This document shows positions 1-64,000 of a DNA stretch of 64,000 nucleotides, in pieces; the stretch's first letter is position 1, and every line of letters begins with the position of its first letter. A program made the position numbers and the translations under genes. Source of the stretch: Candidatus Dadabacteria bacterium CSP1-2 (GTDB lineage: Bacteria > Desulfobacterota_D > UBA1144 > Nemesobacterales > CSP1-2); the NCBI GenBank assembly GCA_001443445.1, contig LDXN01000008.1:3707-67706 (forward strand). The letters run 5' to 3'. The notes under the pieces were generated by a model that was given only the letters and a program-made list of their open reading frames with translations, was not told the DNA's origin and made no database searches.

Positions 1-1
1 A

Positions 2-226
2 GGAGGAGCATCGTATATACAAACAATAAAAGAAACACTTCCTTTTATTGAAATTATGACGACTGGCGGAGTAACAGTGGAGAATTTTAACGAGTTCCTA
101 CAAGCAGGAGCTACAGCCGTCGGTCTTTCAAGCAGTTTGATAGGAAGCAATAGATTTAATGATCCTAAGACCATCACTCAAAGAGCAAAGATGGTAATTC
201 AAAAGTTAAGAGAATTGGAGGAATAA
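2..226 (+). CDS. eda: KDPG/KHG aldolase (Eda), C-terminal fragment; the gene starts upstream of the window
   Basis: In-frame translation ...LPFIEIMTTGGVTVENFNEFLQAGATAVGLSSSLIG...KLRELEE with stop TAA at 224-226. It matches the Eda C-terminal pattern. The GGAGG upstream of the glgA ATG lies at its 3-prime end. Confidence 0.5.
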   Translation, partial: GGASYIQTIKETLPFIEIMTTGGVTVENFNEFLQAGATAVGLSSSLIGSNRFNDPKTITQRAKMVIQKLRELEE

Positions 227-229
227 CTA

Positions 230-1708
230 ATGAAGGTGCTTTTTGTTTCACCTGAGATGGAGCCGCTTGCTAAAGTGGGAGGGCTTGCTGATGTTGTTGG
301 TGCCCTTCCAAAGGAGCTTGAAAACCTTGGATGTGACGTGAGAGTAATTATCCCGCTTTATGACCAAGTAAAAGAAAACCTAAAAAACCTTAAACTAAAA
401 GCAAAGAATCTGAGGAAAGAAATCACAGTTTGCCTAGATTGGCTTCCATTTAAAGGTAACGTGATGGAGGCTAATTTAAACGGACTTACCGTTTATTTAC
501 TCAGGAATGATAATTTTTTTAACCGTGAGTACATATACAGTACGCCTCAGGGTGATTATCAAGATAACGACATGAGGTTTGGATTTCTCTCTCTGGGCGC
601 ACTTGAGATAGCAAAAGCACTTGATTTTAAGCCAGATATTATCCACTGCCACGACTGGCAAACGGCGCTCGTCCCAATTTCCCTCAAATGGAGAAGGCAT
701 GTAAAAGAGGACCCATTTTTTTTAGACTCTAAAATCGTTTTTACGATTCATAATATCTCCTATCAGGGATTATTTCCAAGGGAGACATTAGAAAAGTTTG
801 GACTTCCCTGGTACGTATTTACACCCCAGGGCATTGAGTTTTATGGAAAGATAAGCCTTCTAAAAGGCGGCGTAGTCTATGGAGACGCTGTTACCACCGT
901 AAGTCCTAACTATGCCGAAGAGATAAAAACGCCTGAGTATGGAAATGGCTTGGACGGTATTCTCAGATGGATTTCACAGGAATCAAATAAGCTAGTAGGA
1001 ATTTTAAATGGGATTGACTATGATGCATGGGATCCCAAGACAGATAAGGCTCTTTACGTAAACTACGGAATAGGTGACATTAATGGTAAATTAAAAAATA
1101 AATCCGAGTTACAAAATGAGCTAGGGCTTTACGCTGACGAAGGAAAACCGCTTCTAGGAATGGTATCGAGGCTTACAGAGCAAAAGGGCATTGACCTTGT
1201 CGTTGAAGCGCTTCCACAGATTTTTGACCTTGGATTTCAGGTGGTAATTCTCGGAACAGGCGAGGAGAAATATGTGCGTATGCTCGAGAATGCTAAGTCA
1301 AGATATAAAGGAAATCTATCAGTGGTTATTGGTTTTCATGACGAAATCGCAAGAAGAATCTACGCTGGGTGTGATATGTTTCTTATGCCTTCACGGTTTG
1401 AGCCATGCGGTCTCGGACAGATGATCGCGATGAGGTATGGAAGCATTCCCGTTGTTAGAGGAACAGGCGGTCTATTGGATTCGGTTAGGGACTATTCGGT
1501 TGATAGAAAACATGGAAACGGATTTGTATTTCACCTCTTTTCGAAGGTGAGTTTCCTCGATGCTCTTACAAGAGCACTTTTGGTATACGAAAACCGTGAG
1601 GGGTGGATAGGGCTTATTATACGAGCGATGAAAGAGGATTTTTCCTGGAAAAGGTCAAGTGAAAAATATCTAGAGCTATACAAAAAGCTCGTGAATCGTG
1701 AATCGTGA
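230..1708 (+). CDS. glgA: glycogen synthase (ADP-glucose type)
   Basis: 492 aa. N-terminal KVGGLADVVGALP motif and GT-B C-terminal domain (GTGGLLDSV). RBS GGAGG 8 nt upstream. Confidence 0.9.
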   Translation: MKVLFVSPEMEPLAKVGGLADVVGALPKELENLGCDVRVIIPLYDQVKENLKNLKLKAKNLRKEITVCLDWLPFKGNVMEANLNGLTVYLLRNDNFFNREYIYSTPQGDYQDNDMRFGFLSLGALEIAKALDFKPDIIHCHDWQTALVPISLKWRRHVKEDPFFLDSKIVFTIHNISYQGLFPRETLEKFGLPWYVFTPQGIEFYGKISLLKGGVVYGDAVTTVSPNYAEEIKTPEYGNGLDGILRWISQESNKLVGILNGIDYDAWDPKTDKALYVNYGIGDINGKLKNKSELQNELGLYADEGKPLLGMVSRLTEQKGIDLVVEALPQIFDLGFQVVILGTGEEKYVRMLENAKSRYKGNLSVVIGFHDEIARRIYAGCDMFLMPSRFEPCGLGQMIAMRYGSIPVVRGTGGLLDSVRDYSVDRKHGNGFVFHLFSKVSFLDALTRALLVYENREGWIGLIIRAMKEDFSWKRSSEKYLELYKKLVNRES

Positions 1709-1733
1709 ATCGTGGTTCGTGTATCGTGTATCG
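1691..1733. repeat. tandem heptamer array CGTGWWT (about 6 units) spanning the glgA stop codon
   Basis: gtgaatc gtgaatc gtgaatc gtggttc gtgtatc gtgtatc read directly. The last 6 codons and the TGA of glgA lie inside the array. Confidence 0.8.
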
Positions 1734-2037
1734 CGGTCGGCTGCTCTTTTTGATAACTTAGTACTGTCAGTTAAATACCACAGGAAGGCATGGGCGTCAG
1801 CAACGAAATACATAAGGAGAAGTTAGATTTTTACTCCTTTAAACAAGGATTTCTTCGCTTGTTCAATGTCTTTTTCCGTAATCGTAATTCCCTTTAAAAT
1901 CCCCTTTAAGGAAATAGTGCGTTTAGGCAGACCGAAACTCCCTCCGTCTTTAACTTGAGAAGGTCTTTTTCGATTTTATCTAATTTCTTTGTATATTCTT
2001 TCATGAAAGAAACGGTCTTGGGGTTCATATACATTAC

Positions 2038-3357
2038 CTAATCACTGCCCTTTAGATTTTTCACAAAAGCCGCAAGATCCGTAGTATGATTTCTTAATTC
2101 ATCCTCATACCTTTTCATGTCTATATCCCGAATTTTTATAAGCTCTCTTACCGCTTTCATTTCCTTTCCTTTTGGTTTTATTAGGAATACTCCTACAACC
2201 CTCCCATCCCTAATGGCAAAGGAACCAAGCGAAGGTTCTCCTCCTTTACCTCTTATCCAATGTTCCTTTCCAAATTCTAGAGCGCCGATGAAAATAAGCG
2301 GCATGTCAAAAATCCCTGAGTCGTAACCGGTCACCTCAGCATAAGAAACCTTTGCACCAGCCATATTCCTTCCCGCTGTTTTTCCCTGAAGCTGGGCGTT
2401 TTCTATGTGTCCCACAACATGCTTCATTCCAAGAATCAAATCATCAAACTCAGCAACGTCTCCAGCAGCATGGATTCCTTTATCACTTGTCTCAAGAAAC
2501 TCATTGACCTGAATCCCGCGTCCTATCTTAACTTCCGTACCATTCAGCAATTCAACGTTCAAAGTTAATCCAACTCCAACCCCAACAAGGTCCGCTTCAA
2601 AAGTTTTTCCACTTTCCGCTTTGACCGCTTTTACCCATCCATTACTTCCCTCAAATTCAACTACCTTTTCTTCGGGATAAATCTCAACTCCACCCGCTAT
2701 AAGTTTATCCATAAGATAATTCCCTATGCCTTCAGGAAGCAGAGCCTGCCAGACGTATTTCTCAAGCATAATGAGCTTAACAGGAAGCCCTATTTGACGA
2801 AGTGCGACAGCAAGCTCAACTCCAATAAAGCTTCCTCCAATTACAAGAGCCTGCTTTGCTTTTTCTGCGGCTTTTTTGATTTCGTTTGAGTCACCAAGGG
2901 TTCTAAGATAATAAATACCACTTAAACCTCCACCAGAAACCTTAAGCCTACTCGGTCTTCCACCCGTTGAGATAAGAAGTTTTTCATAAGTAATCTCTGT
3001 CTCATCATCTAATACAACCTTTCCCTCTTTAGGTAAAGCAACTATTCCACGTTTGCCTTTAAGGAACATCGTCCCGTTTATTTCGAAGAAATTTTCATTT
3101 ACAAGATAAAGGTCTTCTTCTTTGAACTGGTCCTGAATGTATCCCTTTGTAAGAAGGGGGAGTGAATATGCTCGATAAGGTTGATCTCCTACGATTATGA
3201 TTCCCCCATGCTGATCCTCTTGCCTTATTCCCTTTATCGCCCATGCTCCTGTAGGCCCAGCACCCAAAATTAAGTACTTGGTTTTCATAATTTGATTATA
3301 AACTCTATCTTGAGCTAAACGAAAAAGATAGTTATAATTTCTCCTAAATGTATCCAA
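2038..3357 (-). CDS. FAD/NAD(P)-binding pyridine nucleotide-disulfide family oxidoreductase
   Basis: 439 aa. Two Rossmann GxGxxG motifs (LILGAGPTGAWA, ALVIGGSFIGVE). The likely true start is the internal MKTKYLILGAG. Confidence 0.75.
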   Translation of the reverse strand: MDTFRRNYNYLFRLAQDRVYNQIMKTKYLILGAGPTGAWAIKGIRQEDQHGGIIIVGDQPYRAYSLPLLTKGYIQDQFKEEDLYLVNENFFEINGTMFLKGKRGIVALPKEGKVVLDDETEITYEKLLISTGGRPSRLKVSGGGLSGIYYLRTLGDSNEIKKAAEKAKQALVIGGSFIGVELAVALRQIGLPVKLIMLEKYVWQALLPEGIGNYLMDKLIAGGVEIYPEEKVVEFEGSNGWVKAVKAESGKTFEADLVGVGVGLTLNVELLNGTEVKIGRGIQVNEFLETSDKGIHAAGDVAEFDDLILGMKHVVGHIENAQLQGKTAGRNMAGAKVSYAEVTGYDSGIFDMPLIFIGALEFGKEHWIRGKGGEPSLGSFAIRDGRVVGVFLIKPKGKEMKAVRELIKIRDIDMKRYEDELRNHTTDLAAFVKNLKGSD

Positions 3358-3629
3358 AAAAGGGTGGAGATTTAATAAAGGTTATTCATCGTGTAAACCA
3401 GAAGATAGTGGTTACAGAATGTGAATCGGTTAGGGGAAGCAACGTTGCTGGATATATTGATCTTCTTCGTGTAAAAAAAAGTGGCATCGAGGGCCTGTTC
3501 AAAAAAGACGAAAACTCAAGAAAGATAGAATCCCTGTGCCTCCCGACATTGAGTGTGATCGCTATCTGTTATCTTGAGAAGAAGGATAGAAAGAACGTTG
3601 TTACACTTAGAGGTGCTGAGGTTGAATAA
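3348..3629 (+). CDS. hypothetical small protein (weak call)
   Basis: 93-aa ORF with no recognisable motif, in the same frame as the open extension upstream of hflX. Confidence 0.2.
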   Translation: MYPKKGGDLIKVIHRVNQKIVVTECESVRGSNVAGYIDLLRVKKSGIEGLFKKDENSRKIESLCLPTLSVIAICYLEKKDRKNVVTLRGAEVE

Positions 3630-4130
3630 AAACATACTTACTATCCTTACGTGCATTGGTTCGACTATATAAAAATCGAGAACTAGTTTTTAACCCGTAA
3701 TAAGAAAGGTGAAAGAAACCTTATTACATAACATGCTGTTTCATTTAACAACAACGGAGATATAAATATAGAGAAAATATACGGAAGAATTTCTGGCCTT
3801 AAGCCAAGCGAGCTTCATAACCTCTCAAGACTGTATAAAAGAAGAGTTCCAAGCAGAGAAATAATAACCCTAGAGCTTGGAAGAACGCTATCTCAAATAT
3901 CCTACGATATTAAAAAAGAAATAACCCTTATAATCAATAGAAAAGGAAGAACAGAAATAGTATTCGTAGGGGACTCTTATGAATTACCCTTTAATGATCT
4001 TCTTGAGCGATCGAGAGAATCAAAATACAGGCTCAGGGGTTATAGACTTATTCATACCCACATCAAAAATCCCGATCTTTCTCACCCTGACCTCGTAACA
4101 CTTCTAAATGAGAGGCTTGATTTAATAGGC

Positions 4131-5453
4131 GTGCTTGAGCTAAAAGACGGCGGTATACCAGGCAGGTTTCAAATAGCCCATATCCTTCCATCAAATCCTC
4201 AGGGTGAGATGTGGAGAATAATTAACTACAATGATTTAGGTAGAGTAGATATAAATTTTGAAGAATTTATAAGAGACATAGAACACGAATTTGAAAGGTC
4301 TTACTTTGATTCTGGAGGTAGAGAGGAAAAAGAGGGTGTTTTTCTGGTTGGATTTTCAACAAAATCTAGGATCGAAGCTGAAGAATCGGTAGAGGAATTA
4401 AAAGAACTCGCACGTTCAGCAGGGAAAGTCGTTCTCGATAAAACCATTCAGATTAGAAAGCAGATTGATCCTAAATATCTCATAGGAAAAGGAAAGCTAG
4501 AGGAGATAATTCTTAAGGCCAAGCAAGTTGGAGCCGATACACTTATCTTTGATGTAGAACTCACACCAACTCAGGTTAGAGCAATTTCTGAGGAAACCAA
4601 CCTTTCTGTAATGGATAGGACTCAATTAATACTCGATATATTTGCAGAGCGTGCTAAAACAAGTGAGGGAAAGATTCAGGTTCAACTTGCACAGCTCCGC
4701 TATATGCTTCCAAGACTTACAGGACGAGGTGTTGAACTATCTAAGCTAGGGGGTGGCATTGGAACAAGGGGCCCCGGAGAGCAAAAGCTTGAAGAGCAAA
4801 GAAGAAGATTAAGGGAAAGAATAGGACATCTTGAAAAGCAAATCGAAGAGCTTAGTAGAAGGCGCGAGCACACAAGAAAACAGAGGAGAGAAACAGGAAT
4901 TCCAACAGTCACACTTATTGGTTACACCAACGTCGGAAAGTCAACCCTCTTTAATGCTTTAACAAGAAGCGGTGTAACCGTTGAGAATAAACTCTTTTCC
5001 ACACTAAATCCAACTACTAGAAAGCTTATGCTTCCAAGTGGAAGAGAGATACTACTAACGGACACTGTAGGATTTATAAGAAACTTGCCAAAAGAGCTTG
5101 TAAAGGCCTTCCGTGCAACACTTGAAGAATTAGGTGGATCATCTCTACTTATTCATGTTGCAGATGCATCCGACCCACTTGTGGAAGAAAAGATCTATTC
5201 AGTAGAGAAAATACTTGATGAATCAGGTTATAGTTCTATACCTAGGTTTATAGTTTTTAATAAGATGGATTCCAGCTCTAAAGAAGTTATTGATATGTTT
5301 CTGAAAGTATTTAACGCCCCTCTTATTTCCGCACTTAATAAAGATAACTTAACCGTTTTCTTACAAAGACTCGATGTTGAAATAGAAAAGCTTACTTTTT
5401 ATAAACAAAAAGAAGAAAGCTCTTCCAATTACCTGAGAGAAATCAAGGTGTGA
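4131..5453 (+). CDS. hflX: GTPase HflX
   Basis: HflX N-terminal domain (GVFLVGF...EESVEELKELARSAG) followed by a G domain (GYTNVGKSTLFNALT, DTVGF, NKMD). The start is uncertain: the frame is open back to 3732 with no ATG/GTG/TTG. An internal ATG near 4206 (MWRII) is also plausible. Confidence 0.85.
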   Translation: MLELKDGGIPGRFQIAHILPSNPQGEMWRIINYNDLGRVDINFEEFIRDIEHEFERSYFDSGGREEKEGVFLVGFSTKSRIEAEESVEELKELARSAGKVVLDKTIQIRKQIDPKYLIGKGKLEEIILKAKQVGADTLIFDVELTPTQVRAISEETNLSVMDRTQLILDIFAERAKTSEGKIQVQLAQLRYMLPRLTGRGVELSKLGGGIGTRGPGEQKLEEQRRRLRERIGHLEKQIEELSRRREHTRKQRRETGIPTVTLIGYTNVGKSTLFNALTRSGVTVENKLFSTLNPTTRKLMLPSGREILLTDTVGFIRNLPKELVKAFRATLEELGGSSLLIHVADASDPLVEEKIYSVEKILDESGYSSIPRFIVFNKMDSSSKEVIDMFLKVFNAPLISALNKDNLTVFLQRLDVEIEKLTFYKQKEESSSNYLREIKV

Positions 5454-5516
5454 GTATGGATTTTTTGATATTACTTAGGATTTTTGTTTAAGCAATTGAA
5501 AATTGTTAAGATAAAG

Positions 5517-6440
5517 TTAAATATCAACTTCTGCTACCCCACTTCTTAGGACCTTAACATCATCGTCACGCCGTGTAACCTCAAAGCCTAGTACTGTTTT
5601 CTCATCCTGTTTTCCCATTTCCCATCCATCAACAACAAGTATGTCTCCAGGGTAGACGGGGCTTGCGAACCTGCTGCCAAGTCTTCTTAACTTCGAAGGA
5701 TCACCGTCGAGATAACACTCTATAATTGCCCTCATTGTTAAGGACAACATGCAAAGACCATGCACAATTATTCCCTTAAGTCCTGAAGCCTTTGCAACAT
5801 TTTCATTTGTATGGATAGGATTTCTATCCCCTGAAGCCTGTGCATATTTATATGTTATATCCCTAGGAACCCTGATAATCTTTCTAAATAATAGCGAGCT
5901 TGAATTATCTACCTGAATCTGCTCCTTTTTACCTACAACATTTTGTTTCTGTCCACTTCCAATTCCTCGTATAAAAATCCCCCATTCTGATTCAACCACC
6001 CTCTCACCTTTCTGGTTGTTAGAAACAACATTTATAATAAGGAGCTCACCGCTTCCCTTATCCTCTATGTTTTTAACCTTAGCCCGACACGTAATTGTGT
6101 CTCCAGGTCTAATAGGTTTATAGAAGTGCATATCTTGTTCCCCATGAACAAGCATGAGGAGATTCCTGCCTAACTGCTCCGGACCACCATGTAGAGCTAC
6201 CTCCGTCCATAGTTTCTCTGCCAAGAATAATTCATGAACTACCGCAAAACTTGGAGGAGCCATACCAGAACCAGATATTCCGGACAAGGCACCGTTATAA
6301 TTGTAGTAGGTCATATTACGTGAGCCTATTGCCAAGGCATATTTATAGATTGCTTCCGGTGTAACCTCATACACAACAGAAGGTGATTCGTAACCTATAT
6401 AATCTCTATTAAGTCCCATAGCGTTTCTCCTCTCCTCCAT
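5517..6440 (-). CDS. MaoC-like double hotdog (R)-hydratase/dehydratase
   Basis: 307 aa with two hotdog halves. The second carries the MaoC motif (DRNPIHT...GIIVHG). Confidence 0.7.
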   Translation of the reverse strand: MEERRNAMGLNRDYIGYESPSVVYEVTPEAIYKYALAIGSRNMTYYNYNGALSGISGSGMAPPSFAVVHELFLAEKLWTEVALHGGPEQLGRNLLMLVHGEQDMHFYKPIRPGDTITCRAKVKNIEDKGSGELLIINVVSNNQKGERVVESEWGIFIRGIGSGQKQNVVGKKEQIQVDNSSSLLFRKIIRVPRDITYKYAQASGDRNPIHTNENVAKASGLKGIIVHGLCMLSLTMRAIIECYLDGDPSKLRRLGSRFASPVYPGDILVVDGWEMGKQDEKTVLGFEVTRRDDDVKVLRSGVAEVDI

Positions 6441-6947
6441 TAAAAGATTTTTTAATAAACTTTCACCTAAATCTCCTGCACAACGATTTTATCAAAATTT
6501 AGATCGACTTGACTTCGCAATCGCTTACAAAGAGATGTGGATCGTGTTAGCAACCGCTTGATTAAAAAATTAAGAGAGTGGCAATGCCCTTCTGAATTCA
6601 TCTTAAAAATCTCAAACTTCATAAGGAATCATCAATAATTGACTTGTTCATACTGGTTACGAATCTCATTTTTATCTTAATACAACTTTAACATAAATTT
6701 AATAATATCTTAATATAAATTGAAATGGTTGTCAAGGATTTTTTATTCGCATTTGCAAAATTTCATCATTCCTATAAGTCTCTTTGGAACACTCAATTAA
6801 GTTGTAAAAGCGAGCTCGTCAAAGCGATTTATAGTCACATTTGACGGCAGAAATGAAAAAAAGGATTCAAAAACCTCGAGCTATATTTACTAACCAAGAT
6901 GATCAGGGGCTGCCTATACTCTATAAATTGGATTTTTAGCATGTTTT

Positions 6948-6967
6948 AAGTATGTCAAAACATACTT
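6948..6967. promoter_or_regulatory. perfect 8-bp inverted repeat AAGTATGT-N4-ACATACTT upstream of dksA; candidate operator
   Basis: Read directly, about 40 nt upstream of the dksA start, in an AT-rich 550-bp spacer. Confidence 0.35.
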
Positions 6968-6992
6968 TTACCATTTACATAATACAACCAAC

Positions 6993-7373
6993 ATGATATA
7001 TATTTATATTATGAATCCTGAAAAACTAGAGTTCTTTAAAGGGATTCTACTTGAAAAAATGAATCTTCTTATCGATACCGCAGGAAAAACGATGAGCGAG
7101 ATGAGCCAGGAAGATGACTCCTTCCCTGACCCCCTAGATCGTGCAATGTCAGAGTCGAGTAGAACAATTGAGCTGAGGAAAAGAGACCGGGAAAGAAAGC
7201 TAATTCAAAAGATTCAAAAAGCAATTCAAAAAATGGAAGACGGCACCTATGGTATATGCGAAGAGTGTGGAGACGAGATCTCTGAAGAAAGGCTTAAAGT
7301 AAGACCAGAGGCGTCACTTTGTATTAAATGTAAAGAAGAGCAAGAAAAGATTGAGAAACAACTTGGGTTGTAG
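6993..7373 (+). CDS. dksA: RNA polymerase-binding transcription factor DksA
   Basis: Coiled-coil tip motif DPLDRA and C4 zinc finger CEECGDEI...CIKC. The true start is probably ATG 7011 (MNPEKLEFF). Confidence 0.85.
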   Translation: MIYIYIMNPEKLEFFKGILLEKMNLLIDTAGKTMSEMSQEDDSFPDPLDRAMSESSRTIELRKRDRERKLIQKIQKAIQKMEDGTYGICEECGDEISEERLKVRPEASLCIKCKEEQEKIEKQLGL

Positions 7374-7385
7374 ATTATTCAATAG

Positions 7386-7850
7386 TTAATTCATACCTCC
7401 AAACACAAAACCTCTAAGAAAATCAGCATCTGATTCTTTAACTATCTTCCATTCACCGTTTATCTTTTCAAACATTATGTTCTCGCTTAGCTGAAAACGG
7501 CTATTATCTTCTTCCAATCTTACATCAACCTTAGTTTTCTGACTCACATTAACCCTTTTATCGGTATTGTAGATATTTCTATCATAATGGGAGACCTTAA
7601 TTTGGTCAAAAAGAGTAACGTTTGAAAGGAAATTCTTTTTTATTTCCTCAATACCTATAACTTTGCCATCCTTTTCTTGTCTATAGTTTGGCGATATACA
7701 AGACATATAAAGGTTGACGTTTTTTGTCTCAAAGGCCTTTTGTCTTTTTGAGAGTAAATCCTCAATTTTATTCCTATCTGAATCAACACAATGGTTGATG
7801 AGAAATGGAATAAAAACTAAAAGGAGAAGGATTAATCGTTTTTCTCTCAT
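7386..7850 (-). CDS. hypothetical secreted protein or lipoprotein
   Basis: 154 aa with an N-terminal signal peptide (LILLLLVFIPFLINHC). Overlaps the bamD stop. Confidence 0.45.
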   Translation of the reverse strand: MREKRLILLLLVFIPFLINHCVDSDRNKIEDLLSKRQKAFETKNVNLYMSCISPNYRQEKDGKVIGIEEIKKNFLSNVTLFDQIKVSHYDRNIYNTDKRVNVSQKTKVDVRLEEDNSRFQLSENIMFEKINGEWKIVKESDADFLRGFVFGGMN

Positions 7851-8692
7851 CCTTCTTTAGCTTTTTCCTTTTCCTTCTTCTCGATCTTTGCAAGGAGGCT
7901 AGCTGCCTTATCGTGGTATTTTGCTGTTGGGAATTCCTCTATTAGACGAGTAAGGACCTCTTTTGCAAATTGTCTCTCACCCATATCATAGTATGACTTT
8001 CCAAGTACATAAAGCGCTTCCTCATATTTGCTTGTATCCTGGTACCGTTCTACAACCAGCTTATACCGTTCGGCAGCAGCTTTATAGTTCTTTCTTTTTG
8101 CATAAAAGTTTCCTAAATATATCTCACGTTTAGCAAGACTATTACGGCATTCGATTACCATCTTTTTAGCGTCACCAACAAGGGGAGAATCTGGATACTT
8201 ATCGACAAAGATATTAAACCACTTTAGAGCCTCTCTTGTGTCTGTAGGGTCTCTATCGTAGCTTTTCATCCGTTTAAAATGCGAAAGCGCTAAACGAAAG
8301 GTGGCATAAGGGGTTTCTTCATGGCCTGGATGACGCTTTATAAATTCCTCATATTCAACCGCTGCTTGTTCATACTCCCCTTTTTTGAAATAAGTATCGC
8401 CAGTTCGTAGCTCTGCAAGGGTAGCATAAGGACTATAAGTATATCTAATTTGGATTTCCTTAAATAGCTTAAGAACAAGGTCGTAATCCGTGCCTGTAAA
8501 GATCCACGGGAATCCTCGCTTTTGTTCAAGTTCATTCATAGCCCTATTATATAGAACTTCAGGCCCCGCGCTGCCATCGATCCGCTTGGAGCTACAAGCA
8601 AATAGTATAAAAATAGCAGGAATCAGTATTAAAGGGCTTATTTTCCTCATTAACTTTAACAAAATAGTATTCAGATAGGTGCGCCCTGTCAA
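7847..8692 (-). CDS. bamD: outer membrane assembly lipoprotein BamD-like (TPR)
   Basis: Signal peptide plus lipobox-like LFACSS. TPR repeats with the BamD-like pattern (YNRAMNELEQKRG...YFKKGEYEQAAVEYEEFIKRHP). Confidence 0.7.
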   Translation of the reverse strand: MTGRTYLNTILLKLMRKISPLILIPAIFILFACSSKRIDGSAGPEVLYNRAMNELEQKRGFPWIFTGTDYDLVLKLFKEIQIRYTYSPYATLAELRTGDTYFKKGEYEQAAVEYEEFIKRHPGHEETPYATFRLALSHFKRMKSYDRDPTDTREALKWFNIFVDKYPDSPLVGDAKKMVIECRNSLAKREIYLGNFYAKRKNYKAAAERYKLVVERYQDTSKYEEALYVLGKSYYDMGERQFAKEVLTRLIEEFPTAKYHDKAASLLAKIEKKEKEKAKEG

Positions 8693-8727
8693 GCATGAAC
8701 TTTTATAGATCTATCCTCATGATAGTT

Positions 8728-9249
8728 TTAAGTTTTAATGTCTTTATAAGTAATTTTTCGCCTTACTAAATCGGATGATAAAGAACTAACTCTATGAATA
8801 AAGAGAACTCCATTTAGATGATCAACCTCGTGCTGAATAGCAATCGCTTCAAGACCCTGAGAGAGTACTTCGACTTCGTTACCTTCTGGGTTGAGTCCTC
8901 TTACAATAACATTTCTTGCCCTTTTTACATTCCCAAGGAAATCGGGAATGCTTAAGCAACCTTCTTTGGTTATCTTCTCTCCCTCGGCATATATGAGAAC
9001 AGGATTTATCATGGCCAGAAGCCCATGATTTTTTTTAGGCCCGATTTTTCTAGATACATCAATAACAAAGATCCTTAGTGGATATCCAACTTGAGGCGCT
9101 GCTACACCAACACAGCTAGGCGATGCATACATCGTTTCGATCATGTCATTTACTATTCGCCTAATCCCATCGTCAACTTTCAATACTGATTCAGACATAG
9201 TTCTAAGTATTTGATGTGGATATTTAAGTACTGGAAGACTTGCCATCAA
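8728..9249 (-). CDS. def: peptide deformylase
   Basis: The three PDF motifs: GVGVAAPQVG, EGCLSIP and HEVDHLNG. Confidence 0.9.
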   Translation of the reverse strand: MMASLPVLKYPHQILRTMSESVLKVDDGIRRIVNDMIETMYASPSCVGVAAPQVGYPLRIFVIDVSRKIGPKKNHGLLAMINPVLIYAEGEKITKEGCLSIPDFLGNVKRARNVIVRGLNPEGNEVEVLSQGLEAIAIQHEVDHLNGVLFIHRVSSLSSDLVRRKITYKDIKT

Positions 9250-9289
9250 TCGAAATTATCCATTACATTGGGTTGAAAGGGATCGGCTT

Positions 9290-9838
9290 TTAAAGCTCAA
9301 GAACGTCTAATTCTTTAATACTTATATCGATTGACATTTCCTTCTCAATTATTGAGAATTCCTTTTCAAGAAGAGTGACATCTACATATTCAGGTATGTC
9401 TACCTCAAGGATCATTGTATAAACAGGCGCGCTCTCGCCAGGTATGACCTTTGTATTTAGGTCGGTAATATTTATCCCCTTTGAAGCAAGTAGTTCAGAG
9501 ACCTTATAAACAATCCCTGGTTTATCAGTTCCTATAACAGAGATTATATAGGGGATCCCAGAATAGAGCTTCTTTGATTGGATTTCGTTTTCATTAAGCT
9601 CTTTTATAGAGATAAAAAGCCCAAGTTTATTCGTAACTTCTTTAAAATGACTCTCAAAATCTGAAGCAACAACCTCTTCCTTGGTTGAAACAATAAGAAT
9701 CATGGCGAATTCACCACTTAGAATTGTCATACTCGAATCCTCAATATTTGCTCCTAGGTCGTAAAGGGCTTTTGATACACCTGCAACAATACCAGGGCGG
9801 TCTTTACCTATAGCTGTTATAACAAAAAATCGTCTCAT
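9290..9838 (-). CDS. tandem ACT-domain protein (GcvR-like)
   Basis: Two ACT domains (ITAIGKDRPGIVAGVS... and ISVIGTDKPGIVYKVS...). Confidence 0.65.
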   Translation of the reverse strand: MRRFFVITAIGKDRPGIVAGVSKALYDLGANIEDSSMTILSGEFAMILIVSTKEEVVASDFESHFKEVTNKLGLFISIKELNENEIQSKKLYSGIPYIISVIGTDKPGIVYKVSELLASKGINITDLNTKVIPGESAPVYTMILEVDIPEYVDVTLLEKEFSIIEKEMSIDISIKELDVLEL

Positions 9839-9937
9839 ATTTTGTTCACCTTAAGTTGAGTCATAAATCTACTCTCTTTAACAAGCTTAATATTTTCAAA
9901 AAAGAAGCCTAGAAATTTATTATGAGTATCACCCCGA

Positions 9938-10996
9938 TTACAAATTTAAATTTCGTAATAGCTTCCCCTTGTCTACATTTATTCCTTTTATAAGAGCAGG
10001 ATCTTCTTCAATCTTTCCTTCAGCAATTTGTAAAACGTATGGCAGTATGGCATTAGATAATGAATAAGTTGCAGTCCTTGAAACAAGAGAAGGAATATTC
10101 GTTACGCAGTAGTGGAGCACCCCATCAACGCTATATACGGGTGAATCAAGGTTCGTAGGATGACTTGTCTCCGAACACCCTCCCTGGTCAATTGCCACGT
10201 CCACAAAAACACTACCAGGTTCCATTCTCGAAATCATCTCTCCTGTAATAACCTTTGGTGCTTTTGATCCTGTTACAAGTACAGCGCCTATAACTAAGTC
10301 AGAGTCTCGAAGCTCTTTTTCTATCAATTCAGGGTAAGATGGAATTGTTTTAACCATGCCTTCAAATCTCTCATGAATAAACTCGAGCTTCTTAGGATTT
10401 TTATCTATTACCACAATCTCAGCACCGAGTCCAAGAGCCGAAAGAACAGCGTTGTATCCTACAGTCCCGACTCCGATAACAGTAACCTTCCCCGGTTTTA
10501 CCCCTGGGGCACCGCTTATTAAAACTCCCTTTCCACCACTTGGTCTCTCAAGAAAGCGAATCCCGATTTGTACTGAAAGTCTTCCTGCGATTCTGCTCAT
10601 GGGAGCAAGAAGAGGAAGTGAGCCGTCTGAAAGCTCCACAGTTTCAAAGGCTATAGCCATAACACCAGTTTTTTCAAGCGTTCTTGTAAGCTCGATATTC
10701 GCAGCAAGATGAAGATAAGAAAAAATAATGTGATCACTTCTAATGAGAGGATATTCCCCTGAAAGTGGCTCTTTTACCTTTACAATAAGTTTAGATTTAT
10801 TAAAAATATCCTCTTCGCTTTCAACTATTTCCGCTCCTGCTTTTTTGAACTCCTCATCACTTATACCGCTTCCTATTCCAGCACCCTTTTCTAACAGAAC
10901 GCGATGCCCTCTTTCAACTAATACCCTTGTTGTTTGGGGAGTAACGGCAACTCTATATTCGCGTACCTTTCTTTCTTTAGGAATTCCAATTATCAT
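9938..10996 (-). CDS. ald: alanine dehydrogenase
   Basis: 352 aa. N-terminus IGIPKERKVREYRVAVTP, NAD-binding VIGVGTVGYNA, and C-terminal TATYSLSNAILPYVL typical of Ald. Confidence 0.8.
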   Translation of the reverse strand: MIIGIPKERKVREYRVAVTPQTTRVLVERGHRVLLEKGAGIGSGISDEEFKKAGAEIVESEEDIFNKSKLIVKVKEPLSGEYPLIRSDHIIFSYLHLAANIELTRTLEKTGVMAIAFETVELSDGSLPLLAPMSRIAGRLSVQIGIRFLERPSGGKGVLISGAPGVKPGKVTVIGVGTVGYNAVLSALGLGAEIVVIDKNPKKLEFIHERFEGMVKTIPSYPELIEKELRDSDLVIGAVLVTGSKAPKVITGEMISRMEPGSVFVDVAIDQGGCSETSHPTNLDSPVYSVDGVLHYCVTNIPSLVSRTATYSLSNAILPYVLQIAEGKIEEDPALIKGINVDKGKLLRNLNL

Positions 10997-11173
10997 CGAG
11001 AGTTAGAATAGCATGAGTTTTAGAAGTCTCAACAATTTTGACCGGATAAAGACTGTTGATTAGAATTTATCGTTAGCCAAAGAGAACAAAGAGTTCACAG
11101 ATGTATGAATTTGATTAATCAGCAAACACAGTAGGAGGCGGTTCGCGAACTACAATAAATGCACGGGTATCTT

Positions 11174-11201
11174 GTAGGGGTACGTTGCAACGTGCCCCTA
11201 C
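11174..11201. repeat. REP-like palindrome GTAGGGGTACGTTGCAACGTGCCCCTAC (intergenic, ald-obg)
   Basis: Near-perfect 28-bp palindrome. 27/28 identical to the copy embedded in RAYT copy C at 46550-46577, and both are followed by TATC. Confidence 0.85.
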
Positions 11202-11316
11202 TATCTATCTCGGTGTTTGTATCCGATTAAATTTTCAAAGGCCATAATCAAACCTCTACTCTTTCTCTACGCTCTCTGTGCACTCTGTGGCTAAACTGGA
11301 AATGGTATAACTAACG

Positions 11317-12327
11317 ATGGTCAAATTTGTAGATGAAGCGAAAATCTATGTGAAATCAGGTCGCGGCGGAAAGGGATGTGTGAGTTTCAGGCGCGAGAAA
11401 TTCGTCCCCCGCGGCGGTCCAAACGGAGGGGATGGTGGAAATGGAGGAAGCGTAATACTTATTGCAAGACAAAATATGTCCTCTCTTCTAGATCATCGTT
11501 ATAAGCAGCACTACAAAGCCGAAAACGGAGAGCATGGAAGAGGAAAAGACCAGCACGGGAAAAACGCACCAACGCTTTTAGTTCCTGTTCCCGTTGGAAC
11601 CGTTGTAAAAGACTTTTTTACAGGCGAGATTCTGGGAGACCTTACCGAGGACGGTGATACCCTCGTTGTCGCAAAGGGCGGGCGCGGTGGAAGAGGAAAC
11701 GCAAGATTTGCGACACCAACAAACCGTGCCCCAAGATATGCAGAGCCTGGTGAGGAAGCAGAAGAAAGAACCCTGCTTCTCGAGTTGAAACTCCTTGCTG
11801 ATGTAGGAATCATAGGTTTTCCTAACGCAGGAAAGTCAACGCTGATATCTAGAATCTCGGCAGCACGTCCCAAAATCGCTGACTATCCTTTTACCACGCT
11901 TATTCCCAATCTGGGTGTTGTAAGCTATAACGAAGGAAAAACATTCGTTGTTGCTGATATTCCAGGACTTATTAAGGGGGCACACGAAGGAACTGGTCTT
12001 GGAATAAAATTCCTAAGACACATAGAACGCACTAAGGTTCTTATCCATCTACTTGATTTGTCTCCGTTAACAGAGAGAGACCCAATAGAAGATTATCACC
12101 AGATGAATGGGGAACTTAAGGCATACAGCGCCGACCTTATTAAAAAACCACAAATTATCGCGCCAAATAAGATTGACATAACAGAAGCGAGAGAAAAACT
12201 TAAGGAAATCAAGACCTATTTCAACAAACTAGGGATTGAAGTATTTCCGATTTCCTCAGCAACTGGAGAAGGTTTACAGGTGCTAATCAAAGAAGTAGGA
12301 AAGAGATTAGAAATACTTAGAAATTAA
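11317..12327 (+). CDS. obg: GTPase Obg
   Basis: Obg fold N-terminus ([17 protein letters not shown]...[14 protein letters not shown]) and G domain ([10 protein letters not shown]). Confidence 0.9.
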
Positions 12328-12334
12328 CGCAGAA

Positions 12335-12973
12335 TCAACCACAGGCAACTATCTCTTTAAGTGAGCTATGTCTAAAAATTTCTTCTTCTAATACGTCTTT
12401 GGCAATTCTTTTTGGATTTTCTCTATCGAGGTGCCATTTTAATGGATTGTTTTGAATATATTCTCTGATTTTTTGTAATTCATCTTCATTACGGATTATA
12501 TGTTCATAATAATTACGTTGCCAGAATTTACGATGAAACGAGGGTAGTATATTGTGTTTTACCCCACGAATGTATTCGTTTGTGGTCATTGTTTTAAACC
12601 ATTGAATAATTTTACGTAGGGGCGAACCTATGTGTTCGCCCTGTAAATCCATGTCTTTGCCATTGTTATTTGGGCAGACACGCAGGTCTGCCCCAACATT
12701 TGTTTCAACAATTGTTATAATGCCATGAAAATGGTTGGGCATAATGATATATTCATCAATTTTTATATTTGTGAATTTGTTGGGTAATACCACCCACCAT
12801 TTTTCAATAATCTGCCCAGCAACATACAATTCCACTTTGTCATTTTTAATCTCGCCTAATAAACATTCTCTATTATGCGTGCAAATCGTTATAAAATACA
12901 CCCCCGGTTGTGAATAATCGTATTCTTTCAATCGTATTGACCTTCTATGATGAACATCAGGATTGTATTTCAT
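12335..12973 (-). CDS. REP-associated tyrosine transposase (RAYT, IS200-like HuH), copy A, intact frame
   Basis: 212 aa. N-terminal HRRSIRLKEYDYSQPGVYFIT, HuH motif MPNHFHGII, catalytic Tyr region WQRNYYEH. Carries an in-frame REP-like insert (12616-12694). Confidence 0.8.
   Translation of the reverse strand: MKYNPDVHHRRSIRLKEYDYSQPGVYFITICTHNRECLLGEIKNDKVELYVAGQIIEKWWVVLPNKFTNIKIDEYIIMPNHFHGIITIVETNVGADLRVCPNNNGKDMDLQGEHIGSPLRKIIQWFKTMTTNEYIRGVKHNILPSFHRKFWQRNYYEHIIRNEDELQKIREYIQNNPLKWHLDRENPKRIAKDVLEEEIFRHSSLKEIVACG
12616..12694. repeat. two REP-like hairpins inside the RAYT-A ORF (GTAGGGGCGAACCTATGTGTTCGCCC ... GGGCAGACACGCAGGTCTGCCCC)
   Basis: Palindromes read directly. The first unit is identical, as reverse complement, to the intergenic unit at 55041-55066. 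The insert length preserves the frame. Confidence 0.8.
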
Positions 12974-13098
12974 ACCGACCTTGCCATTTCTAACCTAAAC
13001 TCACACACAGACCAATATATCTCGTCTTGTTCCTGTTGTGTTAGACCAAGAATATCAAACACTACTTCCCCAGCGCTCAGCGGTTGGGTGGCGCAACC

Positions 13099-13320
13099 CT
13101 ACTTTGCAGATATGCTTTGTAATGTTCGCGCCCGAAGCCCAATAATCGTAATGCCTACAACTTCTTTTTTCTTCTCGTCGTAGCGAACGATAATGCCCTC
13201 GCCGATATCCGTTCCAACTGCTGGGCGGGGCTCGCCGACAGAAATGTAAAGCACATCCGCCTCCTCATCGTATTCCCAGCTTAGCGCTGGTGTACCCTCA
13301 AGGATTTTTAACGCTTCCAT
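13099..13320 (-). CDS. DUF2283-family small protein
   Basis: 73 aa. WEYDEEADVLYISVGEP matches the DUF2283 core. The ORF is visibly more GC-rich than its flanks. Confidence 0.55.
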   Translation of the reverse strand: MEALKILEGTPALSWEYDEEADVLYISVGEPRPAVGTDIGEGIIVRYDEKKKEVVGITIIGLRARTLQSISAK

Positions 13321-13321
13321 A

Positions 13322-13932
13322 TCACTTCCCTACATATACCTCGTGTTTAAAAATTTCATCTTCCAATGCATCTGTGGCAATTTTCTCTGGATTTTCTCTA
13401 TCTAAATGCCATCTTTGTGGATTATTTTGAATATATTCCCTGATTTTGTTTAATTCATCTTCTTTGCGGATAACGTGTTCATAATAATTTCGTTGCCAAA
13501 ATTTACCAACTATATCAATCCTATTTTCTTTTATGTACTTTAACCAATCATGTACGCATAGTGATTTAAACATTCCAATAATTTCACCAATTGTAGGGGC
13601 GGTCTTGCACCCGCCCTATTATTTGGGGCAATTGTAGGTGCAGGCCTTGCGCCTGCCCTATTATTTGGGGCAACCGCAAGGGTTGCCCCTACAAATATTA
13701 TCCCATGAATATGATTCGGCATAATGATGAACTCGTCTAGTTGTATATTGTCAAATCTGCTTGTTATTTCATGCCATTGCCGATTGACCATCTGCTTTAG
13801 TTGTGGATATTGTTCAAAATACAATTCTTTATTATCTGTACAAATCGTTATAAAATATGCCCCTGGCTGTGAATAATCGTATTCTTTCAATCGTATTGAC
13901 CTTCTATGATGAACATCAGGATAGTATTTCAT
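13322..13932 (-). pseudogene. RAYT copy B, split by a frameshift inside a REP-like insert (ORFs 13540-13932 and 13322-13573)
   Basis: The N-terminal ORF has HRRSIRLKEYDYSQPGAYFIT and MPNHIHGII and then reads through the REP units as VGATLAVAPNNRAGARP. The C-terminal ORF has WQRNYYEH and NNPQRWHLDRENP. The two frames overlap at 13540-13573. Confidence 0.75.
13593..13692. repeat. REP-like cluster of three hairpin units (with a tandem duplication) inside RAYT copy B
   Basis: GTAGGGGCGGTCTTGCACCCGCCC, GCAGGCCTTGCGCCTGC and GGGCAACCGCAAGGGTTGCCCCTAC. The motif CTATTATTTGGGGCAA is duplicated. Confidence 0.8.
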
Positions 13933-13942
13933 ACCGATTACA

Positions 13943-15076
13943 TTAAGTGTTACGATCTGATAGATAATCTTCTAAAGATTTATAAGTTTTTACAATCTTA
14001 AGTCCTTTAATTTCTAACCTTTTCTTTACCTCTTTTCGATTACGATCAACAAGTATTATCTCGCTTTTCTGAGGTAACATTGAAAGTAAAAGAAACGCAT
14101 TAGAATCCTCTGGTCTAAAACTGTATCCTATAATAACAAGTTCTTCAGTTTCTGACATAACTTTAATTGCAGATTGCCAAATTTCGTACATTTCTTTTCT
14201 TTCAAATGGCTTAATAAAAGAGGGCAACATACATCCTGGCCCATAGCCTCCTACATAACCCGGGTTTATTTTATCTGGATGTCTATCCAGTAATCCTTCA
14301 AAATGTAATTGATTACTTTCTCTATTGTCCATTACAATTACAATATAATCTCTACCACGCAGTTTCTCGATTGATCTAAGGCTAGGTGGTTCCCAATTAA
14401 TAGAACCATGCATCTTATGAATTCTTAATATGGAACACTTATTTCTTTTTTCTAAGCATTTCTTGTCCTCATCCCGTTCAAATTCTGAAACACCCACATA
14501 CCCATCCAAAGGAGACCAAATACCAGCACTAAGCAATGCTTTTTCTAAAACCAAATCGTAGTTAAATGTGATGACTTTATCACTTGAGTTGATAATTTTT
14601 GAAAACTTTTTAGCCAAGATATTTCCTTTAAGTCTAACAAAAACTAGGTAGAAATAGGTTTGAATAATATTTCTTATCCTTTCTAGTTCTGTTTTACTTG
14701 TAAACCACCAAGGTATCGCTGAATGAGGTTGAATATTAGATCCTTTTTTCTCAAACCGAATATTTGGACCATTTAGATGCAGGTCAATTAAAGTAATGAG
14801 ATATTCTAAGTTCTCTTTTATCTCGGTGGATATTTTATCAGAATCATACTTTTCAAATCGAGAAGTTGCTTCCTTTTCTAATCTTATTATGAAGTTATTT
14901 AAATTATTAAACCAATTAGCTCTCAACTCTTTATCTTCAGGATTTAAATCTTTTCTACTTTTTTCTCGTTTGTACGCTCTTTCTATACAACACCATAGTT
15001 CTTTCATCAAAGGACCATCAGCCACGGCCTTAGAAAATCCAGCACCTAACAAAAAGGTTCTGTTTATATTTCCCAT
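13943..15076 (-). CDS. standalone SIR2-like (SIR2_2 family) protein; candidate NAD-depleting defence effector
   Basis: 377 aa. N-terminal FLLGAGFSKA, ITFNYDLVLEKAL (TNYD-like), KMHGSINW (HGS motif) and C-terminal VIIGYSFRPEDSN, which match the SIR2_2 signature blocks recalled from memory. The ORF is AT-rich relative to its neighbours. Confidence 0.65.
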   Translation of the reverse strand: MGNINRTFLLGAGFSKAVADGPLMKELWCCIERAYKREKSRKDLNPEDKELRANWFNNLNNFIIRLEKEATSRFEKYDSDKISTEIKENLEYLITLIDLHLNGPNIRFEKKGSNIQPHSAIPWWFTSKTELERIRNIIQTYFYLVFVRLKGNILAKKFSKIINSSDKVITFNYDLVLEKALLSAGIWSPLDGYVGVSEFERDEDKKCLEKRNKCSILRIHKMHGSINWEPPSLRSIEKLRGRDYIVIVMDNRESNQLHFEGLLDRHPDKINPGYVGGYGPGCMLPSFIKPFERKEMYEIWQSAIKVMSETEELVIIGYSFRPEDSNAFLLLSMLPQKSEIILVDRNRKEVKKRLEIKGLKIVKTYKSLEDYLSDRNT

Positions 15077-15205
15077 CTACACACCAAATTGTCCAGTTTT
15101 ATGTTAATAGGGAAGTCCTCAAGTAGCAATGGTAAATCTTTGTGTTTAGTGAAGGGAGTTAAGAAAAGGTGGCAAATACGTTATCAAACCAAACCTAAAG
15201 TTAAA

Positions 15206-16069
15206 CTACACCCTTAGTCGGGCTTTTGCGATTTGGATTTGTTTTTGCCCCATATCCCTTGATCTCAATCTTTCCCATATAAAAACGCTCGTTATAGAGA
15301 CAAAGAGAATAATCGTTCCAACAGCGTTTATCTCTGGGGTCATTCCTCTTCGGAGCATTGCCCAAATCTGCATAGGAAGCGTGTTATCCCTTCCAGTGAG
15401 GAATATCGTCACGATGATTTCATCGAAAGATAAAGTAAATGCAAGTAAAGCTGCGCCAAGAAGAGCAGTTGTTATATTCGGAAGAACTACGCTGAAAAAT
15501 GCTCTCCATCTATTTGCCCCAAGGTCCATTGCCGCAAGAACCATAGATTTATCCATCGCTTTTAGACGTGCTAAAACCTCTAAATAAACTACTGGTATAC
15601 AGAATGTGATGTGTCCTATTGCCACTGTAATCAAAGAAAGATCAAACTTTGCAAACGAGCAAAAAAGAAGAAGTGCAACACCTGTTATGACACCTGGGAA
15701 AGTTATCGGCCATGTGGAAACCCTATGAAAAACGCCTTTTAGTGGGAATATGAACTCATCCATTGCAAGAGCAAGAAGGGTTCCCACAATCAGAGAAAAA
15801 ACAGTTGCAGCAATTCCCACTTTAATGCTGTTAAAGACTGCCTGCATCAGATCGTTATTATTTAGAAACTCCTTATACCAATAAAAAGTAAATTTCTTAA
15901 ATGGAAAATAACTGAAAGGGGCTTCGTTAAATGAAAATATAACTACGATAATAATGGGAGAATAAAGAACTAGGAAGAAGATAAACACATAGAGCCTGAG
16001 TATAAAATCTCCAGCACTAAATGATTTTGCTAGTTCGTGTGTTTTTTTAATCCTTAATTCTTCCTGCAT
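15206..16069 (-). CDS. potC: ABC transporter permease (PotC/PotI-like, polyamine)
   Basis: 287 aa, 6 TM, with an EAA-like loop (AAMDLGANRWRAFFSVVLPN). Confidence 0.8.
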   Translation of the reverse strand: MQEELRIKKTHELAKSFSAGDFILRLYVFIFFLVLYSPIIIVVIFSFNEAPFSYFPFKKFTFYWYKEFLNNNDLMQAVFNSIKVGIAATVFSLIVGTLLALAMDEFIFPLKGVFHRVSTWPITFPGVITGVALLLFCSFAKFDLSLITVAIGHITFCIPVVYLEVLARLKAMDKSMVLAAMDLGANRWRAFFSVVLPNITTALLGAALLAFTLSFDEIIVTIFLTGRDNTLPMQIWAMLRRGMTPEINAVGTIILFVSITSVFIWERLRSRDMGQKQIQIAKARLRV

Positions 16070-16101
16070 GATATTTATCTATGCCAAAATGTAATTTCAA
16101 T

Positions 16102-16206
16102 GTAGGAGCGCCATCCCTTCGACCGTTCGATCCTTCGATAAACTCAGGGCTCACGGCTCAGGAGACATGCTTGGCGCGACAGGTCGCGGCTAGAAGCCGC
16201 TCCTAC
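16102..16206. repeat. REP-like/MITE-like element with GTAGGAGCG...CGCTCCTAC termini in the potB-potC spacer
   Basis: 9-bp inverted termini about 90 bp apart, with an internal hairpin GCGCGACAGGTCGCGG. Confidence 0.7.
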
Positions 16207-16208
16207 CT

Positions 16209-17063
16209 TTATATCTCCATACCGCTATAACGTGCGGCAATCTTCTCGCTTATATAAAGTATGAAGGCCACGAGAAGTATCAGGACAAGACCATTTGCCG
16301 CTCCAAGTGTCCATTGAAACGCGCTTCCAAAAAGACTCCAAACGATATTTCCAATCATGATTCCCTCAGGACCTCCGACCAATAGGGCCGCGACAAAGTC
16401 ACCTACACTTAGAGCAAACACCGAGGTAATTCCTGCTATAACACCTGGAAGGGTCAGAGGAAATATAACGCGCCAGAAGGTTGTAAACCTTCCCGCTCCG
16501 AGATCATATGAAGCCTGAAGAAATTCGTCGGGGATTTTTTCAAGCATTGCATACACTGGGATGATTAAAAAGGCTATAAAAGCCATAGTAAGCACTAAAA
16601 TTAGGGCAAACTTGCTGTAAAGGAGAATACTAAGAGGTTCATCAATTACCCCGATAAAGAGTAAAAATTGGTTTATTACCCCGTTTGTCCCTAGAACTAT
16701 CTTCCATGCATATGCCCTTACAAGGTAACTAATCCAGAGTTGCATGATTATAAGAAGCAAAAGCAAATTTTTATATTTTTTAAGTCTATATGCAATGAAA
16801 AAGGCAACCGGATAACCTAGTATAAGTGCGAGTATTGAGACAGTAACCCCGATACCAACTGTTTTAAGGATAGTTCCATAGTAAAGAGGAGTTGTAAAAA
16901 TCTTTACGAAGTTCTTGAGTGTAAATTCCTTGATAATCGTTAGGTATTCTGTATCCCAGAACGAGTAGATAAGAAGCGAGCTGTATGCGAAGATCTCAAG
17001 AATAGTAATCCATAATATTGGAACTATAATTAGGACGATAAACTCGAGCCTTCTTCCCTTCAT
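16209..17063 (-). CDS. potB: ABC transporter permease (PotB/PotH-like)
   Basis: 284 aa, multi-TM, EAA loop (ASYDLGAGRFTTFWRVIFPLTLPG). Confidence 0.8.
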   Translation of the reverse strand: MKGRRLEFIVLIIVPILWITILEIFAYSSLLIYSFWDTEYLTIIKEFTLKNFVKIFTTPLYYGTILKTVGIGVTVSILALILGYPVAFFIAYRLKKYKNLLLLLIIMQLWISYLVRAYAWKIVLGTNGVINQFLLFIGVIDEPLSILLYSKFALILVLTMAFIAFLIIPVYAMLEKIPDEFLQASYDLGAGRFTTFWRVIFPLTLPGVIAGITSVFALSVGDFVAALLVGGPEGIMIGNIVWSLFGSAFQWTLGAANGLVLILLVAFILYISEKIAARYSGMEI

Positions 17064-17085
17064 GCCATTTAACTATAAAAATATT

Positions 17086-17167
17086 GTAGGGGCAACCCAT
17101 GCCTGTGGCGAGCCCAGTCGAGCCACGGTTGCCCAAAAGATAGGGCGGGTGCAAGACCCGCCCCTGC
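17086..17167. repeat. composite REP-like element (nested palindromes) in the potD-potB spacer
   Basis: GTAGGGGCAACC...GGTTGCCC encloses GTGGCGAGCCCAGTCGAGCCAC and is followed by GGGCGGGTGCAAGACCCGCCCCT. The last unit is identical to 62122-62144. Confidence 0.8.
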
Positions 17168-17220
17168 GGTTAACAACGCAATGACACTAAACCTTAAATA
17201 AAAAGAGACTTAGACCTAAT

Positions 17221-18312
17221 CTACTTTGCAGTCTTGAATGCCTGACGGACCTCGTTGTATTCGCCTTCATTTTGTATCGGCTGCCACCACTTGATCTTCT
17301 TTGAGGCCTCAACTATGTAGTTCGGGTCGTCAATATGTGTGAATGCCTTCTCGTCAGGTGTCATAAGTGGAGCAGCTTTTGGGTTAACTATGAAGTAGTT
17401 AGTTACCTTGAAGACTGCATACTGTCCCTCTGGGCTGATGGCAAAATTAATCCACTTCTCTGCCATGTCCTTATTCTTAGTTCCTTTTACAACCATCCAC
17501 TGGTCTATCCATCCCGAAGTACCTGGATCAGGGATGCACTCTGCCACAGGGATACCCTGCTTTTTAAGATCAAGGGTTATTATTGGCCAAGAGATTGAAG
17601 CTACAACCTCCTTGTTTGCAATAAGATTTGTAAGCTCACCGGCTGTTGACCAAAATGCCCTTATCTGCGGCCTCCACTGAATAAGAAGCTTCTTTGCCTC
17701 TTCAAGCTTCGCTTTATCCATGGTATAAGGGTCAGTACCAAGGAGGATCCCTGCCTGGAATACGGCTGTATTATCCTCACCAGGAACTGAGAGCTTCCCT
17801 TTATATTTCGGATCCTTGAAGATATCCCATGGGGGACAACTCGTAAAAACATCTGTGCGATAGGTTACTGGGTCTGGCCCCCAGGTGTAGTTTACGCCAT
17901 AGACCTGCCCATCCTTCTTGTTGTAATCCAGCTTTCTAAAGAACTCGAAGATATCATTGTAGTTGGGAACGTTTTTGAGGTCTATAGGCTGAACTAGGTC
18001 AGAGTCAATCATACGCTTTGGCAAGTTGCTTGAAAGTGCGACAAGGTCGTAGGAAGCGGCCCCACCTGCCTTTACCTTGGCGAAAAACTCATCCATGCCC
18101 CCAACGTATGTTCCCTTTACCTCAGCACCGTACTTTTCTAAAAACACCTTTGTGAAGGACTCATCTGTATAGCCCTCCCACACAAGGGCACTTAGCGTGA
18201 CTTTGGCAGCCTTTGAGGTCCCCGTCACAAAAAGTCCCACCAATAGCAAGGCTCCAATGAATAAAGCAGCGCCTGCTACTATCTGCTTCCTAAAATTTCC
18301 CTTCTTCTTCAT
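17221..18312 (-). CDS. potD: periplasmic polyamine-binding protein (PotD/PotF-like)
   Basis: 363 aa with a signal peptide and solute-binding family 1 architecture. Confidence 0.8.
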   Translation of the reverse strand: MKKKGNFRKQIVAGAALFIGALLLVGLFVTGTSKAAKVTLSALVWEGYTDESFTKVFLEKYGAEVKGTYVGGMDEFFAKVKAGGAASYDLVALSSNLPKRMIDSDLVQPIDLKNVPNYNDIFEFFRKLDYNKKDGQVYGVNYTWGPDPVTYRTDVFTSCPPWDIFKDPKYKGKLSVPGEDNTAVFQAGILLGTDPYTMDKAKLEEAKKLLIQWRPQIRAFWSTAGELTNLIANKEVVASISWPIITLDLKKQGIPVAECIPDPGTSGWIDQWMVVKGTKNKDMAEKWINFAISPEGQYAVFKVTNYFIVNPKAAPLMTPDEKAFTHIDDPNYIVEASKKIKWWQPIQNEGEYNEVRQAFKTAK

Positions 18313-18338
18313 GTTTCCTTACCTCCTTGATTAGGGAT

Positions 18339-19505
18339 TTAATTTTTTAAAACTATTGCATCCTCTATTTTCCAACAGAAATAAAGAGAATCTCCAATTG
18401 CAAGTTTTTGAAGCAGGGCATCACCCCCTCGCGCCTCAGCTTTTACCTCAAGACCGTTCCCTAAAGTAATTATGTAATCAACCAGAGAGCCTTCGTAGAT
18501 GGTTTCAACGAGTTTTCCCGGAATACAATTTAAATCGTTTGTTCCTTCAAGGTCTCTAAACAAAAATACCCTTTCAGGTCTAATGCCTACCGTTATGCTA
18601 TCGCTAACGTTTACCCTTTCCTTTGTTTTTACAAGAACCTCGCCAACGCCTTCAATCTGTACGATTGCCCTATTTCCTTCTGATCGTATTGCCTTTCCAT
18701 CAAGGAAATTCATCTCTCCTATAAATTCAGCAGCAAAACGTGTAGCAGGATTCTCGTATATTTCCATAGGCGTTCCAATCTGTACTATTTTCCCCTTGTC
18801 CAGAATAAGGATTCTGTCTGAAATGCTTAAAGCCTCCCCCTGGTCGTGGGTTACGTAGATGAAGGTTGAACCTATTCTCTCATGAAGGCTCTTGAGCTCA
18901 ATGAGAAGATGCTGTCTGATTTTTAGGTCAAGCGCGCTTAAAGGCTCATCAAGGAGAAGAACTTCAGGTTCTTTAATTAAAGCCCTTGCAAGCGCAACAC
19001 GCTGCTTCATTCCTCCAGAAAGGTGATGAGGCTCGCTCTTCTCCCACTGTTCAAGCTTCATAAGCCTAAGCATGTTCTTAACCTTTTCCTTAACAACCTC
19101 CTTTTTAACACTGTCAACCTTAAGACCATAGGAAATGTTGCCAAAAACATCCATGTGTGGAAAAAGCGCATAGTTTTGAAAAACCGTGTTCACATTTTTT
19201 CTCTTGTGCGGTGGTATACCATTTACTCGATTACCAAATATGTAAACGTCACCCTCTTCAGGCTCTTCAAACCCACCTAAGATCTTTAAGATTGTGGTTT
19301 TCCCACTACCCGATGGTCCAAGAAAGGAAAAAAGCTCACCCTTCTTTACTTCAAATGAGACGTTGTCAAGGGCAATGAAATCACCGTATCTTTTTGTGAC
19401 GTTCTCAAATACGATTGCTGGCTTCTCAACAGAGGGAAATACCTCCTTGCTTTCTCTTTGCGAATTTGCTTCTTCTTTTATAGCTAGCAATCTTTCTTGA
19501 CTCAT
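18339..19505 (-). CDS. potA: polyamine ABC transporter ATP-binding protein
   Basis: Walker A GPSGSGKTT, signature LSGGMKQRVALARAL, Walker B LLLDEPLSALD, and a TOBE-like C-terminal domain. Confidence 0.9.
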   Translation of the reverse strand: MSQERLLAIKEEANSQRESKEVFPSVEKPAIVFENVTKRYGDFIALDNVSFEVKKGELFSFLGPSGSGKTTILKILGGFEEPEEGDVYIFGNRVNGIPPHKRKNVNTVFQNYALFPHMDVFGNISYGLKVDSVKKEVVKEKVKNMLRLMKLEQWEKSEPHHLSGGMKQRVALARALIKEPEVLLLDEPLSALDLKIRQHLLIELKSLHERIGSTFIYVTHDQGEALSISDRILILDKGKIVQIGTPMEIYENPATRFAAEFIGEMNFLDGKAIRSEGNRAIVQIEGVGEVLVKTKERVNVSDSITVGIRPERVFLFRDLEGTNDLNCIPGKLVETIYEGSLVDYIITLGNGLEVKAEARGGDALLQKLAIGDSLYFCWKIEDAIVLKN

Positions 19506-19631
19506 TTGAAACCTGCAACTATTTAATCACAGATTAACACGAATTTACACTAATAAAATGATGCGACATCCATGATTCACGAATTATCTTATTCATCTTG
19601 CTTCCTGCATCTTGTATCTTGTATCTCATCC

Positions 19632-21119
19632 TCACGTATACCATCCGAGTGGGCTTTCATTGAGATTAATGGTTACTTGTTTCAACTGTGTATATTCCTC
19701 AACTGCATATCTTCCGAGCTCCCTTCCAATCCCGCTCTGTTTGTATCCCCCCCAGGGAAGCTGGTTAAAACAAGGTTGTGATGAATTAACCCAGAGAATA
19801 CCCGCTCTAAGCTCTTTTGTGATTCTAAATGCCCTGTTTATATCTCTAGTAAATACCCCCGCTGCAAGACCATACCTCGTTTGGTTTGCAAGCTCTATTG
19901 CTTCATCTTCTTCTCTAAATTTCATAACAGTAAGCACAGGGCCAAAGATTTCATCCTGAACTACCTTCATATTGTTTTTTACATTTGTAAAAATCGTAGG
20001 GGAAACATAGAACCCCTTTTTAAGTTCGCCATTTTGAAGTCGCTTTCCCCCGTAAGCGATTTCTGCCCCCTCTTTCTTCCCAAGCTCTATATAATGCATC
20101 ACCTTATTTAACTGTTTCTCAGATGCAATCGGGCCCATTTCAGTGGCTTCCTCAAGTGGGTTACCTATTTTTATCCTCTTTGCCTTTTTAGTAAGCTCCT
20201 CTACAAATCTATCATGTATTTTATCGTGGAGATAAAGTCTTGATGTTGCAGAGCAAACCTCTCCTTGATTTACAAAAATCCCAAACTGCACCCACTCGAC
20301 AGCAAGAGGGAAATCAGCATCCTCAAAAACAATCATCGGGGATTTTCCACCAAGCTCGAGTGAGATCTTCTTGACATTCCCCGCTGCGGCTATCATTAGT
20401 TGTTTTCCTACCTCTGTGCTTCCAGTAAATGCGATCTTGTCAACGTACTCATTCTTTGCAAGCTCCATTCCAGCAACCGGGCCAAGACCGTTTATTATGT
20501 TTACAACACCATCGGGAAACCCTACCTCCTTAATCAACTTCGCAAGCTCAAGTGCAGTTAGGGGTGTTATTTCTGCAGGTTTTAATACACAACAATTCCC
20601 TGTAGCAAGGGCCGGAGCCAGTTTCCATGCAGCCATAAGAAGAGGATAATTCCATGGGATAATCTGACCAACTACACCAACAGGTTCTCTGAGCACCATT
20701 GCAAAGATATTTGGGTCGGGAACAGGAACGATGTCGCCATTAATTTTGTCTGCAAGACCACCATAAAATTCAAAGCAATCTGCCGCATCACTCATATCCA
20801 TCCTTGACTCTCTTATGGGTTTCCCGGAGTTTAAGGTTTCAAGTTGAGCAAGTTCCTCAGCCTGATCTCTAATCGCACGGGCAAGGGCAAATAGTAATTT
20901 CCCGCGCTCGACTTGACTCATTTTTCTCCAAGGACCTTTATCAAATGCGCGTCTTGCAGCCATTATTGCCATTCTTGCATCTTCTTCATCAGCAAGCGGG
21001 ACAGTAGCGATCACCTCTTGGTTCGCAGGGTTTATAACATTCCAAGTCTCTCCTGTATGAGAAGAAACCCATTTGCCGTCAACAAACATCTTATATTTTT
21101 TCACAGCCATCGGGATCAC
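19632..21119 (-). CDS. NAD+-dependent aldehyde dehydrogenase (gamma-aminobutyraldehyde/betaine aldehyde DH-like)
   Basis: 495 aa. ALDH motifs ELGGKSP and catalytic Cys region (GEVCSATSR). Confidence 0.85.
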   Translation of the reverse strand: MIPMAVKKYKMFVDGKWVSSHTGETWNVINPANQEVIATVPLADEEDARMAIMAARRAFDKGPWRKMSQVERGKLLFALARAIRDQAEELAQLETLNSGKPIRESRMDMSDAADCFEFYGGLADKINGDIVPVPDPNIFAMVLREPVGVVGQIIPWNYPLLMAAWKLAPALATGNCCVLKPAEITPLTALELAKLIKEVGFPDGVVNIINGLGPVAGMELAKNEYVDKIAFTGSTEVGKQLMIAAAGNVKKISLELGGKSPMIVFEDADFPLAVEWVQFGIFVNQGEVCSATSRLYLHDKIHDRFVEELTKKAKRIKIGNPLEEATEMGPIASEKQLNKVMHYIELGKKEGAEIAYGGKRLQNGELKKGFYVSPTIFTNVKNNMKVVQDEIFGPVLTVMKFREEDEAIELANQTRYGLAAGVFTRDINRAFRITKELRAGILWVNSSQPCFNQLPWGGYKQSGIGRELGRYAVEEYTQLKQVTINLNESPLGWYT

Positions 21120-21196
21120 CCCTCCAAAAAGTTGCTACTTGCTAGTCGTTAGTCATTACTCTATACAATCATAGTTAACCGCATAACCTTCCATCA

Positions 21197-21300
21197 TTGT
21201 CATTGCGGGCGTTAGCGAAGCAATCTCAAAAACAATCAAGAGATTGCTTCGGGACGGAGCCTGCACCGAGTGTATGCGAAGTGTCCCTCGCAATGACAGG
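21197..21300. mobile_element. MITE-like element, family B (terminal inverted repeat TGTCATTGCG(R)GG; subterminal GCGAAGCAATC / GATTGCTTCG)
   Basis: Inverted termini cattgtcattgcgggcg ... ccctcgcaatgacagg. Non-coding. Sister copies at 39680-39851 and 59962-60100. Confidence 0.7.
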
Positions 21301-21420
21301 TAAGGAAACTCGCTTCTTATTAGTAACAACAAATTATGAATTTTTTGTAACATACTATAACCTTTTGAGAAAAGACCAACGACTTCATAAAAAGATTATA
21401 ACAATTTCTCATACTTACTT

Positions 21421-22785
21421 CTAGGCTTTCTTTTTAGAGGAATATCCCTTATTAACTGCTCGAACTGCTTTTTCTAAAATATCTAAGCCTCTCAGAAGTA
21501 AACCCTCATCTATTATTAGAGGAACAAGAAGCCTCACAACGTTATCGTAAACGCCTGCCTTCATTATCACTAATCCATTTTTGTAGCATTGTTTAATTAC
21601 CTCTGCAGCCTCTTCCTTAGCAGGCTCCTTTGTAACTCTATCCTTAACGAGCTCAATCGCAGCCATAGCCCCTAACCCCCTAGCGTCTCCTATTATATAA
21701 TATTTCTCATGCATATTTTTGAGCCTTTCGTTTATTAATTCACCAACCCTACGGGCATGCTCCATAAATCCCTCCTCCTGCATTATTTCAATTACTTTTA
21801 AAGAGGCAACACAAGATAGCGGATTTCCTCCGAATGTTCCACCCAGCGATCCAACTTCTGGTGCATTCATAATCTCTGCCTTTCCCGTTACCGCTCCAAG
21901 GGGAAGCCCCGCGGCTATTGATTTTCCCATAACCATTATGTCAGGTTCCAAGTTGTAATGATTAACTGCAAACATCTCACCGGTTCTCCCAAATCCTGTT
22001 TGCACCTCATCCACGATAAATACGATTCCGTTCTCCTTACAAATCCTAGCTATTCCGGGAAGAAACTCAGGCGGCGGAACTATGAATCCGCCTTCGCCAG
22101 TAACGGGCTCGACAATAACGGCAGCAACCTCCTCAGGATCTACATGGGTTTTAAAAAAGCTTTTAAAATGGTCAAGACACGCAACCGCGCAATTCGAATA
22201 ATCAGATCCGAACGGACAACGGTATGGGTAAGCATAAGGCATACGGTATACTTCAGGTGCAAAGGGACCAAATCCCAGTTTGTAGTATCTTAATTTGCTT
22301 GTGAGGGTCATGGTTAGGAGAGTTCTTCCATGAAACGCATGCTCGAAGGTTATAACCGATTTTCTTTTCGTAAAGTATCTTGATACCTTGATGGCGTTTT
22401 CCACAGCCTCAGCTCCACTGTTTACAAGAATGGTCTTTTTAGGGAAATTTCCAGGGGTAATCTCAGCGAGTTTCTCAGCAAGCCTAACATAAGGCTCGTA
22501 CATAAACACATGAAAACAAGTATGAAGATATTTTTCTATCTGCACCCTTAGAGCTTCGGTTATTTCCTTTCTTGAGTGTCCAACATTAACAGTTGCAAGA
22601 CCACTTGCAAAATCTATAAAGGTGTTTCCATCTATATCAGTAATTAGTGAATCTTTAGCCTTTTCAATAAATGCCGGTACGGTATTAAACACCCCTCTTG
22701 GTACATATTTTTCTCTGAGTTCAATCATTCCTTTTGATTTTGGTCCTGGAATCTCTGTTTTTAGATTTTCACTTGTTTTTTTCAT
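21421..22785 (-). CDS. class III PLP aminotransferase (putrescine/GABA aminotransferase-like)
   Basis: 454 aa. Class III fold with PLP Lys region (VMGKSIAAG) and DEVQTGFGRTG. Confidence 0.85.
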   Translation of the reverse strand: MKKTSENLKTEIPGPKSKGMIELREKYVPRGVFNTVPAFIEKAKDSLITDIDGNTFIDFASGLATVNVGHSRKEITEALRVQIEKYLHTCFHVFMYEPYVRLAEKLAEITPGNFPKKTILVNSGAEAVENAIKVSRYFTKRKSVITFEHAFHGRTLLTMTLTSKLRYYKLGFGPFAPEVYRMPYAYPYRCPFGSDYSNCAVACLDHFKSFFKTHVDPEEVAAVIVEPVTGEGGFIVPPPEFLPGIARICKENGIVFIVDEVQTGFGRTGEMFAVNHYNLEPDIMVMGKSIAAGLPLGAVTGKAEIMNAPEVGSLGGTFGGNPLSCVASLKVIEIMQEEGFMEHARRVGELINERLKNMHEKYYIIGDARGLGAMAAIELVKDRVTKEPAKEEAAEVIKQCYKNGLVIMKAGVYDNVVRLLVPLIIDEGLLLRGLDILEKAVRAVNKGYSSKKKA

Positions 22786-23074
22786 TTCTTAAGCTCTTGA
22801 ATAACAGGAACTAGATTTGATATTTTTGATATTATAGTATGCTGCAATAAAAAACAATAATTTTATTGTCATCAAAAGAAAATAGCCTTCTGCCCACCCT
22901 ATGAAGAATGAAGTTCTGAGGCGACCTGGCACGACATGACATTCAGTACAAAGTGAGTAATCACAAATTGACAGCTTCACATTACCCTAAAAACTAGAAT
23001 AACAAGATACATATTGGGGGGCAATTACTGTGCCGTGAAAGGTTTCAAACGGAACTAACGAAATCATTAGAAAA

Positions 23075-24277
23075 CTAAATTGCCATTGCGTCAACCTTTC
23101 TCTTCTTTGTACCGCCTAGCCTAGCAAATTCCATGTGGTCAAGAAACTTTAAAAGCTTTACTTGAACATTTTGTGGAAGCTCCCCTATCTCATCCAAAAA
23201 AAGGGTTCCACCATTTGCGAGCTCAACCAATCCTGGCTTACCTTCAGGCTTTGCCCCCGTAAATGCACCCTTTTCGTAACCGAATAGCTCAGCTTCAATA
23301 AGGGTCTCCGGTATTGCACTACAATCTATATCAATAAACGCCTTATCCTTGCGCTGGCTCCCCTCATGGATTATCTTTGCAAAGAGTTCCTTACCAACCC
23401 CTGATTCGCCGAGTATAAGAACCGTTGAATTAAACCTCGCAACCTTGAGCGCTGTCTCAAGGGCATTTAGCAACTTTTTACTCTTAGCTACGATATCTAT
23501 AGTTTTAATCTCCCTCATTTCCCTCTCGCTTTCTTTTATTCTCTCCTTGAGTTCTTCTAAAAGCGTGACATCCCTTTCACTGGTCACAACGTATATGATT
23601 TCCCCATTACCATCAAACACAGGATTTCCAGTAATAAGTAATTTCCTTCCACTTCTAACGCTCTGAATAAAACTCACCGGTACTCTCTTGCGAAGTACTT
23701 CTATCGTGACAGATGTATCAAAGAAGCCCTCTTCCACAAGTTCTCTCACATTTCTTCCAATTACATCCTTTTCCTTAAGGTCGTTAAGCCTCAACGAAGC
23801 CTTGTTTACCTTAATTACGTTTCCATCTCCATCAGTAATAAAAAGTCCGTCATAGCAGGACTCAATTATCGCTTCCATCCGAAGATTTAGTTTTTTTACT
23901 GAATGTAGCTCGTCTGATATTCTATCAATCTCACTAATTTCTTGAAAAACGCTGACTGCACCGATTATCTTTCCATCGACTTTTATAGGACTAATGTTTG
24001 CAACAAGTGTAACAATCTTGCCTCGAAGAACTTTACCGCTAACACCTACTCCGCTTTGGATTACGTCGAGAAGCCCACTTCCTGTATTTGGAAGGACATC
24101 CAACACAAATCGATTAATCGCCTTTTCCGTAGGTATTTGGAATATGTTCTCAGCCGCTTTATTGAAGAACATAATCTCCCCCTTCGAATTAACTATAACT
24201 ACACCGTTTGGAATAACGCTCGCTATTTCTTTAAATAACTTTGTATCTTTAATAGGAAAGCTCACACGCTTTTTCAT
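23075..24277 (-). CDS. PAS-PAS sigma-54 activator, truncated in the middle of the AAA+ domain (probable pseudogene)
   Basis: Two PAS-like segments, Walker A GESGVGKE, GAFTGA loop and Walker B LFLDEIGEL, then a stop. The arginine-finger, sensor II and HTH regions present in the neighbouring paralogue are absent. Confidence 0.6.
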   Translation of the reverse strand: MKKRVSFPIKDTKLFKEIASVIPNGVVIVNSKGEIMFFNKAAENIFQIPTEKAINRFVLDVLPNTGSGLLDVIQSGVGVSGKVLRGKIVTLVANISPIKVDGKIIGAVSVFQEISEIDRISDELHSVKKLNLRMEAIIESCYDGLFITDGDGNVIKVNKASLRLNDLKEKDVIGRNVRELVEEGFFDTSVTIEVLRKRVPVSFIQSVRSGRKLLITGNPVFDGNGEIIYVVTSERDVTLLEELKERIKESEREMREIKTIDIVAKSKKLLNALETALKVARFNSTVLILGESGVGKELFAKIIHEGSQRKDKAFIDIDCSAIPETLIEAELFGYEKGAFTGAKPEGKPGLVELANGGTLFLDEIGELPQNVQVKLLKFLDHMEFARLGGTKKRKVDAMAI

Positions 24278-24297
24278 AGTACTAGCTTTTGTTCCTT

Positions 24298-25752
24298 TTA
24301 CTCCTCCTTGAAAGTGTCCTTTCTTATTCCAAACTCCTTGAGTCTTAACTCAAGTATTCTTCTTGTCGTTCCGAGTAGATCAGCTAATTCGGTGTTAGAG
24401 AGATTTGGATGCTCTTTAACCGCCTTTTCAATTAGCTTGTGATCTAATTCGGTGGTAAGGGACTGGATTAATTCATGTATCATCTCCCAGCTACCTTTTA
24501 AGGGTAGATCCTCTACCCCTAAAAACAACCGAAATACCTTCCATAGACCATGAAAAAAGATCTCTTCCCCTATTTCCGAGGGACTTTCATGAGAGCCTTT
24601 TATCTGAAGATCCCGTGCTTCTATCCTATCACCCTGAGCTTCAATTAACGCACGCTCGATCATATTTTCTAGTTCTCTAACGTTCCCCGGGTAATCATGC
24701 TCCATAAGAATATGCCACGCCTCAGAAGAAAGCTCTGTGATCTGCCTTTCTAACTTTTTCCCCTTATTTTCAAGGAAATGTGCAACAAGAATGGGAATAT
24801 CGTCCTTTCTTTCTCTAAGCAGAGGAAGCTCTATAGTGATAACACTGAGTCTGTAGTATAAATCCTTCCTAAAGCTTTCGTCATCTAAGGCCTTTCTAAT
24901 ATCTCTATTTGTAGCTGCAATTATTCTTACGTCAACCTTTATTGGAGTTCCTCCCCCCACCCTTTCAAATTCCCTCTCCTGGAGGAATCTGAGAATCTTT
25001 GTTTGGAGCCACGGGCTCATATCGCCTATTTCATCGAGGAAAAGTGTCCCTCCATGTGCACGTTCAAATTTTCCTACCTGAGTTCTAAGCGCACCCGTGA
25101 AAGCCCCCTTCTCATATCCAAAGAGCTCACTCTCAAGAAGAGTTTCAGGGAGTGCAGCGCAATTTATAGCGACAAAAGGCCCCTTCCTTCTTTTACCTGA
25201 CTCATGTATTTCTCTAGCTACAAGCTCTTTACCTGTTCCGCTCTCTCCCAGGATAAGTACTGTTGAATCCGTATTAGCAGCCTTCTCTATAGCAGAAAAT
25301 ACCTCCTCCATCTTTGGGCTCTTGCCGATAATAGTATTGTATCCATGAGGGCTGCGCTTAACACTACGAACCTCATGAGAGATTTTTCTCCCCTCGATCG
25401 CCCTTTCAACTACTGAAAGAAACTCCTCATTTCCAAACGGCTTGATGAGATATTCAAAGGCTCCGCCTTTCATCGCTTCAATTGCCGACTTTACACTTGA
25501 ATATGCGGTCATAATAATGACTGGCATATCTGGGTGTGTGTACTTTACCCTTTTTAAGAGCTCTAGTCCGTTCATCCCTGGCATTGATAGGTCAACAACC
25601 ATCAAATCGGTGTCATGCCCTGTTATATATTTAAGTGCTAGATCACCGCTTAAGGCAAATGACACATCGTATTTTCCCTCACCCGAAAGAAGTATCTGAA
25701 GGGATCGGCACATTCTGGTTTCGTCATCTACGATTAAAATTTGTGGCTTCAT
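24298..25752 (-). CDS. sigma-54-dependent response regulator (NtrC family)
   Basis: Receiver domain (DDE...D-LSMPGMNG), AAA+ ([23 protein letters not shown]-finger region) and a C-terminal Fis-type HTH. Confidence 0.9.
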
Positions 25753-25848
25753 CTCTATTTTATTCCCATTTCTCCCGCAGTGTGGGAGAAATACTGCTTT
25801 TTATATTATCACATCGATTTTTGCTGATGAAGGGCTCTCCACTTTTCT

Positions 25849-27009
25849 CTAAACCGAATATTTCCTTCCCTTCCACTCAATCTCCCTACTAATTTTACCC
25901 CTATATGCTGAGAGTAAAAACAAAATAGTAGAAACCCCTATACCTATAGGGTAAAAAAATGCTGAGGCATTTGGATATTTCAATTCGTCGAATCTCCTCA
26001 ACTTTGTGACAACCATAAGAGACACTAGACATAAAGTTGCAATCAAAAATAAACCACTTGTAAATCCTGGCTCTATGAAAGTCAAAAGCAATGAATAAAG
26101 AAATAGAATAAAGGGGAGTAAAGAAAAAAATATAAGGCGAAGAACTATCTTGAAAAGAGTTTTAAAGTCATAACCAAGCAGGGTAAAAAGGTTTTTTGTC
26201 CAACCCTGAACTATTTCCCTTAAAGATTTATACATCCTGCAGCGAACTATTTCCCTACCGTAGGAGAAGTAGATTTTGAACCCTTTTTTCTTAACGTTTT
26301 CCGCTAAACTAACATCTTCTAGTATTTTATCTCTTATCGTTTCATGCCCCCCTGCATCTTCATAAACACTTCTTTGAATCAAAATGAACTGCCCATTCGC
26401 TGCAGCAGCATCCGCATTAGGACTATTAATCCAATTGTAATTGTATCTATAGCTCAAGAACTCATAAATAACAGGCTGTACAGCAGATTCCCAGAATCCA
26501 CGAAGCACCTGCTCAGGGCTAAAAGAAACCATATTTATGTTGTTTGATAAACTAAAGCTTAGCACCTTTGATATCGCATCAGGGTAGAGTTCTGTATCAG
26601 CATCGAGAAAAAGAAGCCATTCTCCACCGGCCTCTTTCATACCGAGGTGAATAGCATAGTTTTTTCCTATCCAACCCTCTGGTAGGTTGCCATTTTTAAT
26701 TAACTTTAATTTCGCATTATTTTTTTGCATATCCTCTACCGCTCGATAAGTGCCATCTTTTGATCCATCATCTATGACGATAATTTCTAGCTCATTGTAG
26801 TTCTGTCTAATTACTGATGTCAGGCACGTAGATATGTTTTCCATCTCATTTCTAGCCGGGATAATGACGGATACCAAGGGGGAGTTAATTACGCCAGTGA
26901 TCTGTATATTAGATTGAATATGATCATAGGAATGATCTCTATTTTTTACAAACTCTCTGATCCAGAAAAGATATATAAAAAAAAGAAAAATATATTCTAT
27001 GAACATCAA
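25849..27009 (-). CDS. family 2 glycosyltransferase, membrane-anchored
   Basis: VSVIIPARNE...IIVIDDGSKDGT, DXD motif (LFLDAD), and C-terminal TM helices. Confidence 0.8.
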   Translation of the reverse strand: MMFIEYIFLFFIYLFWIREFVKNRDHSYDHIQSNIQITGVINSPLVSVIIPARNEMENISTCLTSVIRQNYNELEIIVIDDGSKDGTYRAVEDMQKNNAKLKLIKNGNLPEGWIGKNYAIHLGMKEAGGEWLLFLDADTELYPDAISKVLSFSLSNNINMVSFSPEQVLRGFWESAVQPVIYEFLSYRYNYNWINSPNADAAAANGQFILIQRSVYEDAGGHETIRDKILEDVSLAENVKKKGFKIYFSYGREIVRCRMYKSLREIVQGWTKNLFTLLGYDFKTLFKIVLRLIFFSLLPFILFLYSLLLTFIEPGFTSGLFLIATLCLVSLMVVTKLRRFDELKYPNASAFFYPIGIGVSTILFLLSAYRGKISREIEWKGRKYSV

Positions 27010-27163
27010 AACTTGAATTTACAATACTATAGTCTTATTTACAATATAAAATATAAAGACTAGATTCGATCACTATAAGTCTCCCATGCTAATATCTTAT
27101 GCTAATATTTGACAAAGGTAAGTTATTCACCTATATTTTGTAGTTTATTACATAAAAGAGTTG

Positions 27164-27236
27164 GGCCCATAGCTCAGCTGGTAGAGCTCCCGGCTCATAA
27201 CCGGAGGGTCCCTGGTTCGAACCCAGGTGGGCCCAC
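27164..27236 (+). tRNA. tRNA-Met (anticodon CAT); an elongator or a tRNA-Ile2 (lysidine) type cannot be excluded
   Basis: Cloverleaf read by eye: acceptor GGGCCCA/TGGGCCC, D-stem GCTC/GAGC, anticodon loop CTCATAA, T-arm CCTGG-TTCGAAC-CCAGG. G1-C72 is paired, so it is not an initiator. CCA is not encoded. Confidence 0.85.
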
Positions 27237-27371
27237 GCGTAATAGATATGGATTCCTAGATGGTCAAGGACGGTTACCTGAATAAATTTTATGTCTTTTC
27301 ATCGTATATACTTTCCCGAATAAAATCATTCCAAGTTTTTACAAACACAACAGCAAAACAAGGAGGTAAAT

Positions 27372-28100
27372 ATGAGGAGTCAGATTACAGCCCTTGAGGC
27401 GCTTCAGCAGCTTGATATAGAACTTAGGGAGTTGGAAGATGATCTAGAAAGATACCCTCAAGAAATATCACGATACAAAGAAGAAACAGAAAACACTAAA
27501 CAATCCCTGGCTAAAGCAAAAGAAGAACTCAACCAAACAAGAAAAAGGAAGATGGAAAGTGAGTCAAAGCTATCCGGAAATAAAGATAAAATAAAAAAGG
27601 CTGAGGTAAAGCTTTTTGAGATAAAAACATATAGGGAGTATGAAGCTTTACAAAAAGAGATTGGAGATGTTAAAAAGGCTAACGCAGATCTCGAGGAGGA
27701 TATATTAAAAGAAATGGAGACACTTGAGGGGTTAGAGACAGAGGTTAAAGAAAAGGAGAACACTCTGAATGAGAAAGAAAAGGAGTATGACAAGATAATA
27801 GACATCTATAATCGAAAAATTAGTGAGATAACAAAGGCCTATGAAATTAAGAAGCAGGAAAAGAAGAAAATGGTTTCACTTATTAACCCAGAAATACATA
27901 CACTTTACGAGAGAATAAGAAGAAGAAATGGCGTTGTAATTGTACAAGCAAGAAATGAGTTATGTACAGGATGTAATATGAACATCCCCCCACAGCTTTT
28001 TAACGAAGTCCTTACCAGTAAAAGGATGATCCAGTGCCCGAACTGTCAAAGAATTCTCTACTGTGAAGAAACAACCGAAGGTGAGGTACAAACAGCATAG
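27372..28100 (+). CDS. coiled-coil C4 zinc-ribbon protein (COG1579-like)
   Basis: Long coiled coil plus C-terminal CTGC...CPNC zinc ribbon. This family is commonly found next to rnhA. Confidence 0.65.
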   Translation: MRSQITALEALQQLDIELRELEDDLERYPQEISRYKEETENTKQSLAKAKEELNQTRKRKMESESKLSGNKDKIKKAEVKLFEIKTYREYEALQKEIGDVKKANADLEEDILKEMETLEGLETEVKEKENTLNEKEKEYDKIIDIYNRKISEITKAYEIKKQEKKKMVSLINPEIHTLYERIRRRNGVVIVQARNELCTGCNMNIPPQLFNEVLTSKRMIQCPNCQRILYCEETTEGEVQTA

Positions 28101-28521
28101 AGTGTCTTCCACTACCTTGAACTCGTCTCTTGAAATCTATATTGACGGTGCTTCGAGAGGAAACCCAGGCAAGTCAGGTGCGGGGATATTAATAAAAGAG
28201 ACGAACGGAAGCATCCATAAGATAAAGAGAAAACTTGGGATTCGTACAAATAACCAAGCTGAATACGAGGCATTAATAAATGCCCTCAAGGCAGCAAAAG
28301 GACTTAAAAAAACCCACCTAAAAATCTATTCAGATTCACTTTTACTAGTCAGTCAGATAAACGGAAACTGGCGGATCCGTAATCCTAATATTTTAGCACT
28401 TTCCAAAAAAGCCAGAAGCCTAATTAAGGGATTTAAACACGTAGAGATTCATCACATTCCAAGGGAATTAAACAGAGAAGCAGACAGACTTGCAAACGCA
28501 GCAATAGATGAATATCCTTAA
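28063..28521 (+). CDS. rnhA: ribonuclease HI
   Basis: RNase H motifs: IYIDGASRGNPG (Asp1), NNQAEYEAL (Glu), IYSDS (Asp), EADRLAN (Asp). The start is uncertain: GTG 28063, GTG 28099 or TTG 28114. Confidence 0.85.
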   Translation: MKKQPKVRYKQHRVSSTTLNSSLEIYIDGASRGNPGKSGAGILIKETNGSIHKIKRKLGIRTNNQAEYEALINALKAAKGLKKTHLKIYSDSLLLVSQINGNWRIRNPNILALSKKARSLIKGFKHVEIHHIPRELNREADRLANAAIDEYP

Positions 28522-28527
28522 ATACTA

Positions 28528-28933
28528 GGACGAGTGAACTGGGCGATCGCTGGGTTTTCCAATTTGGATAACCCAGAGGAAAGTCCGAACTCCATAGGGT
28601 AGAGTGCTGGGTAATACCCAGGTGTCGTAAGACAACGGAGAGTGCAACAGAAAACAAACCGCCTATGTTTTTCTATCCTCTATTAGAATTAGAAAAACAG
28701 GCAAGGGTGAAAAGGCAGTGTAAGAGACTACCGCGCAGAATGGTGACATTTTGCGGCTTGTAAACCCCACTCGGAGAAAGACCAAATAGGGAAGTAGCTG
28801 TTTTCTTTTTAAAGAGAACAGGCAGGTAGCCCGCCTGATGCTTCCGGGTAGGTCGCATGAGGCATCCAGAAATGGATGTCCTAGATGAATGATCGTCCAA
28901 GACAGAATTCGGCTTATAGGTTCGCTCGTCTCT
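28528..28933 (+). ncRNA. rnpB: RNase P RNA (bacterial type A)
   Basis: Conserved blocks GAGGAAAGTCCGAACTCCATAGGGTAG, GGGTGAAAAGGCAGTGTAAGAG and GACAGAATTCGGCTTATAGG. P4 covaries (AGTCCGAA / TTCGGCTT). The P1 helix pairs GGACGAGTGAAC with GTTCGCTCGTC. Confidence 0.85.
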
Positions 28934-28998
28934 TTAAATACGTGGTTCGGGGTTCGATGCTCTTGGTTTAAATACGATACACTAGTCACGATCCACGA

Positions 28999-30252
28999 CT
29001 AGCTGAATCTAACTTTAACAAACTCCCGCTTTCCGATTTTTACCTTTAGGAGTTCTTTATAGGGCAACAAGGCCTTTGGATCGGCGATCTTTTGTCCATC
29101 TACTATAACTCCGCCCTGCTCTATTAACCTCTTTGCCTCCCCTCGACTTTTGACCCTATCAGAAGAAAGGAGAACTAGGTCCAAAATAGTTGTGCCATTT
29201 GTTCTCACAAGCGTTATCTCTTTTGCATCTTCTGGAAACTGCCTATCAGAAAACTTAATCTCGAAATCCCTTTGAGCCTGAGCAGCACTTTCATTTCCAT
29301 GAAACCAAGAGACTAGCTCGGAAGAAAGAGCCTTCTTAGCGTCCATAGGATGCCACTCAACTCTCATCTTGCCGATTTCCTCCTGAGGCCTCTTGCTGAG
29401 AAGTTCGTAATACTTCCACATTAGCCGGTCTGATATAGACATAACCTTCCCGTATATCTCGTCTGGAGTGTCTTCTATCGCTATATAGTTCCCGAGGGAT
29501 TTAGACATCTTCTGAACACCATCAAGACCTTCTAGGATAGGAACTAAGATAGCCACTTGTGGTTCTTGTTTGAAATACCTCTGAACGTCTCGGCCAAGAA
29601 GAATGTTGAATTTCTGGTCTGTCCCTCCGAATTCAACATCCGCTCTGATGTTAGCTGAATCATAGCCCTGTATCAGAGGGTAAAGGAATTCCCTAAGTGT
29701 AATAGCAGCGCCAGATGTGTAACGTTTATGAAAGTCATCTCGTTCAAGCATTCTGGCTACATTCTCAAGTGATGCTAGTTCCAATATTTCTTGAGCGTTC
29801 ATTTTCTCAAGCCAGATGGAGTTAAAGACAACCTCAGTTTTATCTTCTCTTAGGATTTTAAAAACCTGCCTTTCGTAAGTTTTGCCGTTTTGAGCAACCT
29901 CTTCTTTAGTCAAAGGGGGTCTAGTCTCTGTCTTTCCAGAAGGATCGCCAATCATTGCAGTAAAATCTCCAATTAGAAAAACCACCGTATGCCCCAAGTC
30001 CTGAAAGTCTCTAAGTTTTTTGATAAGGACGCAGTGCCCTAGATGGAGATCCGGTGCAGTCGGGTCGAATCCAGCTTTTATTCTAAGGGGTTTATTTGTC
30101 TCTAGAGATTTCTTTAACTTTAAAAGTAGTTCTTCTTCAGAGATTATCTCTGCGGTTCCTCTTTTGATGATTTCAAGCTGTTTTTCGGGACTAATCTTTG
30201 TCATAATTAGAAATCCTTTTCCTAAATTCGATTTAAAATATAGTATATTCAA
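28999..30252 (-). CDS. tyrS: tyrosine--tRNA ligase
   Basis: HIGH-type motif PDLHLGH, KMSKS, and a C-terminal S4 domain. The probable true start is the internal MTKISPEK (near 30204). Confidence 0.9.
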
Positions 30253-30341
30253 GCCTTAAGTCAACGAGAGAAAGAGGTATCGAATATTCTACTTGAAAAA
30301 ACTCTCGATAGTTCTTAGAATATTAAACTTGCGGAGGTTAC

Positions 30342-31466
30342 ATGACTATGAGAAGAGGAGAGAGAGTGTATTATGTTAAGGATTTAATCCAGTCAGTCCC
30401 TCTTCACCCGCCAAAAAGAATATTTGACGAGCTTGAAAGGTTAGGTTATCGAGGCCAATCAGGAGCAAGGCGTGCAGTATCTCTTGCCGCATATCGTCAC
30501 GTTAAGAGGCTTAAGCTCTTACACACCAAAAAGGTTCCAAGACCGGAGCTTCCTCCAAGGCCTAACTCAATCCTGATGGGGCCCACGGGATGCGGTAAGA
30601 CTTATCTCATTGAACTTCTATTCGGGGAGATATTTAAAATACCATATGTCATAGTGGATATGACTAAGTTCACTGAATCCGGCTATGTAGGGGATGATGT
30701 TGTAAATATGCTTGTTCAACTTGTTTACACTGCAAATGAAAGTATTGATATTGCTGAATGCGGTGTTGTTGTCCTGGACGAATTTGATAAGATAGCAGGT
30801 GCATTTAGCACTGCAAGGTTTGCAGGACAAGGAACTACAAAAGACGTTTCTGGATATGGTGTCCAGAGGGAGCTACTTAAAATCCTTGAAGGGGCTGATG
30901 TGCAGATCCCACTTGATTTCGGGTTCTCAAGCCGTGGTCCAAGGGCACTGATTTCAACAAGGGATATAACCTTTTTTGCTGTTGGAGCATTCTCAGGAAT
31001 AAGGAGCTTATTTGAAAAAGGCGGAGTGGGGTTTCTTCAAAAATTGGAAGAAGATGGAGAGGCAGATGAATCAATTGCCTATAAATTGAGCGAAGAGGAA
31101 GCTGATGATGTGACACGGTTTCATCTATTCGGATTTCTTCCAGAGCTCATTTCAAGGTTCAACAGAATTGTACCGTTTTCTCCTCTTGATAAAGACACAC
31201 TAAGAGACATCTTTCTTCTTAAGGTTCAAAAATACAAAAAGGAGTTTGAAGAAGAGGGATTCCAGCTACACATAGAGCCAAAGGTGGCTGATTTCGTCAT
31301 AAAAGAAGCCGTTAAGAGGCAGACAGGAGCAAGAGGATTAGATGTTCTTATGTCTAAACACCTAGAAGAGGTAGCCTTTGAGATATTCGGAAAAGGTGAT
31401 GAGGGAGAGGTCATGCTCACTGTAGCCTCCGGAAAGGTCTCTCATATAGTAAAGAGGCGCGCATGA
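30342..31466 (+). CDS. ClpX-like AAA+ ATPase paralogue lacking the N-terminal zinc-binding domain
   Basis: Collinear with ClpX: VSLAAYRHVKRL, Walker A MGPTGCGKTY, pore loop SGYVGDD, Walker B VVVLDEFDKI, DVSGYGVQRELLKILEG, IGF-like loop GVGF, sensor TGARGL. No C4 zinc-binding domain is present. Confidence 0.75.
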   Translation: MTMRRGERVYYVKDLIQSVPLHPPKRIFDELERLGYRGQSGARRAVSLAAYRHVKRLKLLHTKKVPRPELPPRPNSILMGPTGCGKTYLIELLFGEIFKIPYVIVDMTKFTESGYVGDDVVNMLVQLVYTANESIDIAECGVVVLDEFDKIAGAFSTARFAGQGTTKDVSGYGVQRELLKILEGADVQIPLDFGFSSRGPRALISTRDITFFAVGAFSGIRSLFEKGGVGFLQKLEEDGEADESIAYKLSEEEADDVTRFHLFGFLPELISRFNRIVPFSPLDKDTLRDIFLLKVQKYKKEFEEEGFQLHIEPKVADFVIKEAVKRQTGARGLDVLMSKHLEEVAFEIFGKGDEGEVMLTVASGKVSHIVKRRA

Positions 31467-32875
31467 TGGATTCGACAAGCTCACCACAGGTGGATTCGAC
31501 TCTTCGACAAGCTCAGAGCTCACCACAAAAGGTATCTATTGTAAGCCTGGGCTGCTCAAAAAACCTTGTAGATAGCGAATTAATTCTCGGCTCACTCAAA
31601 AACGCAGGATACGAAATCTCATCTGAGAAAGAAGCGGATTTAATAGTCGTAAACACTTGTGGGTTTATTGCAGACGCAAAGAAGGAATCTATAAACACGA
31701 TAATCGAGCTTTCACAATACAAACACCATGGTAACTGTAAGAAGCTAATCGTTACAGGATGCCTTGTTGAGAGATATGCGGATGAGCTTAAAAGGGAACT
31801 TCCTGAAGTGGATGCCTTCTGGGGCACAGGCGACCTCCTAAAGATTGGGGAGATTCTGGGAATGAAAAAGATTAAGAAAATCTACAAGTCTACTCCCGGA
31901 ACACTCTATGACCCAGATAGTCCAAGGGTTCTTACAACACTCCCCCATACAGCTTATGTGAAAGTTTCTGAAGGGTGCTCAAGAACTTGCTCTTTCTGCA
32001 TAATTCCAAAACTAAGGGGTCTTATGAAAAGTAGACCCGCTGATTCTATCGTCGGAGAGGTAAGGAATCTAGCAAATCTTGGAGTCAAGGAGATAAACCT
32101 CATTGCTCAGGATATGACAAGCTATGGAAGGGACATCGGAACGAATCTAGAAAACCTGCTTCGAGAGCTTGTAAAAGTAGATGGTATAAAGTGGATGAGG
32201 CTTCTTTACTGCTATCCCTGGGGATTTACAGATTCCCTTGTAAGGCTCATTGCTGAAGAAGAAAAGATACTGAATTACATAGATATGCCTCTTCAACACA
32301 TAAACGATAGAATCCTGAAACTCATGGATAGAGGAACTACAAGTGCTAGAATTAGGAATATTATTGATAAGCTTCGTAAGGAAATTCCAAATCTAACGCT
32401 TCGCACCACATTCATCGCGGGATTTCCGAGTGAAACCGAAGAGGAGTTTAAAGAGCTTCTTGATTTTGTAGAAGATATGAGATTTGAAAGAGCTGGGGCT
32501 TTTAAGTACTCGCAAGAAGAAGGAACTAAAGCAGGTGAGATGCCTCATCAAATTCCTGATGAAGTAAAAGAAGAAAGATACGAAAGACTACTGGAAGTTC
32601 AATCCGAGGTTTCTCTGAATAAAAATCGAACGCTTATTGGAACCATCCACGAGGGCTTTATCGAAGGCACCGAGAACGGCAATTACATCGCCAGAATCCC
32701 CTCACAAGCGCCTGAGGTTGATGGGGTGACGTATATAAGTGGTTCCCCAAAAACCCTCCCTCCAGATAGCTACCCCAGATCCCAAAGAAACAAGAGACTA
32801 AAAGTCGGCGACTTGGTAAAAGTCTCGATCACCGATGCGGATATTTATGACCTGTTTGGGAAAGTAGTAAGTTAG
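31463..32875 (+). CDS. rimO: ribosomal protein uS12 methylthiotransferase RimO (radical SAM, MiaB family)
   Basis: MTTase N-domain (VSLGCSKNLVDSE), radical SAM CxxxCxxC (CSRTCSFC), C-terminal TRAM. The start overlaps the upstream stop (ATGA). Confidence 0.85.
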   Translation: MMDSTSSPQVDSTLRQAQSSPQKVSIVSLGCSKNLVDSELILGSLKNAGYEISSEKEADLIVVNTCGFIADAKKESINTIIELSQYKHHGNCKKLIVTGCLVERYADELKRELPEVDAFWGTGDLLKIGEILGMKKIKKIYKSTPGTLYDPDSPRVLTTLPHTAYVKVSEGCSRTCSFCIIPKLRGLMKSRPADSIVGEVRNLANLGVKEINLIAQDMTSYGRDIGTNLENLLRELVKVDGIKWMRLLYCYPWGFTDSLVRLIAEEEKILNYIDMPLQHINDRILKLMDRGTTSARIRNIIDKLRKEIPNLTLRTTFIAGFPSETEEEFKELLDFVEDMRFERAGAFKYSQEEGTKAGEMPHQIPDEVKEERYERLLEVQSEVSLNKNRTLIGTIHEGFIEGTENGNYIARIPSQAPEVDGVTYISGSPKTLPPDSYPRSQRNKRLKVGDLVKVSITDADIYDLFGKVVS

Positions 32876-33101
32876 ACCCTACTTAAACCCTCTTATCCCA
32901 TTTTCAAGAAAAGATTTAATCGTATTATTTCCGATTCTTTTGGATGCTTACTCCTCCCCCCATCCTAACCTTCCCCCACTAAGAGGGGGAAGGGATAAAA
33001 AAATTTCCTTTCCTCCCCCTTTTATGGGGAGGACCAAGGTGGGGGTTAAAATAAACCCGATTGTTGAATACTTTCTGACTTATAAATATACTCCATAGAA
33101 A

Positions 33102-34028
33102 ATGAAAATAATATTCATGGGAACTCCGGAATTTGCTGTGCCTTCTCTGAGGGCTCTAGTTGATTCGGGAGACGAGGTTGTCGCAGTTGTAACCCAGCCT
33201 GATAAACCTAAGGGGCGAGGGCTTGAGGTTGCCCCGCCTCCGACAAAGGTTCTTGCAGAAAGACACGGTATTCCTGTTTTGCAACCTGCTAAGATTAAAA
33301 CGGAGGAGTTTTTTAACGAGCTTAAAAAATTTAATCCAGACTTAATCTGTGTTGCTGCATACGGGAAAATCCTGCCCAAGAATATACTTGATCTCCCCCA
33401 CTACGGTTGTATCAATGTCCACGCATCACTTCTTCCCAAATATAGAGGTGCGGCTCCGATCAACTGGGCGATAATTCGAGGAGAAAAGGTTACGGGAATT
33501 ACTACGATGAAAATGGATGAGGGCATGGATACGGGCGATATGCTCCTTAAAAAAGAGGTACCCATTGAAGATGAAGATACCGGAGAAACCTTATCCGAGA
33601 AGCTTTCCGAAATAGGAGCCAGGCTTCTAATCGAAACCATAAGGCTTCTCAAAGAAGGACAGCTCAATCCCATTCCTCAAGATCATTCACAGGCTAACTA
33701 TGCACCGATGCTTAAAAAAGAGGATGGAAAGATAGACTGGCAAAAATCGGCTGAAGAAATCAGAAACCTGATTCGTGGAGCACTTCCATGGCCCAGTGCC
33801 TATACAAATCTTGAGGGAAAACTCCTAAAAATATATAAAGTTCGCCTTGCTGGTGGTGAAGGGAAGCCAGGAGAGGTGATAAAATCCGAGTCTGGAATTT
33901 TAAGAGTCGCAACAGGGAAAGGAGCACTAGATATTCTGAAACTTCAAATTGAGGGAGGGAAAAAACTAGAAACCCAGGTGTTTTTAAGAGGAAGAAGGAT
34001 TGAAGAGGGGATGGTATTGGGAGATTAG
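33102..34028 (+). CDS. fmt: methionyl-tRNA formyltransferase
   Basis: MKIIFMGTPEFAVPSL, HASLLPKYRGAAPINWAI. Confidence 0.9.
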   Translation: MKIIFMGTPEFAVPSLRALVDSGDEVVAVVTQPDKPKGRGLEVAPPPTKVLAERHGIPVLQPAKIKTEEFFNELKKFNPDLICVAAYGKILPKNILDLPHYGCINVHASLLPKYRGAAPINWAIIRGEKVTGITTMKMDEGMDTGDMLLKKEVPIEDEDTGETLSEKLSEIGARLLIETIRLLKEGQLNPIPQDHSQANYAPMLKKEDGKIDWQKSAEEIRNLIRGALPWPSAYTNLEGKLLKIYKVRLAGGEGKPGEVIKSESGILRVATGKGALDILKLQIEGGKKLETQVFLRGRRIEEGMVLGD

Positions 34029-34062
34029 AACCAATTCTCTATGGAAATATCGAATAAAAAAG

Positions 34063-34122
34063 TAGGGTCGAACATCGCGTTCGCCCATAATGGGAATGGG
34101 CAACCGCAAGGGTTGCCCCTAC
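34063..34122. repeat. REP-like pair (GTAGGGTCGAACATCGCGTTCGCCC ... GGGCAACCGCAAGGGTTGCCCCTAC) downstream of fmt
   Basis: The second unit is identical to the unit inside RAYT copy B (13670-13692). Confidence 0.8.
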
Positions 34123-34236
34123 AGGTTTTATGCTGTATTTCAAAACAGAATTAGTATTAATTGCATGATTCGGAGCAAACTAAGTGGTTAATTATCTAGC
34201 TAATTGGTGTATTAGATTTAGCTCTATACTTTTTCT

Positions 34237-34605
34237 CTAAATACTCAACACCACCTCAAAAAAACCAATCTTTACTTTAGATGCAATTCCATTCTTCCAG
34301 CATATATCTCGTGCTGCGTTTTGCAATTCTTTTGGGACTAAAAGCACAAGCTGAGTGCCAAGATTTGATAGCTCTCTCCACTCTTGAACCTCTTCTTCAT
34401 TAATAGTCTCCTGGGTCTCTACCTCTGCTATCAACATAATCTGACCGTAGTTTACAAAAACTACATCGGGATAATGCCCTTTAAACTCAAAATTTTTTTC
34501 TTGCCCAGGATTTGTATGGACTTCTTTGTAGAGTCTTGAGTATTTCTCTTTTATCTTGCTAATTACCCAATCGTGGAGAAACTGTTCATCCCTAGACCGC
34601 TCCAT
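34237..34605 (-). CDS. hypothetical protein, translationally coupled to nadK
   Basis: 122 aa. Overlaps the nadK stop by 14 nt. Possible PD-(D/E)xK-like segment PDVVF...IAEVE, but it is weak. Confidence 0.4.
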   Translation of the reverse strand: MERSRDEQFLHDWVISKIKEKYSRLYKEVHTNPGQEKNFEFKGHYPDVVFVNYGQIMLIAEVETQETINEEEVQEWRELSNLGTQLVLLVPKELQNAARDICWKNGIASKVKIGFFEVVLSI

Positions 34606-35455
34606 ATCTTTCTCCCCACTTAAGCTTGGTTTTAAGAATCGTAAAATAATCTCTGAATGGGGATTTAATCAACTTAACAGATGTGTCAGCCTTTCGTACC
34701 TCAACTACATCTCCCATATTCAAGCTGACTCCTACCTGTCCGTCTAGTGTAAGGTAAATATCCGGTGTATCTGTAAGAACCTTGACCCTGATTGTAGTTT
34801 CATTGGAAACAACTAGAGGTCGGTCGGTAAGGGTATGTGGACAAATCGGAGTAATGATTGTAAGAGGAAGCGTTGGATAAACAATGGGACCCCCAGCAGA
34901 AAGAGAATAAGCAGTAGAGCCTGTTGGAGTTGAAAGGATTATTCCATCTGCCTTAAAGGTGGTTACATGAGAATCGTTTATATATATTGCAAGATCAATT
35001 ATTCTTGCAACTGCTCCTTTGTTAACTACAACATCGTTAAGAACCAGGTAATTCCCTATTCTTTCATTCCTTCTATGAATAGTTGCATCAAGCATTTCTC
35101 TTTTTTCGATTTCGTATTTGCCAGAAAGGATATACTCCATCATGGGATAGAGCTCATCGAGGGTAATCTCGGTGAGGAAGCCCAGTCCTCCAAGATTTAC
35201 TCCTAAAATCGGAATATCGTATTTTGAGACAAGGCGGGCAACTCCAAGAAAAGTCCCATCTCCACCAAAAACTAAAACCAGATCTACAAGTTCAGGGAGT
35301 TCGCTTCGTGGAACAGAGCTTTTATGCCCAATTACCGCTGCAAGTTCTTTCTCAACATAAACCTCAATGCCCTTCTTTTCAAGCAACTTGGATAGTTCTG
35401 TTGTAATCTCAAAGGTTTCTTTTTTCTTGGTATTGCCGATAATACCGATCCTCAA
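34592..35455 (-). CDS. nadK: NAD kinase
   Basis: GGDGT motif (VLVFGGDGTFL) and NAD kinase C-terminal domain. Confidence 0.9.
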   Translation of the reverse strand: MRIGIIGNTKKKETFEITTELSKLLEKKGIEVYVEKELAAVIGHKSSVPRSELPELVDLVLVFGGDGTFLGVARLVSKYDIPILGVNLGGLGFLTEITLDELYPMMEYILSGKYEIEKREMLDATIHRRNERIGNYLVLNDVVVNKGAVARIIDLAIYINDSHVTTFKADGIILSTPTGSTAYSLSAGGPIVYPTLPLTIITPICPHTLTDRPLVVSNETTIRVKVLTDTPDIYLTLDGQVGVSLNMGDVVEVRKADTSVKLIKSPFRDYFTILKTKLKWGERYGAV

Positions 35456-35758
35456 AACCTATGCCTCCAACTCAATCGGCTGCCATTCGTGGAGTTTTTT
35501 GCAGTCTATGGAGTGTGAATATAATATACGTTGGCGGGTTAAAGAATCAAATATCAAGAAGCATGAGACAAGATGCAAGATGAACGATACATAATTCATA
35601 CATCATGAATCATTTTATTTGTGGCAAAATTGTGGAAAGAGAGGGAAAACGTTAAATCGATTAGCCTCTGCCTTCTACATTTTCTCATCCGCAGAGCCTC
35701 CAAATGCGGGACTAGGAAGTCCTCGTCAAGCTCAGACGAGACATCCTGACTATCCTTG

Positions 35759-36884
35759 CTAATTTGACATCTCTTCTTTCTTCTTCTCCCCCGCTTCGTA
35801 AAGCAGATAGCTTTTTATAAATTCACTTAAGTCACCATCAAGTATCGGCTCAACGTTCCCCGTTTCGTATCCAGTTCTATGATCCTTAATCATCCTATAT
35901 GGATGCAGCACATAGGAACGAATCTGACTACCCCATGCTATGTCCTTCTTTGTTGCATGTAGCTCTTCGAGCTTCTCTCTTTGTTTTTCTTTTTCAAGTT
36001 CGTATAGCCTTGCACGAAGAACCTTCATCGCTACAACACGATTTTGATGCTGAGAACGCTCATTCTGACAACTAGCCACTATCCCGGTCGGAAGATGTGT
36101 AATCCTCACAGCAGAGTCGGTTTTATTTACATGCTGGCCACCCTTGCCACCTGCTCGAAATGTATCAATCCTTAAATCCTTCTCATCAATCTCCACTTTA
36201 ATATCTTCATCTATCTCAGGCGAAACAAATACGGATGCAAAAGAGGTGTGTCTTCTCCTGTTTGCATCAAATGGAGAAATACGCACTAGACGATGCACGC
36301 CACTTTCTGCTTTGAGATACCCATAGGCATAAGAACCCTTTACAAATAATGTTGCGCTTTTTATTCCAGCTCCATCTCCCGGTTGATAGTCGAGCATTTC
36401 TACTTGGTATCCGTTTCTTTCCCCATACCTGAGATACATTCTAAGAAGCATCTCAGCCCAATCTTGTGCCTCTGTTCCACCTGCGCCTGCATTGATAGAA
36501 ACTATGGCATTCTTTTCGTCATCCTGATCGCCGAGCATTCTTTTAAATTCCATGCTCTCGATTTTGCCTTCGATATAGGAGATTTTTACTTGAGTCTCTT
36601 TTGCCGTTTCTTCATCCTCCTCTTCAGAGGATAGCTCCGCCAACACCTCCGCATCCTCAAGTTCATGGTAGAGATTCCCTAGGTCATCAATAATGCTTTT
36701 TAATTGTGCCCGTTCCTTCAGTACTTCTTGAGCCTTTTCAGGTTCTGTCCAGAAGTTTGAGGCACTAATGATTGTTTCTAATTCTACTAGGCGTGATTTC
36801 TTCTTAGGAAGGTCAAAGAAAGTCCCCTAGGATTTGTATTCTCTTTTTCAAATCTTCAATTTTCTCTTTGTTTTCTGCAAACAT
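35759..36884 (-). CDS. prfB: peptide chain release factor 2, with programmed +1 frameshift
   Basis: The frame-0 leader MFAENKEKIEDLKKRIQILGDFL ends at CTT TGA C (TGA = rc of 36813-36815), preceded by the SD-like AGGGGA. The +1 frame continues DLPKKKSR... to the SPF and GGQ motifs. Confidence 0.9.
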
Positions 36885-37020
36885 AAAATTAAACCCTCCA
36901 TGTTCATATATAAATTAATATAAGATCTGAATGTGATAAAAACAAGTCGTTAGTTGAATTATCCCTGGTGTAAGGTAAATTTTTAAAATCTATCCATAGA
37001 CAAAAAGGAGAATATTTAGC

Positions 37021-38160
37021 GTGAAGAAATACCTCTTTACACCCGGTCCTGTCCCTGTTCCAGAGGATATACTCCTTGAGATGGCAAGGCCTATAATACA
37101 TCACAGGACTGTAGAGTTCGAAAACATATTTGCCGAGGTTAGGGAGGGACTCAAGTACATATTTCAAACAAAAGAAGAGGTATTTGTACTTGCTTCTTCA
37201 GGCACAGGGGCAATGGAAGGGGCAGTTACGAATACACTTTCTCGCGGAGATCCTGCTCTTGTTGTAAATGGTGGAAAGTTCGGCGAGAGATGGGTAAAAA
37301 TCTGTCAGGCTTATGGCATTGAAGTCCATGAAATAAAGGTTGAATGGGGTGAAGCTGTTGATCCTTCTGAGATAAAAGGCGCCCTTAGCAAGAATCCTTC
37401 AATCCGTGCAGTTCTAATCCAGGCAAGTGAAACATCAACCGGAGTTATGCATCCGACAAAAGAGATTGCTGAAATTACAAAAGAAAGGGATGACGTTATT
37501 CTAATAGTAGATGGAATTAGCGCAGTTGGTGTATTCCCCCAACCCCTTGATGCATGGGGTATAGATGTTCTTATCGGAGGCTCTCAAAAGGCGTTTATGC
37601 TCCCTCCAGGACTCGCATTTGCCGCTTTGAGTAAAAAGGCGTGGAAATTTAATGAAAGATCGAATCTGCCCAAGTTCTATTTTGATTTCAAAAGGTATCT
37701 CAAAGATGCAAAGAGTAACACCACACCATGGACACCAGCTATAACTCTTGTCATAGGTCTTGCTTCGGTTCTAAGAAACTTTAAAAATGAAGGCCTTGAG
37801 AAAATGTTTCAGCGCCACGCAAGGCTTGCTCAAGCTACAAGAGAAGCGATAAAAGCAATAGGGCTTGAACTCTATGCGAAGCATTCGCCGAGCACCGCTC
37901 TTACAGCAGCCATTTCTCCCGGAGATATAAACGCAGGAAAGATTATAAGCGGACTGAGAGACAGATTTGGAATGACCCTTGCTGGAGGACAGGACCAGGC
38001 GAAAGGAAAGATCTTTAGAATCTCTCATATGGGATTCATTGATAGGGCTGATATCATTGCCGTTATCTCGGCTCTCGAATGCATTCTTAGAGATCTTGGA
38101 TATAAATTCGATTTTGGAGCCGGGTCAAGAAGGGCCTCTGACATTTTGGGAGTGGAATAA
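37021..38160 (+). CDS. class V PLP aminotransferase (serine-pyruvate/alanine-glyoxylate type)
   Basis: 379 aa. N-terminus FTPGPVPVPEDIL, PLP Lys region GGSQKAF. Confidence 0.8.
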   Translation: MKKYLFTPGPVPVPEDILLEMARPIIHHRTVEFENIFAEVREGLKYIFQTKEEVFVLASSGTGAMEGAVTNTLSRGDPALVVNGGKFGERWVKICQAYGIEVHEIKVEWGEAVDPSEIKGALSKNPSIRAVLIQASETSTGVMHPTKEIAEITKERDDVILIVDGISAVGVFPQPLDAWGIDVLIGGSQKAFMLPPGLAFAALSKKAWKFNERSNLPKFYFDFKRYLKDAKSNTTPWTPAITLVIGLASVLRNFKNEGLEKMFQRHARLAQATREAIKAIGLELYAKHSPSTALTAAISPGDINAGKIISGLRDRFGMTLAGGQDQAKGKIFRISHMGFIDRADIIAVISALECILRDLGYKFDFGAGSRRASDILGVE

Positions 38161-38188
38161 GGTTCATAAGTAATATTATGTACTAAGG

Positions 38189-38271
38189 TTGTCATTCCTG
38201 CATGTATTAAGCGGGAATCCAACATTTCAAGCACATTATGGATGTCCGATAAATACATTCGGGCATGACAA
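38189..38271. mobile_element. small TIR element, family D (TTGTCATTCC ... GGCATGACAA; internal GCGGGAATCCA and CCGATAA)
   Basis: Inverted termini read directly. Related tandem copies at 51812-51960. Confidence 0.6.
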
Positions 38272-38369
38272 AAGTAACACATGCTTAACGGGAGTTCATA
38301 AGAAATTCCTAGACCTTAAGACAGCAAGGAGAACACAGAGTTTATGAATGAAAAAAAGAATCCCTCTCC

Positions 38370-39638
38370 GTGAACTCTGTGGTCTCTGTGGCAAAATCAG
38401 TGAAAACCACAATTAAATTCATTCATCTTTCTGACATTCATATCGGGTTTGAAACTCACGGAAAGTTAAATCCCATAACGGGGAGAAATACAAGGCTTGA
38501 AGATGTATTACGCTGCCTAGATTCAGTTTTTGAAACTGCTATTCGAGAGTCAGTAGATTTAGTCCTAATAGCTGGTGACGTTTTCCATAGAGAAAACCCC
38601 CATCCTACGGAAGAGACTGAGTTTGCAAAGAGAATATCGAAACTCGTCTCTCAAGGTGGAACACAGGTTATTATAGTACTTGGCAACCACGACTATCCAA
38701 CAAGCTTTGGAAAAGCCGCTGCTGTTGAAATATTTCCTGCTCTCAATCTTGAAGGAGTAACAATCGCAAAAAGACCTGATATTTACCCTGTAATTACAAA
38801 AAATGGACAAGTTCAGATTGCCTGCATTCCTTGGGCAAGAATTAGCACGTTACTAACAAAGGACGAATACAAATCGCTTTCTTCGGATGCGCTTCAGTTA
38901 GAAACTGAAAGAAGGCTAATACATATAATACGTGACTTAATTAGGAGAATAGAAAGCACATATCCTGCTGTTTTTCTAGGACATATTGCTCTAAGAGAGG
39001 CAACGCGTTCAGGTACAGAAATGACCACTCTTCTTACACAAGACCCATCAATCCCAAGGGGTGAGCTTGCAAACTCTGCGTTTACCTATGTAGCTCTCGG
39101 TCATGTACATAAATTTCAGAATTTGAATAAGGGTAATAAACCTCCAATAGTTTATTCAGGTAGTCTAGAAAGGATTGACTTTTCAGAAGAAAAAGAAAAA
39201 AAGGGATTTGTCATAGGTGAGATATTTAGAGATGAAAGCGGTTGGGAATGTAATTATGAATTTATTGAAACGGAAGCAAGAAGGTTTCTTACCATAGAAG
39301 CTGCAGAGAAAGATATAAACACAAGCGAAGAAATCATTAACATAATTAAAAAAGAGGATGTCCGAGATGCCGTTGTTAGAGTAAAGTTAAGAGCATCAAA
39401 ATCAGAACAAGTCGATGAAAAAAGAATTAAGGAAGCTCTAAATGAGGCTTATTCAATAAAAATAGAAAAAATCTTTGAAAAGCAAGAAAAGATATTCAGG
39501 CAAGCAGAATTATCAAAATCTATGGATATTGTGGAGGCTTTGGATAAATATATCAGCACTAAACCGGAACTTAAAAATATTGCCGAAGATATGAAAAGGT
39601 ATGCGGCAGATCTTATTCAAAAATCAAAAGAAATCTAA
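38370..39638 (+). CDS. sbcD: Mre11/SbcD-family DNA repair exonuclease
   Basis: Calcineurin-like phosphoesterase motifs (HLSDIH, GDVFH, GNHD, GHVH). No sbcC/rad50 partner lies in the window. Confidence 0.8.
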   Translation: MNSVVSVAKSVKTTIKFIHLSDIHIGFETHGKLNPITGRNTRLEDVLRCLDSVFETAIRESVDLVLIAGDVFHRENPHPTEETEFAKRISKLVSQGGTQVIIVLGNHDYPTSFGKAAAVEIFPALNLEGVTIAKRPDIYPVITKNGQVQIACIPWARISTLLTKDEYKSLSSDALQLETERRLIHIIRDLIRRIESTYPAVFLGHIALREATRSGTEMTTLLTQDPSIPRGELANSAFTYVALGHVHKFQNLNKGNKPPIVYSGSLERIDFSEEKEKKGFVIGEIFRDESGWECNYEFIETEARRFLTIEAAEKDINTSEEIINIIKKEDVRDAVVRVKLRASKSEQVDEKRIKEALNEAYSIKIEKIFEKQEKIFRQAELSKSMDIVEALDKYISTKPELKNIAEDMKRYAADLIQKSKEI

Positions 39639-39679
39639 ATTATATATTTACCCAAAAACAAACGTAATTACTTTATTAT

Positions 39680-39851
39680 CGCTAGAGCAAAGTGAAGCGC
39701 TGAGTAGCGCGAGGCTAAAAATCCTAGTCCGTCATTTGCAAGGAATACTTCGACTAAGCTCAGCATAGATTCCACGACAAAGCAATCCCAAAAGAGAGAT
39801 TGTCTTCGGCTCGTAACGACAAACTATACGCTTCGCTAGCGCAATGACAGG
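39680..39851. mobile_element. MITE-like element, family B copy 2 (nested inverted repeats: outer CGCTAGAGC...GCTAGCG, inner CCGTCATTTGCA...CGCAATGACAGG)
   Basis: Inverted repeats read directly. Subterminal AAAGCAATCCC / GAGATTGTCTTCGG as in the other copies. Confidence 0.6.
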
Positions 39852-39933
39852 AAAAAGGCAATTAGTATAGACGCTCAAGAAAAGTTACTTATATAATTAA
39901 CCATAAATCGTTTAAAAAAAGGAAAACTCAACT

Positions 39934-40860
39934 CTACACAGATGGTGTTCTCGTTTCGTAACAACCCACACTTAAAGGATTACATTTTGTAGTTTCTATT
40001 TGCAGTGTCACATGGTGGATTGCGAATTCATCGTGTAGATGCCTTTTAATTTCTTCAATAATTTTCTCACTCAAGTTAATATCTTCAATCACAAGATGTG
40101 CACTTAGTGCCTCAAAGCCTTGGGTCAGAGTCCAGGCATGAAGATCATGCACACCGAGCACTCCCTTATGAGACCCGATAGCCAATTCAAGAGATTCAAG
40201 GTCTATTCCCTTTGGAGTTCCTTCAAGAAGAACATGAACAGATTCAGTAAATATTTTCCAAGCGCTTCTAAGTATCAAAACCGAAATCAAGATACTTATT
40301 ATCGGGTCGGCATAATACCATTTGGTTTGTAGCATTACTAAACCTGCAACAAGCGCGCCAAAGGAACCAAGCGCATCACTAATGACATGATAAATGGCCC
40401 CCCTAATATTTAAGCTAATGCTCTTAATTCTTGAAAGAAGATATGCGCTAAGAAGATTAACGCCGAGACCGAAGAAAGCTACCACTGTCATCTCAAGGCT
40501 TTTTACTTCGGTTGGAATTCTCAATCTGTCATATGCCTCAACTATAATTCCAAGGGAGATACCAAAGAGAAGAAGACTATTTAAGAAAGCGGCTAGTATC
40601 TCAGCTCTATAAAATCCAAAGGTTTTTTGAGAAGTAGGTGGCTTAAGTGAGAACCATAGCGCGAAAAGGGCGAGTGTAATAGAAACAACATCTATCAACA
40701 TATGTGCTGCATCGGAAAGTAAAGCAAGGCTTCCTGTCAAAAACCCGGCCGCACCTTCTATTAGCATAAAACCAAAAGTGAGACAAAGTACAACTATAAG
40801 AGCATTCTTCTCTTTCAATTCCATTTTTGATGAAAGATTGTCTTGATCGTTCAAACCCAT
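39934..40860 (-). CDS. cation diffusion facilitator family transporter
   Basis: Six TM helices, the CDF signature, and a C-terminal cytoplasmic domain. Confidence 0.85.
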   Translation of the reverse strand: MGLNDQDNLSSKMELKEKNALIVVLCLTFGFMLIEGAAGFLTGSLALLSDAAHMLIDVVSITLALFALWFSLKPPTSQKTFGFYRAEILAAFLNSLLLFGISLGIIVEAYDRLRIPTEVKSLEMTVVAFFGLGVNLLSAYLLSRIKSISLNIRGAIYHVISDALGSFGALVAGLVMLQTKWYYADPIISILISVLILRSAWKIFTESVHVLLEGTPKGIDLESLELAIGSHKGVLGVHDLHAWTLTQGFEALSAHLVIEDINLSEKIIEEIKRHLHDEFAIHHVTLQIETTKCNPLSVGCYETRTPSV

Positions 40861-40919
40861 TTTATTTAAAAATACATACGTTATAAATAAGAGTCAAAAG
40901 ATTATGTTAAAGTTATTTT

Positions 40920-41762
40920 GTGGAAGAAGTTAACTGCGGGGCAAGCAAAATGGTAACAAGAAAACCAGCAGTAGCAGGCAAATTTTATGAGGGAAATGCT
41001 GAGGAATTAATTAAGGAGCTAAGTCTATTAGTAAAACCACTCCCCGATGTTGAAAAGAAAAAGATCCTTGGAGGAATCTCTCCACATGCAGGATATATCT
41101 ACTCAGGTCATGTGGCGGGCGAACTTTATTCAAGAATACAAATACCTCAAAGAATCGTAATTCTCTCTCCCAACCACACAGGATACGGGGCAAGAATCTC
41201 TATATTTCCAGATGGATACTGGGAAACGCCCCTAGGTAATGTAAAGGTTGATTCAGAGCTTTGTACCCTTATTCAATCAAGGTATAAATCAATAGTAAGG
41301 GAAACGGATGCTCATCTTTTTGAACACTCGCTTGAAGTTCAACTGCCTTTCATTCAGCATCTAAAAAGCGATTTTCAGATAGCTCCAATTACGCTCATGC
41401 ACCTTACATTTAAAGAATGTGAAATCCTAGGGAGAGCAATTAGTGATTCAATCAGGGAAATGGGAGAAGAAGTCCTAATCATAGCAAGCTCAGATTTAAA
41501 CCACTATGAGGATCAAAAAGTAACTGAGAAAAAAGATATGATGGCAATAGGAAAGGTGCTTTCACTTGACCCTAAAGGGCTTCTTGATGTTAAGTCGAGG
41601 TATGGCATTTCAATGTGTGGAGTAATTCCTACAACCGTTATGCTCATTTTATGTCTTGAGCTTGGAGCAAAGAAAGCCGAACTCCTAAAACACGCTACAT
41701 CAGGTGATATAAGTGGAGATTACAACCACGTTGTCGGCTACGGGGCAATTTGGGTTTATTAA
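40920..41762 (+). CDS. MEMO1-family protein (AmmeMemoRadiSam system protein B)
   Basis: GGISPHAGYIYSG, SSDLNHY. The start is probably ATG 40950 (MVTRKPA). Confidence 0.8.
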   Translation: MEEVNCGASKMVTRKPAVAGKFYEGNAEELIKELSLLVKPLPDVEKKKILGGISPHAGYIYSGHVAGELYSRIQIPQRIVILSPNHTGYGARISIFPDGYWETPLGNVKVDSELCTLIQSRYKSIVRETDAHLFEHSLEVQLPFIQHLKSDFQIAPITLMHLTFKECEILGRAISDSIREMGEEVLIIASSDLNHYEDQKVTEKKDMMAIGKVLSLDPKGLLDVKSRYGISMCGVIPTTVMLILCLELGAKKAELLKHATSGDISGDYNHVVGYGAIWVY

Positions 41763-41933
41763 CCTCAATTATTTCTAGAAATAATCGTTAGAAAAACCTG
41801 ATTGAAAATTAGACATTTCATCCGAATCCACAAAAATCACAAATAAAAATTCAAAATTTACAAGATCACCTTTTGAATGCTATAATTTTAGTTAGAGTAC
41901 ATAGTTGTTAATTATTTCATAAAGGGAAATCCG

Positions 41934-42557
41934 ATGGCTAGACAAGCCGTAATTGAAGATCCAAAAGGTTTAGAAGTAGAAATAATAAGCATGTGCGATT
42001 CAACCAGGGAAATGCTTTCCGCAACACGAGATGGTTTTAAAAGACAGGATAAAGAAAGTCTAAATTATGCAGAAAAGATAGGTCGGGAAATCCACCAAAA
42101 AGAAAAGGAACTGACACATTCAATTATTTCCAAGTTTTCGAGAACAGAAGAACCTATTAAAGACGTAGAAGTGCTTGGTTTTCTTCCCGCACACCTCGAG
42201 AGAATCGGAGACAACATTGAACTTCTTATAAGATGCATAAGAACGATGGCATACGAAGGGACACTTTTTAGTGAAAGAGCGATAAAAGAAACAAATACGC
42301 TTTTTGATAAAGCTATCGAGCTTCTTGAATGCCTTCGTGATGCCCTAAAAACGAAAAATAAAGTACTAATAAGATACGTCAAAGAGGAAGGAGAAAAATT
42401 TCAGGATATGATTAGCGAATATTCTCTTGCGCACCAAGAGCGTTTGATTGAAGGCACATGCTTCTCAAAGGCTTCTTCTGTTTATCTTGCTATTCTAGAT
42501 TACCTTGCCGAGGTTGAAAGACATATAAGACAGATGGCAAATAATATCGTACTTTAG
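41934..42557 (+). CDS. PhoU-domain protein
   Basis: Two PhoU-like helical repeats with ERIGDN. Confidence 0.65.
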   Translation: MARQAVIEDPKGLEVEIISMCDSTREMLSATRDGFKRQDKESLNYAEKIGREIHQKEKELTHSIISKFSRTEEPIKDVEVLGFLPAHLERIGDNIELLIRCIRTMAYEGTLFSERAIKETNTLFDKAIELLECLRDALKTKNKVLIRYVKEEGEKFQDMISEYSLAHQERLIEGTCFSKASSVYLAILDYLAEVERHIRQMANNIVL

Positions 42558-42652
42558 TTGCTATTTTCCCTATTAAGATAGCTGAAATATAGAAATTATC
42601 TTTTAAATCCATATAATTAGAATAATTTAGTTATGCCGCCAAGGGAGGAAAC

Positions 42653-42847
42653 ATGAAAAGCCCAAAGAATATTATTACTCTAATAATTATTCTATTGATT
42701 GTGATTGTATTAGCACAAAACGCCAAAGCTGTAGATGTAAGGTTTCTCTTTTGGAACTTTTCTACATCTGCATTTATTATGTATCTAATTTTCTACGTTG
42801 TTGGTGTGATATCTGCACTTATCGGGATTGTTTGGCGAAAGATATAG
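42653..42847 (+). CDS. LapA-family (DUF1049) small inner-membrane protein
   Basis: 64 aa. TM-AQN-VxVxF-TM pattern. Confidence 0.5.
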   Translation: MKSPKNIITLIIILLIVIVLAQNAKAVDVRFLFWNFSTSAFIMYLIFYVVGVISALIGIVWRKI

Positions 42848-42857
42848 TAAAATTAAT

Positions 42858-42886
42858 GTAGAGACGACCCGACGGGTCGTCTCTAC
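42858..42886. terminator. 29-bp palindrome GTAGAGACGACCCGACGGGTCGTCTCTAC; bidirectional terminator candidate between the LapA-like gene and the ilvB-like gene
   Basis: 14-bp stem. Same palindrome as at 51627-51655. GTAG/CTAC termini. Confidence 0.6.
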
Positions 42887-42940
42887 TGAGAGGCCACCGG
42901 TTTTATTACAATACTAAATTTTCAAAAATCGTGAGAACCG

Positions 42941-44572
42941 TCATGCAAATATCAATAATCCACCGAATTTCTCCACTATCTTGAGATTCTCTCTATAGTC
43001 AACAGGACAATCTACAATAACAGGTTTGTTTTTTGAGAAGGCTTCTTCCAAAACAGGCTTAAGCTCCCCTGCGGCTTCGATTCTATACCCAATAGCACCG
43101 AAGCTTTCTGCAAATTTAACGAAATCCGGGTTTCCAAAGTTCACATGAGACTTTCTTCCAAAAGTAATCTGTTGTTTAATCTCTATGAGACTATAGCTTT
43201 TGTCGTGGAAAACCAAGCTCACGAACGGCACCTCTTCTCTTACGGCAGTTTCAAGTTCCTGTGAATTCATCAGAAATCCTCCATCTCCTGTGACGGTTAC
43301 TACTTTTCTCTCTGGATAAAGTAGCTTTGCTGCAATTGCACCAGGAACCCCAACACCCATTGATGCAAATCCATTTGAAATTATACATGTATTTGGTTTA
43401 TAACATGGATACACCCTAGCAACCCAGAGCTTATGGGCCCCGACATCGGAGATGACTATATCGTCCTCTCCCATTATATCCCTTAGATCAGAAAGAATCT
43501 TTTGTGGCTTTGGAGGAAAAGACTTGTCGTTTTTATATGCCTCACACTCTCTTAGTATCTGTTCTCTAAGAGCTTTTGAATAATTCGCTTCATTTTGCCT
43601 TGCTCTATCAGCAATCTCTCTAAGCGATATAGATATATCCCCTGTCACTCCAACACTTATTATATAGTGAGCATCAACTTCGGCAGGAGACATATCAATA
43701 TGAACGATTTTTTTGTCTCGATTTGGATTCCACTTCTCAGGGGAATATTCAACAATGTCATACCCTATCGTAATTATAACATCCGCTCTAGCCAATCCAG
43801 ACGCGATATAATCACCCGCTTGAAGACCAACTGTAAAAAGCGAAAGCTCGTTGTTATCAGAAAGTGCCCCCTTTCCCATAAAGGTATGCGCTACAGGAAT
43901 ATTTAATTTTTCGGCAAAATACAGAAGAGCATCTGCAGCCCTTTCTCTTATAACACCATTTCCAGCTAAAATCATCGGATATTTAGCCTCAGAAATTATT
44001 TTAGCTGCTCTTTCGACCTGGGCAGCAAGAGGCTCAGGGCTGAAAGGAAACTGTACAAAAAGAGGTTTTTCATTTACATCCATACCTGCTACATCTTCGG
44101 GAAAATCTATATGAGTTGCTCCAGGCTTTTCCGTCTCGGCAACTTTGAATGCTTTTCTCACAGCTTCCGGGATGACCTCTGGTTTTTTAATCTGAGTGTT
44201 CCACTTAGTTATAGGATGAAATATTCCTACAATATCAATGTATTGATGAGATTCCTTATGCATCCTATCAAGCGAAGCCTGCCCTGTAATCGCAACAATT
44301 GGAGCTCTATCCATATTAGCATCTGCTACACCTGTCATCAGGTTTGTGGCACCAGGTCCAAGTGTTGAAAGACAAACACCCGCCTTTCCACTCAACCTCC
44401 CATATACATCAGCCATGAAAGCCGCGCCCTGTTCATGGCGTGTTAATATAAACCGCATTTCTGAATCAAGAAGGGCATCCATGATATCAATATTCTCTTC
44501 CCCGGGGAGGCCAAATATATATTTAACCTTTTCATTTTCAAGACATTTCACAAGCAGTTCAGAAGCCTTCAT
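42941..44572 (-). CDS. thiamine-diphosphate enzyme, acetolactate synthase large subunit-like
   Basis: 543 aa with TPP N, central and C domains (GDGGF). Confidence 0.8.
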   Translation of the reverse strand: MKASELLVKCLENEKVKYIFGLPGEENIDIMDALLDSEMRFILTRHEQGAAFMADVYGRLSGKAGVCLSTLGPGATNLMTGVADANMDRAPIVAITGQASLDRMHKESHQYIDIVGIFHPITKWNTQIKKPEVIPEAVRKAFKVAETEKPGATHIDFPEDVAGMDVNEKPLFVQFPFSPEPLAAQVERAAKIISEAKYPMILAGNGVIRERAADALLYFAEKLNIPVAHTFMGKGALSDNNELSLFTVGLQAGDYIASGLARADVIITIGYDIVEYSPEKWNPNRDKKIVHIDMSPAEVDAHYIISVGVTGDISISLREIADRARQNEANYSKALREQILRECEAYKNDKSFPPKPQKILSDLRDIMGEDDIVISDVGAHKLWVARVYPCYKPNTCIISNGFASMGVGVPGAIAAKLLYPERKVVTVTGDGGFLMNSQELETAVREEVPFVSLVFHDKSYSLIEIKQQITFGRKSHVNFGNPDFVKFAESFGAIGYRIEAAGELKPVLEEAFSKNKPVIVDCPVDYRENLKIVEKFGGLLIFA

Positions 44573-44727
44573 GTTAATCCTTAATCAAAGTTTTATACTA
44601 ACTCCTACCCTTCCTAAATCAAATTTCAAAAGAATAAGTTACTAAGTAGAACCTGATAATATCGAATGCTATTTGAATTATCATAATACTTGTTTAGAAT
44701 TTTTACAAATTAAACCAAAGATGATTT

Positions 44728-45153
44728 TTAAAGAGGAGGCTCAATTTTTATCTTTGTTCCTAATTCGACCCCGGTTGCATCCTTAGGGTTCACTTCAAGC
44801 ACATATTTCGCAGGGCGAAGCGGCGTATAAACCTTGCATTCAGAATAGGGATTTTGTTTTCCAATACAGGGTTTAGCGTTCACAATGTGGACAATTATTC
44901 CATCACTATCAATCCATAGTATAGCTAGTTCAATTAATGTATCTTTCATCCAGAAACTAGGAAATGCTTCTCTATCATATATAAAAATCATTCCACAATT
45001 AGGACAGAGAGATTTTCTTCCTTGAAGACCTTTCTGCTTGTCCTTCGCTACCTCAGCTTCTATCTTTACATCGTTAGGTAGCGTTATCAAATAAGAATCC
45101 AAACCAGTTTCAGCTAGAACTAAAACTAAGAACAAAATAAGTTGCTTTATCAT
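44728..45153 (-). CDS. DUF192-family secreted protein
   Basis: Signal peptide, then MIFIYD...FWMKDTLIELAILWIDSDGIIV...YVLEV. Confidence 0.7.
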   Translation of the reverse strand: MIKQLILFLVLVLAETGLDSYLITLPNDVKIEAEVAKDKQKGLQGRKSLCPNCGMIFIYDREAFPSFWMKDTLIELAILWIDSDGIIVHIVNAKPCIGKQNPYSECKVYTPLRPAKYVLEVNPKDATGVELGTKIKIEPPL

Positions 45154-45161
45154 TGGATTTC

Positions 45162-45560
45162 CTACTTTTTAAAAACCCTTTTTACAAACCGGTCCTCATC
45201 AAGCTCCGAAATTAGATAGCCAATTTCATATTGATTACCTGGATAACAATAAAGCCTTATTCCCTGAGGTGTAATCAAAAACTTACCCTCCTTTTTTGTG
45301 CCATCGGGAAGCTTCACTTCATAAACCGTAAATCCCACAGTGCCTCCGCCAATATTCACAATCTTTCTTTCTTCTCTTAGTATTCTCACGCCTTCTGCTA
45401 TATCCCAAACCTTTGGATATATCTGACCTTTAACTTCTAGCTTCATATCAGTGTTATATTTAGTTTTCCGATCATGCCTGCTTGACGGGACAAGAATGTC
45501 TCGTCTATCCTGATTATTATGCACGGATAGGCGGGATTTTCGAATCCCGCCAGCCAACAA
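45162..45560 (-). CDS. hypothetical protein; probable real start at the internal MKLEVKG
   Basis: The N-terminal 36 codons of the ORF overlap hairpin repeats, so they are unlikely to be coding. Confidence 0.35.
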   Translation of the reverse strand: MLAGGIRKSRLSVHNNQDRRDILVPSSRHDRKTKYNTDMKLEVKGQIYPKVWDIAEGVRILREERKIVNIGGGTVGFTVYEVKLPDGTKKEGKFLITPQGIRLYCYPGNQYEIGYLISELDEDRFVKRVFKK

Positions 45561-45580
45561 TGCAGGACTCGAAAGTCCAA
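45527..45580. repeat. hairpin family C units (ATAGGCGGGATTTTCGAATCCCGCC and CAGGACTCGAAAGTCC)
   Basis: Relatives of GCGGGACTTTCCAGTCCCGC, seen at 51.28 and 52.10 kb. Confidence 0.7.
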
Positions 45581-45763
45581 CCTATCTAGTTTCATAAGAG
45601 TCCTCGATATAATTTTATTGTAACCCGAAGTTTAGAGCTATTTCTCGCATCTTATATTTCTCATCGTACATTTTGTTTGTAGTAGAGAGAATTCAATGCA
45701 CCATATACCTACGCCAAGGCGATCTGCTTACTTTCTTTAATACATAAATTCTAATGAGAACAC

Positions 45764-46213
45764 TCAAATCACAAAAAATCTCTTGAAAACTTCAACCCTA
45801 GAAATCATACCTACACAGGTTAGGAGTAAGTCCAGCTTTTTATTTCGTTCATACACAAACCGCGCTTTTAATTCTCCTCCACAATACTGGCAATTTGATT
45901 CTTCAGCCCATTTGTCACACTTCTCACAATACTCACCCTTTTCGTTATACCAGGTAAATAGGGAATAAACTAACTCATTTAATCCTCTTTTACCCAAAGA
46001 ATCAGACCAATCACTAAGAGCCTCTTTTATACCTTTTCGGAATCTCTGCGGGACTTCAGTCAGATCACCCGAATAAATTTCTTCTTTATCCACATAAATC
46101 CTAAAGAAAAAGTCCATCTTCTTACTTAATCCGTGATTCGTGTATTGTGGATTGTGGATCGTTTTTTGTGAACCGAATCGTTCGACTGAGCTCACGACGA
46201 AGTCACGAAACAC
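45764..46213 (-). CDS. hypothetical zinc-ribbon protein (CxxC...CxxC); probable start at the internal MDFFFR
   Basis: CEKCDKW...CQYCGG. The upstream part of the ORF overlaps the heptamer repeat array. Confidence 0.4.
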   Translation of the reverse strand: MFRDFVVSSVERFGSQKTIHNPQYTNHGLSKKMDFFFRIYVDKEEIYSGDLTEVPQRFRKGIKEALSDWSDSLGKRGLNELVYSLFTWYNEKGEYCEKCDKWAEESNCQYCGGELKARFVYERNKKLDLLLTCVGMISRVEVFKRFFVI

Positions 46214-46226
46214 TAGTCACGAACCA
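46131..46226. repeat. heptamer arrays (TCGTGTA/TTGTGGA... on the top strand, TTCGTG-type on the bottom strand) in convergent arrangement
   Basis: Read directly. Shares CACTAGTCACGAWCCAC with 28981-28998 and the CGTGWWT unit with the glgA 3-prime array. Confidence 0.65.
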
Positions 46227-46335
46227 CCAGTTAGTCTCCACAACCTTCCTGGTATCCACAGTACTTGCACATAGCATGACAACCAATCCTCATTAGAGGC
46301 TACTACAATTAGGACATATAGTAATATCTTCAGCT

Positions 46336-46854
46336 TCATCTTTCGCTGAACCTTCTTGAGTCATAGTCTTTTAGTGTTTTACCTAAGATTTGTGGATTAT
46401 TTTGAATATATTCCCTGATTTTGTTTAATCCATCTTCATTACGAATTATATGTTCATAATAGTTACGCTGCCATAATGGAATTCCTGGTGTTTGATGAAT
46501 ATCATTAATTAGTATTGAATTGGAAACGGGTCTGCCAAATTGTTCAAATGTAGGGGCACGTTGCAACGTGCCCCTACTATCATTGTTAATAACAATAATA
46601 ATTCCGTGAAAATGGTTGGGCATTACAATATACTCATCCAATATCAAATTTCTTCGCAAGTCAAATGTTTTTAGCCATTCTGTTTTAACAATTTCGCCTA
46701 ATTGGTTTAATACTATTTCCCCACCTACTACATCACCAAAAACACATTCTCCTTTTTGTGTACATACCGTTATAAAATATGCCCCTGGCTGTGAATAATC
46801 GTATTCTTTCAATCGAACCGACCTTCTATGATGAATATCAGGATTGTATTTCAT
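46336..46854 (-). CDS. RAYT copy C, with an in-frame REP-like insert and a divergent/shortened C-terminus
   Basis: HRRSVRLKEYDYSQPGAYFIT, MPNHFHGII, WQRNYYEH. The insert is translated as DSRGTLQRAPTF. Confidence 0.75.
   Translation of the reverse strand: MKYNPDIHHRRSVRLKEYDYSQPGAYFITVCTQKGECVFGDVVGGEIVLNQLGEIVKTEWLKTFDLRRNLILDEYIVMPNHFHGIIIVINNDSRGTLQRAPTFEQFGRPVSNSILINDIHQTPGIPLWQRNYYEHIIRNEDGLNKIREYIQNNPQILGKTLKDYDSRRFSER
46550..46577. repeat. REP-like palindrome GTAGGGGCACGTTGCAACGTGCCCCTAC inside RAYT copy C
   Basis: 27/28 identical to the intergenic copy at 11174-11201. Confidence 0.85.
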
Positions 46855-47051
46855 ACTAACCTTACCCTCCTATATATTCACAAACACACACCTAACACAA
46901 TAAATCCCGTCCCCTTGTTCTTTTGAGCAACCGCAAGGGTTGTCCCTAAAAATATTATCACGTCTATATCCATTAACCCTGTATTCTCCCCCTTATAATA
47001 GAAACGAAATTTAGAATCTTTACTATTATAGGTAATTACAGAAGCCCTGGC

Positions 47052-49172
47052 TTACCGAACTACAAAAGTCCTTATAGTCTCAGCGAGTACGTTTGGATCA
47101 TTAGTAGGCTCCGCGCATCTGGTACCAGCACAGACGCAAGCAACAGGTGATTTTAATTTTGATATTTCCTGGATAGTTTGAGATAGGTTCCCTAGCTCAC
47201 TATTAGATGAGTTTATCTGAATAACGATTTTATGCGGTCTGTAAATCGACCATGCAGTTCTTAGAAGTTCTTCTACCCTTTGATCATCCCTTTCACCAAC
47301 AATAACAACCCGAGGCGGATGTTTGACGTGATTATGTAAAGCAAGAAAGTAAGTGGCTGCGTAAAGACCGAATTTCTCAGCGACTCCACTAAAATACATT
47401 AGTGTATTCTCTGAATATTCTCGATAACGATAATCATCTGTTAGATAGTGTAATCTGTCGAAAAAGGCTGCGGCGCTTGCGTTGGGTGACGGTATTGGGT
47501 CATCCTGAATTGGCTTAAAACGATTCTTTAATATGACTACTCTATCATTCGTCTCTTCTATATCGAAGAATCCCCCGTTTCTTTCATCATAGAATTTCTG
47601 GGTGACCAAATTAGCCAGATTAATTGCCTTTCCAAAATAAAAACCATTTCCCGAGGTCTCGTAAGCATCTAGACATGCAATCCCCATTTTTACTTGATCA
47701 TCAAGAAATCCGACGACTTTTGCTCGTCCATCAAAATAGGTGTGACAAAAACCTATTCCTTCTTCAAAGCAGTTTCTAAGTAGAAAATCTAGAGTCTTTA
47801 TGGCTAAATCCCTTGCTCCTTCATCTCCTAGAACCTTGTAAGCCAGAAGAAAAGCTGAAACCATCATGGCGTTCCAATTTGTATAAATTATCTTATCTAC
47901 ATATGGAGTAGGTCTTCTTTTTCGTGCTTCAAAAAGACGACTCTTTCCTGATTCTATTAACTCCCTCACTTTCTCATTAGAAATATTAAGCCTTCTTGCA
48001 ATCTCTTCTGATTCCATATCAATAAAAAGAAGATTCTTCGCAGGATTGTGCTTCATCTCGCCTCGTGAGTAAATATTGTAATAAAGAGATATAACCTTGG
48101 CCTCCTCAGAACTAAGAGCATCTTCTACCTCCTCCTTTGTCCATGTGAAGTAATCACCATCGTCGTGAAGGTCAATATCAGCATCCTGACTTCCATAAAA
48201 CCCTCCATTTTCTTGGTCAGAAAGAACATCCATCACAAAACCTATAATTCCTTCTGCTATGCGACGGAAAAAATCGTTACCTGTAACCTGATATGCTAGA
48301 AGATAGGTTTTTAAATGTTCGGAGTTGTCATAGGACATCTTCTCAAAGTGAGGAACGATCCATTGAGCATCTACAGAATAGCGATGGAATCCGCCTCCAA
48401 TCTGGTCATACATTCCTCCCTTTGCACTTTTTGTGAGTGTTTTATCTATTATGTGTAAGAACTCTTCGTCTTTGGTTTCAAAGTAACGAGCAAGTAGGAG
48501 TTCGACTGCACCAGAATGCGGGAATTTCGGCGCAACTCCAAACCCGCCATTTACCGAGTCGAATGAATCCATCATATTTTCAATAGCTCTATCGACTAAG
48601 AGAATGTTAAGCTCACCAGGGGATGACTCAAATTGATTTGCTAGCAAAAGCGCCTGGTAGATTTTATTTGACTCGGAAACGACAGCCTCTTTATTTTTTC
48701 TGTAATAATCAATAACCCTATTGAGCACATTACGAAAAGAAGGTAGGTTTTGTGTATCTCTAGAAGGGAAATAGGTGCCCCCAAAAAATACCTTTCCTTC
48801 CGGTGTCATAAATCCAGTAAGAGGCCAGCCACCTTGACCTGTAAGAGCACTTACCGCCTGCTGGTATCTTCTATCAACATCTGGTCTTTCATCCCGATCC
48901 ACTTTTATTGCGATAAAATTCGCGTTGATTATTTTTGCAATCTCTTCATCCTCATAACTTTCCCTGTCAATAACATGGCACCAGTGGCACCATACAGCAC
49001 CGATATCTAGGAGAATAGGACGGTCTAATTCTTTTGCCTTCTGGAAAGCCTCTTCACACCAAGGATACCAGTCTACAGGCTGATGACTCGCGCTTCTTAA
49101 ATACGCACTTGATTCATCTGCTAACCGATTCTTTCCTTCTTGTGTCACCATTTCACTCATAATAACTTTCAA
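47052..49172 (-). CDS. thioredoxin-domain protein, DUF255/YyaL family (thioredoxin plus six-hairpin glycosidase-like)
   Basis: 706 aa. N-terminal VWCHWCHVIDRESYED. Confidence 0.8.
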   Translation of the reverse strand: MKVIMSEMVTQEGKNRLADESSAYLRSASHQPVDWYPWCEEAFQKAKELDRPILLDIGAVWCHWCHVIDRESYEDEEIAKIINANFIAIKVDRDERPDVDRRYQQAVSALTGQGGWPLTGFMTPEGKVFFGGTYFPSRDTQNLPSFRNVLNRVIDYYRKNKEAVVSESNKIYQALLLANQFESSPGELNILLVDRAIENMMDSFDSVNGGFGVAPKFPHSGAVELLLARYFETKDEEFLHIIDKTLTKSAKGGMYDQIGGGFHRYSVDAQWIVPHFEKMSYDNSEHLKTYLLAYQVTGNDFFRRIAEGIIGFVMDVLSDQENGGFYGSQDADIDLHDDGDYFTWTKEEVEDALSSEEAKVISLYYNIYSRGEMKHNPAKNLLFIDMESEEIARRLNISNEKVRELIESGKSRLFEARKRRPTPYVDKIIYTNWNAMMVSAFLLAYKVLGDEGARDLAIKTLDFLLRNCFEEGIGFCHTYFDGRAKVVGFLDDQVKMGIACLDAYETSGNGFYFGKAINLANLVTQKFYDERNGGFFDIEETNDRVVILKNRFKPIQDDPIPSPNASAAAFFDRLHYLTDDYRYREYSENTLMYFSGVAEKFGLYAATYFLALHNHVKHPPRVVIVGERDDQRVEELLRTAWSIYRPHKIVIQINSSNSELGNLSQTIQEISKLKSPVACVCAGTRCAEPTNDPNVLAETIRTFVVR

Positions 49173-49324
49173 AATTAAACAATTAGTGGCTCATCTTCAA
49201 ATAGGATAGGCAATTTTATGGGCAAAGGCATGCCTTGTCCCTACTTTGCTGTCCACAAGCAAGCCTGTTCCGATGTATTCTACTTAGTCTTAGCCATACT
49301 CAGAACAAACGGGAGCTCATTATT

Positions 49325-49470
49325 ATCCGAGGCTGGAAAACCTCGGCTATCGTTATGTAATTATTTGTATGGAACCTTCGATAGTCGCGACTTTCCAGTC
49401 GCGGATTTTTATAATTGGAATTTATCTCGGCATGGCCTGCCCTGAGCCAGGTCCCCGATTTAATCGGGGA
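49325..49470. repeat. cluster of short GC hairpins (CCGAGG-CTGGAAAA-CCTCGG; CGCGACTTTCCAGTCGCG; CCCCGATTTAATCGGGG) in the DJ-1 to DUF255 spacer
   Basis: The 38-mer TCGATAGTCGCGACTTTCCAGTCGCGGATTTTTATAAT recurs at 51362-51400 with 2 mismatches. Confidence 0.75.
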
Positions 49471-49497
49471 AGGGATGCCGCTCCTACGACACATAGG

Positions 49498-50028
49498 TTA
49501 CCCCTTTTTTTCTTTTATTGCCTTAATAATCTCGCGCATAAAGGCAGGCAGGTCATCTGGGATGCGTGATGTCACCAAGTTTCCATCTCTTACAACCTCA
49601 GCATTTATATACTCAGCTCCTGCATTTACAATGTCATCCCTAATAGCACTAACGCAGGTCACCTTTTTACCCTTTAGTATTCCTGCCGAGACCAACACCC
49701 ATCCAGCATGGCAGATAGCTCCAATTACCATGCCATGATCAAAGGCATCTTTAACCAGTCTTAACATCGCAGGGTAACGGCGCATATAATCTGGAGCATA
49801 GCCTCCGGGGACAATGACACAATCGAAATCTACACCCTTAACCTTGTCTGCCGAAGTGTCCACTTTTACTGGATAACCATGTTTACTGTTATACGTGTCA
49901 GAACTTCCACTTCCTACTACAATTACCTCCGCTCCTTCTTCTCTAAACCTATAAAGCGGATACCAAAGTTCTAATTCTTGATATTGGTTCTCAGCTAAGA
50001 TCGCAACCCTTTTCCCTTTTAGTTCCAT
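49498..50028 (-). CDS. DJ-1/PfpI family protein
   Basis: Nucleophile elbow AICHAGWVL. Confidence 0.85.
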   Translation of the reverse strand: MELKGKRVAILAENQYQELELWYPLYRFREEGAEVIVVGSGSSDTYNSKHGYPVKVDTSADKVKGVDFDCVIVPGGYAPDYMRRYPAMLRLVKDAFDHGMVIGAICHAGWVLVSAGILKGKKVTCVSAIRDDIVNAGAEYINAEVVRDGNLVTSRIPDDLPAFMREIIKAIKEKKG

Positions 50029-50094
50029 GATTGCCTCCTTGACTAGGAATTGGGAATTAGGATTAATTCCTAACTCCTAATGCCTAATTCCTAA

Positions 50095-51165
50095 TCAAAT
50101 CCTTGCAACCTTCGCCATTAGTAAATGATCAACTAAGACCAGGTTTACCATTGCCTCAGCGATGGGAACTGCCCTCGGACAAAGGCAAGGATCATGCCTA
50201 CCTTTTACAACAAGATCCTTAATGTTGCCATACTTATCCACTGTTTCTTGAGTCTTTGAAATTGAAGAGGTTGGTTTTATAGCAATCCTAACTACCAGAT
50301 TCTCTCCAGTTGTTATTCCACCCTGGATTCCGCCTGCATTGTTTGTTTTAAATCTGAGTCTATTAGAATCATCCATATACATAACATCATTGACCTCAGA
50401 CCCTTTTCTTCTTGAAACCTCAAAACCCATTCCTACTTCAAACCCCCTTATCCCACCTATACTCATAAGGGCTTGCGCAAGGTCGGCGTCCATTTTATTA
50501 AACACAGGGTCGCCAAGACCTGGCGGGACACCGATTGATACAACCTCAACTGTCCCACCGATTGAATCCCCTTCATGCCTAACCTTCTCAATTAGGTCTA
50601 TCATCTCAATAGCCTTTTCAGAATCCGGGCATCTAACTGGATTATTTTCAATCTCATTAAAATCTATTTCCTCAGCCACAATATCTCCAATTTGCTTTAC
50701 ATAGCCAATAGTCTTTACTCCGTTTAAATTCAGGATTTTCTTTGCAAAAGCCGCGGCGGCAACACGTCCGACTGTTTCTCTCGCAGAAGACCTCCCGCCA
50801 CCTCTCCAGTCTCTCACTCCGTATTTAACGTCATAGGTATAATCCGCATGGCCAGGGCGATAAGTGTCCTTTATGTCTTCATACGATTTTGAAATCACAT
50901 CTACATTCTTAATCATAAGTGAAATGGGTGTACCAAGGGTTTTTCCTTCAAAGACGCCTGAGAGCATCTCTACCTTATCTGGCTCTTTTCTCTGAGTGGT
51001 TACTTTACTCTGACCAGGGCGACGACGATCGAGTTCATATTGGATTTCCTCTTCCGAGATCTCAAGCCCTGCAGGACAGCCATCTATTATTACCCCAAGA
51101 GCAGGACCGTGAGATTCACCCCAGGTAGTTATCTGAAAAAGCCTACCAAAAGAATTTCCAGGCAT
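50095..51165 (-). CDS. aroC: chorismate synthase
   Basis: 356 aa. GESHG, the RPGHAD signature and GRSSARET. Confidence 0.9.
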   Translation of the reverse strand: MPGNSFGRLFQITTWGESHGPALGVIIDGCPAGLEISEEEIQYELDRRRPGQSKVTTQRKEPDKVEMLSGVFEGKTLGTPISLMIKNVDVISKSYEDIKDTYRPGHADYTYDVKYGVRDWRGGGRSSARETVGRVAAAAFAKKILNLNGVKTIGYVKQIGDIVAEEIDFNEIENNPVRCPDSEKAIEMIDLIEKVRHEGDSIGGTVEVVSIGVPPGLGDPVFNKMDADLAQALMSIGGIRGFEVGMGFEVSRRKGSEVNDVMYMDDSNRLRFKTNNAGGIQGGITTGENLVVRIAIKPTSSISKTQETVDKYGNIKDLVVKGRHDPCLCPRAVPIAEAMVNLVLVDHLLMAKVARI

Positions 51166-51226
51166 AGGGAAATTTTATATCAGTAGGAAAGGCATTGCAA
51201 ATACTTTAACGGATTAGGGAAGATTA

Positions 51227-51428
51227 TAGGCGGGGATGGGAAACCCCACCTATCCGCATATTTCAATTTCCACCAGAAATAGGCGGGACTTTCCAGTCCC
51301 GCACTGATGGGCGGGGTTGGAATACCCCGACTTCGTTGTTTTATTTGCTTGAATATAAACATTCGATAGCAGCGACTTTCCAGTCGCGGATTTTTATAAT
51401 GGGGATATATATCGCGCCTAGAAGGCGC
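51227..51428. repeat. cluster of hairpin family C units (GCGGGACTTTCCAGTCCCGC, CGGGGTTGGAATACCCCG, GCGACTTTCCAGTCGCGG, GCGCCTAGAAGGCGC)
   Basis: Read directly. Part of a 955-bp non-coding spacer. Confidence 0.75.
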
Positions 51429-51626
51429 ACCTACGATTCATTTGGGTTGTTGTTTCCCATACTCGTAGGAGAGGCTTCCTTCGATGAACTCAGGACAGGT
51501 CTAGGCTCGAACCAACTGTGGTAAGCCAATACATGTAGGGCTCATTCCCCGAATGAGCCTTGACATTGAAGGCTGATGAAGGTATCAGCCCTACTCTAAA
51601 GATTTTTATGAGCCCGACGAATTATT

Positions 51627-51667
51627 GTAGAGACGACCCGCCGGGTCGTCTCTACTTTATTTATTCA
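51627..51667 (+). terminator. intrinsic terminator: GTAGAGACGACCCG-C-CGGGTCGTCTCTAC followed by TTTATTTATT
   Basis: 14-bp perfect stem plus T-tract. No annotated plus-strand gene upstream. Confidence 0.6.
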
Positions 51668-51811
51668 GATCTGTCCAGTTTTCGATTCTTTTTAGATGTA
51701 AATCTAGTTTTTAGGAAATCGTATTGCTCTAGTCTTAATCCAATAAGACCTGAGTTAATGATTTGGGTAACTGATGTTCTACACTTATACACTTAAGTAG
51801 GGATATAGGAT

Positions 51812-51960
51812 CGTCATTCCCGCAGTCCCCGATGAATTCCTCTTGGATAGCGGGAATCCATTTTGCTTTGTCATTCCCAAACGTTACCCGATAAAAACAT
51901 TCTGGTACAAGCTTTATTGGGAATCCAATGGATACCCGATAACTGCACTCGGGTATGACA
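51812..51960. mobile_element. two tandem family D elements (CGTCATTCCCGCAG...AGCGGGAATCCA; TTGTCATTCCC...GGGAATCCA...CCGATAA...CGGGTATGACAG)
   Basis: Same architecture as 38189-38271. Confidence 0.55.
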
Positions 51961-52016
51961 GAAGCGACGGATGCACGATTAACCTTCTGCACGCATTAAG
52001 CCTTGTCCAGCATTGG

Positions 52017-52119
52017 CAGGCGGGGTTGGAAAACCTCGTCTCATTGTGCAGGGTTAGAAAACCCTGCCTATCAGTGTATGTTAAGATTCTGGGGGATAGG
52101 CGGGACTTTCCAGTCCCGC
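52017..52119. repeat. hairpin family C cluster (GGCGGGGTTGGAAAACC, CAGGGTTAGAAAACCCTG, ATAGGCGGGACTTTCCAGTCCCGC) abutting the rlmD stop
   Basis: The last unit is identical to 51279-51302. Confidence 0.75.
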
Positions 52120-52120
52120 T

Positions 52121-53377
52121 TTATATGAGTCTTGAAAGCAACGCTACTGATTCAATATGATATGTCTGTGGGAACATATCAAATGGGCGAATTTTTATAA
52201 GTTTATAGCCAAACTCAGTAAGCGTCTTTAAATCCCTTGCCAAGGTTGGTGGATCGCATGAGACGTAAATGATTTTCTCTGGAGAAAGTTCTACTAGTCC
52301 TTTCAATATACCCTTTGCCCCTTCTCTCGGTGGGTCGAGAACAACTAAATCGAATTTATCATCCCTTTTAAGCGATTCTTCGACAAAAAGTTCGGCTGGA
52401 GTGGGATCAAAGATCACATTCCTTATTTGATCTGCCTCTGCACTCTTTTTTGCAAGCTTGATAGCCTTTGCGCTAACGTCAACCCCTACTACCTCTCTAG
52501 CCCTTTTTGCAATGTGAAGTGAAAAATTTCCAATCCCACAGTATAGGTCTAAAACCCTTTCGTGTCCTTTAAGATCTGACCATTCAACTAAAGTCTCAAC
52601 TAATCGCTCATTAATTTCTCTATTTGACTGAATGAAAACCGATGGAGTTGAATAGAACTTTAAGCCAGATTGAGTAAATTCAAAGTCCTCTTCATGATAT
52701 CCTGCTACCGATACGTTCCCTATCTCTAACGATTTTTTTATATGATCACGAAGGGTGTTAAGTTTCTTTGGATCCTTCTCACTGAATGGGACAAGAGAAA
52801 TGTGAGCAGTCTTTCCATCTGATGCTATATGAATCCTTGCCAAAGGGTAATGTGCATTAATCGAAGAAAGGCATTTAGTAAGACGAAAAATCGCTTCATT
52901 TATAATACTCGAAGCAATTGGACAACCTTCTATCGGGACTCGTTTTCGACTTCCCTCTTCATGGAATCCAAGATGATACCTTCCCTTTTGAAACCATGTT
53001 GAAAGGGTAACCCTATTTCTGTAGCTGTATTCTTCTAGAGAAGGAACTATTGGCTCAATCTCGATGCCTCTTAATCTACCAATTCTTTCAAGAGTTTCTC
53101 TTAGAATGCTTACTTTAGCAGCAAGTTGAGAAGGATACTTAAGATGTTGCAACTGGCACCCTCCACATTCCCCAAAAACAGGACAGGGCGCCTGAGTCCT
53201 TTCAGGAGAGGTTCTTAAAATCTCTTCAATAATTGCCTCAGCGTAACTACCTTTGTCCTTTGTGATTTTAACCTTTAAAACATCGCCAGGTAGCCCACCC
53301 TTTACAAAGACCACCTTACCATTGGCTCTAGCCATTCCTGCCCCGCCGAATGTGAGCTTTTCAATTTCGACTCGCAT
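52121..53377 (-). CDS. rlmD: 23S rRNA (uracil-C5)-methyltransferase RlmD/RumA
   Basis: TRAM domain, 4Fe-4S cluster Cys (CGGCQLQH), SAM MTase motifs (DLYCGIGNFS), catalytic PPR/Cys region. Confidence 0.85.
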   Translation of the reverse strand: MRVEIEKLTFGGAGMARANGKVVFVKGGLPGDVLKVKITKDKGSYAEAIIEEILRTSPERTQAPCPVFGECGGCQLQHLKYPSQLAAKVSILRETLERIGRLRGIEIEPIVPSLEEYSYRNRVTLSTWFQKGRYHLGFHEEGSRKRVPIEGCPIASSIINEAIFRLTKCLSSINAHYPLARIHIASDGKTAHISLVPFSEKDPKKLNTLRDHIKKSLEIGNVSVAGYHEEDFEFTQSGLKFYSTPSVFIQSNREINERLVETLVEWSDLKGHERVLDLYCGIGNFSLHIAKRAREVVGVDVSAKAIKLAKKSAEADQIRNVIFDPTPAELFVEESLKRDDKFDLVVLDPPREGAKGILKGLVELSPEKIIYVSCDPPTLARDLKTLTEFGYKLIKIRPFDMFPQTYHIESVALLSRLI

Positions 53378-53696
53378 GATATAACTTTAACTTAACAATT
53401 TCCAGTAGCTTGCTACAGGGTTTCAGCTGTCATCTCGAACGCACGTGAGAGATCTAGATTCCTCACGGAGCCTGTGCTGAGCCACTGCGAAGTATTCGGA
53501 AAGACACCACGTGTCATATTGCTTCGTCACTGCCTTTTATTTCCTTTTCTCGTTCTTTTCATTTCCCTCCGAACCACACTGCGGTTCAAAGAATACTCCA
53601 CTCGAAATAATTCTCCCCGAAATAACCAAAAGAACTGTCGTTTGTATGTTGATGCCCTGCAGCTTGCCTCAGGATTCATTATTGTATCCCAGCAAC

Positions 53697-54704
53697 CTAA
53701 ATTATAATCATAGCATCCCCATAACTCAGAAATCTGTATTCCTTTTCCATTGCCTCTTTATAGGCTTTAAGAATAAGCTCCCTGCCTGCAAATGCTGAGA
53801 CCAACATAAGAAGCGTTGAACGGGGAAGATGAAAATTTGTTATCAAAATATCAACAATTTGAAACTGGAAGCCAGGATAAATGAAAAGATCCGTATAGCC
53901 GAAAGCAGGCTGCACATTTCCATTTTTATCAAGAGCACCTTCTAGGGTTCTTACTACAGTGGTACCCGCAGCAACAATTCTTTTGCCCTCTCTCTTAGCC
54001 CTGTTTATAGCAAGAGCCGCTTCATCAGAGATTTCTCTATATTCCTGATGGATTTTGTGTTCTTCTACATTCTCAGTCTTAACTGGTTTAAAGGTTCCAG
54101 CCCCTAAATGTAATGTAATATAAAGAATTTCAATACCTTTTTGACGTATTTCGTCTAAAAGCCTTCTTGTGAAATGAAGCCCTGCCGTCGGAGCAGCAAC
54201 CGCTCCTTTCTTATCCGCATAAACCGTCTGATAGAAAATCCTATCCTTCTCTTCAGGCTGGCGTTTAATGTATGGAGGAAGAGGCATCCTTCCAGAGTGC
54301 TCTATGTAATCATCGGCATCCTCTTCAAACTCAATTATCCACTCATCTTTTCCATCTTTTAATACCTTTCCCTTAAAACCTCCATCAAATTCGATCTTCA
54401 TGTTGTGTTTGGGATTTTTCATAATGGCCTTCCAAAAACAAGCATTTATCCTATCTGTAAGCAGAACCTCCACTTTCTTGCCTTTGTCTTTTTTCCCGAA
54501 AAGCCTGGAAGGGATGACTTTTGTGTTGTTTAAAACAAGTATGTCCCCTTCTTTTAAGATTTGAGACAACTCAAAAAATCTTCTGTGTTCGATTTTTTGA
54601 TTATTTCTCCAAACAACCATCAACCTTGATTCCTCCCTATTAGAAACTGGATAGAATGCAATAAATTCATGAGGGAGTTCGTAATCAAAATCGGCTGTTT
54701 TCAT
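53697..54704 (-). CDS. queA: S-adenosylmethionine:tRNA ribosyltransferase-isomerase
   Basis: MKTADFDYELP, RMPLPPYI and FLSYGDAM. Confidence 0.9.
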   Translation of the reverse strand: MKTADFDYELPHEFIAFYPVSNREESRLMVVWRNNQKIEHRRFFELSQILKEGDILVLNNTKVIPSRLFGKKDKGKKVEVLLTDRINACFWKAIMKNPKHNMKIEFDGGFKGKVLKDGKDEWIIEFEEDADDYIEHSGRMPLPPYIKRQPEEKDRIFYQTVYADKKGAVAAPTAGLHFTRRLLDEIRQKGIEILYITLHLGAGTFKPVKTENVEEHKIHQEYREISDEAALAINRAKREGKRIVAAGTTVVRTLEGALDKNGNVQPAFGYTDLFIYPGFQFQIVDILITNFHLPRSTLLMLVSAFAGRELILKAYKEAMEKEYRFLSYGDAMIII

Positions 54705-54763
54705 TGAACCTATTCTACCCGAAGTGACCGCGGTTATGTTTGAAATAAAAACGAATTATTGCT

Positions 54764-54800
54764 GTAGTAGGGGCAGGTTTGAATCCTGCCCCTACAGTAG
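54764..54800. repeat. REP-like palindrome CTGTAGTAGGGGCAGG-TTTGAAT-CCTGCCCCTACAGTAG
   Basis: Read directly. Confidence 0.75.
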
Positions 54801-54912
54801 ACATGATTTGGTACAAGGTTGAATTCGTCTAATTGTATGTTGGTATAACTCTCTGGTATTTTGCCATCACAGTTGCTTGACGTCATCCCTGTTTTTTTAT
54901 ATCCGCCGTTGG

Positions 54913-55066
54913 GTAGGTAACGAGCAGACCTAGCGCCTGCACTATTATTTTGGGCAACCGTGGCTCGAGCGGGCTCGCCACAGGCAAGGCTTGCCCCTAC
55001 AAATAATATCCCGTGTATTTGATTCGGTTTGTGAAATAAAGGGCGAACACATAGGTTCGCCCCTAC
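54913..55066. mobile_element. RAYT relic: composite REP-like array enclosing about 40 nt homologous to the RAYT HuH coding region
   Basis: 55001-55040 reverse-translates to ...FHKPNQIHGILF, matching MPNHIHGIIF of copy B. It is flanked by GTAGGTAACGAGCAGACC..., GGGCAACCG[GTGGCTCGAGCGGGCTCGCCAC]...TTGCCCCTAC and GGGCGAACACATAGGTTCGCCCCTAC. The last CTAC supplies the argG stop codon. Confidence 0.7.
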
Positions 55067-56280
55067 TTACCTTTAACCTTTTCCAGAAGTTTCTTTATCG
55101 AAAGTCTTAATGCATTTATCCTTATAAACCCTGTTGCATCCTTCTGATTATAGACCTTTTCTTCCTCGAAGGTAGCCAAATCCTTCTGATATAAAGAAAA
55201 TGGAGAACGCCTGCCTGCAACTGATACAGTTCCTTTATAAATCTTCATTCTAGCCGTTCCAGACACATTCTTTTGAGACTCATTTATAGCAGCCTTCAGC
55301 ATTTCCATCTCAGGTGAATACCAAAACCCATAATAGATAAGCTCCGAAAATTTAGGAGTAAGCATGTCTCTTAGATGCATGACCTCTCTGTCCATTGTAA
55401 GAGACTCAACTGCTCTGTGTGCAGCATGAAGAATTGTACCACCCGGGGTCTCGTAAACACCGCGTGATTTTATTCCGACAAATCTGTTTTCCACCATGTC
55501 TACTCTTCCAACGCCGTTTTTTCCAGCAATTTTGTTTAGTTTATGAAGAAGTTCTACTGGAGAAAGTTCCTCCCCGTCAATCCTTACCGGCACACCCTTT
55601 TCAAAATCTATGTCAATGTAGGTAGGCTCGTTTGGAGCTTTATCGGGGGAAACTGTCATCTCAAACATATTTTCAGGTGGTTCAGCCCAAGGGTCTTCAA
55701 GTATTCCACCCTCGTAGCTTGTATGAAACAGGTTCCTATCGCAGCTATAGGGTTTTTCTTTAGTTACGGGAACGGGAATCCCATGACTTTTTGCATAGGT
55801 CATAAGATCCTTTCTCGATTTAAAATCCCACTCACGCCACGGAGCTATAACGCCAATAGCTGGGTTAAGCGCATAGTAGGTTAATTCAAACCTTACTTGA
55901 TCGTTGCCCTTTCCTGTTGCGCCATGTGATACCGCATCCGCATTTTCTTTTTTTGCAATTTCAATCTGCTTCTTTGCAATCAGAGGTCGTCCAAGAGAGG
56001 TCCCCATTAGATACATCCCTTCATAAACTGCGTTCGCGCGAAGGGCTGTAAAAACAAAATCCCTTACAAATTCATCTTTCAAATCCTCTACATACACTTT
56101 ACTGGCGCCTGTTTTTATAGCCTTTTCTTTTATCTCCTCTAAATCCTCCCCTTGACCTAGATCAGCAACAAACGCAATAACCTCTGCTTTGTATTGTTCA
56201 ATAAGCCATCTGAGTATCACGGATGTATCAAGGCCGCCAGAGTAAGCGAGTATTATTTTCCTAATATCTCCCATTTTCAA
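55063..56280 (-). CDS. argG: argininosuccinate synthase
   Basis: [10 protein letters not shown]-loop, 405 aa type I ArgG. Confidence 0.9.
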
Positions 56281-56376
56281 AAAACCTCCAATAATTCATT
56301 TTGAAGAAAGCTAAAGGCAAAGGTGTAAGCAAATCTTTAGACTTTTAAAATCAGGTAGTCTAAACAAATAAAGATT

Positions 56377-56904
56377 TCATTTACTCATCTGTTTATCCAG
56401 TTGACTTCCCCTAAGGTCATAAAAATAGAATGTTGCACCCTTACTCTCATAAAATTTCTCAAGTGAAAAACCGATATATTCTAGCTTTGCATCGTCATCA
56501 CCCCTATACGTAGTACGTTTCACTTCCTGGGAAAGCTTGCAAACAATTGGAATTTCGTTTGTAGGACTTTCATGACATAAAAATCGAAGTTCAAATTCGC
56601 CATCTACAGACATATTCCTTGGAATAGCAAACCCTACAGCCATCCTAGCATTTATTAGTTCAATTACCATGAGCTTAACCTTTCCAAAACCTTCGGCCTC
56701 CCCTCCGCCCTCAACCTCAAATGTATAGCCGTAAAAGTTAACGGGTATGTTACTCTCCTTCATCGAATCGAGATACCAATAATCCTCTGAAGTTAGCACA
56801 CACATAATCTGAAACATTTTAGCCTCCTGAAAACTACTAAATTCAAACCTTAAACTGGCGTAAGTAATGATAACATGCAATGAATACAGTCTAAACAAGC
56901 CCAA
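56377..56904 (-). CDS. hypothetical protein
   Basis: No recognisable motif. The probable start is the internal MFQIM. Overlaps the pgeF stop. Confidence 0.4.
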   Translation of the reverse strand: MGLFRLYSLHVIITYASLRFEFSSFQEAKMFQIMCVLTSEDYWYLDSMKESNIPVNFYGYTFEVEGGGEAEGFGKVKLMVIELINARMAVGFAIPRNMSVDGEFELRFLCHESPTNEIPIVCKLSQEVKRTTYRGDDDAKLEYIGFSLEKFYESKGATFYFYDLRGSQLDKQMSK

Positions 56905-57571
56905 TGAAGCTCAGTTGCTTCCCTACATTTTCACCATCCCTTCTATATGAATGAAAATCACTATTGCATTTTGTACAGATGTTCATTACCTCAATGTCCT
57001 TTACTCCCTCTTTAAATAGATTAATTCGATTCGCTCCCTTTAAATCAAGGATGTATTTAAGATTGCTTTTTCTAAATAAAAAGTCCTTCCAATTATCGAA
57101 TTTATCAATGAATTGAGACGCTACATCCTCACCAACCTCATAACAGCAACCTCCAATAGATGGACCAACCACGCAAGAAACTCCTGATGGTTCGATTCCA
57201 AATCTTTTTTTCATCTCAGTGAGGGTAGCTATCGGGACCTGTGAAAGGGTTCCTCGCCAGCCTGCATGAACTACAGCAACTAAAAGACCAGTTTTCTCCG
57301 CAAAAAGTATAGGAACACAATCCGCAGTAAAAACCCCAATACCTATTCCTCTTAAACCAGTTATAATCGCATCCCCTTTTTCCTTTGACATATCTTTGAA
57401 TCCATCATTTATGACGAAAACATCACTGCTATGTGTTTGATTTATAGTGGCAATGTTACTCAACCCGAAATATCTTGCAATATCAGATACGCTCCCATTG
57501 AATTTTTTGTTAGAAAATCCGTGAACTATCCCGCCGATTTTAGATAAACTCTGAGACTTAATCCAACTCAT
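56891..57571 (-). CDS. pgeF: purine nucleoside phosphorylase/laccase-domain protein YfiH (PgeF)
   Basis: DUF152 motifs TADCVPILF and HAGWRG. Confidence 0.85.
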   Translation of the reverse strand: MSWIKSQSLSKIGGIVHGFSNKKFNGSVSDIARYFGLSNIATINQTHSSDVFVINDGFKDMSKEKGDAIITGLRGIGIGVFTADCVPILFAEKTGLLVAVVHAGWRGTLSQVPIATLTEMKKRFGIEPSGVSCVVGPSIGGCCYEVGEDVASQFIDKFDNWKDFLFRKSNLKYILDLKGANRINLFKEGVKDIEVMNICTKCNSDFHSYRRDGENVGKQLSFIGLV

Positions 57572-58515
57572 TTTTCTAATAATTCAATCACAGCTTTAAT
57601 ATCATCAGGAATGGGGGCAGAGAATTCCACATTCTCTCCAGTCCTTGGATGCTTGAAGTTAAGCGTTAACGCATGAAGTGCCTGCCTTGCAAGGCACTTT
57701 GAGAGCCTATCCAACAACTCGGATTTATGTTTTTTTACACCATACATCTTATCACCCAATATCGGATAACCATTTTCAGCAAAATGGACCCTTATCTGAT
57801 GAGTTCTTCCAGTTTTAGGCTCAACTTCAACCATTGTCACTTCTTTATACCTTTTTATAACCCTCCATAAAGTAAACGCCTCCCTTCCTGCTCTGACCTT
57901 TGTTGTCATCTTAATTCTATTTTTAGGGTGCCTTCCTATGAGAGAAGAAAATGAACCTGATTCTCCTTTAATATCACCAACTACTAATGCTAAATACTTC
58001 TTTTTGGTTTCGTGTGATTTGAATTGATTTACAAGAGAATTATGAGCAATGTCGTTCTTGGCAACTACCATAACGCCAGAGGTGTCTTTGTCAAGCCTAT
58101 GCACTATCCCCGGTCTAAGTTTTCCCCCAATTCCCGAAAGACCAAGACATTTGTAAAGGAGCGCATTTACAAGAGTACCGTCTTTTATTCCAGCCCCAGG
58201 ATGCACTGTTATTCCCTGAGGCTTGTTAACCACAATAATGTCATCATCCTCATATATAATTGGAACCTGTATATCTTGGGGCTGAGCCTCCAGAGGTTCA
58301 GGGGAAACAAAAGTTACACAAACGTCCTCACCCCCGCTTAGTTTCTTCGATGGTCTTATTGGTTTGCCCTCTACTAAAATAAGACCTTCGTCCAGCATTC
58401 TTTTTATTTGAGAACGAGTAACACTTGTAAGAAGAGACGAAATAGCAACATCTGCTCTCTTGCCTGATAAGTCTTTTGGTATTTGAAACCTTTCTATGGA
58501 TTCTTCTTTATTCAT
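57568..58515 (-). CDS. rluD: 23S rRNA pseudouridine synthase, RluD-like (RluA family)
   Basis: S4 domain N-terminus, catalytic HRLDKDTSG. Confidence 0.9.
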   Translation of the reverse strand: MNKEESIERFQIPKDLSGKRADVAISSLLTSVTRSQIKRMLDEGLILVEGKPIRPSKKLSGGEDVCVTFVSPEPLEAQPQDIQVPIIYEDDDIIVVNKPQGITVHPGAGIKDGTLVNALLYKCLGLSGIGGKLRPGIVHRLDKDTSGVMVVAKNDIAHNSLVNQFKSHETKKKYLALVVGDIKGESGSFSSLIGRHPKNRIKMTTKVRAGREAFTLWRVIKRYKEVTMVEVEPKTGRTHQIRVHFAENGYPILGDKMYGVKKHKSELLDRLSKCLARQALHALTLNFKHPRTGENVEFSAPIPDDIKAVIELLEK

Positions 58516-58564
58516 ATTTAATTGCTTGGATAGATTTTAAAAAAAGTACTTTAATTCTGTATAA

Positions 58565-59734
58565 TTAGTGCTTACTTCCACCAGCTTTATATTGTATCTT
58601 TTGTTGATATAGCCTCATAGCCGAGCTTGCTATTACTCCAGGAACATCCTTATTTTTTGAAAGTGCTTGAAGTTCCTTATCCCTTAGGTGTCTTATAAAG
58701 CGAAGTGCTAAAGGTGGTGGTGTCTTAGGATTGTTAACCAAAGCTACTTTGACCTGGTAGTTTCTGGTCCATCTACGAGTAGAAGCAATCTGATTTAACA
58801 CCTCTTCGTTTGCGGTTTTTGATTGTACAATTAGTATAATCTCCATATCGGTAACACCTGGGTTCCTTATTGCAGAAACGGCTACCATTCTATTTGAATC
58901 ACGAATTAGGATCGTCCGTGCCGCTCTATTCCCTAAAAGAGCAAGTTTGATCCTTTGAGGAATGTTCATCTGCTTTATTTTATGAAATAGACTTTCACGC
59001 CTTCGCTCAACAGCCTCATCTATCTCTTCCCCAGTTTCCTCTGTAAGATCATTAGAGAAATCAATGCCATCGAGAAAAGATTCATTGATATCTTCAAGTA
59101 AAGTAGATTTAGCTTTCTCTTCTTCATCATCTGACGATATATCAGAATCAATAGCCTCTTCAGGAACATCCTCACTCGGATCATTTTTACTATCATATTT
59201 TGGATAATTGAGAGGAGCTTCACCTTTTTTAGCTAAATAAAGCTTAAAGATGGAAATAACCCTATCTAGTTTAGAGCGACTTATAGAAGGGTTCTTGGTT
59301 AGTGCTTCGACTATAACTTCTGACCTTAGGATACGTTTTTGATCATCTGTTATTAATTCGATAATGGGCGAACTATGAACTGTCTCGGCAAGAAAGGCGA
59401 TGGTATCATCATTTGTGGAAGGATTTAGTATTATCTTTTGAAGTTGAAACTCACTCGCTGTATTTCTAGCAATATAATCGAGGAGCTTAGGTGAAGTTGA
59501 TGTATCATCAAGTACTGTTCCAATTACTTCATCCGGCATTGATTTTAGAGAAGCCTTAGCCTCTTTACTTATTTCTTCATCTTCATCCAGAGTCAGGCTA
59601 TATAGAACCTTAACAAGATTCTTTGGCGGAATAGTAATAAGGCCCCGTGCCGCATTAAGACGAAGCTCTTTTGGAAGAGATGGATCAACAAACTCTTTTA
59701 AATAATCAGGAAGGTTCTTAATAAAATCTACCAT
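58565..59734 (-). CDS. hypothetical protein with helical repeats and an acidic linker
   Basis: 389 aa. D/E/S-rich central linker. No identifiable catalytic motif. Confidence 0.45.
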   Translation of the reverse strand: MVDFIKNLPDYLKEFVDPSLPKELRLNAARGLITIPPKNLVKVLYSLTLDEDEEISKEAKASLKSMPDEVIGTVLDDTSTSPKLLDYIARNTASEFQLQKIILNPSTNDDTIAFLAETVHSSPIIELITDDQKRILRSEVIVEALTKNPSISRSKLDRVISIFKLYLAKKGEAPLNYPKYDSKNDPSEDVPEEAIDSDISSDDEEEKAKSTLLEDINESFLDGIDFSNDLTEETGEEIDEAVERRRESLFHKIKQMNIPQRIKLALLGNRAARTILIRDSNRMVAVSAIRNPGVTDMEIILIVQSKTANEEVLNQIASTRRWTRNYQVKVALVNNPKTPPPLALRFIRHLRDKELQALSKNKDVPGVIASSAMRLYQQKIQYKAGGSKH

Positions 59735-59961
59735 CGTTTATTAGATTTATTTTATGTAAAAAAACCGATGTATACAAACATAAAATCAGCGATGATTTGA
59801 TACTGGAGTGGAGTAAGAAAAGAAGACTATTTCTTTTAAGACATCTTTCCCAATCAACAAATAAGTGAATCAGAGTCAAACTAAAGTTCAAGATTGAATT
59901 AGAAAATGATGTTCACTCCAGCAACCTGCACGGTATCATTAAATTTAAAGAAAGTAATAGA

Positions 59962-60100
59962 AGTCATTACGAGGGAGTGAAACGACCGAAGCAATCCCTT
60001 GAATACTCAGGCAGAGGGGTATAATGAGCCTACATAGTGTTAGCAATGGATTGCTTCACGGAGTTTACACTGAGTTTATCGAAGTGCTCGCAATGATAAC
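59962..60100. mobile_element. MITE-like element, family B copy 3 (GTCATTACGAGGG ... CTCGCAATGATAAC; subterminal GAAGCAATCCC / GGATTGCTTC)
   Basis: Read directly in a 470-bp spacer. Confidence 0.65.
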
Positions 60101-60203
60101 ATTTTCTCGTCCTCTCAATGAGAGGGTTGAGAACCTAACCAACCCCATCAGATTCCGCCAATGACAGAGAAAACCTTGTAGCAAGTTACAGAGAATTATC
60201 AAA

Positions 60204-61142
60204 TTAAATTCGAATAACACAGGGTATATGTTTTACTTTTTTTATCTTTTTGGATTTTGTAGAACTAAGCCGAGTTTCAACCATGTCCAAGGCACTGCCA
60301 TGACTAACTGATATTTCTAAAAAACCTGTACTTCCAATAATTGCTAGAAATTCACCCTTTGGAACTTCTGCATAAAATTGTGATATTCCCTTTATTACCT
60401 CACCACCTATATAAACCCTTGACTTAGGTTTTATGAGCTGAGCAGGTATGTTCGTAATAAGGTTTCCGAAAGAGTCTATGTAAATAACCTCGCCTATTAT
60501 TTCACTTCCCCGAACCACTGGCTCTTTAATCTGAAGCTTTACGGGCTTCCTTACTTGCCCGCCTAAATCATCTGCTGGTACACCGAGAGAAAGGTGAGCG
60601 GCGGCAGGAGCAAAAACGTCCCTTCCATCAAAAGTAGAACCCACTTTAGGAAGAATGTATTTCGGGTTTGAAATCTTGAATGCCTTAACTGATTTGAATT
60701 CACTATAAATAAAGGTAAAAATCCCGTTATCAGGTCCTAGAAAAATATAGTTGTCAGCTTGTACAACTATAGGCTTTCTTCTACTACCCACTCCAGGATC
60801 AACAATCACTATATGAATAGTCCCTTGAGGAAAGTAATGGTAGAAATTCCTAAGAATGAAAGCAGCTTGAAAAACATCCTGAGGTACTATTTCATGCGTG
60901 ATATCAGTAATTATTACTTCAGGATTTATTGAAAGTATAACCCCTTTCATCGCCCCACTATAGTGATCTTTTAATCCAAAATCGGTTGTTAAGGTTATGA
61001 TGCGTTCCATTTTAGTTTTCCATGTTTTCTTCTCATTCACTAATTCCCAATTCCTAATCCCCAATTCCCAAACTATAATATAAACGTTACACAATTTAAC
61101 GTGACAATAAAATGAAGCTCCATATCCTGGGTTCGGGAACAT
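60204..61142 (-). CDS. SAM hydroxide adenosyltransferase family protein (DUF62)
   Basis: LTTDFG, DPGVG. The probable start is the internal MERIITL (near 61020). The upstream ORF extension overlaps the MBL gene start. Confidence 0.75.
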   Translation of the reverse strand: MFPNPGYGASFYCHVKLCNVYIIVWELGIRNWELVNEKKTWKTKMERIITLTTDFGLKDHYSGAMKGVILSINPEVIITDITHEIVPQDVFQAAFILRNFYHYFPQGTIHIVIVDPGVGSRRKPIVVQADNYIFLGPDNGIFTFIYSEFKSVKAFKISNPKYILPKVGSTFDGRDVFAPAAAHLSLGVPADDLGGQVRKPVKLQIKEPVVRGSEIIGEVIYIDSFGNLITNIPAQLIKPKSRVYIGGEVIKGISQFYAEVPKGEFLAIIGSTGFLEISVSHGSALDMVETRLSSTKSKKIKKVKHIPCVIRI

Positions 61143-61855
61143 GCATTCCTTATGAAAGAAGAGGGTCTTCAGGGTATGCCCTTAGGCTTTCAAAGTCAAC
61201 CATTTTACTCGATTGCGGAAATGGAACTACTTGGAAGCTTGGAAAAGTTGGCATAAATTACCTAGAGGTAAACCACATATTTTTATCGCACTTTCATCCT
61301 GATCATACGGCAGATTTAATCCCATTTCTATTCGCTACTAAATATGCCCTAGTTAAGAGAGTAAAACCGCTTTATATCTGGGGATCGAGAGGATTTAAAG
61401 GTTTCTTCTCGGCACTAAATAATGCTTACAATGATTGGATCCAGCCAGACAAATTAAACATTGAAGAACTAGATGAAGGTATAATGAAATTTGACGACTT
61501 CACACTAATTTCAGGAAAAACCCTTCATATAGACAGTAGCCTTGCTTATCGGATTGAAAGTGAAGGTAAATCTATAGTTTATTCAGGTGATACTGACTAT
61601 TCAGAATCATTAGTTGAGCTTGCAAGAGATTCTGATTGCTTAATTATTGAATGCTCAATGCCCGACAAATTAAAAGTTAAAGGTCACCTTACTCCAACCG
61701 AGGTATCAAAGATAGCTAATAAATCGAAAGCTAAAAGGCTTATAATTTCGCACCTCTACCCAATCTGCGATGAATTGGATGTTATTAAGGTGATTAGAGA
61801 ACAAGTGGATGCAGAAACAATCTTGGCTGAAGATTTATTAGAGGTAGAAATCTGA
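61112..61855 (+). CDS. MBL-fold metallo-hydrolase
   Basis: HFHPDHTAD motif. Confidence 0.8.
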   Translation: MKLHILGSGTCIPYERRGSSGYALRLSKSTILLDCGNGTTWKLGKVGINYLEVNHIFLSHFHPDHTADLIPFLFATKYALVKRVKPLYIWGSRGFKGFFSALNNAYNDWIQPDKLNIEELDEGIMKFDDFTLISGKTLHIDSSLAYRIESEGKSIVYSGDTDYSESLVELARDSDCLIIECSMPDKLKVKGHLTPTEVSKIANKSKAKRLIISHLYPICDELDVIKVIREQVDAETILAEDLLEVEI

Positions 61856-61856
61856 A

Positions 61857-61885
61857 GTAGGGGTGGGTTTGAAACCCGCCCATAC
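61857..61885. repeat. REP-like hairpin GTAGGGGTGGGTTTGAAACCCGCCCATAC immediately after the MBL gene stop
   Basis: Read directly. Confidence 0.7.
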
Positions 61886-61948
61886 AGAGTATAAAAAATG
61901 CCATACAATCCTGAAAAACAACTAGACGTAGTATTCGACTGAAAGAAT

Positions 61949-62427
61949 ATGATTATTCAGAGCCAGGCATATTTTATAACGAGTTGCACTCATAATAGAG
62001 AATTGTATTTTGAACAATACCCACAACTAAAGCAAATTGTAAATCTACAATGGCAAAAAATACCAGTCAGATATGCCAATATACAATTAGTAGGGGCAAC
62101 CCTTGCGGTTGCCCAAAAGAATGGGCGGGTGCAAGACCCGCCCCTACAATTGGGGAAATCATTGGAACGTTTAAATCACTGTGCGTACATGATTGGTTAA
62201 AATACATAAAAGAAAACAGGATTAATACGGTTGGTAAATTCTGGCAACGTAATTATTATGAACACATTATCCGCAAAGAAGAACCGTTCAAACGTACACG
62301 TGAATATATTCTAACCAATCCCTTACGCTGGCATTTGGACAGAGAAAATCCCTATCGGAAAGGCGAAGATGATTTTGATAGATGGCTTGAGAGCCAATTC
62401 AAAGATGGAAGGGTCTCTCAATTTTAA
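61949..62427 (+). pseudogene. RAYT copy D: 5-prime truncated, HuH region deleted, frameshifted within a REP-like insert
   Basis: ORF1 ...AYFITSCTHNRELYFEQYPQLKQ... jumps from ANIQL straight into the REP translation VGATLAV. ORF2 has WQRNYYEH and NPLRWHLDRENP. No HuH motif remains. Confidence 0.7.
62090..62147. repeat. REP-like pair (GTAGGGGCAACCCTTGCGGTTGCCC ... GGGCGGGTGCAAGACCCGCCCCTAC) inside RAYT copy D
   Basis: Units shared with 17086-17167 and 13593-13692. Confidence 0.8.
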
Positions 62428-62460
62428 CCGCCTTGACATTAAGACCGCAAACTGCTTTAA

Positions 62461-63369
62461 TTGAGAAGTAAGGAGGGTAAAAGTATGGAACTTATGGAAG
62501 CAATAGGATCAAGAAGAAGTATAAGGTTTTTTAAACCATGGAAGCCAGTGGAAGAGTGGAAGATTCAAATGATGCTTCAAGCCGCACGATATGCGTCTTG
62601 CCAAGGCAACTGCGGTTCAACCGAAGCGATTGTAATTGATAAGAGAAGATATCCAAAGGACAAATTTGAGAAGATTATAGAATGCGCCTCACCATTTAAT
62701 GAAATCCATCTTCGCCAAGCCCCGATTGTAATCGCATGGCTTTTAAACCTCGACGCCTGGTATAAGGAACTAGTCCAATCCTTTGCAGTTCTATTTCCTG
62801 CAAGGGCAGTAAGCGTGGCTCATGGCTGGACATATAAGTTACTTACAGAGGTTACTTATCCACGTCTCATGAGCTTTCCACGAGAAAGGACTGAGGCGCT
62901 CCTTAGAATTGAGGCAGGGCAAGCGATAGCTAACGCATTTCTTGTAGCAACCGAACTCGGGCTTGGGTGCTGCCTTCTTGCAACCGGGAGAAAGCCTGCT
63001 GAGTTTCCAAAGGTGTTAGGAGTCCCTGAGAACATTGTTCCGATTTGGCTTATGGCTGTTGGATATTCCGCTGAGTCCCCAGGGCAAAGACCTAGGAAGC
63101 GTTTTGATAGGTTATTTCACCTGAATGAATACGGAAATCCACTTAAAGAAGACCCAGCCGTTAAAGAAGAACTAAAAGGGAGAAAGCTAATTCAACCTAT
63201 GGACCCACTTCCAGGAAGGGATGAAGAGGTAAAGCATGTATGCAGAATGTTTGGATTTTCTGAGGATATGCCCGATATGCCCAAAGAGCACATAAAAGCC
63301 CTCTATGAAGATGAAAAGTCTCCCTACTACGGTGAACTTCCGCCAGGGCTTGAAGATAGAGGAGTGTAG
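62461..63369 (+). CDS. nitroreductase-family protein
   Basis: IGSRRSIRFF...MLQAARYA matches the nitroreductase N-terminal pattern. The probable start is ATG 62485. Confidence 0.6.
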   Translation: MRSKEGKSMELMEAIGSRRSIRFFKPWKPVEEWKIQMMLQAARYASCQGNCGSTEAIVIDKRRYPKDKFEKIIECASPFNEIHLRQAPIVIAWLLNLDAWYKELVQSFAVLFPARAVSVAHGWTYKLLTEVTYPRLMSFPRERTEALLRIEAGQAIANAFLVATELGLGCCLLATGRKPAEFPKVLGVPENIVPIWLMAVGYSAESPGQRPRKRFDRLFHLNEYGNPLKEDPAVKEELKGRKLIQPMDPLPGRDEEVKHVCRMFGFSEDMPDMPKEHIKALYEDEKSPYYGELPPGLEDRGV

Positions 63370-63513
63370 CTACACAATGCGGATTTCGGATTGTGGAATG
63401 CGGATTTTTTAAATCTGCATTCTGTAATCCGCAAAAGGCAATCCGAATTCCAAAATCCAGATGAAGTTAAGGAAATTTGCTTAAGTTGACATGCGTGCCG
63501 CAAGGGTTGTTCC

Positions 63514-64000
63514 CTACTTTTTGCATTGAGACAAAAGTCTCAGTGTTGATTCTTTCACCTCCTCAATCGTTATATCCTTGAGGCACTTAACATCATAGGG
63601 GCAACTCGGTGTGTAGCCGAATTTTGTGCAAGGACTGCAAGATAGATTTTTGTTAATCGCTACATGGCGTTTACCTATAGGTGCCCATTTCTTTTGAATA
63701 CCAGCACCGAAGAGCGAAACCGTTGGTGTTCCAACTCCGTACGCAATATGCATAATTCCAGTGTCACCTGAAATTAATATATCGAGCTTGGAGATTATTG
63801 CCGCAGTTTCCATAAGAGATGTTTCCCCAACAAAATTAAGGACTTTATCTCTTCCAACAATTTCCTCAAACCTTATTGCATCCTTAACCTCGGACCTACC
63901 ACCAACGAGTACTGTTCCTAAACCTTCTTGAGATAATCTTTTAGAAAGCTCAGCAAAATTAGTTATTCCCCATCTTCGTTCTGGAATCGTGGCTCCAGAA
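63514..64000 (-). CDS. family 9 glycosyltransferase (LPS heptosyltransferase-like), C-terminal part; continues beyond the window
   Basis: GDTGIMHIAYGVGTPTVSLFG motif. The frame is open to the window edge. Confidence 0.7.
   Translation of the reverse strand, partial: SGATIPERRWGITNFAELSKRLSQEGLGTVLVGGRSEVKDAIRFEEIVGRDKVLNFVGETSLMETAAIISKLDILISGDTGIMHIAYGVGTPTVSLFGAGIQKKWAPIGKRHVAINKNLSCSPCTKFGYTPSCPYDVKCLKDITIEEVKESTLRLLSQCKK

Follow-up and report, generated by a model that had tools for sequence, protein, structure and literature searches.

In Proteobacteria such as E. coli, Pseudomonas, and Stenotrophomonas, REP, BIME, and REPIN sequences are GC-rich hairpins of 20–30 nt that carry a conserved unpaired 5' tag. 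Their stems show compensatory changes, they occur as inverted dimers and in mixed clusters with unique filler, they lie between unidirectional genes just past a stop codon, and their host genomes contain RAYT-type genes. GTAG-tagged REPs have been described as a superfamily, together with REP clusters of mixed composition and flanking filler (Di Nocera et al., 2013, PMC3733652). Subclass 2.4 of the TnpA_REP transposases (Quentin et al., 2018, PMC6006769), which is equivalent to RAYT group 4 (Bertels et al., 2017, PMC5581495), is accompanied by REPs of “canonical long” and “double-foot” form, and its hallmark is the presence of in-frame REPs between the HUH and Tyr motifs, the median HUH-Y distance being approximately 88 aa (PMC6006769). 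In vitro, changes at the first position of the tag are partly tolerated in some systems, the variant tested being CTAG rather than ATAG (PMC8266576).

Here we describe a long gene-free spacer that shares all of the above features of the proteobacterial clusters and departs from them in three respects: the host belongs to Candidatus Dadabacteria, the commonest repeat family in the spacer is tagged GATAG rather than GT[AG]G, and at least five different families are found in one spacer. Literature searches returned no paper pairing Dadabacteria with REP-type repeats, a weak negative given that both terms were never required together. The spacer is most probably a BIME-like REP cluster, that is, an intergenic “landing pad” in which several short palindromic repeat families have accumulated and turned over. 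Its elements are repeats with tags and covarying stems, they are dispersed, RAYT-like genes lie in the same window (the whole 64-kb stretch of DNA analysed), and the spacer turns over fast and lacks constraint. Presumed REP transposases are encoded nearby, and the spacer is therefore best regarded as ordinary selfish or structural DNA rather than as a hidden gene or small-RNA locus.

The rlmD-aroC Spacer

As the original prediction had proposed, the spacer (51166–52120) is flanked by the genes for chorismate synthase (aroC; 50095–51165, minus strand; TIGR00033, 463 bits) and RlmD (rlmD; 52121–53377, minus strand; TIGR00479, 350 bits). Its length of 955 bp, correctly described as nearly 1 kb and unusual, is the greatest among the 55 gaps between ORFs of at least 120 aa in the window; the accompanying statement that genes here usually overlap or lie less than 150 bp apart was too strong, since only 28 of the 55 gaps are that short and the median gap is 139 bp. 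Fifteen distinct sequence versions of the spacer were found, all in independent metagenome assemblies, and it is therefore no assembly artefact. Annotated repeats occupy approximately 53% of its length, so that the spacer does not consist of repeat copies throughout; the remaining 47% or so is AT-rich filler, unique in sequence and no more stably folded than its shuffled counterparts. The filler is exemplified by the following segment, for which a repeat search gave no match elsewhere:

51657–51812, unstranded: unique AT-rich filler of approximately 33% GC, with no repeat, conserved ORF, or unusual fold (fold z = -1.3 on the plus strand, -0.7 on the minus strand); absent from the relative L001

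The small ORFs of the spacer appear spurious, as had been suspected, although those of at least 25 aa number 13 and not nine: the four longest have no Pfam match, and the interior that carries the ORFs is mostly without counterpart in the nearest relative. When the whole window was scanned with Rfam at gathering thresholds, RNase P and tRNA-Met were the sole matches, both outside the spacer, and a permissive scan of 50900–52400 (E up to 10) gave, within the spacer, only weak eukaryotic snoRNA and miRNA models scoring at most about half of the gathering score. A tRNA/tmRNA scan found none in the spacer, plasmid and phage collections yielded no match, and tblastn of the RAYT proteins of the window against the spacer revealed no transposase remnant.

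A gap of this size might also be the scar of a lost gene, namely the remains of an NAD-dependent epimerase/dehydratase gene between rlmD and aroC that REPs colonised later. The gene order in more distant Dadabacteria is argG-queA-rlmD-epimerase-aroC (L027) or epimerase-aroC (L005), the 331-aa epimerase gene ending 3–50 bp before aroC, and its size (996 bp) is close to that of the spacer. However, tblastn with the epimerase gave no match in L001 at a limit of E = 1e-3 and none in the spacer of the window when the limit was relaxed to E = 10; in three further loci (L002–L004) the upstream gene is another one and the spacer measures 285 bp, and the loci compared fit a loss here as well as a gain there. 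We consider this history unlikely; it is in any case compatible with a REP cluster and offers no alternative explanation of the repeat content.

Two further candidates were rejected. A replication origin in the spacer was dismissed, as the DnaA box is absent and the gene strand does not switch. Likewise, the 298 bp at 53391–53688, considered as a MITE, have neither a second copy nor a terminal inverted repeat.

Hairpin Excess and Family C

In the spacer, a neutral hairpin finder detected 11 GC-rich hairpins (stem of 7 bp or more), compared with 0.84 ± 0.87 (maximum 4) in 200 dinucleotide shuffles. The density is thus 11.5 hairpins per kb, whereas the remaining window has 1.0 per kb. Similarly, a census of RTAG tags followed by a hairpin counted 51 in the window, where whole-window shuffles gave approximately nine, and 12 of the 51 fall in the spacer, which makes up 1.5% of the window length. 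The 11 hairpins comprise seven units of family C, recognised by a covariance model, and four GTAG-tagged hairpins; the expectation of at least eight GC hairpins was thus surpassed, although family C itself contributes slightly fewer than the eight ascribed to it. The covariance model (R1), run on the whole window with filters off, recovered 12 family C units, all within the 6.6 kb of 45485–52119:

45485–45586, unstranded: three family C units outside the spacer
49327–49404: two family C units outside the spacer
51226–51254, unstranded: family C-like hairpin with a two-sided tag (ATAGG-CGGGG...CCCCA-CCTAT); 25.3 bits, E = 1e-4, on the minus strand
51278–51334, unstranded: REPIN-like inverted doublet of family C, units 51278–51302 (plus) and 51311–51334 (minus) with a 7-nt linker; 39.5 and 23.0 bits
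51362–51400, plus strand: family C unit with flank; 36.1 bits
52005–52042, unstranded: partial family C doublet, a one-arm remnant and unit 52020–52042 (minus); 18.9 bits; kept in L001
52048–52072, minus strand: family C unit GATAGGCAGGGTTTTCTAACCCTGC; 38.8 bits; identical unit in L001 at 5369–5393
52095–52119, plus strand: family C unit GATAGGCGGGACTTTCCAGTCCCGC; 43.1 bits; ortholog in L001 at 5322–5346

All family C units share the tag ATAG, in most cases with a G before it (GATAG), and so differ from canonical REPs, whose tag is GT[AG]G; the loop, TTTC, is also invariant. In the alignment, 94% of stem cells are paired, a fraction inflated by the choice of sequences for hairpin formation, and changes on both sides are seen in five of the seven pairs. 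The covariation score was 0.595 against 0.25, a value as high being reached in none of 500 shuffles. One candidate pair of compensatory changes, G51286A/G51301T, was rejected, direct inspection having revealed two broken stem pairs.

Several units have recognisable copies. A 49-nt stretch of the doublet at 51278–51334 matches positions 8094–8142 of a lineage contig (L122) at 88% in the opposite orientation, where an inverted dimer spans 8086–8143, and 51362–51400 is a copy of 49377–49415 in the neighbouring intergenic region (blastn, 39 nt, 94.9%). Within the spacer, the partial doublet at 52005–52042 is a 78% direct repeat of 51296–51332. The hairpin at 51226–51254 has an ortholog in L001 at 5912–5936, and that at 52095–52119 ends 1 nt from the rlmD stop codon (52121–52123).

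GTAG-Tagged REPs and the Terminator-Like Site

A GT[AG]G foot tag is carried by four elements of the spacer, at 51412–51436, 51535–51559, 51571–51594, and 51627–51655, which are arranged as follows:

51412–51436, minus strand: GTAG-tagged REP hairpin GTAGGTGCGCCTTCTAGGCGC, from the RTAG-hairpin census; relative at 16186–16206
51535–51594, unstranded: GTAG-tagged inverted REP pair (REPIN or head-head dimer), first unit on the plus strand and second on the minus strand
51620–51667, unstranded: double-foot REP (GTAG...CTAC) GTAGAGACGACCCGCCGGGTCGTCTCTAC with a T-rich run, called by the terminator scan

The inverted pair forms two hairpins when folded as single-stranded DNA (z = -5.25), and further inverted dimers occur in the window at 12616–12696, 13634–13692, 34062–34122, and 62090–62147.

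The original prediction had raised the possibility of a small-RNA locus in the spacer, and a plus-strand small-RNA gene starting near the TTGACA at 51560 and ending at the hairpin and T-run of 51627–51667 was considered. The latter does score as an intrinsic terminator, with a stem at 51627–51655 (13 pairs, loop of 3) and the tail TTTATTTATT, and, as predicted, no plus-strand gene lies upstream of it; a TTGACA hexamer does exist 62 nt upstream of the stem, although at 51560–51565 and not at 51572, and REP-derived transcripts are known from other bacteria. Nevertheless, the hexamer sits inside the linker of the inverted REP pair and has no acceptable -10 at 16–18 nt (TATCAG is found there), and the promoter scan called neither this site nor any other on the plus strand of 51166–51627. 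The hairpin itself is a copy of a dispersed double-foot REP: a 37-nt copy at 42851–42887 is 94.6% identical, with one loop difference inside the palindrome, and related copies are found in L001 (5795–5822), L139 (3838–3867), and also L081. The flank of the copy at 42851–42887 has no T-run, so that the T-run lies outside the repeat proper. Moreover, L001 lacks an ortholog of the segment, the unique sequence on either side of it folds as shuffled sequence does, no Rfam family comes near its gathering score in the spacer, and the spacer is polymorphic, its interior being unconserved. A small-RNA gene is thus very improbable, and the terminator-like site is better read as part of the REP cluster.

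Matches to the 25-mer GTAGGGGCAANCCTTGCGNTTGCCC were obtained on more than 120 metagenome contigs; among the ones that have sequence in common with the window, GC ranges from 0.32 to 0.54. No REP-like hairpins were found in the more distant Dadabacteria loci. Across the 64-kb window and a few contigs, copies of the spacer repeats lie at 42851–42887, 49377–49415, 45485–45586, and 38190–38269 and in L122, L139, L077, and L001. Several of the sites in the window are intergenic.

Family D Elements

The presence of family D in the spacer, also anticipated, was borne out in the form of a solo half-unit followed by a composite element, and a compact copy occurs elsewhere in the window:

51813–51960, unstranded: family D cluster of MITE-like nested palindromes, from a pattern scan; fold z = -3.9
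51813–51859: solo half-unit, GTCATTCCCGC...GCGGGAATCC
51870–51959: composite element, GTCATTCCC...GGGAATCC and GGATACCCGA...TCGGGTATGAC
38190–38269: compact 80-nt copy that forms one long hairpin; z = -5.1

The family D tag is GTCAT, unlike the GT[AG]G of canonical REPs. The cluster has an ortholog in L001 (5571–5740, 82%), and a further copy is present in L077 (5965–6007, 86%), so that the family is represented by two loci in the window, together with L001 and L077. Family D resembles MITEs in being an 80–95-nt element with inverted ends of approximately 30 nt (GTCATTCC... and ...GGNATGAC) that forms a single long hairpin and is intergenic and of low copy number; unlike in MITEs, each arm is itself a hairpin, in REPIN fashion. 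Neither a target-site duplication nor a parent transposon was found in the sequences surveyed.

RAYT/TnpA_REP-Like Genes in the Window

A relaxed phmmer search, in which an E. coli YafM sequence served only as a probe and the matches of which were then checked against Pfam and NCBIfam, led to four RAYT/TnpA_REP-like tyrosine transposase genes or pseudogenes in the window, all outside the spacer:

12335–12973, minus strand: intact RAYT/TnpA_REP-like gene, 212 aa, with HUH motif “NHFHG”, Tyr motif “YIQNNP”, and an in-frame REP pair (12616–12696) between them
13340–13932, minus strand: frameshifted RAYT copy (tblastn)
46336–46854, minus strand: RAYT copy of 172 aa (tblastn)
61924–62427, plus strand: degraded RAYT copy (tblastn)

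The intact gene scores 27.8 bits with Pfam Y1_Tnp (PF01797; cut-off 23) and 63 bits (E = 2e-17) with NCBIfam NF047646, “REP-associated tyrosine transposase”, whose curated cut-off is 80; the NCBIfam scores fall below the cut-off because insertions split the match. Its product aligns with TnpA_REP (PDB 4ER8) at both motifs, weakly (E = 0.06). The hairpins at 12616–12696, 46550–46577, and 62090–62147 lie inside RAYT ORFs, in frame, and are read through.

On the basis of gene and REP features rather than the HMMs of the authors who defined it, these genes can be likened to TnpA_REP subclass 2.4. In-frame REPs lie between HUH and Tyr, two motifs approximately 90 aa apart; the stem of the window REPs has a foot of three G-C pairs (GTAG-GGG...); some REPs are of the double-foot form (GTAG...CTAC), among them the “terminator” of the spacer; and the distribution across phyla is patchy. 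Unlike in subclass 2.4, four copies or pseudocopies are found in 64 kb. The view of the spacer as a mobile-element graveyard can be retained insofar as it holds small non-autonomous repeats of REP, REPIN, and MITE type with RAYT-like genes in the window, but not in the sense of decayed insertion sequences or transposase remnants.

The RAYT-like genes are physically associated with REPs of the GTAGGGGC type. None adjoins family C or D, the nearest (46336–46854) being 750 bp from the closest family C unit and no more than 5.5 kb from any of the 12 in the window. That the RAYTs of the window mobilise these particular repeats is an inference, above all for the GATAG-tagged family C and for family D. 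More specifically, family C could constitute a REP class specific to the lineage, with a guide tag that has changed from GTAG to GATAG, and could be moved by a RAYT paralog such as 46336–46854, a proposal that we regard as doubtful. If true, it would represent a natural retargeting of the TnpA_REP guide sequence, with local hopping.

The most likely course of growth for such a cluster is the following. Hairpins would form where the DNA is single-stranded, as it is, for instance, on the lagging-strand template, and a hairpin with a 5' tag (GTAG, here GATAG) would be the type of substrate that RAYT/TnpA_REP HUH tyrosine transposases cut and rejoin. New copies would settle in permissive intergenic DNA, often beside older hairpins, so that clusters enlarge, and recombination or replication slippage between adjacent copies would then delete or duplicate segments, the 87-bp indel described below being an example.

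Conservation and Strain Variation

Across species, conservation is confined to approximately 40 bp next to aroC, where the promoter scan called the following site:

51166–51202, minus strand: aroC core promoter-like site, with -35 TTGCAA (51200–51195), a 17-nt spacer, and -10 TAAAAT (51177–51172)

The window and L001–L004 agree fully in the motifs TTGCA and ATATAAAAT and diverge further upstream. As the -10 lies just 6 nt from the ATG, the aroC mRNA may be leaderless or nearly so. Evidence of function in the spacer is limited to this promoter-like site, which lies within approximately 40 bp of the ATG. In the comparison with L001, whose flanking genes are approximately 90% identical in DNA, the spacer ends and the family D cluster alone are common to both, the interior is absent from L001 and has been replaced, and turnover is extensive.

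In L001, a sister species, the three hairpins that immediately follow the rlmD stop codon are conserved. REPs of E. coli are 3'-end RNA stabilisers and barriers to transcription or translation, and by analogy these three hairpins may act in the same way. They bear also on whether the spacer is transcribed on the minus strand as a long structured 5' leader or riboswitch of aroC, or as a processed rlmD-aroC operon spacer: both genes are on that strand, and the hairpins begin 1 nt past the rlmD stop codon. Against this stand the conserved promoter-like site only a few nucleotides upstream of the ATG, the halt of conservation approximately 40 bp upstream, the lack of any Rfam match, and an unconserved interior from which natural strains have lost 87 bp without consequence, and a leader or operon spacer of this kind is extremely improbable.

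Within the species, nucleotide diversity (pi) is 0.0075 in the spacer and 0.0015–0.0037 in four of five neighbouring genes compared, the fifth being pfpI (0.0066), so that the spacer is two to three times as polymorphic as most of its neighbours; stem-breaking polymorphisms are among the variants. The sole indel among the 15 strain versions is a loss between two repeat copies:

51287–51373, unstranded: 87-bp segment missing from the short (868-bp) allele, present in five of the 15 strain versions (population alignment)

Its ends lie within a 12-nt core, GACTTTCCAGTC, common to two family C units. In the short allele the hairpin is a mismatched hybrid, ATAGGCGG|GACTTTCCAGTCGCGG, a sign that the segment was deleted between direct repeats, and deletion is the preferred reading of the indel. 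Among the 15 strain versions, no site was cleanly empty in some and filled in others, as in an insertion polymorphism.

Significance

The cluster represents a familiar type of element, found here in a new lineage, and no new kind of biology. Its main value lies in annotation: it accounts for a long gene-free gap, a false “orphan terminator”, and spurious small ORFs in the genome of a candidate phylum. For the organism, it indicates that this Dadabacteria lineage carries REP/REPIN-type repeats together with subclass 2.4-like RAYT genes, and the GATAG family and the strain-level 87-bp deletion provide a small natural data set on the growth and decay of REP clusters.

Genomic setting of the rlmD-aroC spacer

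In this Candidatus Dadabacteria genome, the chorismate synthase gene aroC (50095-51165, minus strand) encodes a protein with 96% identity to that of the Dadabacteria MAG JAHFBK01 (L001) and 79-87% identity to those of five further uncultured relatives; an identical protein is encoded on numerous metagenome contigs, one of them a 65.6-kb scaffold with the gene order of the window. As originally predicted, an unusually long gene-free gap separates aroC from rlmD, which is also encoded on the minus strand: at 955 bp (51166-52120), this spacer is the longest of the window's 55 gaps, whose median is 139 bp. The neighbourhood also includes queA and argG, upstream of rlmD, and pfpI, downstream of aroC. 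Because 15 sequence versions of the spacer were recovered from independent assemblies, it is not an assembly artefact.

Two other long gaps, 3358-4130 (773 bp) and 6441-6992 (552 bp), lie between divergent genes and contain zero GC hairpins. Between queA and rlmD, the window contains 298 bp (53391-53688) that L001 lacks, the distance between these genes being 23 bp there; no hairpins, terminal inverted repeats, or second copy were found for this segment. Rfam and ARAGORN searches of the whole window matched solely RNase P RNA (class A, bacterial, 315 bits; 28531-28932) and tRNA-Met(CAT) (27163-27236).

Repeat content of the spacer

The predicted wealth of hairpins was borne out by a neutral hairpin finder, which located 11 GC hairpins in the spacer compared to 0.84 ± 0.87 (maximum 4) in 200 dinucleotide shuffles; the density of GC-rich hairpins is 11.5 per kb here versus 1.0 per kb in the rest of the window. 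Hairpins that follow a GTAG or ATAG number 51 in the whole window against about 9 in shuffles (an approximately fivefold excess), sort into recurring families, and are located in the spacer in 12 cases. Annotated repeats (those other than family C are listed below) make up about 53% of the spacer, and the remainder, chiefly 51437-51534 and 51657-51812, is unique sequence, unmatched elsewhere, whose folding does not exceed that of shuffled sequence.

GTAG-tagged and family D elements of the spacer
51412-51436, single GTAG-tagged unit
51535-51594, GTAG-tagged inverted pair, folding as two hairpins (z = -5.25)
51627-51655, GTAG-tagged palindrome GTAGAGACGACCCGCCGGGTCGTCTCTAC, the "orphan terminator"
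51813-51960, family D (MITE-like), nested palindromes with ends GTCATTCC... and ...GGNATGAC

The palindrome at 51627-51655 had been taken for an intrinsic terminator lacking an upstream gene, and a terminator scan does call the site (13-pair stem, T-rich tail). The hairpin is nevertheless a repeat copy, as indicated by a 37-nt copy at 42851-42887 (94.6% identity, one loop difference inside the palindrome) that has no T-run after the hairpin, and by relatives in three other loci (L001, L081, and L139); the T-run after 51627-51655 is simply adjoining AT-rich filler. The TTGACA hexamer reported nearby is present, but at 51560-51565 rather than 51572 and with no usable -10.

Family C, comprising short GATAG-tagged hairpins, was searched for with a covariance model trained on 12 distinct copies. 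At E < 0.01 it detects 12 units in the window, of which the spacer holds seven, 45485-45586 three, and 49327-49404 two; 4 of these 12 were outside the training set. Neither the ATAG tag (in most cases GATAG) nor the TTTC loop varies; the 7-bp stem displays both-side changes at five of seven pairs, with 94% of cells paired and a covariation score reached by none of 500 shuffles, values biased toward paired stems and covariation by the choice of copies as hairpins. The family is restricted to this lineage (the window, L001, L122, and L139), the inverted doublet at 51279-51327 matching L122 8094-8142 at 88%, and is essentially absent from the rest of the ~850 kb of other loci searched, mostly metagenome contigs bearing GTAGGGGC-type REPs. 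As for family D, a compact copy at 38190-38269 forms a single 80-nt hairpin (z = -5.1), and copies are also present in L001, at the orthologous position, and in L077.

The GTAGGGGC-type hairpins are located outside the spacer, with identical 25-26-nt copies at distant sites (e.g., 12616 and 55041, or 13667, 34098, and 62090), and are often arranged as inverted pairs of 60-65 nt. Among the matches listed (L051-L170), the REP 25-mer GTAGGGGCAANCCTTGCGNTTGCCC (window 13667-13692, 34098-34122, and 62090-62114) has exact matches on >120 metagenome contigs, with termite gut, soil, sediment, and compost as sources; contigs having sequence in common with the window range in GC from 0.32 to 0.54, and entire REP pairs of 60-65 nt share 83-95% identity with those of the window, a striking degree of DNA conservation for hosts that differ so widely.

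Turnover within and between species

Within the species, nucleotide diversity (pi) is 0.0075 in the spacer, compared to 0.0015-0.0037 in four of the five neighbouring genes compared (pfpI, 0.0066) and 0.0037 and 0.016 in the two other intergenic regions. The hairpin at 51283-51302 carries two stem-breaking changes in most strains, and 87 bp (51287-51373) are absent from 5 of the 15 spacer versions. The breakpoints of this loss fall within a 12-nt core common to two family C units and leave a mismatched hybrid hairpin, the signature of deletion between direct repeats.

Despite flanking genes of ~90% DNA identity, L001 is alignable with the spacer only at 51166-51255, 52009-52120, and the family D cluster, its interior holding other hairpins and other filler; spacer-type hairpins were not found in the more distant Dadabacteria loci L002-L005 and L027. 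L001 retains the three hairpins that immediately follow the rlmD stop; these might stabilise or delimit the rlmD message, a candidate role. Conservation 5′ of aroC across species ends after about 40 bp, a stretch in which a promoter-like TTGCAA-17-TAAAAT reaches to within 6 nt of the ATG. This region (51166-51202, minus strand) shows no Shine-Dalgarno-like sequence, and the aroC mRNA may be leaderless or nearly so in this lineage. Beyond the promoter-like site, no constraint is detectable in the spacer.

The gene immediately upstream of aroC in L027 (5002-5997) and L005 (2197-3177) encodes an NAD-dependent epimerase/dehydratase (331 aa), and in L027 it stands between rlmD and aroC, i.e., in the position of the repeat-rich spacer. 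No trace of the gene is detectable in the window. Its loss at this site is possible, as is its gain in the other loci; loss would be compatible with a REP cluster. In the relatives whose aroC identity is 86%, the upstream neighbour of aroC is a 416-aa ORF (L002 4466-5716) for which Pfam gave no match at E ≤ 0.1.

RAYT-like transposase genes

Metagenome contigs were scanned with the commonest REP 25-mer and then for Y1 transposase motifs, and RAYT-like ORFs (i.e., of REP-associated tyrosine transposases, or TnpA_REP) were found adjoining or surrounding the 25-mer on many of them, as well as in the window.

RAYT-like genes and fragments of the window
12335-12973, minus strand, intact gene, 212 aa
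13340-13932, minus strand, frameshifted gene
46336-46854, minus strand, gene, 172 aa
61924-62427, plus strand, degraded gene
near 54797-54859, fragment

The product of 12335-12973 matches Pfam Y1_Tnp above threshold and the NCBIfam "REP-associated tyrosine transposase" below the curated cut-off (E 2e-17); its HUH and Tyr motifs align with those of E. coli TnpA_REP (PDB 4ER8) in a weak match (E 0.06). REP hairpins lie inside the RAYT-like reading frames of the window and are read through in frame between the two motifs. This gene class is usually described as single copy, so four genes or pseudogenes plus one fragment in 64 kb is a high density. DnaA-box-like 9-mers (TTATCCACA, at most one mismatch) number 32 in the whole window versus 17 expected, with none of 100 shuffles as high; 8 of the 32 sit within RAYT-like paralogs, and the excess may be partly due to sequence that these paralogs share.

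Relation to known REP systems

The spacer is best explained as a cluster of REP-type repeats, turning over fast in permissive intergenic DNA. Sequence-based tests gave no support for the sRNA locus first proposed, nor for a decayed insertion sequence, a riboswitch or leader, or a replication origin. REP dimers and large mixed clusters that include pieces of flanking DNA have been described; most lie downstream of coding regions and between genes that are unidirectional or convergent (Di Nocera et al., 2013, PMC3733652). In-frame REPs between HUH and Tyr are unique to TnpA_REP subclass 2.4, or RAYT group 4 (Quentin et al., 2018, PMC6006769), which also features "double-foot" REPs (GTAG...CTAC), stems with three G-C pairs at their start, HUH and Tyr motifs a median of 88 aa apart, and a patchy occurrence among phyla (PMC6006769; PMC5581495); all of these traits fit the system of the window. 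Our literature searches found no paper pairing Dadabacteria with REP/REPIN repeats, a weak negative since they did not require both terms.

Judging from the family, a RAYT would recognise the hairpin and its tag in single-stranded DNA; spread by this mechanism, which we infer, is supported here only by the presence of the enzymes and by the repeat architecture. In vitro, the last two tag positions matter most, and a first-position change (CTAG was tested) reduced cleavage without abolishing it in one system (PMC8266576). For GATAG-tagged family C and for family D, a link to a RAYT is a candidate only. The whole, a REP/REPIN cluster with subclass 2.4-like RAYTs, belongs to an ordinary kind of element that has been described before, and GATAG-tagged family C is a minor variant worth recording.
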